Source: Dendrobates tinctorius | Lineage: Eukaryota | Reading direction: 5' to 3' | Length of the DNA stretch: 64,000 bases | Assembly (NCBI RefSeq): GCF_039654945.1 | Contig: NW_027361934.1 | Coordinates: 434,001 to 498,000 of the forward strand | In this document: positions 1-64,000 of the stretch, in pieces | How positions within the stretch are numbered: position 1 is the stretch's first letter | How the letters are laid out: each line of letters begins with the position of its first letter | Notes under the pieces: generated by a model | Seen by the model: the letters and a program-made list of their open reading frames with translations, nothing else | Database searches by the model: none | Told to the model about the DNA's origin: nothing | Position numbers and translations under genes: made by a program

Positions 1-94
1 GGTCGGGTGTATTTCCTTGCCTCGGTATCGGAATTCAGGTGTGAAAAGGCCGAAAGCTAAGAAACTAATATGATAGCGTGTGAAGATCACTCAC

Positions 95-183
95 CTGCCT
101 TGATACATAAACTTTATCAAAGCCAGCGCCAGAATGGCCAGGACGCCAAGGCGCAGATACAGAATTCTCCTCCTGGAAGGCAT
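95..183 (-). CDS. Putative first coding exon of an unidentified type II membrane (signal-anchor) protein; gene continues off the left edge
   Basis: Minus strand: polypyrimidine acceptor ...tttccgtag|AG then ATG(183), reading MPSRRRILYLRLGVLAILALALIKFMYQG, then donor CAG|GTGAGT at 95/94. Basic cluster followed by a hydrophobic stretch. Candidate upstream exons: 5965-5848, ~3418-3356, 2182-2059. Confidence 0.5.
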
Positions 184-299
184 CTCTACGGAAAGAAGAA
201 ACAATGGAAAAAAATACAAAGGTGAAACCAAAGCCGGCACCTGCAAACTGATATGGGGAGACGAGGCTATAGGATGTGATGGCTAGCAAAATTCCTTAA

Positions 300-740
300 A
301 GGGTCATTCCCATCTTCATAAATGGATATTTTTTTGGATAAAGCAGGTAAAAACAAGCACTTTTGCAATTTACTGCTTTTTAAAATTTGCAGCCGTTCTT
401 GAGATATTAACAATTTTGTTTACAGCTCGTTGCCTGGGAGACCGACCACTGCTGCTGTCTAGCTTGTGAGCCCTAGCTGGGATTAGGCGGTAACAGCGCG
501 TTCCACAGGCCCTGAGCAGCTTCAAAACAGAGCTTACAAGCTGAAAACAAAGGAGCTTTTAAGCACTGTGCGCCTTTCTGCTGTCAATCAGCGGTGGTCG
601 GTCACCAAGGCAACGAGCTGTAAACAATATTGTAATATCTCAAGAACGGTTGAAAATTTTAACAAGCAGTAAATTTCAAAAGTGCTTGAACTTACGAGCA
701 CTATCCGACAATATCTATTCATGAAGACTGCAATAACCCC
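300..740. mobile_element. T2/Kolobok-type MITE with TTAA TSD
   Basis: TTAA at 296-299 and 741-744; long imperfect inverted arms; same family as 47462-47757. Confidence 0.7.
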
Positions 741-1632
741 TTAAAGGGATATTCTGGTTTTAGCAATTGAGTGCTGTTCGTTGCATAATAAAGCTTTGCA
801 GTTTTCCTGAATACGTTTTGTATCAAATCCCTTTACAAGATCTCTGCTTGCTGTCACTTGGTGCTGCCTGCCATTGGAACCTATCCTGGTATTTGGGGCT
901 AAAAACATATTTTGCGATTGGGCTTCATTAACAATTTTGCACCATTTGCCTTCTCTAGCCTCTGTGCTGTGCATTGCTGGCTACAGCATGAGTTAACTGA
1001 AAATCTGTCAGAAAGCTCGGTCTGACGGAAAAGTAGCTGTTTTCTCTGTCTTTTGCTGAGCCCCGATTTATCACTACAGACCACATCAAGGTTGAATGTG
1101 CAGGAAACAAAGACCGTAAAAGTCAAACAGAGCAAAGTTTTTTCTCTGAAACCCAATTGCAAAAATTATTTCTAGGCCCAAATATATATATTTAAATGAA
1201 AAAAAGGCCTTAAAGGTGAACAAACTTTTTAAGCTGGTCATACATGAGATAGCTGTTGGCCGAGTGAGCGATTGTGTCAATGGGGAGAGGACAAAAAACT
1301 TCTGTGAGGAAGCTCTGCTATCGGATTATCTCCCCTCAAAACAAAAGGACCAGCGGTTGAAATCCCAAGTGTCCCATCACATATCAAAGGACCGGCCATT
1401 CCAGCTGAACTTCACTTTTATCAAATGTGTATGTGTTCATCTAGACTACCAGTAGATCCTGCAAGTGTCACCAAGTCTACAGGGTAAGGAAACCCTTATC
1501 TTACTGGCCACTGACAACAAATCAGAAGTTTGAGCATGCATGTCTATATCATATTGGTTTCACAGCTCTCGGTACAGCTTACCATTAGGGAATCAATACT
1601 CCAATAAAAATTTGTCAAATTCTACTCCTATT

Positions 1633-1850
1633 TTAGGTCTGGCTGTGGGCACCAGCATACACCAGTAACTTGGGGTGTTTATGGTGCCCACAGCCAGAAC
1701 CTATTTTAGATCCGGTTGAAGGCAGCAGCTAACACCTGTGACTTGGGGTGCTTGTGGTGCCCACAGCTGGACCCTATTTTAAGTCCAGCTGTGGGCACAA
1801 GCAAACATATATCACTTGGGGTGTTTGTGGTGCCCACAGCCGGACCTACT
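1633..1850. repeat. Short array of inverted-repeat units (ggctgtgggcac...gtgcccacagcc)
   Basis: About three units, each with self-complementary arms. Confidence 0.5.
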
Positions 1851-4800
1851 AACTAAGGGGTTATAACCTGGGTCATCAATGGTAGGAAATGGATAGAATT
1901 TGGACCATATGGGGTTAAAATATTAAGACCTTAAAAATAATAATACTCTGAAATGAAAGGAGTGACAGTGTCACATGAAAACAAGGCAGAAGCCCATTAT
2001 CATTTCAGATAACAATGCAAGAAAGTTTCACAGAAATTGAGGATGTAGTTCTCTTTACCTGATCGCCCCCATTAACTCCTGTGCAGGTATGACAAGGTGG
2101 AAGTCCTGCTGCAGAGCTGTCGCTGTCAGCTCACTGTGAGACCAGGGACACACCAGGAAGTTCAGAGCAGAACTTGTATTTCCTGCTCTGGAGAAATGTT
2201 ACAGGTTGCGGTGCAGCGTGCATGATAAAAACAGACATTTGTCACCAGATTGACTGTGGACTATTGAGCTTGTGCGTTTTCGCACCACGCTATGTGTCAG
2301 AGCCTGGGACAGTGACACTGCAGGGGATTTTTCGTTATGCGACACCCACGGGCATCACTCACCTCTCTGACATTTCTGTACTAAAAAAATATGTATACAA
2401 GGGTTTGGTCCGCACGTAGGAGGGATAACAGAATTTTTTGGGTCATTCCAGACCATTTTTCATTTCTGCGCTTTCGTATTTTTCCTCTTCTTCCAAAACG
2501 CATAAAGTTTTTTATTTTTATTGTTTTTTTAATCTGGACAAGTTGTAGTTTTTAATAACTTTGTTCACTTTATCATATAATGTACTGAACCAAAAAAATA
2601 CCAAGTGCAGTGAAATGGTTAAAAAACCCCACAAAACATACGCACGAAAAAAAGAACCATTTAAATGCCACCTTCGGTGATTAACAGCAACGATCAGAGC
2701 CAGCTCCGGTCGCTGCTGTTAGAGGCAGGTGCAGGCTGCAAAACACAACCTTAGGACAGGTGATCAGTATCAGCTCTGTGAGGATCTGCCTCCCGACATC
2801 ACCCACCGATCATCTGTTTGTAGCTCCCTTGGCGGCTGTGTAGTGAGGAGGAAAAGCACAGCTCCGTACACTGTGTAGTGGCCGTTCTCTGTACTGCAGC
2901 TAAGCTCCTACTGAAGTGACCTGAGCTGCAGTACCTGGGACATGCCACTGTGGCGTATTTAGCTGTGCTCTTCCATGTCTGTACACTGTTTACAGCAGAA
3001 GCCGATCAGCTTCTGCTTTACACTGTTTACAGCAGAAGCCAAGCAGCTGATCGGTTGGGGTGCCAAGTGTCGGACCCCTCCGATCTGATATCTTTAGGAT
3101 AGGTCATCAATTTATAAGTCCTTGCCAAGCACCCAAGACAAATTAGCTGTTTGACAAAATATTGCTCCGCCACTAGCTCTATCTCCCGATCCCCGGATCA
3201 CAAGAACGATCGTCTTTGCTCCCGTGTTCTCCTCTGCACCTGCTCAGTCAATCCCACCTTACTCCATTTTTTATAGCCCTTTGTGGGCCAGTCATGGGTT
3301 ACACCTTCTCACATTTCCATTGTCTAACAACACAAAAGACAAGGTCACGGGTTACCTGGCGCCGACGCGTCATCAGAGGATGGGCGAGACATCACCAGAT
3401 AACAGCCAAGTACAGAAGCTACTGCATTTGCAGAAGAAAAATGTCTTTAAACATAATTTTTCTTGTACAAACCTATATAAGAGCCGTCTATATAACCTAG
3501 CGACACACGGACACATTCCTTGATTATATAGACGTCTTTTAAAGCTGTTTTTTAGGAGCGATAAACAATAAAAACGAAGTTTTCAAAGATTTTTTTTGCT
3601 GGCACTTCTATACTGAGCTTTTATTACTGCTCCAGTCTCCGATCGGGGACTGGAGAGACGATCACTGGCAATCACCGAAAAGCACACCCCCTGCGTTATC
3701 TGTCACCGGCCTGTGTGCAGAGTATATACATATACAGTACATATACAGATGGTAATAACATATGATTCACGGGCTCATTAACCTTTGAAGCAATTTTTAA
3801 CAAGTTTCCTTTTAGAAAACCCGGTGGTGGACTCGCCCACGATCCGCCCGTACAGATTACAGAAAGACAGGACAATATGATCTCCTGTGTATGGGGGTCC
3901 TCCTGACTCTCCCAAGACATTTGATTTTGGGGGAGAGGAAGATTGTTAATATTGAGTTTGCTTTGTTCTGCAAAGAGGCATCTTCCCCTCTCCTCATTGA
4001 AAACACATGAACACTCGGACGATCTGGATATGCTGGTCTACCGTTGGGGGTCGGGAGGACTCTGTTCACCAGTTCTCAATGGGGAGAGAAGAGAAAGCTG
4101 ATTACATACACTTCTAAGAATGATTCTTCAACCCAGAAAAAGATATAGAGAAACCGCTACTCATATCGGGAGGTCGGCCACTCCTGCCCAAATCAGCGGG
4201 TTCCTTTATTGTGTGACACCACTGACTTATCTCAGAAGAACAAAAGGAATGGGGCATGTCACAATCCAGCTGTCGAATCCTTACCTCCGCAGATCAGTTG
4301 GTCGGACACTCCTGCCAAAATCAGGACCTTTGGCTGACCTCACTTTCGTGGGTAGACCGTTGGCAGATCCCCAATGAGAAGTCAATGTAGCCTTCACACA
4401 GTATACAGCTGTGGCCTCCAAACTGTGGACCTCCAACTGCTGTAAAACTACAACTCTAAATGTGGCTGGCCAGGAGGTGAAGTTTTGCAATAGGCGTAGA
4501 GACACTAAAGTGCCAAATATGAGGTCGGTGACTGTGCACAACCTGACGATTACCCTGCGGGATGTTTGCGATGGGTGGATAGAACAAAGAAATTTGGAAG
4601 CAAGGTGAGGAGCTTCAGGCACCGCTGCTGGCAGCTTGCTGCGTCAGAAACCTTCCCCTACGTCCAATTATGTGAATTAGCTCCTACAGATGGGAGTAAT
4701 CTGAATGTGAATCTCCACCTTTGGATATAATAAGAAACAGTACTAACCCTGCTGCTGTGGGATGGAGAAAGAAATTGCACATAAAGAAAGGATTTTTGTC

Positions 4801-6097
4801 TGCAGATCTCAGGCAGACGCTACCTAGACCCCTATAGATACAGGGGATGCTGGGGGTTATGCTGGTTGCAGTGCTGCGGAGAAATGGATTGTGGCATCAA
4901 TCTGCCATCTAGTGCTGGCATCAGGTATTTCAACCGACGTCTTGCCTAAAGGGGCATTCCATAATTATTGCGTTGGCCTATGAAGCGACGATTTGTTAAA
5001 ACGTCAATCAGGTGTGTAAATCAGCCCTTAGGGTCAATTAAAAGGGGTATTCCCGACTTGGGCATTTATGGCATATCCACATCCATCTTAATTGCACCAC
5101 GGGGAATGAATAGGCGTCTGCCCGCGTCTGTCTCACTTCATTCACTTGTATTAGTGAATAATGTAAAATATTGAATTTCCTCCTATTCACTGATGGCAAA
5201 CAGAGAACTTGAAAATGCTGAGTGTATGAGAAAGCTGTAGAAGTTTTAAAGGGGACCCGGCAGGACCTATATTATTCATAAAACCGCAATTCTTCAGCAT
5301 CTTTTCTAAAAAAAAAAAAACGATGTATAAATAAATTGACAACTGGGTGTTACCAGTCGTGGGTGTGTTCCTGCACAGTATCTGACACTGTCCATTCAGT
5401 GCTCATTATGCAAGGACACACTCCTTTGACAAAAGGGAATGGACAGTTGTCATTTCATAAATATCCAGGAATAATTGGGGAAAAAAAAGACAAAAAGACT
5501 GATGTGTTAATATTCCCATGGGATATGAGTCAGACTTGGATAACAATCGTTTTTAGGCCTCGTTCAGGCGAGTTTTGGCCATCAGACTCGTCCACAGAAC
5601 TCAATGGTTGCCTAAAAGGAAAAACCGACGCCGTAAAGACACCATCTACTTTTAATGGATCCTTATATTAGTTTTTTCAAATGTGGATGTAAAAAGCCGA
5701 CATAGATTACAAGACCGGCTCCATGTGCAGAAGTCACCGCCTATTGTCCGGCACCGGACTGGTGGATTGTTTCACCGTTCGCATGATCCCGGCCTTCAGA
5801 TTGATTTTGACGCCTCTGATTCAAGAGGTCGATGCACCGTCACTTACCACGGACTGTCGGAGGCCATCCCTGTTCCCCTGCTTATTAACCCCTTCTCCTA
5901 TCGGATGATGATGTCGTACGCTCCAACACACAACTCGCCTTCTTCATCCTTCATTACCAGCCTCTCTGGAAATAAAAAAAGACAAAAGAAGAGCAGATGC
6001 TCACAGTTATTTAGAAGCTAAACGCTGCCAAGTCTCCGCTCAGGATTTTCCTGGAACAAAGTGATTTTTGGATGAGGGTCATAAGAATTCGACTTAA

Positions 6098-8619
6098 CCC
6101 TCCGTCAGGCGCAATATAGATTCTCCTCAGTTCATGCGCAATGTGCCTGACAAGCACAGGTCAGAAAACCACCTATAGTAGCTACATATTTCAATTTCAG
6201 GACTATAGAAGTAGTCAGTGACCTTCATAGGAATGTATTAAAAGAGATTACACCAAATCAGATGCAAAAAAAAACATTTATTAACCATAAACTTATTAAA
6301 ACTAAAAGTACCACTTTTCGGTAGTACCGCCAAATAGGCTCCAGTTATCTTTACTTAACTATTGCTTAAATATAAAATTATGGAAAAAAACTTAAAGGAT
6401 ATTGCACTTAGATGTTACTTAATTATTTTCTACTCATCTTCAGTGGTTTCAATTGCAGCAGAAGCAGCACAGGTACACTTAGAAAAGCAAGGCTGGCAGA
6501 CGAAAGTTGCATGGGAAAGGCAGATTGATTCTTTACATATTTTGCAGTCATATTTAGAAAGCCTTCTGAAACCAGATACAAATGAGCAGGTAGTACAACT
6601 GCGTCTTTTAGAAGGTGGTAGAGTCGGTGTTTGTTCTGGAACGTCCTTGGGACGATATCTCTTCAACCGGTGTTGCAGGGCAAGGGGCATTCCAACCGTC
6701 TTTGTACTTCTTAGGCTTAGCTCTCCACTCACCAGTTCATTAGCCAATTGTTTTAGGTACATTCTTCTGCGCATTTGTTTAAGTTCATTACCGAGGTAAA
6801 TTACTTGTGAGTTGATGCCACCCACATTCAGCATTGTAAAGAAGATTACCATCGGCCAGCGTTTGGTATTTCGACTTACACTGAAATTGCCACACATTTG
6901 GTCAGCAGTGTCAACGCCGCTTTTGGTCAAATTATAAAAAGTTATGATTTCTGGTTTCCTTAGCTCCCCAGACTCTGGATCAATGGTGTAATCATTATGT
7001 AATGAAGAGACCAAAATCACATTTTTCCTCTCGCGTGGGATGTAAGAAACTAAAATCTTTCCATTACTGAACCCAAACATAGTGCTATACTGTTGTTTGC
7101 CTTTTGTATATAGAAAATCTGGCGGCAACTGCCTTTTGTTTTTTCTAACAGTTCCCACATATGACAGCTTTTTCGTTTTTAAAAAATCAATCAGATCAAA
7201 GTCAGTAAACCAGTTGTCAGCAGTGATATTTCGACCAGATCCAAACATTGGCTCAGCAATTCTCTTTACCACATCACTAGGCTTGTTGCTCACATTGAAA
7301 GGACCTGGTGGCTGTCTTCCACAATAAACTTCCATGTTCATAGTGTACATCATCCTTGCATCAACCATGGCAAAAATTTTAATTCCATATTTGTTTGGCT
7401 TTGATGGTATATATTGCCGAAAACCACATCTTCCACGGAAACCTGGAAGCATCTCATCAATAGTGAGGTTTTTCCCCGGGCAATAGCTTTTTTGACAATT
7501 CATAATAAATTGTTGAAATATGTCCTGAATTGGTGCAAGCCGGTCATAACCTTTTCGTTCTGTCCGGGTACTTCGATCATCGAAACGGAGGCAACGGATC
7601 AGGACTTTGAATCGTTTCAGATTCATCACAAGGCTGAATTTTTCGATGCCATCACCGTCTGTCCCCCACAGCTCCTCCAAACTTTGCCTATTTGCTCTGA
7701 AAGCACCAGCTAGGTATAACAAGCCAATAAATGCCTTGAGTTCAATCACATCAGTGTTTTTGATGTCCCTCTCTCTGGAGAATTGCTCTTTGATTGTGTC
7801 AATATACTGGTTAGTGAACCGAACAATAGTTTCCAACATGCTATCTGTAATTAGATTACTCCAACATTCCACTGCAGTTTTAGCTTTTCTAGCACTTCCA
7901 ATAACTCCAGGAAGGTGTGTAATAATATTGTGGGATTCTCTGCGCTGTTTGTTCTTGGGTGCCTTTTTGTTCCACTTTGTATTTTTATCTTTGCCCAAAT
8001 AATAAGCTAGATCTGTGTCTGTTTCCTCTGTATCAGTGTCATCACCATCCTGCTCTGTTCCAGAATCAGTGTTACATTCTGCTACCTCATCTTCAGATGA
8101 AATGTCACTAGATTCCTCTAAATCCTCAGTTACTGCTGGTTCTTCCTCATCATCTTCTAACAAAAAAAATCTTCATTTCTTCTAAATGAAGGGGTTTAGA
8201 TGAATCATACTGTTTTCTGGCCATTGCAGCAGAAAATCTGAAGCAAGAGAGAAAGAGTATGTGTTAGGGCGCAATGTGCTTTTGAAGCCACCCTCCTTTT
8301 GTCTAAGAAAACAGTACTTATGTACACTAACTTAGCATTAATCCTTCATAAAACAAGCTAAATACACAATCGTGATGAATAAAAAAAGAAAATACTAACC
8401 TTTCAATTTGTGTTGAAATCAGGCGCAATGTGCCTGAGAAGCCAAAGTGTTGATATCTGCTCACTAGAAGGTCTGCTGAGTCACTGTGATATCAGGTTTC
8501 ACAGAGCCTGTAGAGTCAGGAGATAACTAGGAGGGGTGGGGTTTTCTGATAAGTGGGCAAGGAGAGAGAAGTGAAACTAATTACTGTGTGCCTGTCAGAT
8601 CTATTGCGCCTGACGAGGG
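6098..8619 (-). mobile_element. Full-length piggyBac-like DNA transposon (~2.5 kb)
   Basis: TTAA TSDs at 6094-6097 and 8620-8623. TIRs CCCTCCGTCAGGCGCAATA and (rc) CCCTCGTCAGGCGCAATA. Subterminal GCGCAATGTGC repeats near 6136, 8270 and 8423. Confidence 0.95.
6430..8224 (-). CDS. piggyBac transposase (PGBD4-like); 577-codon open frame, with ATG 8224 separated from it by a 1-nt frameshift in a T8 run
   Basis: DDD triad motifs TIDEM, TADNWFT, KSGVDTADQM; PNKYGIK; C-terminal Cys-rich domain (CTTC..CKICKESICLSHATFVCQPC); acidic N-terminus. Confidence 0.9.
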
Positions 8620-9769
8620 TTAAGTGCTAGAAATGAACTTTCTCTGTCGGCGAGAGACGACGGGTTTATGCACATATTGTTAATACCCGTCACAAATAAC
8701 CGCACAATTTTGGAAAAAAAAAAATTTGTGGTACGACCCACTTTTTTTTAAACCATGGCACAGTTGGAGAAACACGGCCGTACACAATGGGCCAGGGCAC
8801 TCCGCTGCCGGCCTTCGGGGGAGAGGTTCCCATGCACCATTTGATGCACCCTAACAAACTTTGTGGCGGCGGGTCCCCGGTTTAGATTGACTTGGACAAT
8901 CGTGAAATGGTGGAGCAGCGCTTGCTAGAAGAGGCTAGTGGAGGAGGACAGGAGCCACTGCCACCTTGGAAGGCCGACATCTGCAGTACCCTGGCCCATC
9001 ATGTGAGGCACCGCAACCGGTCAGGACCGTCTTTCCAACCGCACAGCCTGTAGTATATCACCATGATCAACCAGGGGCGGACACAGCATTGGTGCAACAG
9101 GGGCCCAAGAGATAAGGGGGCCAAAATAAGTGGAATTGTGCCCTATGAGGAGCTACGGGACTGCAAAGGGCCCATCTATTGTCCTTGCCCTGGGGCCCTT
9201 ATGGTCCTGTGTCCGCCAGTGGATCCGACCGCTGGGACCCGAACAATTCTGAGAAATGGATTCTGCAAAAGAAGAATGTAAATAAACTAAAAAAAGATTT
9301 AAAAATCATTAAAAAAATCCTAAAAAATAAAATATAAAAACATGAAAATTCAAATAAAGATTTTTTAAAAAACTAAACCTATCCCATACGCACAAAAAGT
9401 CCGAGCGATCGAAATAGAAAATAAATTAATCCGTATGATTAAAAAAAAACATCAAAAAAACAGAATGCTGCTTTTTCAGCCATGCAAAAAAAAAAGTGAA
9501 AATATTATCAAAAAGTCGGATCTAACCCAAAACGATACCAATAAAAACGGCACTAAAAATAAAAAACAAAACACAAACCCCGCATACGGCCACGGATGGC
9601 AATGAGGATGGGAAGATAACAAAATAAACTTTACAGCTCTTAGAAGGGGAAAAAAATGAAAGCGCAAAAAGGGAAAAATGAGCTGAGGAGGGAAGGGGTT
9701 AATGATCTGTATCACGCTCTATATTCCATTATAACCCCCAACCTTCTACGTTACATTCGTTTCCGTCTT

Positions 9770-10140
9770 TTCCAGTTGCCAGGCAACAACCGCTTCAGTC
9801 ACTAGAGGACAATCTGTCACTTATCAGTCATAACCATGGCGGCGGCCATTTTTCCTGAGTCACTTCCTATCATTTTACATTAGACGTCGGAAAAATGGCC
9901 CCATATATGTGAAGACGAGAATTTTCGGGAAAACATTGTGGCTGCAGACTTGTTACTCTGGACACGTGAGCAGAGCCTCTGACGTCATCATTGTGCGCGG
10001 TAGTTCAGTGCAGGACTGGACACTGGAGGTGAGGAGGCAGGATGGGGAGCCTGGTAGAGGTGGTGGGTGAGCGCTGTGGCTGGGGCTGTCCTGCTGGGAC
10101 TTGTAGTTCTGCAGCTGTTAGCTTTGGCACTGGGAGTTGT
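9770..10140. promoter_or_regulatory. MLST8 promoter and non-coding first exon; possibly bidirectional
   Basis: RFX-like GTTGCCAGGCAAC 9775-9787; YY1-like GCGGCCATTTT and AAAATGGCC ~9840-9900; CRE TGACGTCA ~9980; donor GAG|GTGAGG ~10028; ZNF143-type TGCTGGGACTTGTAGT 10092-10107. Confidence 0.6.
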
Positions 10141-11043
10141 TTGAAGGCTCTGGCTGCTGCCAGTGTAACAAACCCTCAGATGTGAGCAGTTGCACAGTTT
10201 CTGGACCTTAGCGGATAACCCGTGGATATTATGTATTCATTTATGTTGTGGATTTTCATGGCGATTTATTGCACTGTTTTTTTTATTGTTTTAATTCCTG
10301 TCTGCAGATTTTTTTTTCTTAATAAAAACTCTCCTTTATTCACCCTTCCCCGGTCCAGCGCTGAGTCTCTGACTCTGCTCCCGATGTCTGTCATTGTCTG
10401 CAGCGGTGACGTCACATTGATAGCACTGCAGCCAATCACAAGACGATAAGCTGAATAATTACATTAACAGACAGCAGGAGCAGCAGCGGAGACTCAGCGT
10501 CGGACCAGGGGAGGGTGAATAAGGCGTTTTTGGTAGAAGGGGGTAGAAAACCCCCCTGAAAATCCCTTTAAATCTTGATTAGAGATGTACCATAGCAAAT
10601 CCGCAGCTGGAATTCCACATTGATTTCCGCATAGACCTGCTGCAGTATCAGCATAAGTTACTGTGGATTTTACCTTTCGTGGATTTGTGGCACCAAACTG
10701 CAGAAATAGTCTGCAGGAAGGATAAAGCGATACTCGCCCATCCCCCCGCCCAGCTCCCGGCCTCTAGTTCTTTTATGGGGGTTGGCTGATTGGTCGTCTC
10801 CTCGCTTCTCCTGTGTAATGAGACCGGCAGGCTGAGTGTTTTGCCCCCAAAATTCGGCACAATTCTCGCGGTGAACGTACTGCCCATGATCCGATGCAGG
10901 AAAGAACAATGAAGACAGGATATATCGAGGGAGTATAGCTGTCAATCGATATCAAGAGGAGCGGTGTTGAAGAGGGCTCTCCATACAGTAACCTCATACT
11001 TGCCGCTGCAATAATCCATTCTTTTTTTCTAGATTTAGGAAAC

Positions 11044-22390
<11,347 letters not shown>

Positions 22391-22860
22391 TCCGCTCATG
22401 ATCTGATTTGACTTAATATAAGACTTTGCTCTCCGGCCTGAGATGACACCGGGCAGGTGAGGATGTGACTCTTTGACCTCAGGGGACTCTTATTTGGAGG
22501 ATTCCTCTCTTGCGGTGTAATAAAGCTGTAAATGATCGGAGTCCTGCACTGAAAAGTGATGTATTTTTAATATGTAATCACACATACAAGGTGGAGTATA
22601 CAAACAGGAATCTGGCATCTCGGTGTATATTCGTCCCCCACTTCTGTCACCGGGGGAGGAACATCTGATTTGTGGATCAGTCGTCCTTGTTGTCGGAGAC
22701 GTGGTACATTGCACAGTCCAGCTGTCACTAAAGAGTTAACAGGAAACGGCACCGATCAATCCAAAACTAACTCCTCCCACAATTTGTGCAAAATCTGCGA
22801 GGGAGGAATTGGCCACACTGGGAGGAGTCCATATTTTTTTGGGAAGGGAGTATGTTCAGC

Positions 22861-28037
<5,177 letters not shown>

Positions 28038-30428
28038 GCTGTGCTGCAGTCCCAATCTCTGCCAGTCCTTGCAATGTGCAGATTGTGCATGGTCCGGGGA
28101 CGGCGAGGGGTGAAGGGCGCGTCCATCAACACCCGAGCAGCTAGCACCTCCAGAGCCACCTTCTCCACCAGGCTCCACCTGAGAAACTCGAGAGGCAGGA
28201 ATGTAACAATGGCCGGGCTGTGATGAGAAACTGCAAGACGAGAAAAGAAAGGGCCCCCCTGGAACTGGAGGCAGTGAGATGGAAACACAAACCCGGGCTT
28301 TGTACTAAGGGGGGAAAAGGCAAAAAAAAAAGGCCTTATCGGTGGCAGGATGGAGAGGACGCCAAGTGCACACATTCCTGCCTCTCAGCAAGTCACAAAA
28401 GACATAGTGTGCAGGAAAAGCGGGGATGGACTGGAAGAAAGACTACTTCAAGGAATAGGACAGACCCTACTGGGCCACCTGCCAGGCAGTAACACGGGTC
28501 ACCAACCGTGGAGGGTGGCCAGACCCAACCTGGACTGACAGCTGCGGAGATCCGCACCCGACCTCTCCAAGAGGTCAACCTCATACCCATTACAATGTCT
28601 TGAGTACAGGCTTGGACTGGCCCACAGGAGAGAGGGAGAATCCTCTGGTGGGCCGCTGTGCAGGAGTGGTATATGAGCAGCACTTGGCAATATGTACTTG
28701 TATCACTTTGTGCACACAATGACGACATCTTATTTATCTAACAATCTCCCCAGCTCACTGTTATATACACTGCTCAAAAAAATAAAGGGAACACTTAACA
28801 AACAGAATATAACTCCAAGTAAATCAAACTTCTGTGAAATCAAACTGTCCACTTAGGAAACAACACTGATTGACAATCAATTTCACATGCTGTTGTGCAA
28901 ATGGAATAAACAGATGAAAATTGTTGGCAATTATCAAGACACCCTCAATAAAGGAGAGGTTCTGCAGGTGGGGACCACAGACCACATCTTAGTACCAATG
29001 CTTTCTGGCTGATGTTTTTGTCACTTTGAATGTTGGTTGTGCTTTCACACTCGTGGTAGTATGAAACGGACTCTATAACCCACACAAGTGGCTCAGGTAG
29101 TGCAGCTCATCCAGGATGGCACATCAATGCGAGCTGTGGCAAGAAGGTTTGCTGTGTCTGTCAGTGTAGTGTCCAGAGGCTGGGGGCGCTACCAGGAGAC
29201 AGGCCAGTACACCAGGAGACGTGGAGGGGGCTGTAGGAGGGCATCAACCCAGCAGCAGGACCGCTACCTCCGCCTTTGTGCAAGGAGGAACACTGCCAGA
29301 GCCCTGCAAAATGACCTCCAGCAGGCCACAAATGTTCATGTGTCTACACAAATGGTTAGAAACTGACTCCATGAGGAGAGTCTGAGGGCCCAATGTCCAC
29401 AAATGGGGGTTGTGCTCACAGCCCAACACCGTGCAGGACGCTTGGCATTTGCCACAGAGCACCAAGATTGGCAAATTCGTCACTGGTGCCCTGTGTTTTT
29501 CACAGATGAAAGCAGGTTTGCACTGAGCACATGTGACAGACATGACAGAGTCTGGAGACGCTGTGGAGAGCGATCTGCCTGCAACATCCTTCAGCATGAC
29601 CGGTTTGGCAGTGGGTCAGTAATGGTGTGGGGTGGCATTTCTTTGGAGGGCCGCACAGCCCTCCATGTGCTCGCCAGAGGTAGCCTGGCTCCCATTAGGT
29701 ACCGAGATGAGATCCTCAGACCCCTTGTGAGACCATATGCTGGTGCGGTTGGCCCTGGGTTCCTCCTAATGCAGGACAATGCCAGATCTCATGGGACTGG
29801 AGTCTGTCAGCAGTTCCTGCAAGATGAAGGCATTGAAGCTATGGACTGGCCCGCTCATTCCCCAGACCTGAATCCGATTGAGCACATCATGTCTCGCTCC
29901 ATCCACCAACGTCACGTTGCACCAGACTGTCCAGTAGTTGGCGGATGCTTTAGTCCAGGTCTGGGAGGAGATCCCTCAGGAGAACATCCGCAACCTCATC
30001 AAGAGCATGCCCAGGTGTTGTACAGTAGGGAAGTTACACAGGCACGTGGTGGCCACACACACTACTGAGCATCATTTTGACTTGTTTTGACTCCAAATCC
30101 AGGCCTCCACTGGGTAATAAATTTGATTTCCATTGATGATTTTTGTGTGATTTTGTTGTCATCACATTCAACTTTGTACAGAACAAAGTATTCAATGAGA
30201 ATATTTCAGACATTCAGATCTAGGATGCAGGGCTGTGGAGTCGGAGTCGTGGAGTCGGTGCTCATTTTGGTGGAGTCGGAGTTGGTGTCGGTATAAAATG
30301 GTCCGACTCCTAAAATATATAATAAATTGGGTACAGTAGTTCAATGCAGAATATGCTGAATATTTTTTCATAGGAGTTTGGGAAAGTTATGAAATGTCCT
30401 ATAAATGACTGTTCTATTCCTGATCTAA

Positions 30429-30963
30429 GGCTACATTCACACACAGCGTTTTTCCTGCGTATTTTGAGGATACGTTTTTCAGTTGCAAAAGCAGATCAGC
30501 TTTTTAAAAAACCGCATCACCTGAAAGGTTTTTGAGCTCATAGATAATGTTTTCAATAGCAAAAGCAGATTAGAAATCTGCTCTATCTATCTATATATCC
30601 ATTTATCCATATCTGTCTATCCATATCATATCTGTACCAAAAAGAATGAAAGCTGGGTAGCACACAGACTAACACTCCTTTTTTTTTAGCACCAGTCAGG
30701 TACACCTCATAGCTGCCCAAAAGGGCGCCCAGGACAGGCATTGCTCATCTTCAGTAACATCAACATCAATTGATAGTTGGAATAAATAGACTGCATTCAT
30801 CACCACATCTTCTTAAGGTGCAGGCTTTATTTCAAGTGTAGGGGTGTGCAGTATGAGGTTCTGCAGCAGCTGAGGTGTGCAGTATGAAATTCTGCGGAAC
30901 AGTATGAGATTCTGCCCCCCCCCCAGGTTTGATCCTGGCTACGCCCATAGTGTGAATGTAGCC
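30429..30963. mobile_element. Harbinger-like MITE nested in the hAT element
   Basis: TIR GGCTACATTCACAC/GTGTGAATGTAGCC; TAA and TGA flanks. Confidence 0.7.
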
Positions 30964-31000
30964 TGAGGATCTAGGCTTTATCTTAGCCGAGATAAGTAAT

Positions 31001-31036
<36 letters not shown>

Positions 31037-31040
31037 CACA

Positions 31041-32643
31041 CAGTACAGACCAAAAGTTTGGACACACCTTCTCAATCAAAGCGTTTTCATGACTATGAAA
31101 ATTGTAGATTCACTCTGAAGGCATCAAAACTATGAATTAACACATGTGGAATAATGTAATTAACAAAAAAGTGTGAAACAACTGAAAATATGTCTTATAT
31201 TCTAGGTTCTTCAAAGTAGTCACCTTTTGCTTTGATTACTGCTTTGCACACTCTTGGCATTCTCTTGATGAGCTTCAAGAGGTAGTCACCGGAAATGGTT
31301 TTCACTTCACAGGTGTGCCCTGTCAGGTTTAATAAGTGGGATTTCTTGCCTTATAAATGGGGTTGGGACCATCAGTTGTGTTGTGCAGAAGTCTGGTGAA
31401 TACACAGCTGATAGTCCTACTGAATAGACTGTTAGAATTTGTATTATGGCAAGAAAAAAGCAGCTGAGTAAAGAAAAACGAGTGGTCATCATTACTTTAA
31501 GAAATGAAGGTCAGTCAGTCCGAAAAATTGGGAAAACTTTGAAAGTGTCCCCAAGTGCATAGGCAAAAACCATCAAGCGCTACAAAGAAACTGGCTCACA
31601 TGAGGACCGCCCCAGGAAAGGAAGACCAAGAGTCACCTCTGCTGCAGAGGATAAGTTCATCCGAGTCACCAGCCTCAGAAATCGCAGGTTAACAGCAGCT
31701 CAGATTAGAGACCAGGTCAATGCCACAGAGTTCTAGCAGCAGACACATCTCTACAACAACTGTTAAGAGGAGACTTTGTGTAGCAGGCCTTCATGGTAAA
31801 ATAGCTGCTAGGAAACCACTGCTAAGGACAGGCAACAAGCAGAAGAGACTTGCTTGGGCTAAAGAACACAAGGAATGGACATTAGACCAGTGGAAATCTG
31901 TGCTTTGGTCTGAGTCCAAATTTGAGATCTTTGGTTCCAACCACTGTGTCTTTGTGCGACGCAGAAAAGGTGAACGGATGGACTCTACATGCCTGGTTCC
32001 CACAGTGAAGCATGGAGGAGGTGTGATGGTGTGGGGGGGCTTTGCTGGTGACACTGTTGTGGATTTATTCAAAATTGAAGGCATACTGAACCAGCATGGC
32101 TACCACAGCATCTTGCAGCGGAATTCTATTCCATCCGGTTTGTGTTTAGTTGGACCATCATTTATTTTTCAACAGGACAATGGCCTCAAACACACCTCCA
32201 GGCTGTGTAAGGGCTATTTGACCAAGAAGGAGAGTGATGAGGTGCTACGCCAGATGACCTGGCCTCCACAGTCACCAGACCTGAACCCAATCGAGATGGT
32301 TTGGGGTGAGCTGGACCGCAGAGTGAAGGCAAAAGGGCCAACAAGTGCTAAGCATCTCTGGGAACTCCTTCAAGACTGTTGGAAGACCATTTCCGGTGAC
32401 TACCTCTTGAAGCTCATCAAGAGATTGCCAAGAGTGTGCAAAGCAGTAATCAAAGCAAAAGGTGGCTACATTGAATAACCTAGAATATAAGACATATTTT
32501 CAGTTGTTTCACACTTTATATAATTCAACATGTGCTAATTCACAGTTTTGATGCCTTCAGAGTGAATCTACAATTTTCATAGTCATGAAAATAAAGAAAA
32601 CTCTTTGAATGAGAAGGTGTGTCCAAACTTGTGGTCTGTACTG
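31041..32643 (+). mobile_element. Tc1-like DD38E (Intruder-type) transposon, defective, nested in the hAT element
   Basis: Long TIRs CAGTACAGACCAAAAGTTTGGACACACC; ORF 31720-32478 with QQD-x38-E. First catalytic D is missing (LWSESKF) and there is an early stop near 31560. Confidence 0.9.
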
Positions 32644-33536
32644 TATATATGTAATCGATATTATACAGTGTATTACATGTTTACAATTTATTACAGTTTT
32701 TTGTGTTCTACAGTTGTATTCCAATAAATAGATATTATGTTCTATCTAAATATCTTGATTATTGGATCGTAGAAATGATTAAATGTCTGATGTTCACATT
32801 GTACTACAATAAATTTTTCACTTAAATATAAGCAAAATATGTGGGAGTCGGAGTCGTGGAGTCGGTGGAAGGGAAATTGAGGAGTCGGAGTCGCAGGTTT
32901 GGCTTACCGACTCCACAGCCCTGCTAGGATGTGTTATTTGAGTGTCCCCTTTATTTTTTTGAGCAGTGTACATTTGTGATTGAGGATAATGCCACATTTG
33001 CATGTAGCTGATAAGTGGCTCCTGGCGTTGGTTACTGGTGGGCCCTTGGCACCCCACTCTGACACTGTCTTGAGACATAAGTTAAAGCAAATCCTTGTGG
33101 CTGCCCATCGGACCTAATATGACGCTACTTCAGCTTTTCCTAGTCAGTTTGTACCCAAGTGAAGGCCTGTAAAAAAAAAAAAGTCCAAAATTATAAGCCT
33201 ATATTTCCCCTTTTCACATGTAAAGCGCCATGGAATAAATGGCGCTATATAAATGCATAATAATATAAACTCAGAGAAAAGCCGCCCTCATCCCCAAAAG
33301 CAAGGTCAATTTGCTCCTGGTGCACGTAGCAGTATAATGTGTCCTGATTCTCATGCTCGCTAATTTGCCATCCAGTTTTTTAGTTGGAAATTCCTCTTCT
33401 TTAGCATCCTGTCAGCACATTAGGAGCTGGAACTTCATGTTTGTTTCTTCCCAGCATGCATTGCACCTGCCAGTATCCAGGTACTTATGTGTCCTGATAA
33501 AAAACCCCAACTTTCTTATGTCTGTATGCAATTCTA

Positions 33537-33880
33537 CCCACCCCCACTTCCTGTAGATATAGACCCCTCCTCTTCCTGTATAGACCCCCCACTTCCTGGA
33601 GATATAGACCCGCCCCCATTTTTTGTATAGACCCACCCCCACTTCCTGTTGATGAAGAACCGCCCCATTTCCTGTATATAGACATTCCCCCACTTCCTGT
33701 AGAAATAGACCTGCCCCGTCTCTTAGTGATAGACATGCCCCGATTTCCTGTAGATATATAGACCCACCCACTTCCTGTACAGTTATAGCCCCACTTCCCA
33801 TACCTCCCCCACACACTTCCTTTACCTATATACACCCTCCCCCTCTACAGCTATAGACCCACCCCTGTCTTGTAGATATA
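33537..33880. repeat. Degenerate CCCACTTCCTGTAGATATAGA minisatellite; resumes at 35441-35470 after a Tc1
   Basis: Repeated CCCACTTCCTG units; reverse-complement similar to 25180-26150. Confidence 0.75.
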
Positions 33881-35438
33881 CAGTCATGGCCAAAAGTTTA
33901 CAGAATGACACAAATATTATATTTTCACATGATCTGCTGGCCTCTGGTTTTTATGTGTTTGTCAGATGTTTTTATCACATACAGAAATATAATTGCAATC
34001 ATATTATGAGTAACAAAAGGTTATATTGACAGTTAGAATGAGTTAATGCAGCAAGTCAATATTTGCAGTGTTCTTCTTCAGGACCTCAGCAATTCTCCCT
34101 GGCATGCTCTCAATCAACTTCTGGATCAAATCCTGACTGATAGCAGTCCATTCTTGCAAAATCAATGCTTTTATTTTGTCTGAATTTGAAGGTTTTTGTT
34201 TGTCCACCCGTCTCTTGATGATTGACCACAAGTTCTCAATGGGATTAAGATCTGGGGAGTTTCCAGGCCATGGTCCCAAAATCTCTATGTTTTGTTCCCT
34301 GAGCCATTTAGTTATCACCTTTGCTTTATGGCAAGGTGCTCCATCATGTTGAAAAAGGCATTGTTGATCGCCAAACTGCTCTTGGACGGTTGGGAGAAGT
34401 TGCTCTTGGAGGACATTCTGGTACCATTCTTTATTCATGGCTGTGTTTTTAGGCAAGACTGAGAGAGAGCCCATTCCCTTGGCTGAGAAGCAACCCCACA
34501 CATGAATGGTTTCAGGATGCTTGACAGTTGGCATGAGACAAGACTGGTGGTAGTGCTCACCTGGTCTTCTCCGAATAAGCCGTTTTCCAGATGTCCCAAA
34601 CAATCGAAAAGGGGATTCATCAGAAAAAATGACTTTACCCCAGTCCTCAGCAGTCCACTCCCTGTACCTCTTGCAGAATATCAGTCTGTCCATGATGTTT
34701 TTCCTGGAGAGAAGTGGCTTCTTTGCTGCCCTCCTTGAGACCAGGCCTTGCTCCAAGAGTCTCCGCCTCACAGTGCGTGCAGATGCACTCACACCTGCCT
34801 GCTGCCATTCCTGAGCAAGCTCTGCACTGCTGGTAGCCCGATCCCGCAGCTGAAACACTTTTAAGAGACGGTCCTGGCGCTTGCTGGTCTTTCTTGGGCG
34901 CCCTGGAGCCTTTTTGGCAACAAGGGAACCTCTCTCCTTGAAGTTCTTGATGATGCGATAGATTGTTGACTGAGCTGCAATCTTTCTAGCTGCGATACTC
35001 TTCCCTGTTAGGCCATTTTTGTGCAGTGCAATGATGACTGCACGTGTTTCTTTAGAGATAACCATGGTTAACAGAAGAGAAACAATGATGCCAAGCACCA
35101 GCCTCCTTTTAAAGTGTCCAGTGGTGTCATTCTTACTTAATCATGACAGATTGATCTCCAGCCCTGTCCTCATCAACACCCACACCTGTGTTAATGGAGC
35201 AATCACTGAAACGATGTTAGCTGGTCCTTTTAAGGCAGGGCTGCAATGATGTTGAAATGTGTTTTGGGGGATAAAGTTCATTTTCTAGGCAAATATTGAC
35301 TTTGCAAGTAATTGCTGTTAAGCTGATCACTCTTTATAACATTCTGGAGTATATGCAAATTGCCATTAGAAAAAATGAAGCAGTAGACTTTGTAAAAATT
35401 AATATTTGTGTCATTCTCAAAACTTTTGGCCATGACTG
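33881..35438 (-). mobile_element. Tc1-like DD35E (Traveler-type) transposon
   Basis: TA TSD at 33879-33880 and 35439-35440; TIR CAGTCATGGCCAAAAGTTT. Confidence 0.95.
34043..35065 (-). CDS. Near-intact Tc1-family transposase, ~340 aa, DD35E
   Basis: MVISKETRAVIIALH.., GRPRKT, VIFSDESPF, FQHDGAPCH-x-SPDLNPIE with 35 residues between D and E. Only the last residues look frameshifted. Confidence 0.9.
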   Translation of the reverse strand: MVISKETRAVIIALHKNGLTGKSIAARKIAAQSTIYRIIKNFKERGSLVAKKAPGRPRKTSKRQDRLLKVFQLRDRATSSAELAQEWQQAGVSASARTVRRRLLEQGLVSRRAAKKPLLSRKNIMDRLIFCKRYREWTAEDWGKVIFSDESPFRLFGTSGKRLIRRRPGEHYHQSCLMPTVKHPETIHVWGCFSAKGMGSLSVLPKNTAMNKEWYQNVLQEQLLPTVQEQFGDQQCLFQHDGAPCHKAKVITKWLREQNIEILGPWPGNSPDLNPIENLWSIIKRRVDKQKPSNSDKIKALILQEWTAISQDLIQKLIESMPGRIAEVLKKNTANIDLLH

Positions 35439-35809
35439 TAGAGCAGGCCCCACTTCCTGTAGATATAGGTTTCTCTTCTCTGCTACTAAAGGATGACACT
35501 TGACAACAGGCAGTGGACAGCAGGTTGGGAGACACCTGGTAGCTGATGCTCTGTAGTGAGTTTTCAGGGGGATGATAGGATATTTATACATTTATTTGCA
35601 GATTTGTTTATCCTATTATCAAAGATCAGGAAATACAAGGACCAATGATGGAAAGTGATCACTAACCCTTCACCCATCTCCTCTGTCCCATGGTGACACA
35701 TACAGGTGAAGACAGAGGCAGTAGGATGGCGGCTCCTGCAGCCTCAGCAGTGAGAACTACATTTCCTATTACATCCAGCAGAACAGCACATGCACACTCA
35801 TTCAATGCA

Positions 35810-35965
35810 GTCACACAATGCATGCTCACTATATGCACTCACACAATGCATGCTCACTATATGCACACTCACACAATGCATGCTCACTCTATGCACACTC
35901 ACACAATGCATGCTCACTCTATGCACACTCACAGTGCATGCTCACTCCATGCACTCATAATGCAT
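35810..35965. repeat. ~27-bp tandem repeat (ATGCATGCTCACTxTATGCACACTCACACA-like)
   Basis: About five visible tandem copies. Confidence 0.7.
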
Positions 35966-36685
35966 ACCCCAAACTTTAGATGACTGGAGTAAGGAGCTGC
36001 AACTCTTCCTGCTGGCAACATGTGCAAAGTTAGCCCAAACTATTGGAAGAGTTACCAGAGTATTCCAAATCTGACAGGTGTCACCTCTCTGCTTTTTCCG
36101 TAGCTCCTTATTATGGAGGGCGACAAACACCTACACGGCTGCTCTGCATTTTGTCACCCCCTTCTAAATTCAGCAGCAACCATTGCGGAACAGGGATCCC
36201 CAATTCCCCAACAGGTGGAGGACCCCAACCTATCATATATAACCCTTATCGCACTAAGGATGCCCCTTGATGTTCCTCTTCCAAGGCCAGCTAGGTCCGC
36301 CACCGGTCTCCATTCTTTCTGTTTGACCGCTGCATCCAATCACTGGCTATAAGTGACCAAACTGATTGGCTGCAGTGGTCACGTCTACAGTATTTGCAGT
36401 GAGCAGGAAGTATGGGGCGGTCTTTCATCCTAGCTGAAGTCCATTTTTAGTTTTCATCCCTATGGATGTGATGGTCTATAATATCTGTGTAATCCATCCT
36501 TCTTTGAGGGTCTGGTTCCCATCCCCCCCCGCCAAAAAAATGAGCTGAAATCGAACGCAGTTTCTGTAAAATAATTCGATATTTTATAAAATAAATAATA
36601 GGGATATAACTTTTCATTCTATGTAGATTCTGCAGCAGTTAATCGAACCGTGACTTCTGGTAAAAGTATAAGAAATATTGAGCGG

Positions 36686-39631
36686 TCACTGATCAGCCGG
36701 AGACAGGGCCGGAAGCAGATCGGCGACAGAGTCCACGTAGAAGTCTGGGACCAGGGACAGGGAGCCGTTTTCTTGGTGGGACTTTGCTTCCTCCAGGCTG
36801 GAGAATCCGGTCAGGGTCAGGAGTGTTCGGATCCCGCAGGTGGAGCCCATCTGAATGTCTGTGTCCAGGCGATCTCCCACCATCACAGTCCGTGACGGAT
36901 CCAAGCCACATTCTCTGACTACGCAGTCGTAGAGGAAAGAGTTGGGTTTCCCGATGACCTGGGCTTTGCGATGAGCTGCAGTTTCGACTGCACGCACCAT
37001 GCAGCCGGTTCCTGGAAAAAAAAAAAAAAAAAAGGCAACTGATAAAAAGTCTAAGCACTTCTAAAGAAAATAAAAATCAGACGGATCATTTTAGGAGTCC
37101 AGCTAAAAAAGTGAAAGAATGACTCCAATGTATTCAGACTCCGCACCGCGAAGTCTGATGGCTGCAGTGAGATCTCAGCAGGGAGGAGGGGCACTGAGGA
37201 TCTGTCAATCAAGCCAAGGTGGGCGGAGTTTCTGCAGCAGGGAGGAGAGGCACTGAGGAGCTGTCAATCAGGCTAAGGTGGGTGGAGAGTCCGCAACAGG
37301 AAGGAGGTGCACTGAGGAGCTGTCAATCATGCTAAGGTGGGTGGAGATTCTGCAGCAGGGAGGCGGGGCACTGAGGAGCTGTCAATCAAGCCAAGGTGCG
37401 TGGAGTTTCTGCAGCAGGGAGGAGAGGCACTGAGGAGCTGTCAATCATGCTAAGGTGGGTGGAGAGTCTGCAACAGTAAGGAGGTGCACTGAGGAGCTGT
37501 CAATCAGGCTAAGGTGGGTGGAGTTTCTGCAGCATTGAGAGGTACTGAGGAGCTGTCAATCAGGCTAAGCTGGGTGGAGATTCTGCCGCAGGGAGGGGCA
37601 CTGAGGAGCTGTCAATCAGGCTAAGCTGGGTGGAGATTCAGAAGCAGGGAGAAGGGGCACTGAGGAGCTGTCAATCATGCTAAGATGGGTAGAGAGGCAC
37701 TGAGAAGCTGTCAATCAGGTGATGTTGGTCAAGATTAAGCAGGAGGAGGGGCACTGAGCTGTCAGTCAGGCTAACATGGGTGGAGATTCTGCAGCAGGGA
37801 AGAGGGGCACTGAGCTGTCAGTCAGGCTAGTGGGCAGAGATTGAGTTTCACTTGTATAAAGGATCATACAGTTCTGCTTACATGGATTATCACATTAAGC
37901 CAAGATAATGCTGGACGCATATTAGGGACAGCAGACTTCTATCTCGTCCTTTGAAGGTTGCCATCTTGGATGACAAAACCACAACCTAATGGTCAATCTA
38001 GACAAACCGACGGCTCAGTCTCTATTACAGCGCGGTCTACAGGTTGATGGAATCTGCACCAATCCCCATAATTAGATCACCAGATAACAAGCGGGAAAAG
38101 ATCTGCCATGGGCTCCATCTGTCACGCTGGTTTGAGCAAAGAATCTGCACTGACGGATAAATGGACTTCGTCTAAATCGGCCTAAATCTGTAGCGCGCGG
38201 CCGGCTCACAGGGACGGTCCTAGACGACCGGAACATTTACATGAAGATCTAGCCCGGGATGGTGAAAAAATGACTACTGCCATTCCTCCGCAGCGCTGCC
38301 TGGGACTCTCGTCTGCTCCCTCATGACCGCTGCAGTCAGTCAGTGACCTCTGATAGGCGGCAGCGGTCATGTTCCACTGTGATTTTAGTGCAAGTGTGAA
38401 CAAGGTCATGAAGTTTTGCAATAACCAGACACATACAAAGGCCGTTGTGTTTTGTTGCATCACCGGCCACATATAACAAGACGTGAAGTAACGAGCGACG
38501 GTGAGACAACAGCGCCGGACGGGATGGAGACACTTCCTCCTCTGTCACAATCATTCATTTTATTATTTTTTTTGTGGTGAGAAAAAAAATTCTGAAAGTT
38601 TGAATAAACTTTACCCAATTCAACACGGCCCGCTATCTTTTCAGTGGGAAACTAACGACGTCTGAGGTAATTGATGGGAGTTTTTCCATTCAATTGCGGT
38701 CAGTGTCAGTCGGCCATCGTGACGGATGTTTCTATAGCGCCTCGTTTCTAAGGTCTACGTTACCGGGAAAAACCTGTCCTAGTAACCATAGCAACCAATC
38801 CCTGCTCAGTTTTAACAGAAACCTGCCTCAGTTACCCATAGCTACCAATCAAAAAATCAGTGACAAAAGACAACTGTCCTAGTTACTCCATGCAGCCAAT
38901 CAGAACGCAGCTTTCATTCTTTACACTGTTCAGTAAACTGAAAGCTGCGCTCTGATAGGTTGCTATGGGAAACAGGGTCAGTGTTTATATAGGAGGCAGA
39001 GGGGCGTCTGCTTCATTATTCCGGTGAGGTCAGTACCGGGGATGACGCGTCCTCCCTCCAGCGGCAGGCGGGTGTCGGTGTTGGTGGCGATGAACAGGCA
39101 GTCCGGGTCCTGCAGATAGTGGAGCGCCCGCGTCAGTTTCATGTAGCCGAAATGCTCGTCGAAGCCGACCACCACCGCCCGCACCTCCGGGTCCTTCTCC
39201 AGCGCCGCCCAGTCCTTCATCCCGCCGGTCACCGGCTCCGGGCCGCTCCCCACGTGCGGGATCCCCGCCGCCTCCAGCTCCCGGCTCAGCGCCGCGCCGC
39301 CGATCAGGTAGACCTTGCCCTGGAGCCGCGCCTCATCCCGCAGGTACCGGGCCGTGCAGTACGCGGTGCCGAACACCTCCCCCGGCTCCGCGCCGAAGCC
39401 CAGCCGGCCCAGCTTGTCGGCGTACATGGCCCGGGTCTTGGTGCTGTTGTTCGTCAGGTAGAAGACCCGCTTCCCGCTGCTCCGCAGAGCGGTGACCAGC
39501 TCCGGGGCCCCCGGCACCGCCTCGTCCCCCCGCCACAGCACCCCGTCACAGTCAAAGAGCACCGTGTCCACCGAGGCCAGGAGCCGGCGGGACAGCTCCC
39601 CGCTCAGCCGCGAGCACTTGGAGGCCGCCAT
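36686..39631 (-). CDS. PGP: Phosphoglycolate/glycerol-3-phosphate phosphatase (HAD IIA), ~306 aa, 2 exons
   Basis: Exons 39631-39037 and 37011-36686. Motifs [42 protein letters not shown]. Synteny fits. Confidence 0.96.
37175..37845. repeat. ~60-bp minisatellite in the PGP intron
   Basis: Repeated GGCACTGAGGAGCTGTCAATCAGGCTAAGGTGGGTGGAG units. Confidence 0.85.
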
Positions 39632-42514
39632 GGTTAATCACTGGCCGCCGGGCGGGAGGGACCGGAAGAGGCGGCTCCGGAGAGGTCTGTCACCGACGGC
39701 AGAGCCGGGTCTGCCCTTATATGAGCACCGGGCGGAGCCGTCTGCAAGGAGAACTGGCGATCAGAATGGCGACATCGCACCTGCTGATTGTCTGAGAGGA
39801 CGTCAGTGGGGAAGAGGGGATGAGAGGACGTCGGTGGGGAAGAGGGGACATTGGTGGGGAAGAGGGCACGAGAGGACGTCGGTGGGGAAGAGGGGACGAG
39901 GGGACGTCGGTGGGGAAGAGGGGACACTGGTGGGGAAGAGGGGACGAGAGGACGTCGGTGGGGAAGAGGGGACGTCGGTGGGGAAGAGGGGACACTGGTG
40001 GGGAAGAGGGGACGTCGGTGGGGAAGGAATGAGAGGACGCCTGTGGGGAAGAGGGGACATTGGTTGGGAAGGAATGAGAGGATGGCAGAGGGGAAGAGGG
40101 GACGTTGGTGGGGAAGAGGGGACGAGAGGACGTTGGTGGGGAAGAGGGGACGAGAGGACGTTGGTGGGGAAGAGGGGACGAGAGGACGTCGGTGGGGAAG
40201 AGGGGACATTGGTGGGGAAGGAATGAGAGGACGTCGGTGGGGAAGGAATGAGAGGACGTCGGTGGGGATGAGAGGACGTTGGTGGGAGGAGGGGACGAGA
40301 GGATGTCGGTGGGGACGAGAGGACGTCGGTGGGGAAGAGGGGACGAGAGGACGTCGGTGGGGACGAGGGGACGTCGGAGGGGACAAGAGGACATCTGTGG
40401 GGAAGAGGGGACGTCGGTGGGGAAGAGGGGACATTGGTGGGGAAGGAATGATAGGACGTCGGTGGGGAAGAGGGTACGAGAGGACTTCGGTGGGGACGAA
40501 AGGACGTCTGTAGGGAAGAGGGGACGTCCGTGGGGAAGGAATGAGAGGACGTCGGAGGGGACGAGAGGACGTCTGTGGGGAAGAGGGGACATTGGTGGGG
40601 AAGGAATGAGAGGACGTCGGAGGGGACGAGAGGACGTTTGTGGGGAAGAGGGGACGTCGGTGGGGAAGGAATGAGGGGATGAGAGGACGTCGGTGGGGAA
40701 GAGGGGACGAGAGGACATCGGTGGGGAAGAGGGGACAAGGGGACGTCGGTGGGGAAGAGGGGACATTGGTGGGGAAGGAATGAGGGGACGTCTGTGGGGA
40801 AGAGGGGACGTCGGTGGGGAAGGAATGAGGGGACGTCGGTGGGGAAGAGGGGACGAGCTAACGTCAGCAGGGAAGGGACAAGAGGACGTCGGTGGGGAAG
40901 AGGGGACAAGAGAACGCACATGTGATGGACTCAGCTTCTGCTGAGCCGATTTTTTGAGTTGACCCTCTGGGCCGTGACACCCACCCACCTAGCGCGAGCT
41001 GACCTAGTGAGGAACCACCCCCTATACAGGGAGCATCAGGGGCAAGACCAAGGGGGTGAGCCACCACGACTGCTGGGACCAGACGGCCGGCTCGGGGAGA
41101 TGCTAGTGAGTGCCTGGCAGCAGGACAAGCAGGATGCAAAACATAAAGCGAGGTCACTGGGTTTCTTCAACAAATGTGGTTTCAAGCTTTAATCAGGTGC
41201 AAGGCATAAACAGTGAAACACAGCAAAGTGCGTGCAAGGGCACGCCAAATGTTCAAGGCATAACACGTGCTAGAAATCATACCAGGGTCCAAGGCAGGGT
41301 ACGTGCTAGGAGACACAACAGGGTTTCAAGGAAGGATGCGTGGGTGCAAGGAAGCACAGAGGGCACGGCTGGGGCACTGGCTAGCTGGTCGGGCTGCGGC
41401 ACAGACAGACGGGCAAGACTGAGGCGAACCCGGCTGAGGCACAACAGGCGGGCACGGCTGAGGCACAAACAGGAGGCTAGGAAGGCCAGGCGCATGCAAA
41501 GGGCGCGCAAGAAACAAGGGGAGGCAAGGCAAGAAACCAAGCAAGGCAAGGTACAGAGCAAGGAGTGGTACGTAGGCAGAAGCACAGTGTCAGGTCATAG
41601 CGAGTATAGAGCTAGCAGCGGAGCGTAGGCCGAAGCCCAGAGCAGGGTCAAGGCAGAGCCTTGAGACTAGCCTGGAAATGTGCAAGAGAGCACCATAGGT
41701 CAGAGAGCAGAGATGGTGTGTGTGCCAGGAGGCACAACAGAGCACCAGGCAGAGAACAGGGCTAGCAGCGGAGCGTAGGCCGAAGCCCAGAGCAGGGTCA
41801 AGGCAGAGCCTTGAGACTAGCCTGGAAATGTGCAAGAGAGCACCATAGGTCAGAGAGCAGAGGAATGGTGCATGTGCCAGCAGGCACAGCAGAGCACCAT
41901 AGGTAAGAGAGGAGGAATGGTGCATGTGCCAGGAGGCACAACAGAGCACCCTAGGTCAGAACAAGGAAGACCAAGCAGAAACAGGGAAGCGGAAGCAGTA
42001 CAAGGAAAGCATAGCATAGTCAAAACATGGCAAAGCAGGCAAAGGCAGAGAACACAGGAAGGACTACAAGTCCAAGCATGACAGAGACAAGACATGGCAC
42101 AGGACATGAGGCAGAGTACAAGCACAGAGCGTGTGCAGAGACGCACGACAGGGCAAATTGCAGGGGCACAGAATACGGGGAGCGACCAAGCAGGGAAGCA
42201 ACACAATACTCAGGCCCCGACCATAGGAAGGGGCGGTCTGATATAGCACCATAGCACCTGCACTTCCGGGTCAGAACCAGGGAAGGACTTCCGGTTCAGG
42301 TCCTCCAGGATCATAGAGAGCATTGCTAGATCAGACTGGGCTGGACCATAGAGAAGGTCACATGATCAGGGGCTCCAGAAACACTGAGAGGTTAGCTGGG
42401 TCAGACAGTGCTTAAAAGTATCTTTTAAGGATTGATTTTTTTGTATATGAGCCGTTGAATAATTAATCCAGAATTATATTTATTAAGAATTTTTGCTGGG
42501 TCAGACAGTGCTGG

Positions 42515-43193
42515 TGTCAGGGTCCTGACAGCGGCGGCGTACAGCCTCCGCTAAGCAGGGACTCACCCGCACCGTAGGGACCCCTGGGAACAAGAACAGC
42601 CGGAAAATAAAGATGCACAGGACCTGAATGTAGAAGTTTAGCAAGCCGGCACAGGATCTACGGTCATGTGAACGGTCATGTGACTGCAAGGGGGCGGGGC
42701 TTAGCGTCCTGCTTTCAAAGAAGGTAGAAAACTCAAAGTCGGGCAAAGCGGGGGTCATGCACAGTACAGGCAAGCGAGGTACAGGAGGGATAAACAGACG
42801 GGGGTCAGACAAAGCCAAAGGTCATACACAAGATATCAGTAAAGTACCAGGGAGGAGACAGAATGGATAATCAGGGCCAAGCAGAGATCAAAACCAAACA
42901 GACGTAGAAGGTACCAAGCAGAATCCAAAGCGATATCCAGAGAACAGACCGAGTCATACACAGAGAATCATGCAACCAGAACACAGCACAAACACACTCA
43001 GGGGTCACCACACAATGCCAAGGGCCAAAGTATAACTGACGGGGGATGGGAGCGTCCTGAGGCTATAAGAAGCCTCCCCCAGAACCAATGAGAGGCCACC
43101 ATGATAGGTCCCAGGTGTGCAGGTGAGAGTCTGCACTGAGGTCAGAACATTAACCCCCAGCAGTCCCGGTCACCCAGCACTGGTATCATGACA
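42515..43193 (-). mobile_element. Solo LTR (679 bp)
   Basis: TGTCA...TGACA termini with a perfect 5-bp TSD GCTGG at 42510-42514 and 43194-43198. Confidence 0.75.
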
Positions 43194-43289
43194 GCTGGAA
43201 CATACGAAAGGTCACATGATCAGGGGCAGGACCACAGAGACAACCACAGCAGGCAGAGCAGAGACGGGCACAGCAACGGCGTGCGGCCA

Positions 43290-43680
43290 TGAGGTACGCG
43301 TGCGCATACACACTGCTCCAGGAGTCACGCAGCACAGCAGTCATGAGGTGTGCAGGCACACTGCTCCAGGGATCTTGCAGCATAGCAGGCATGAGGTGCG
43401 CGTGCACACTGCTCCGGGAATCTTGCAGCATAGCAGACATGAGGTGCGCGTGCACACTGCTCCGGGGATCTTGCAGCATAGCACACATGAGGTGTGCAGG
43501 CACACTGCTCCAGGGATCTTGCAGCATAGCAGGCATGAGGTGCGCGTGCACACTGCTCCGGGAATCTTGCAGCATAGCAGTCATGAGGTGCGCGTGCACA
43601 CTGCTCCGGGAATCTTGCAGCATAGCAGACATGAGGTGCGCGTGCACACTGCTCCAGGGATCTTGCAGCATAGCAGACAT
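43290..43680. repeat. 48-bp tandem repeat (~8 copies)
   Basis: Unit CATGAGGTGCGCGTGCACACTGCTCCGGGAATCTTGCAGCATAGCAGA. Confidence 0.9.
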
Positions 43681-45023
43681 AGCGGGCATGACAGTACATG
43701 GGGAAGGGACAAGAGGACATTAGTGGGAATGAGAGAAAGATGTGGGGGCGATTGAGGAGACGTTGGTAGGGGCAAGGGGGCATCGGTGGCCATGAGCGGC
43801 TTTTGGGGATTAGGGGACGTCGATGGGGATGAGAAGACATTGGAGGCAGCGCCAGTGGGGACTTGAGGACGTCGGTGGGGAAGAGAGGGCAAGGGCACTT
43901 TGGTGGGGACAAGCAGACATCCATGGGGATGTGGGGGCATTGGTGGGGACAAATGAGGAGACGTTGGTAGGGGGGAGGGAACGTCGGCAATGAACAGATG
44001 TTGGGGACCAGGGAACATCAGTGGAGACAAGCAGATGTTGGAGGGGACGTCAGTAGGGAAGAGGGGATGAATGGACAATGGTGGGGACGAGAGGACATTG
44101 GTGGGGATGAATGAGATGTTGGTAGGGGCGAGGGTACATCAGCGATGAGCGGACATTCGTAGGGACAAACAAGGGGACATCGGCGGGGATCAGAGGAAGT
44201 CTTTGGGGGTGAATGAGATGTTGGGAGGGGCAAGGGTGCATCTGTGGCGATGAGCAGAAGTTGGGGATTAGGGGACGTCAATGGAAATGAGAAGACGTCT
44301 AAGGGGGTGCCGGTGGGGACACGGGGATGTTGGTGGGGACGTCAGTAGAGACGAGTGGACGTTGGTAGGAACGAGCGGATGTCGATCGGGGCGAGCAAGG
44401 GGATGTTGGTAGGGGCATGGGCATGTCAGTGGTGATGAGCAGATGTTGGGGACATCGGTAGGGATGAGGCGTAGGTAGGTACGAGCGGAGATCCGTGGAG
44501 ATGTGGGGGCGAATGATGGGACATTGGTAGGGACAAGAGCACGTCGGTGATGAGTGGATGTGCGGACCTTGGTAGGGACAAGCGGACGTCGGTGGCGGTG
44601 AGCAACCAAATTTTTTGTGATTCGCCTCCTGCAATTCCAGCTGGACACATTTGCCCGTGCAGTCTGCTGTATGAGACTAGACTCAGTCTGTATTTGTACA
44701 GGATGGAGACGCTGCCGATTTTCCTTCTGAAAGATACAGATTGGCATTTTTGGTGAGAAGCTCCGCCACATAAACTGATCAGCGCCAATGTCCTTTTATG
44801 CTGCAGAGATCCATGATAGACTCCATTCTGCAATGCTGAGGGTGCAGCCTGCCGTCCGCGAGATTGGATAACGCAGCCTAGGAGTAATGTCTTCATGTTA
44901 CTGAAAAATAAATAGTCACCGCAATAGTTTATTTCTTGTATTTTGTTTATTTTGTGAAATACAGAATAAAACCGCGAGCGGTGAATGAAGGGATGAAGAG
45001 CGGAGGAGAACCCAGGATGTCTT

Positions 45024-48000
45024 CTATACATACAGGTGCTGAGGAGCCGGCCAGAGAAGAGCTGTAAGGAAAGGAGGAGAGCAAGGAACGAGTTCATAGC
45101 TTCTGGGTTTTGTATTTCTAGAATACATTTCTTACAACATCACAAAGCAGGATTGCCGTTCCCTGTAAGAGTCCAGACTAGAAAAATCCCAATCCATCGC
45201 CCTTGATGCTGTAATCTGGACATGACATTAGACAGCCGTAGGCTGAGTGCCCGTGCGACCTCCAGCAATCTCTCCAGACTCTTCCATAGGGCGCAGTCAG
45301 AGGTCCGGATAAATCGGACCACAATGCGGAGACTGGCCGGCGGCTCTGCCGACCCCGGTGTGACACCTTCATATATTTCTATACAACTGTCACGCTCAGG
45401 TTGGGAGAACCGTGACCAGTCCGTACATTGCGGTCCGATCTCCACGGCCGTCTGAGGATTATAATAAAAGGTCAAGTTCAGTTTCATGTTCTTACAAGCA
45501 GGTTGCAATTTTAACCATTACTGAACCAAAGACAACTCCTTTATATCATACCTATGCTCATTGGTCCTGACACATGTTCTTCGGGGGGGGTAGACCTTTG
45601 GGTCACACTTTGGTATCATGTAACAGCCCTGTGTGACTCATTTTTATTATGTTCTGTGTATATTTTACCCATAAAGATATATATCTTTGTTTTTTAATAA
45701 AACCTGTTGCTTGGTGGTCTACCATTTTGTACGCGTAGGATCTGTGTTCTCGGCAGGGAGATTTGTCCCCTTTGTCATCTCTGGACCGCAGTCCTAGAAG
45801 CCCCTTGTCCTGATGATTGTTGGAGGTGCACACATACTGATTTACCAATTACTACCTATTCAGGACATAATGGGCCATCAAATTTATGAAGACAGCAACA
45901 CCCCTTTAAGTGGTGTTCTGGCTCTGATCAGTTTCACATTAAAAAAATAAGGGGTTCGTGACGTCACATCTGACACCTGCCAGGTTACATAAGCGATCAG
46001 CATGCGTCCTATCCTATTGGCAGGAGAGGTAACACCATGACGCGCTCTGTACGGGTTTACCTGAAGCAATAGAACTGTTGATCGGCTTGTTATACATTTT
46101 GAGGAACTTTTCTGGTGTGAGGAACTTCTCGGAGCGAATAAGGAAGTCGATGTTCTCTTCTCTGACCAACAGTTCTGGCGCCAAGTCATGCAGATTTCCT
46201 CCCGGACCTTTGCTGCCAGGCTGCACATATATAGGCATTCAGTTATAATAAAAGCTTTACCATAGGTCTACAAGTCTAGAACGTCAGCATCCAACATATT
46301 ACGTCCTATAATCGCTGTCCTATACGCCTTCACCTATGTTGTTCATTTCCTAAGTGCAAAGTTAAAAACTCTAAATAGCCTTCATGAAAGATTTTCTACA
46401 GTTTTGCTGCTGCAGATTGTGAAGTCCTTTACCTAGCTGATCGCATTTGCAAAACTGATACGAATGGATCACAGCTCCTGCTCCTGACTGTCTGCTCTCG
46501 CCCTTCCTTCACCCAGTGTTAGAGGTTGCAGTAGGAAGATAGGTGTATATAGATGTGCAGTGGACATGGGAGAAAGTATCTAAAGTTTTATGGAGAGCAG
46601 AAAAAAATGCTACAGATAAGGTGGAAAGTAAATAAGTGCAGGATAGAAGCTGTGCTGAAATATGACCAGTTTGGATAGACCTGACTAGTCCGACGTGGCC
46701 CCCGGGCAACTTTCTCAGCCCCATGCCAACTGATTGACAGGTCTCTTCTGACAAGGCCAATCACCTGGTGCTGGGTGGGGATGAGCTAGCCGGGGGGTCC
46801 ATATCGGATTAGTCAGATCTTATCATGTATGGTCCACATTTTTTCAAACTGATTTCTCTGAAACACCGACAAAATGACAGTAAAATGAAAAAAGCTACCA
46901 TAAGTTTCTGCGAGTGGATAAAATCCACTGTTTTTTCGCTACGTGTGAACTTACACTTAGTATCTGAGACAAGAACACTCCTAACTTCAACATCAGAGTG
47001 AGACATTCTTCCACCACGGCCTCCTCCGACTCTTCAGACCCGAAGTCACCCAAGTACTGTGTGGGCGGCTTCACGATGCGGAAACACCACTGCGGGAGCA
47101 GCCGGCGCCGGATGTTGTGGGAGATCACAAGGATTTTGATGTCCTGCAGAAGAGACCTAGAGAATATGGATGAGTTATGTGCGGACGCGGTAAATTGTGA
47201 GGATCGGACCTGTACATAGGTTTACATAACTATTCCAGCCGTTGTAGAAAACACCTATTTCGGTATTGGTTCTAACAAAAAAGAATAAACTCGTACTTTG
47301 CACCCTGGATCTGGATGAGGTCTTGATTTATCCCAGAGAGGATTTCGGAAGAAGCCTATGGAAGCAGTGAATAGGGAGACATTAACAACATACAGGACAT
47401 TTACTGAGGGCTTCATAGGAGATCGCCATTTCTACTATATATTGCAATACTGTAGAATTAAAGGGGTTATTTCTCATCTTCATAGATAGGTATTGTCGGA
47501 TAGAGCTGGTAAAAACAAGCATTTTTCCAATTCATTGCTTATTAAAAATTGCAGCCGTTCTTGAGATATTAACACTTTTCTTTTGTTTACATCTCGTTGC
47601 CAAGGAGACCGACCACTTGGTCTCCAAGGCAACAAGATGAAAAGAAAAATATATCTCATGAACGGCTGAAAATTTTAACAAGTAGTAACTTGCAAAATTG
47701 GTTGTTTTTACAAGCTCTATCTAATAATATACATTTTTGAAGTTGAAAATAATCCCTTTAAGACCGAAAAAAGTAGAAATGTTTTATAAAATGTAAAAAA
47801 AAAAAAATATAGAGGTTTGAGTCAATCCTGCTTTTCTCAGATCAAAAATAATGATAAAAGTAATCGTGTTTGGTATCGTCCGTATGTACCATAAAATGGT
47901 GCAAAGAAAAACGTCAGCTCGTCACGTAAAAAAAAACAAAAAAACACAAGCTCTTACACAGCACCATTGCCTGAAAAATAAAAGTTACGGGTTTCAGAAA

Positions 48001-49591
48001 ATGGCGACAGGAACCAAATATCGAAAAGTTAAAAATCAAGTTGCGGCTCTTGGAAGAAAGGGAGGAAAAAACAAAAGCGCGAAAAAGAAAAATCACGTCA
48101 CAAAGGGGTTAAAAGGCATAGAGGCAGGTGCAAAATTGGACATTTTCTGGCTTAATAAATCTGTCTAAAAAGTATTTGGTCATACCCCTCTTGGACTTGA
48201 CACCTACTTTTTCCACCTTTGGCAGGCATGCTATAAAGGATTTAGTTTATACCAAAAACTGTCAAAAAAGTTCAACGTGTAGTGGTCAGGAATGGTACTG
48301 CAATGTCCCCCCATTCACTTTGGGAGGACCCCACCCTCCGGAGATCAATGACTTATTAAAAAATATCTGAAAGCCCTGGAACGTCCCTTTAATTACCAGT
48401 CTACATTCCCGTTTCATAGCACCAACCTCAATCATATGAATGATGCAGCTGGGGTAGAGCAGCAGTAATCCGGAGATGGATTCTCCCAGGTTGGATTTTA
48501 TCAGTCGGTGAAATAATCTTTCGTAATGATCTGTGTGCAGAGAAAAAATCATCATCATCAATCCATATGTTAAATTTTTTTATATGAGAAATCTTGAGAT
48601 ATTAAGACATGGAGTTTAAAAGTAAGTACACCAGCCTCATTAGGTCTAAGATCTATTTAATAACGTGTGAAGTTGGTATTGTGACATCCAGTGATAGATA
48701 TCCTTTAAAAAAAATGCTCTGGAAAACCCCTTTAAATATGGACCCCCCTACATATTTTGAATTCATTTTAATGGGTTGTACCGTTTGGCTTTTACAGACT
48801 TTTTGTTTCCTAGGCTGCAGAATGAGTTGACTGAGAATATATCAGTGAGCTCTTTTGAGGGTTCTTACAAGAGTGATTGGAACCCTCATCTCTTTTTTTC
48901 TGCACAACTCTGAGAGTTCTTTAAAGTTCAATTTGCAGGGAAAGAAAGAGCCTGTAAAAGCAAAACGGTACAAAAATATCAGTGAAACCCAAATGGAAAA
49001 AAAAATTGCAGCCCAAAATACACACAATTATGTAAGGAAAAAATATTTTCAAAGTTTGTACTTTTTGCACCGCACAGTTACCTGGTAAATCCCTGCGATG
49101 CGCTTGCTCTGGAGTTATCCTCGCCACATAGATCATTCTATGAGTTACTGCCTTCTGCAGAAATTATAGCACAAAGAGATTGGATTAATAGAATGGACAC
49201 TATGACGACCCAGCGTGCACCTCTTATTTCCTTCCCCTAGGCCTTTTTAGGCGGCTCAGGCAGAGGCGTGCTGCATGAGTATTCAAGTGGCTCAGTGTCC
49301 ACGATGGCCACTAAATACCTGAACTCTGTGTACCCAGTACTGGGTCTGGAACGTTTCTCCTAAAGTGTGTCTACTGACACTCTCATCCCAGCTATACTGT
49401 ACACTCGACTGCTGTTCCAAGGTGCCTGTGCTCTTACATAAATAATTTACAAATTCTAATAAAGAAGCTGCGCTGTTCCACATCACTCCAGTGGTAGTCT
49501 GCATATCCAAATCTGCTGTTCCATGCTGGTCCAGGTGCTCACCCACATATTCAGCTCTGCTATTCCACGCTGCTCCAGTGCTGACCTGCAT
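45024..49591 (-). CDS. TEX47: TEX47/C7orf62/DYBLUF-like BLUF-fold protein; 7 coding exons, N-terminus uncertain (ATG 49591 or 50946)
   Basis: Exons (49591)-49319, 49154-49082 (KAVTHRMIYVARI), 48530-48427 (DHYERLF..GESISGLLLLYPSCIIHMIE), 47355-47297, 47156-46955 (IKILVISHNIRRRLLPQW), 46220-46061 (GSKGPGGNLHDLAPELL..FLKMYNKPI), 45061-45024 (LLWPAPQHLYV*). All GT-AG and in phase; AATAAA on the minus strand at ~44946-44951. Confidence 0.85.
47462..47757. mobile_element. T2/Kolobok-type MITE with TTAA TSD
   Basis: TTAA at 47458-47461 and 47758-47761; homologous to 300-740. Confidence 0.7.
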
Positions 49592-50900
49592 ATCCAGCTC
49601 TGCTATTCCACGCTGCTCCAGTGCTGACCGGCATATCCAGCTCTGCTATTCCACGCTGCTCCAGTGCTGACCTGCATATCCAGCTCTGCTATTCCACGCT
49701 GCTCCAGTGCTGACCTGCATATCCAGCTCTGCTATTCCACGCTGCTCCAGTGCTGACCGGCATATCCAGCTCTGCTATTCCACGCTGCTCCAGTGCTGAC
49801 CGGCATATCCAGCTCTGCTATTCCACGCTGCTCCAGTGCTGACCGGCATATCCAGCTCTGCTATTCCACGCTGCTCCAGTGCTGACCGGCATATCCAGCT
49901 CTGCTATTCCACGCTGCTCCAGTGCTGACCTGCATATCCAGCTCTGCTATTCCACGCTGCTCCAGTGCTGACCGGCATATCCAGCTCTGCTATTCCACGC
50001 TGCTCCAGTGCTGACCTGCATATCCAGCTCTGCTATTCCACGCTGCTCCAGTGCTGACCTGCATATCCAGCTCTGCTATTCCACGCTGCTCCAGTGCTGA
50101 CCGGCATATCCAGCTCTGCTATTCCACGCTGCTCCAGTGCTGACCGGCATATCCAGCTCTGCTATTCCACGCTGCTCCAGTGCTGACCTGCATATCCAGC
50201 TCTGCTATTCCACGCTGCTCCAGTGCTGACCGGCATATCCAGCTCTGCTATTCCACGCTGCTCCAGTGCTGACCGGCATATCCAGCTCTGCTATTCCACG
50301 CTGCTCCAGTGCTGACCGGCATATCCAGCTCTGCTATTCCACGCTGCTCCAGTGCTGACCGGCATATCCAGCTCTGCTATTCCACGCTGCTCCAGTGCTG
50401 ACCTGCATATCCAGCTCTGCTATTCCACGCTGCTCCAGTGCTGCCCGGCATATCCAGCTCTGCTATTCCACGCTGCTCCAGTGCTGACCTGCATATCCAG
50501 CTCTGCTATTCCACGCTGCTCCAGTGCTGCCCGGCATATCCAGCTCTGCTATTCCACGCTGCTCCAGTGCTGCCCGGCATATCCAGCTCTGCTATTCCAC
50601 GCTGCTCCAGTGCTGACCGGCATATCCAGCTCTGCTATTCCACGCTGCTCCAGTGCTGACCGGCATATCCAGCCATGCTATTCCACGCTGCTCCAGTGCT
50701 GACCGGCATATCCAGCTCTGCTATTCCACACTGCTCCAGTGCTGACCGGCATATCCAGCTCTGTTGTTCCACGCTGCTCCAGTGCTGACCGGCATATCCA
50801 GCCATGCTATTCCACGCTGCTCCAGTGCTGACCGGCATATCCAGCTCTGCTATTCCACGCTGCTCCAGTGCTGACCGGCATATCCAGCTCTGTTGTTCCA
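49551..50900. repeat. 43-bp VNTR, ~31 near-identical copies
   Basis: Unit GCTGCTCCAGTGCTGACCGGCATATCCAGCTCTGCTATTCCAC; 129-bp higher-order period at the right end. Confidence 0.95.
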
Positions 50901-51398
50901 ATGCCGTCTGGTTCATCCAAATCCGCTGTCCCTCGCTTTGGTCCATGACTCACCTGGTGAAGAGGATTAGTGAACCAACCTCGCCATGCGATCCCATAAC
51001 ATCATGATTACTACAATAAAAATGGCTGATTTCTTGCAAAACAAAGAACAAAACAGCGCCACACCTGTCCATGAGCTGAGCCTGGTATTACCGCTCAGCT
51101 CCACTGAAGTGAATGAGTCTGACTTGCAGTGCTAAACACAACCATGGACAAGTGTGGCGCTGGTTTTTTGTTTGTTTGTTTTTTTTAAATAAAGCAGCCA
51201 TGTTTTTACAACCAAAAGTGACTACAGAATATGAGGAAAGCGGGCGGATAACACGAACCATGTGCTGGGCTTCAAGGAGCGCGGTCAGGGCTGAGGTGCG
51301 GGGGAGACCCGGTGTGGACGAGGGTCTGACATGAGAGGCCATGACTGACGCGCTGTAGGCCGCAGATGCCACCAGAAGAACCTGTGAGCAGCTCCTGT

Positions 51399-51412
51399 GT
51401 TTCCATAGCAAC
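51399..51412. promoter_or_regulatory. RFX X-box upstream of the TEX47-like gene
   Basis: GTTTCCATAGCAAC matches the X-box consensus, in a CpG-rich patch; a CATGGCAAC half-site lies ~25 bp away. Confidence 0.6.
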
Positions 51413-52469
51413 CGCAGGAGACGGGCCCAGATCATGGCAACCAGGTGACTAATGTACACAACAGGGAGGACCCCGGGGATCGCATGGCGGAGTCACATCG
51501 CTGACCACCAGGGAGACGGCAGAGACGATAAATTAACCAGCAGCCTTCATTATTCATTAACTCCGTCAGCAGGAGATGCCGACATCACGGGTGGCGAGGA
51601 CAGCGACCGCATGTGGCCCTCAAGATCCAGCCATGGAGCCCCCATAATGTGGGGGAATCACATAAGTAACAATTCCAGAACATTACGGGCATCGCTTTAT
51701 GTTATCCCATACAGGGCGGCTTTGAGCTCGCTCCGGGGGTCTCACCTCGCCATATGTATACAGGGGACAGCAGCAATTAAAGGGGTTGTCCATTACTAAG
51801 ACCACCCCGCCTCAATCCCCTTCGTAAGATAATAAGACCTATACTCACCTCCATCGCAGCCGCCGCCGGGCCTGGGGGGGTCTCTCCCTGTGCCGCCATC
51901 TTTGCACTCCCGTAAAGCCCAGCATTAGAGAGGACGAAATTCACGATAAAGTACAACATTACTCCAGTGTGTAGTACAAGCGATCAGAGGGCCACGTCAT
52001 CTAGGGGAAAGAAAAAATAAAGAGAAAAATAATAATAAAAAAAAAAAAGTCATAAAAGTTTAAATCTTTTTCTTTTTACATCAATAGTAAAATAATGATA
52101 AAAAATATCTCTGGTGGTCTCGCCATGTGCATAAAAATCCGATGTAAAAAAAAGAAAAGAAATAATCATAAAACAATAAAAAGAAATAAAAAGAAATCCA
52201 GAATCGCTATTGGTCGGTTGCAGCACTTCTTCCCCCACCCAAAAAAAGGGATAAAAATGGTGTAATACACCTTAAAATGGTACCATGAAAAAATGCAGAA
52301 AAATAAAAAAAATATGTTCACAGAGGTCTGATTTTTATCAGTCACTAAAATATATAAAGAGGACAGGGCATTTTTTCTTTTTTTAGGAAAGCGTCCTACA
52401 TTTATCTCCTACATTCAGGTATATGTGGCAATACTATTTCATCACCTACTGCAACTTCTGGCACTTTGC

Positions 52470-52662
52470 CCTTAACCAATATGGCCGCTCCGCCTCTTTT
52501 GCGTTGCGCCGTCACGTTCTCCCTCTTGCCTTCTCCTTTACGTGCCAGCCCTCCGCTCCGTTGTTATGACGACACGGTCGTAAAGTCGCCATTTTGTGTT
52601 GTTTTGCTGCCGCTGTGCGCTCTCGTTCGTTGCGACAGAAGGAGGAGAAGAGCCGGCGAGGG
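52470..52662 (+). promoter_or_regulatory. E4F1 CpG-rich promoter and 5' UTR
   Basis: CpG-dense; YY1-like CGCCATTTT ~52588; ZNF143-type ACTACAACTCCCAGCA in intron 1 at 54035-54050. Confidence 0.55.
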
Positions 52663-55600
52663 ATGAGCTCGGAGCCGGAGGAGGGAGACGCGGTGACTGT
52701 GCCCAGCGGTCTGGTCATCCCCTGCCTCCCCGCGGGGCCGCTCATCAGCCGCTTCAAGGAGGAAGGTGAGAAGACCCGGGGCCCCCATATTGTGCGGGTC
52801 CTCCCCTGCAGGGCCACAACCAGTGCACCTGTGAGGAGAGGGCAGCCATGGCTCCCTGACCCCACGGCAGGCATTAACCCTTTCAGCACCAGGACAGTTT
52901 TCCTTTTTTTGAGGCTTTTATTTTTCCCCTCGCCTTCCAGGAGCCATAGATTTTTTTTCCTTTTTTTTCCTTTTTTTTCTCTTTTTTTTCTCCTTTTTTT
53001 TTATTCCTTTTTTTTTTCCTTTACCCATTTTTTTTCTCCTTTTTTTATTCCTTTTTTTTTTTTTTTTTCCTTTACCCCTTTTTTTTCTCCTTTTTTATTC
53101 CTTTTTTTTCTCCTTTTTTTTTCTCCTTTTTTTATTCCTTTTTTATTCCTTTTTTTTTTTTTCCTTTACCCCTTTTTTTTCTCCTTTTTTATTCCTTTAC
53201 CCCTTTTTTTTCTCCTTTTTTATTCCTTTTTTTTTCCTTTACCCCTTTTTTTTCTCCTTTTTTATTCTTTTTTTTTCCATTACCCCTTTTTTTTCCTCCT
53301 TTTTTTATTCTTTTTTTTTCCTTTACCCCTTTTTTCCTCCTTTTTTTATTCTTTTTTTCTCCTTTACCCCTTTTTTATTCCTTTTTTTTTCCTTTACCCC
53401 TTTTTTTTCTCCTTTTTTATTCCTTTTTTTTCTCCTTTACCCCTTTTTTATTCCTTTTTTTTTCCCCTTTTTTCTTATTCCTTTTTTTTTCTCTCTTTTT
53501 TTTTTTTTTTTTTTTCTTTTGTATTGGATACAGATGAAATCATTTTATAGTTTGCTCGTATGTGGAAAAATATATATTTTATTTTTTTCGTTGTCATTTT
53601 TAATTGAACCAGCGATCAGTATACCATACAAATCGATCACCGTCTCCTATCGACCCCAGTCTGTGGCTTGACTTCGCAAGAGTACCAAGATCGCGGCAAC
53701 CAGGGGTCTTTCCGAATGCCCCACCCCGGGACTGCATTGATGACCCATCAGCACTCGTGTGACAGCCATTAAAATTGCTGCCGCCAGTGATTGACAGCGG
53801 CATTTATATGGTTAAACAGAGATCTCGTTGCTGTTAGGAGGCAGGTGCTTCATGTGCCTAAAATGGTCATTAATGGGTTAAACGGAGTGTGTGCAGATAT
53901 AGATGGAGATTATATACGTACACACTGTGTGTATGTAATTATATATAATATAATTTAACCCATTAATTATCAATATTTGCCTGATACATGTAGGCTCTTT
54001 GTAGTGCAGTATTTTTCTTTTTAGATGATGGCACACTACAACTCCCAGCATTTCTTGGGTTTGCTGAGCTCAGAGAGGGAGCTCTCTGCAGTGGATCTAA
54101 GGTCCGTATTGTGGTTTGGTTCACATTTCCGTTTTCCGTTTCCTTTTTTTTTTTTTTTTCCGTCTTCTCTTTTTTTGTTTAATTTTTAATGTGAGAGAAC
54201 TTGGATTCGAATTTGGATATTTTATTTTTTTTACTTTTTTAGTCGTCTTTGGGTGTTTTAACCCTGCGATCGTCAGATCACTTATACCACGTACTGTAAT
54301 AATATATAATAAAAATCGCCGTTTCCTATAAAGCTCAGCCTGTAGCAGCAGCGGCTGCGACCGATGTGAACAAAGATGGTCAGAAGAAAAAAAATAACAT
54401 TTTTAAGGCTGCATTGAATGAATTTTAGGCGTGGATTAGAAGTCTTTTTATATTTCTGACTTAGTCTCTTTTTGTTCTTGCTGGTCGCAGATGAAGATGT
54501 GCATAGATGTGGTCGCTGTCAGGCTGAATTCACGAGCTTGGAAGAGTTTGTCCAGCACAAGATTCAAAAAGCCTGTCAGCGGGACCTGGATGAAAGCTTC
54601 GAGTCCTCCATATCTGTCCTCAGCAGCCAAGAGGTAAAGGGGATGTATTGCATCTAGGGAAGACTCTTCACAGCGTAACCCCCCTCTCAGGACAGATTTT
54701 TACATCCGATTTTCAGTACTGCCTTATGATTTACAGGGCATCTTTTTTGAGACAACCAATTTTATTAATGCAGTTTTTGGGTGGTCATCTGAAATTAGTC
54801 TTTCTATACTTAAAGCCCCCCCCCCTACACTGTCTGCTGAAACCATCAATATCGACGCGTTCAGACGACTTTCTAATGCATATGGGAGCCCCCGACAGAT
54901 TATTTCTGATGGGGGGGGGGGGTCCCCACATGCTGATCCTCTTGTTCTCTAATAGATAGCCCACCGCCAGAGATTGGTGTCGGCACCCCCTCTTAGAGAG
55001 CAGGAGCAATCTGCCGAGTGAATGGAAGTTGGAGGGGGGAAGCTGTAGGCCAATCCAGCGTTCAGCCATCTAAAGTGTATGGGGGCAACTTCTATCCCCC
55101 AAAGCTATTTATATGACTGTTTGGCCCTTTATGCGTCATCAGCAAGATATGTGTCTTGAAGTCGGATCTGTTAGTTCAGGGTTCCCCAACTCCAGTCCTC
55201 AAGGCCCACCAACAGGTCATGTTTTCAGGATTTCCCTTGTATTGTCAGTTGAAGCAATTGTCACCTGGGCAATACTAAGGAAATCCTGAAAACATGTGTT
55301 AGTTCATTGAGGGGAGATGATGCTCCTGCAACTCCTCGGCCTCCCCTGGATGACTGACAGGTTGTTTGCTCTGATACACTGACTAGCAGGCAACGAGTCA
55401 GAAGAGAGTGCGACTAGTTTGGGAATACGGGTGAGCGGATGCTGAGGAGCTAGAAGCGTCGCCATGCCCCAATGTACCTCCAGTCTTCACTTCAGCCATT
55501 ATTCGCTGCTGACTTTTGGGTGATAGAGGGATAGACTGGCTTATCTCATAAACAGCTCATTCAACATATAATAGTCTAAAGCTGGAGTCACACATGGCAA

Positions 55601-58600
55601 CTTACCAGCGATCCCGACAACGATATCAACGTGTCAGGATCGCTGGTAAGTCGCTATGTGATCGCTGGGGAGCTGTCAAACAGCTTCACCAGCGATTAGC
55701 GCAGTGATGCCGAGCGCGCGGCATCGCTGTGTTCGTTAGCGCTGATGCCATATTCATGTCAAAAATAGAATTAAAATAAAAAATATTGTTCTCACCTTTC
55801 GACGTCCGGCGCAGCATTCCCGCCTCTCTCCACGCTCCGGTCCCAGTAATCCTTTGCGAGAATTACCGCAATGACGTCCGTTCTCGCGGGATCGCGAAGT
55901 CTCGCGGGATCGCGAAGTCTCGCGGTCATTCTTGCAAAGGCTTACTGGGACCGGGAGCGTGGAGAGAGGCAGGAAGACTGCGCGGGACGCCGGAAGGTGA
56001 GAATAACAATATTTTTTAATTATTTTACAGCTGATCGCTGGTCTCCCGCCTGTCACACGCAGCGATGCGTGCTGGCCAGCGGGAGATCAGCGACGAAAAA
56101 AATGTCCAGAGGTTTCTTGCAGCGATCAGCGATACCGGCAGGGGGGCTTATCGCTGTCACACACACCGATCTCGCTGGTGAGATCGCAGTTGTGTCACAA
56201 AAGTTGTGACTCGGCAGCGATCTCGCTAGCGAGATTGCTATGTGTGACAGGGCCTTAATGTACATAGTGCAGTTATCTGTTCTGTAGAGATTACCTCCAC
56301 AGTCATCTCATTATCACAACAGACAGGATTACAATCACTGATAACACCTCTAAATATAAAATGGATAGCTCATTATCCACCATTCACAATAGGAATGTCA
56401 CAGCTCACCTCCTCCTCCTGTACAATGACTGATAACACCTCTATATAAAGGAGATAACACAGGAACCACCATTCACAATAGGGGATGTCACAGCTCACCT
56501 CAGTGTAATGTGCTTGGGGTCCTGTCAGGGGAGGGAAGGATACGGCATGTTGAGTTTCTGTGATCCTTTTCTTTTCTCCCTGGAGAAAGTTTTGCAGGAA
56601 GATCCTAGGAGCGTTGCATTCTTGTTTGGGGTCCAGCATTCTTGTATGGGGGAGCCAGGAGAGAGATCTCGACAGTTGTTCAGCTGACAGTTATCTAATG
56701 TGTACAGGAGCCTTACACAGCAAAGCTTTTGAGCGCAGATTAGGCTCAGTTCACATTATGTTGATGTCAGGAGCACCTTTCTGCTTTTATTTTCAGCAAA
56801 GGCCTCTGTCTCTCATCTTACCTACTGGACATGTAGGTTTGGAGCTTCTCACCACATACCAACACAGTAAATGTCTTGGGGGGGGGGGGGGCGCAACACC
56901 ACTCTAAATTCACCTGCTGGATCTCCAGACTTTCTGGATTATTGAATGACTAATGGATTTTCTTGTATTCGCTTGGGACCTATGAGGTAATAAATGTCAT
57001 GTGTTTGTCACAGCAGGTGGTGCCGTGTATTGAAGAAGATGACGTGGACATCTCCCACGTGGTTGTGGAGACGAGCTCCTTACAGGAGGAGATGAGCAGC
57101 TCTCCGGATATTGGTACGGCTCCGCACCAGCATCTAATGTCCCAGCAGGATCCTGCTGTCGGCCTCTTACATTTATTTCCTATCTCAGCGATATCCGAAG
57201 AAGTTAAGATTGTCTCCAGCGAGGACAGTATGGTGGGCATCCAAAGGGGCGACCTTCTGGGAATGGAGGTGGACTGGCAGGAAGGCCCCGAGGTGCCCAT
57301 ACAGACTGACGACTCTCACCTGGTGAAGATGATTGTGGATGAGAGAGGCCGCTTTATTTGTCAGACTTGTGAGAAGACCTTTAAAAGCGTAGGTGTTTTT
57401 GGGCTGTCCGTACAGTAGAGCTTTGATCCTTGAGGACCCCCGCATGTTTGATGTCCTCCGCTTCCTTTCTAGTGCACCATCCTGAAGGCTCACATGCTGA
57501 CACACAGCACCAAGAAGGACTTTCAGTGCAAGCTGTGCGCGGATTCATTCAGGACCAAGGGCTCCCTCATCCGCCACATCAGGAGGCACACCGGTAAGAG
57601 GGAAGGAAGAGGGCTGCGCCAGGGACCACTGCTCCTTCACTGGCCTGTGTGAACTATGGTGTAGGCAGAACAATGATCGGCCACTGCTAATAGCTGACAT
57701 GTAACAAACTCCCCATACACAGGAACAGGACGGAGTAATCTGTTGTCAGGAGCTTATTTTCCTAATAAATCTAATGTGTTAGGCCACCATTAAAAGGGTT
57801 TGTCTCGCCAGTTTGACGGTGGGGACAGTTACAAAACACATTAGGCCTCTTTCACACTTCCGTTTTTTACAATCAGTCACAATCCGCCAGGTTTTGAAAA
57901 AAACGGATCCTCAAATTTTTTTTGAGGATCCGTTTTTTTCCCCATTGACTTGCATTAATGGCGGATTGTGACGGATTGCTGTCCGTTGCAACCGTTTTTT
58001 TTGAGGATCCGCCAAAAATTGCTGTCCGTCACCATCCTCAAAGATTTCAAAACGGAGCTTGTAACGTTTTTTTCTGTGGCGGATCCTCCAGACACTCATT
58101 TAACCCGAAATTCGTTCTGGGTGCCGGACAAAAAAAAAAATTCTCTCTCTCTCTCTCTCTCTCTCTTTATATTTCCGCATTTTGCCATCCGTTCACATCA
58201 GTTAACAACGGATCCGCTTCAATGACTTTTTGGCGGATTTCAACTGATGCAAAAAAACTGAAGTGTGAAAGAGGCCTTAGACCGTCAAATGAATCTGCTG
58301 ACCCTGGCAGGCTTGGCCAACAGGCTAATGTGTGGGGGGCCTCCCCGCCTTTCTCGCTGACACTGGTGTCAGGGAAGAGAAGGATCGGCATGTCTGATTT
58401 TTGGACAGCACCTAAAATCTCCCAGGAGCAGCCCTGATATCTGGTGAGAAGGAACAACAAAACGGGGCCAAACTCCTGGGTTGTGGTATACCGAAAGCAG
58501 GATCCAAGACCGTCTGCAGCTCTTTCCACTAAATCAGCGCTGCCGCGTGTTTTCTTAAGCTGTTGCCGAATAGTCACTGTTCGGTAACGGCTTAAGAAAA

Positions 58601-61600
58601 TACATCACTCTGAAATATAACGTGCCTGTATGGGGGTTGTGTCAACAGCACATGTAACAGCTGCAGACTGTAATTTTGGCGTTATCCACTTTGAATGGTC
58701 AGCAAAAGGGGGTGCAATTTAGAAAGCTCCATTTTTCTTTCTATGGAAACATCGTTTTCATTTCTGGTCTCCTGTTTTTTCTATACGTTCTTACCAGACG
58801 AACGCCCATACAGCTGTTCAAAGTGCGGGAAGAGTTTCCGAGAGTCGGGGGCATTAACGAGGCATATGAGGTCTCTGACACCCTGCACAGAGAAGATCAG
58901 CCATGTCATGGGAAACAGCATCGTCCTGAAACGTGATGCAAACTCATCAGGTCTGTGCACATCAAAGACTCATTTCTTATGCACTAGAGGGGGTCTCCCA
59001 ACCAGTGAGCGCTTTCCTATATTCTTATTTTCTTGGCTTGTATGATGATGGGGTGATGGTGCCAGATTTTGTAATGTTTGTCCACTGCATTTTTTACTGT
59101 TCCAGTGTGAATTGAGTTTTCCGTCTTTCCCTGTTGCAGTTTTAGTATCTACAGACGTCACGTCGCACTTGGGAACCGATGAACTAGACGGCAGCCCGGT
59201 GATCCAACTAGTGACAGACGAGAAGGGCAACCTACTGCATGAGATTCATGTCCAGGTGCGAGCTGTGGCTTTCAAAACAGGGGTGAGTAGTGATTTTCCT
59301 GTAAAGTGTCAAAACAAGTCTCCTGACGTCGAGACGCCGCAGTCGTTCCAGTCGCAGCTTTGTCAGTAGTGTGTTTGTTTTGACATGCAGGGAAGATGGA
59401 GACAGACAGTGATAATGCATTTTATGCAGGGGGCTACGTGGTGTCACTAGTAATACGCTGTAGGGTATCAAGGTGTGATGATATCCGCTGATATCTGTTG
59501 TTTTTTTTTTCCAATAGATAGATGGTATACTGAACAAGGACGCAGAGGATCTCCAGTGTCCAGAGTGTGGGGAAATTTGCAAGAGTGGCAACTCCTTAAA
59601 GGTCCATCTGAAAGGACATGAAGGTAAAGCATCATTTGCTATGCCTACCCTGAGTACTCAGAGCCTGCGGTCAGGATAGATGGGTGAAAACACAGAAATT
59701 GGTGTGATAAAGTCACAGAAAAGCCCCTTGACGTTCTGAAAAAAAGCACTTTCTGCCCCGTGGTTCATCACCTCACCCTTCTCAGCCACAACTTATCGTG
59801 ACTGTATTTTCTCGTTCACCATGGCCACAATTCCTGTCTTGATCGCGGGTATTGTGACCTGAACTAACAACGTCCCATCACTTGCAATTCAGCTGGAATA
59901 ACATTTTGTCAGTCTGCATTTTACTGCAAGAGAGATGGACACCGTGGTGAAACCAGGTAATTAATCTCCGCTTGTCTCTGCAGGGTGCAAGCTGTTTCGC
60001 TGCGAAGAGTGCAGCCGCGAATTCTTGAAGGCTCACATGCTGAAAAAGCATCAAGAATCCCACGGCAATATCCGTAAATACAGATGCGGAGAATGTGGGA
60101 AGATGTACAAAACAATAGCGCACGTCAAGGGCCACATGAGGGTACACTCTGATGACCGGCCTTACTCTTGTCCAAAGTGTGGGAAAAAATACAAAACGAA
60201 GGTGAAAAGGGGCAGGGGTGGTGGTGGTAGCTGTTTGTTTTACATATTCTGTCCCCATGGCAAAGTTTAATCAATTTTTTTCTATTCTATAAGCTCCTTG
60301 TATTTGCCTCTTGTCACAGAACGCTCAGCAAGTTCATTTACGCACCCACATGGAAGACAAACCGTACGTGTGCCAGTACTGCCCCCATAGCTTTAGGGAG
60401 AAGGGATCCTTGGTGCGTCACATCAGGCACCACACGGGTGAGAAACCATTCAAGTGTCCTAGATGCGGTCGAGGATTTGCAGAGCACGGAACGTTAAACC
60501 GCCACATGAAGACCAAAGGCAAGTGTGCGCATCTACGTCATGTCGTGTCCCCGACTTTGATGCGGGCACCAGGGCTGAGCCCACATCTTTCCCCACACAT
60601 GACAGCTGACTTGGAAAAAAAATTCTGATTATCACCTATGTTTGGTATCTGCACACTCGCACTGACCTGATGAATCATATTCATATTGCAGGTTAGTTTT
60701 TAGTAAACATGATAAATGAAAAAAGAAACTATGGAATTGCAGTTTTACTACACTTGAATTTTTCTTTTCCTCTTTTCAGCACACTATATGGTATTATCAA
60801 TGGTGTTGTTTAAAAGTTATTGCTCTTGCAATAAGGGGAGGGAAAAAAACGGCCATGGTGTCAGTGGGTTAAAGGGTATGTTTGGCGCCTCATTTCCTCA
60901 TCCGGGGGGGGGGGGGGGGGGGTTTACATACCTACCAGGATGCGCTCACAATAGGCACAATGTCATTGACACCGCGCACCTCCTAATGTGGAAATGAGTG
61001 GTTTTGAACGTACCTCACAGATCACTGTATTGCAACAATATCTTGTTTTTTTTCTAGGGGGGCTCACTGTCCCTGTTTCTTCTCTTTTCTCCAGGGGGCT
61101 GTGTGATTCTTCAGCTGGACACAGATCAGACTGAACAAACGGCGACTGAAAACAGCAATAGTTCGGAGGCCATGAGCAGCACAACGGCCTCCGAGGAGCC
61201 GCACACGATGCTGGTGGAGTTTTCTTCAGTGGTCGCCGATACTCAGGAATATATTATTGAGGTATTTACTAGTAAACTGAAACAAAATACTATATTCTGT
61301 GTTCAAGAGTTTCTGAAGCAGCGGCCCGGAGGGGACACTTGGTAATGTAGTACAAGTGGTGGCCAGCATTTAGTTTTGTCCTTTTTCTTTTTTTATTTTC
61401 TCCTCATACACAGACTTCTGAAGAAATAGAAACTAGTGAGGCGGCTGAGCTGCTGCAGAGCACAGGAACGCAGGAGGTGAGTGGCAGTACTATTATAGAT
61501 GGTGGCATTTCAGCCACACTCGATGCTAATAGGAAAGGACCCCAGACATATTACAAAAAAGTCGACTCAACGCACCAAGGTTGGAGGGATCGACCAACTA

Positions 61601-62166
61601 TCTAAAGTATATGGGGGGCCTTGTTTGATGATGTTAAGGTCCAATGACTGAAGCGTCTGGTCAATGGCGCTGCTCACTAATAACCAAGACCCTTCATCCT
61701 TAAAACTGGAAGGGGTCCCAGAGGTCAGGCCCTATGTGATTTACTCCCTGCCAGATTTGTTTTATTTTTAGGACGAGTAGGGAGTAAGATATTATATGGG
61801 CTGGTTTTTTTTTTCCTGTTTGCTCACTGAGCCTTCTTGCCTTTGCAGGTGGACGGCCATATTCTGAATGTAGTCCAGCAGCTGGTGACCAGCGCCCACC
61901 CGGGACAACAGATCATTGTCCAAAATGTGACACTGGACGATGATGACACTACTGAGCCCTGCATCGAGGAAGTCCCCACTACAGACACCATAACCATCGC
62001 TACCCCTGAATCTCTGACTGAGCAAGTCGCCCTGACTCTGGCCTCGGCCATAGGAGATGGGGCAGTAATTGCCAATGAAGTTTCTCCCGTGGAGGAAGTA
62101 ATAGTCGCAGAGGACGTGGAGCAGGTTGAAGAGTTTGTCATTGCGGCACAGACAGTTATTGTGTAG
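52663..62166 (+). CDS. E4F1: E4F1 C2H2 zinc-finger transcription factor, ~676 aa, 13 coding exons
   Basis: Exons 52663-52765, 54491-54633 ([29 protein letters not shown]), 57017-57113, 57189-57388, 57473-57593, 58798-58950 ([12 protein letters not shown]), 59140-59282, 59518-59623, 59984-60201, 60320-60518, 61095-61261 ([16 protein letters not shown]), 61414-61476, 61849-62166 ([18 protein letters not shown]). All in phase. Confidence 0.95.
52950..53520. repeat. ~570-bp polypyrimidine low-complexity tract in E4F1 intron 1
   Basis: Almost only T/C, with recurring TTCCTTTACCCC and TTTTATTCC motifs. Confidence 0.9.
55580..56255. mobile_element. PIF/Harbinger-like MITE with a palindromic core
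   Basis: TAA flanks; GTCACACAT/ATGTGTGAC arms; internal inverted repeat ~55780-56015. Confidence 0.7.
57844..58276. mobile_element. PIF/Harbinger-like MITE
   Basis: Perfect TIR GGCCTCTTTCACACTTC/GAAGTGTGAAAGAGGCC; TTA TSD. Confidence 0.8.
60519..61094 (+). other. GC-AG intron in E4F1
   Basis: AAG|GCAAGT donor is required to join RHMKTK to GGCVIL in phase. Confidence 0.8.
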
Positions 62167-63629
62167 CCATCTTGACCTTTTGGGACAAAGCAAGCCAAAT
62201 TTTGTACACTGGTCTGCTGTGCATTTCAACCTTTAGCCTCCACTAGATGGAGCTGTCTATTGGCAAAGGCCTTCATGTTGCAGACTGATGAAGGCCTGAG
62301 ATGATGGTGCCATGTGATGGAGGGGAGATTTTTTTTTTAAGCTACTGGTGCAGTAAAGTGATACTGACCTGTGTTTTCTGAAGTCTGAGGAAGTGGTAAG
62401 TTCAGAATAACACTGGTGCCTTTTGAGCTTTGCATTCTCAGTCATGATCCAGTGTCGGATGTGTTGTCTTCTAATGTCTGTATTGGGGTGGATAGCAGCA
62501 ACTGCCCACCTCAAATCCTTCTCACATTGAGAAACCTAGAAACCTGCAGCTCTTCCCTCACACTTCGGAAGGTAATGGCTGTGTCATACAGGGGAGTGTT
62601 GTACATGCGGCTCCAACAGAGGACTATTCTTAGTAAGCCCCTCACTGCTCTAGGGAGTAGGATCACCATTACAATAGGACAGGGGTGTCATCCCCAAATC
62701 TCCAGCATCCAGGTAGACATGCATACGAGTGCATATGTTACAGGTTTAGGTGACATTTCTGCCTTCTCGGTGATAGGAGCCTTGTAAGAATTGGTTGGTA
62801 GTTTTTAAAGGCCAACCATTGCCTAACACTTGGTAAAATGTCCACAGGTTGATTTAGTAATTCACTCGGAGGTCCCGGCAGAAGACATTCCTCCAAATTA
62901 GCTAAACATTCCTTGTGAAGGCTTCTTATAGGGATTGTTAAAAATCAGACAGACCCTTTAACCAATTAATCTGTGCCAGGGCTGCAGGTCTTTATTGTAT
63001 ATGAGAACACAGCTGTAGGTTCTTTTAATCTTTATGCCACCACCTTTTTAGTTTTCTGCATATAACCGACAGCTACTCCCTTCTCTATCTATGGGACTTG
63101 CCAGAAAAATTCAAGAACAGACCCATAAGAAATGAATGAAGCGGCAGTGGGGCATGTCACTGCAACTACATCTGCTGCTCAGTGAGGGTCCCAGCTGTTA
63201 GACCCACACCAACCTATGTTATCAACCCCTTTAAGAAAGTTTAAAGGGAACCGATCTGGTAGCATATCTCCCTCACCCCCGTAGGCTTACAGGTCTCAGA
63301 GTGTGGTTTGTCTAAATCAATGCAGTGTTTCAAAGTAAAAATTGGCTGAGATAAAGCCAAACTCTGCTTCATGGCACTCGGGTGGCACAAATCCAGTAAC
63401 CGATTCCATTTAAAGAGAAGCCGAACTGCTCTGCCGCGTCTCGGCCTCTTAGGAAAAATCTGGACAAAATCCCTAGTTCTCCTGGATTACAAAAATTACT
63501 AACGGTGTCGCCTGTGTTGTTTGCTTTAAAAGAAAAAAACGTTTCTGTTGGAGGACAGGACCGGATGATTGTAGGCAGCGGTCGGGTATCTAATATATTG
63601 AAGGAAGTGATACTGATGACCAATTCTTA

Positions 63630-63998
63630 GGACGCAGTCAGACGGCTGTATAAATTGGATCACAATGCACAGACTGGCCGACGGCTCTCCTGACCAAACA
63701 TGGCAGCTGCATAGAAATATATGGTGCTGTCATTCTTGGGTCTGGAGAGCTGCCGGATTGACCATACCGTGCTCCAGTTTATATGGCTATCAGATTGCAC
63801 TCTTAAGGCCAGGGTCAAACTTGCGAGGGTGAGGCGAGTCTCTCGCATCAGTTCCCGGCACTGCCGCTGGCACTCAAGACCGGAGTGTGCGGCTGCATAG
63901 AAATACATGCAGCCGCACACTGCGGTCCAAGTGCCGGGTATTGATGGGAGAGACTCAGGCAAGTTTCTCACATCACACTCGCAAATGTGACTTCGGCC
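63630..63998. mobile_element. Two adjacent short Harbinger-like MITEs (63630-63802 and 63807-63998)
   Basis: TTA/TAA flanks; inverted termini GGCCAGGGTCAAACTTGCGAG / CTCGCAAATGTGACTTCGGCC. Confidence 0.55.
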
Positions 63999-64000
63999 TA

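Follow-up and report, generated by a model that had tools for sequence, protein, structure and literature searches.

The window analysed here (64,000 nucleotides of Dendrobates tinctorius, contig NW_027361934.1, positions 434,001 to 498,000) carries, at 45024-51342 on the minus strand, an intact and transcribed orthologue of TEX47, the gene known as DYBLUP in Ciona and MOT7 in Chlamydomonas, with seven in-phase coding exons. Both the gene and its family are already known: the locus corresponds to the RefSeq model P0189, ‘testis-expressed protein 47-like [Dendrobates tinctorius]’, and is thus annotated, and in bovine sperm TEX47 has a known position in the axoneme. What appears to be new is the history of the gene. 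The TEX47 of mammals has the appearance of an orphan retrogene, derived from a seven-exon parent that had an SLC5-type transporter gene on one side and a BAR-RhoGAP gene on the other, and the hyloid frogs have moved the intact gene, promoter included, beside the E4F1 promoter. Taken jointly, the orthology, the ancestral transporter/RhoGAP neighbourhood, the hyloid move, the mammalian retrocopy and a tether role form a reading that we regard as quite probable.

An intact TEX47 gene between PGP and E4F1

All the coding exons have AG/GT borders, and the reading frame is open across all seven. Exon 1 (51259-51342) has 28 codons, from an ATG that starts the peptide MASHVRPSS to a GT donor in phase 0; its peptide is kept in frog orthologues, its DNA aligns with exon 1 of Bufo and Mixophyes, and it belongs to P0189. 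The upper limit of the initial annotation, 51450, corresponds to a non-conserved upstream ATG of the RefSeq model at 51435. Exon 2 (49082-49154) encodes the BLUF beta-1 strand with Tyr37 and matches positions 2-21 of the Pfam TEX47 profile. Exon 3 (48427-48530) encodes beta-2 and beta-3, with His84 where BLUF domains have Gln, and is covered by alignments to bPAC and MOT7. It is followed by exon 4 (47297-47355), exon 5 (46955-47156), with which alone a search found 66 homologues, and exon 6 (46061-46220); the border between exons 4 and 5 has been corrected to a donor at 47296 and an acceptor at 47157. Exon 7 (45024-45061) contains the stop codon (45024-45026) and the C-terminal motif WPAPQHLY, which is kept from shark through mammals.

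Single exons match Pfam TEX47 (PF24787) in the order of the profile (E = 2.6e-15 for exon 5, 2.5e-10 for exon 6, 3.4e-11 for exon 3, and 0.038), and P0189 matches positions 2-192 of its 192 with 207 bits against a cut-off of 25 (E = 2.3e-61). The spliced product has 239 amino acids and is the same as P0189 over residues 32-270 (100% identity). The seven TEX47-like exons of the initial annotation are borne out by these matches, by the RefSeq identity and by RNA. Its family assignment also holds, except that the published name is DYBLUP and not DYBLUF.

The RNA comes from the public run X1, of a close relative, which yielded one spliced contig of 3023 nt at high depth. Five of the six TEX47 junctions are present in it (45061|46061, 46220|46955, 47156|47297, 47355|48427 and 48530|49082), including both junctions of exons 3, 4, 5 and 6. 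The exon 1/exon 2 junction is absent from this contig, the sole transcript found; an alternative first exon, E1', at 51849-51899 at least, is joined to exon 2 there and exon 1 is skipped, the loose end of the contig behind 49156 being identical with window positions 51851-51880. The GT donor of E1' is kept in Phyllobates, where its ATG is out of frame, and no match to E1' was found in Bufo.

Could the gene be broken or decaying, for example by disruption of its first coding exon? A minisatellite of 43 bp in 32.5 copies, identified by Tandem Repeats Finder, occupies 49501-50900, so that an array of 1.4 kb lies near the 5' end of the gene, with a tempting false exon beside it at 50954-51010. However, the array is entirely within intron 1 and breaks no exon, all seven exons are open, the mRNA is correctly spliced in the X1 contig, and intron 1 of the Phyllobates gene also holds a related array. 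Decay of the gene is therefore extremely improbable.

The location between PGP and E4F1 was recognised correctly in the initial annotation. Downstream lies PGP (36689-39637, minus strand), with two coding exons and the Pfam domains Hydrolase_6 and Hydrolase_like, whose best solved relative is the glycerol-3-phosphate phosphatase 7PO7 (E = 1.9e-72; 1e-42 for PDXP). On the other side, head to head with TEX47, the zinc-finger exons of an E4F1-type C2H2 gene extend over approximately 52663-62232 on the plus strand, with a start codon placed by homology with the Bufo gene.

The X-box promoter and the move of the locus

A palindromic RFX-type X-box, GTTTCCATAGCAAC, is located at 51399-51412, 57-70 bp 5' of the conserved ATG, which agrees with the X-box reported earlier for this gene. 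It matches the pattern GTHNYYATRRNAAC on both strands, with an exact match at -70, and a second half-site, GTTGCCATG, is found upstream of it at a distance of about 25 bp; four matches to GTHNYYATRRNAAC were observed in the window against 0.43 expected. The X-box is kept at -70 to -80 in Phyllobates, Bufo and Ascaphus, the Bufo copy being degenerate with two mismatches to the palindrome, and Mixophyes has a degenerate aligned copy and additional copies upstream. It is present in frog TEX47 promoters at the old and the new locus alike. Judged by its motif, the promoter has the promoter-proximal X-box of an RFX-regulated ciliary gene, and frog TEX47 would be driven through this conserved site by the predicted binding of RFX. 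The start of the X1 transcript at E1', which bypasses the X-box-proximal exon 1, counts against such use of the promoter.

The earlier suggestion of an ancestral or parental locus at the PGP-E4F1 site is contradicted by the gene order in outgroups. In Spea, Mixophyes and the turtle Trachemys, the one sauropsid inspected, an SSF (SLC5-type) transporter gene is followed by TEX47 and then by a convergent BAR-RhoGAP gene; the whale shark locus displays the SSF side only, and those of Rana and Ascaphus the BAR-RhoGAP side only. Going by their position, by the Pfam domains and lengths of their products and by the human map, these neighbours are probably SLC5A11 and ARHGAP17. The six coding introns are identical in position in shark, frogs and turtle. 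The seven-exon structure is ancestral for jawed vertebrates, and the ancestral neighbourhood ran from the SLC5-type transporter gene through TEX47 to the convergent BAR-RhoGAP gene.

Among the loci compared, the order E4F1, TEX47, PGP occurs only in the hyloid frogs Bufo, Phyllobates and Dendrobates, and TEX47 has therefore moved there recently, introns and X-box promoter included. The move, on the branch to the hyloid frogs, would have been made at the DNA level into the gap between PGP and E4F1, with retention of the introns and of a promoter segment of about 130 bp or more. Against this reading stands the locus of Ascaphus, where BRICD5/PGP and two MLST8 exons occupy the upstream side of TEX47 in place of the transporter gene, an arrangement that the move leaves unexplained.

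If instead the PGP-E4F1 gap were the ancestral vertebrate locus, from which the mammalian retrocopy was made, the gene would simply have been lost from it in mammals. Three frogs have TEX47 there, human PGP and E4F1 are close together without it (PMC4740877), and in Ascaphus TEX47 is less than 10 kb from BRICD5/PGP. However, besides the transporter and RhoGAP flanks described above, the gene tree places Mixophyes in the group sister to the hyloids. Moreover, the order and orientation in Ascaphus are unlike those in hyloids, and no E4F1 exon was found in the 10 kb upstream. We consider an ancestral PGP-E4F1 locus very unlikely.

The gene tree mirrors the species tree: the hyloid frogs are grouped in one clade (100/99), whose sister is Myobatrachidae, and the mammals in another (100/98), whose sister is the sauropsids. 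This bears on whether the frog gene could be a TEX47-like paralogue and not the orthologue of mammalian TEX47, as the RefSeq name of most frog proteins (‘testis-expressed protein 47-like’) and the deviating locus of the hyloids might suggest. However, the tree has no duplication node, the searches found one TEX47 gene per species (Xenopus tropicalis, too, has one), the intron positions are identical in the frog and the other vertebrates with introns, and both exon 1 and the X-box of the promoter can be aligned across the two loci, old and new. Paralogy is thus hardly credible, and we treat the frog gene as the orthologue.

Intronless TEX47 in mammals

In the three mammals inspected, the TEX47 coding sequence is a single exon colinear with the protein (762 bp in echidna, 876 bp in the marsupial Dromiciops and 762 bp in Rattus), always at another genomic locus, and no coding intron is shared with the frog gene, which has six and an X-box promoter. 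Since shark, frogs and turtle share these six introns, mammalian TEX47 looks like an orphan retrogene, and the retrocopy proposed in the initial annotation is well supported. An intronless retrocopy would have replaced the intron-bearing gene in mammals; that the parent is absent from its old place rests on published human gene lists, in which a PGP-E4F1 neighbourhood (PMC4740877) and a further gene neighbourhood (PMC4564198) appear without TEX47. Around the mammalian copies neither a poly(A) tail nor a target-site duplication is visible, as expected for an age at the mammalian stem.

We found no paper that calls mammalian TEX47 a retrogene. The orphan retrogenes of a screen of human against chicken and worm genes (Ciomborowska et al., 2013, PMC3548309) resemble it in that the sole remaining copy is intronless and at a new locus, while the outgroup orthologue is multi-exon. 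However, none of those 25 genes is testis-specific, and TEX47 is not named in the text of that paper.

Alternatively, the parent may have persisted into the mammalian stem, been copied independently by monotremes and therians and later been lost in both. The echidna copy is at a chromosome end, where it adjoins DMRT6 (bioRxiv 10.64898/2026.07.14.738559), whereas a ZNF804-type gene on the other strand encloses the marsupial copy, and there is no similarity outside the coding sequence among the mammalian copies. However, flanks so old are not expected to align, and the same observations need fewer losses if one retroposition took place and a rearrangement came later in monotremes; the well-supported mammalian clade on a fairly long stem branch fits both models. 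Two retropositions are unlikely in our opinion, and a single one is preferred.

Probable axonemal role and BLUF-like fold

The frog protein, of about 240 amino acids, consists of a BLUF-like fold followed by C-terminal helices, and the core of its AlphaFold model is beta-alpha-beta-beta-alpha-beta-beta. The first three Foldseek matches are axonemal TEX47 (9FQR_H0), MOT7 (8GLV_D9) and a chain of the Leishmania doublet microtubule (9Y6S_7M), with BLUF photoreceptors next. Profile matches are strong for TEX47 of bovine sperm (PDB 9FQR chain H0, E = 3e-101; Leung et al., 2025, PMC11779644) and for Chlamydomonas MOT7 (PDB 8GLV chain D9, E = 3e-22). The frog model superposes on 9FQR_H0 with a TM score of 0.91 (by target length) and an rmsd of 2.1 Å, and the two proteins share the Pfam family, about 40% identity and the C-terminal WPxP motif. 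MOT7 and Ciona DYBLUP share with the frog protein full-length homology, the BLUF-like fold, the Tyr and the His at the Gln position (PMC7909887), although MOT7 has only about 22% identity and a blue-light phenotype shown in the alga only.

MOT7 and DYBLUP are tether/tetherhead partners of dynein f/I1, a location reported in alga, Ciona and bull (PMC7909887; bioRxiv 10.1101/782888; PMC10266980; PMC11779644). In Chlamydomonas flagella and bovine sperm, the family protein contacts the f-beta motor of this inner-arm dynein within the tether/tetherhead complex. By analogy with alga and bull, the frog protein would localise to the axoneme, most likely with the same role in sperm and perhaps also in other motile cilia.

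Mammalian TEX47 is reported as sperm-specific, and the mammalian tether/tetherhead has TEX47 in sperm but no MOT7 equivalent in respiratory cilia (PMC10266980; PMC11779644). Loss of the promoter by retroposition would explain this difference. We tentatively propose, as a possibility that we rate below even, that mammalian retroposition removed the ancestral RFX X-box ciliary promoter and left TEX47 testis-restricted, and that frogs and other non-mammals, which retain the introns and the X-box, use it in all motile cilia. Promoter loss would offer a concrete and testable reason for the sperm-only use in mammals, and whether the ancestral protein has a role in all motile cilia is a question best put to frogs.

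A light- or flavin-sensing function had also been proposed for the gene. The BLUF-like fold is confirmed, with Foldseek E values of 1e-5 to 1e-4 against AppA, TePixD, Slr1694, BlrB and BlsA; the profile match to bPAC is weak (E = 1e-3), the frog protein does not match Pfam BLUF (PF04940) at E up to 10, and shark TEX47 reaches 13 bits, below the cut-off of 25. His84 aligns with the Gln of the bPAC FFQILEG motif in beta-3, and a His at this position is nearly invariant in the TEX47 family, MOT7 included. Because the photoactive Gln is thus replaced throughout the family, the case for a light or flavin sensor is weak; MOT7 itself binds FAD/FMN only weakly (Kutomi et al., 2021, PMC7909887). Tyr37 in beta-1 aligns with the photoactive Tyr of bPAC and MOT7 and is lost in amniote orthologues, mammals having Leu or Phe. 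Compared with the bacterial BLUF proteins (AppA, PixD/Slr1694, TePixD, BlrB and bPAC), the frog protein has His for Gln, Phe for the beta-5 Met and an added C-terminal helical domain, while the fold and the conserved Tyr and Trp are common to both.

Gene model and transcripts of the frog TEX47

On the minus strand of the window, seven TEX47 coding exons with canonical AG/GT borders and matching phases were identified at 45024-51342, namely exon 1 (51342-51259), exon 2 (49154-49082), exon 3 (48530-48427), exon 4 (47355-47297), exon 5 (47156-46955), exon 6 (46220-46061) and exon 7 (45061-45024). Translated singly, four of the seven match the Pfam TEX47 profile (PF24787) and are colinear with it, and the full protein scores 207 bits against this profile. 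Exon 5 alone, used as a phmmer query in a scan of 1.8 billion representative proteins, retrieved 66 proteins, and those whose names were checked are all vertebrate TEX47 proteins, from lampreys to mammals. The spliced product, 239 aa long, shows 100% identity to residues 32-270 of P0189, the RefSeq "testis-expressed protein 47-like" of Dendrobates tinctorius.

The public sequencing run X1, from a close relative of D. tinctorius (about 3% differences), holds a 3023-nt spliced contig, whose junctions coincide exactly with the predicted introns (45061/46061, 46220/46955, 47156/47297, 47355/48427 and 48530/49082). The intron-rich TEX47-family gene that the initial annotation proposed at PGP-E4F1 is real, intact and, as the spliced contig indicates, expressed; it is already in RefSeq. 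The stretch is absent from every run recorded as RNA, and runs X3 and X4 match its repeats only. Two candidates were rejected. The exon 4/5 border 47296/47143 has no GT donor and was replaced by the RNA-confirmed 47297/47156, and a candidate exon at 50954-51010, next to the intron 1 minisatellite, has good splice sites but stop codons open its sole usable frame. The minisatellite itself, being intronic, does the gene no harm.

The 5′ end of the gene is more complex. Beyond exon 2, the X1 contig bypasses exon 1 and enters sequence identical to 51851-51880, which belongs to an alternative first exon on the minus strand (E1′, at least 51849-51899) that ends at 51849 with a GT donor and is spliced to exon 2. 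Support for exon 1 itself comes from the RefSeq model, from a peptide conserved among frogs and from DNA that aligns with Bufo and Mixophyes, rather than from RNA. The ATG of E1′ at 51899 is in frame in D. tinctorius; in Phyllobates the donor is kept and the ATG is out of frame, and in Bufo the exon is unrecognisable in the DNA alignment. Hence E1′ is probably a leader of recent origin, for the most part non-coding, that arises close to the E4F1 promoter. About 2.4 kb of the contig past exon 2 are unplaced on the window and may continue into antisense E4F1 mRNA, in which case the 5′ ends of the divergent TEX47 and E4F1 would overlap. The 31-residue N-terminal extension of the RefSeq protein (51343-51435), which starts with the ATG at 51435 and spans the conserved X-box, is doubtful and probably an annotation artefact, because this ATG has no counterpart in Bufo.

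Genomic neighbourhood and the move in hyloid frogs

Downstream of TEX47 lies PGP (36689-39637, minus strand), which contains Hydrolase_6 and Hydrolase_like domains and whose best solved relative is the glycerol-3-phosphate phosphatase 7PO7, not PDXP. Farther on past PGP, domain matches identify a BRICHOS exon and MLST8-like WD40 exons, while upstream an E4F1-type C2H2 zinc-finger gene starts near 52663 on the plus strand, head to head with TEX47. The placement of TEX47 between PGP and E4F1 was described correctly in the initial annotation. In human, MLST8, BRICD5, PGP, E4F1, DNASE1L2 and ECI1 are all located within 20 kb of one SNP, and TEX47 is not listed among them (PMC4740877).

The 5.4 kb from PGP to the 3′ end of TEX47 are filled by G-rich minisatellites (unit length 20-48 bp) together with a 48/144-bp array (39794-40916 and 43300-44400), and related repeats occur at the same place in Phyllobates. 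Several Tc1/mariner-like transposase reading frames, as well as a long piggyBac-like one of 580 aa, occur within or beside MLST8 and in the BRICD5-PGP interval (19348-20491, 29079-30065, 31693-32475, 34046-35140 and 6433-8172). Just past the first E4F1 coding exon there is a T-rich low-complexity tract of 570 bp (52951-53520).

Orthologous TEX47 loci were compared with their 10-kb flanks. In Spea bombifrons, Mixophyes fleayi and the turtle Trachemys, an SSF transporter gene is followed by TEX47 and then by a convergent BAR-RhoGAP gene. The transporter gene is also immediately upstream of TEX47 in the whale shark, and the BAR-RhoGAP gene is downstream in Rana temporaria. Spea and Mixophyes share 75-91% identity in the transporter exons, and identity to the turtle exons is about 70%; the RhoGAP products have 844-884 residues. 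These neighbours are probable counterparts of SLC5A11 and ARHGAP17, as inferred from the fact that the two human genes form one locus (PMC4564198). The order E4F1-like, TEX47, PGP, BRICD5 was found in Bufo gargarizans, and TEX47, PGP in Phyllobates. Ascaphus has the BAR gene downstream, with BRICD5/PGP and two MLST8 exons upstream of TEX47. In the Ascaphus truei locus (L004, 1-10000), TEX47 is immediately preceded by the BRICD5 3′ end and by the two final exons of MLST8 (6139-8228, opposite strand), and the remaining MLST8 exons are missing from the 29-kb locus; this placement reflects either a rearrangement or an assembly problem.

The initial annotation suggested that the PGP-E4F1 gap may be the ancestral TEX47 locus. 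It is not, since the outgroup loci have transporter and RhoGAP neighbours and, among the loci compared, only hyloid frogs share the gene order of the window. In the gene tree, a hyloid clade (100/99) is sister to the Myobatrachidae, to which Mixophyes belongs. Since the new order is confined to hyloids and their sister group has the old one, the comparison maps the move of TEX47 to the hyloid stem. The move was a DNA-level rearrangement, because every intron was carried along, together with the promoter as far as about -130. The observed order and orientation would follow either from a transposition or from a pair of nested inversions with a common breakpoint at PGP/E4F1.

Single-exon TEX47 in mammals and the X-box promoter

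Six coding introns occur at the same positions in TEX47 of shark, Ascaphus, Spea, Rana, Mixophyes, Bufo, Phyllobates, Dendrobates and turtle. A single uninterrupted exon carries the entire CDS in echidna, Dromiciops and Rattus. Mammalian TEX47 is thus very probably a retrocopy, as had been proposed: none of the six introns found elsewhere is present in the three mammals. The gene tree mirrors species relationships and places mammals (100/98) as sister to sauropsids. Mammalian and non-mammalian TEX47 are orthologues, and the intronless state arose either on the mammalian stem or twice. The echidna gene is located at a chromosome end, and a preprint reports that monotreme TEX47 adjoins DMRT6, non-syntenic with the human chromosome 7 gene (bioRxiv 10.64898/2026.07.14.738559). 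When the echidna, marsupial and rat flanks were compared, similarity ended with the CDS and neither a poly(A) tail nor duplications were seen, which fits one or two retropositions alike. A full-text literature search, covering the main texts of retrogene papers, found no link of TEX47/C7orf62 to any retrogene term, and the main text of the "orphan retrogenes" paper does not mention TEX47 (PMC3548309).

In Dromiciops (L007, 1-20876), a ZNF804-type gene of 1356 residues harbours TEX47 in an intron, on the opposite strand. A splice acceptor directly precedes the CDS in the marsupial and rat copies alike, which suggests that they acquired 5′UTR exons.

The RFX X-box noted upstream of the frog gene is present, and sequence matches show it to be conserved in frog promoters. 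On both strands, GTTTCCATAGCAAC (51399-51412) fits the ciliary X-box consensus, and the pattern search of the window gave 4 matches (0.43 expected). In aligned promoters, the same motif is located at -70 to -80 from the conserved ATG in Phyllobates, Bufo (degenerate) and Ascaphus, and Mixophyes has an aligned copy that is degenerate, with additional ones upstream of it. The old locus is represented among these species as well as the new one. Within 2 kb upstream of the CDS, mammalian TEX47 has distant, non-conserved partial matches only; the real mammalian promoters are probably located upstream of the 5′UTR introns. Loss of the X-box promoter through retroposition may have made mammalian TEX47 sperm-only.

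A second X-box-like motif, GTCGTCATAACAAC (52560-52573), precedes the start codon of E4F1 by about 90 bp and is identical at the corresponding place in Bufo (L005, -1825 from the TEX47 ATG). Another exact X-box match, GTAACCATAGCAAC (38782-38795), is found in the intron of PGP, shortly after exon 1.

BLUF-like fold and axonemal role

The axonemal role of the TEX47 family is established, and the frog gene itself is already annotated. Ciona DYBLUP and Chlamydomonas MOT7 are associated with inner-arm dynein f/I1 and the tether complex, and blue-light acclimation is altered in the mot7 mutant (PMC7909887). f/I1 assembly requires LAX28 in Leishmania (bioRxiv 10.1101/782888). Bovine TEX47 is a sperm-specific tether/tetherhead subunit that contacts the f-beta linker (PMC11779644), and an equivalent of MOT7 is missing from human respiratory axonemes (PMC10266980). 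The family profile matches 9FQR_H0 (E 3e-101), 8GLV_D9 (E 3e-22) and the BLUF domains of bPAC (E 1e-3). The AlphaFold model of the frog protein (pLDDT 75, pTM 0.75) has BLUF topology with C-terminal helices, and its fold matches rank three axonemal proteins first, followed by AppA, TePixD, Slr1694, BlrB and BlsA.

The proposal of a light or flavin sensor is a weak one. In the family protein alignment (A1), the BLUF Tyr is retained in amphibians (Tyr37 in frogs), coelacanth and Chlamydomonas MOT7; the turtle, bird and mammalian sequences analysed have Phe, Val or Leu instead. Because turtle and bird lack it as well as mammals, its loss seems to date from the amniote split or earlier and not from the retroposition. 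The BLUF Gln position is His (His84) across nearly the whole family, including MOT7, and the beta-5 Met is Phe. MOT7 binds flavins weakly, and they were judged "unlikely to be an intrinsic ligand" (PMC7909887). Frog TEX47 is therefore alike to BLUF photoreceptors in fold but departs from them in a defining sequence feature. A canonical blue-light photocycle is unlikely, and the protein is better read as having a structural or redox-linked function at the tether.
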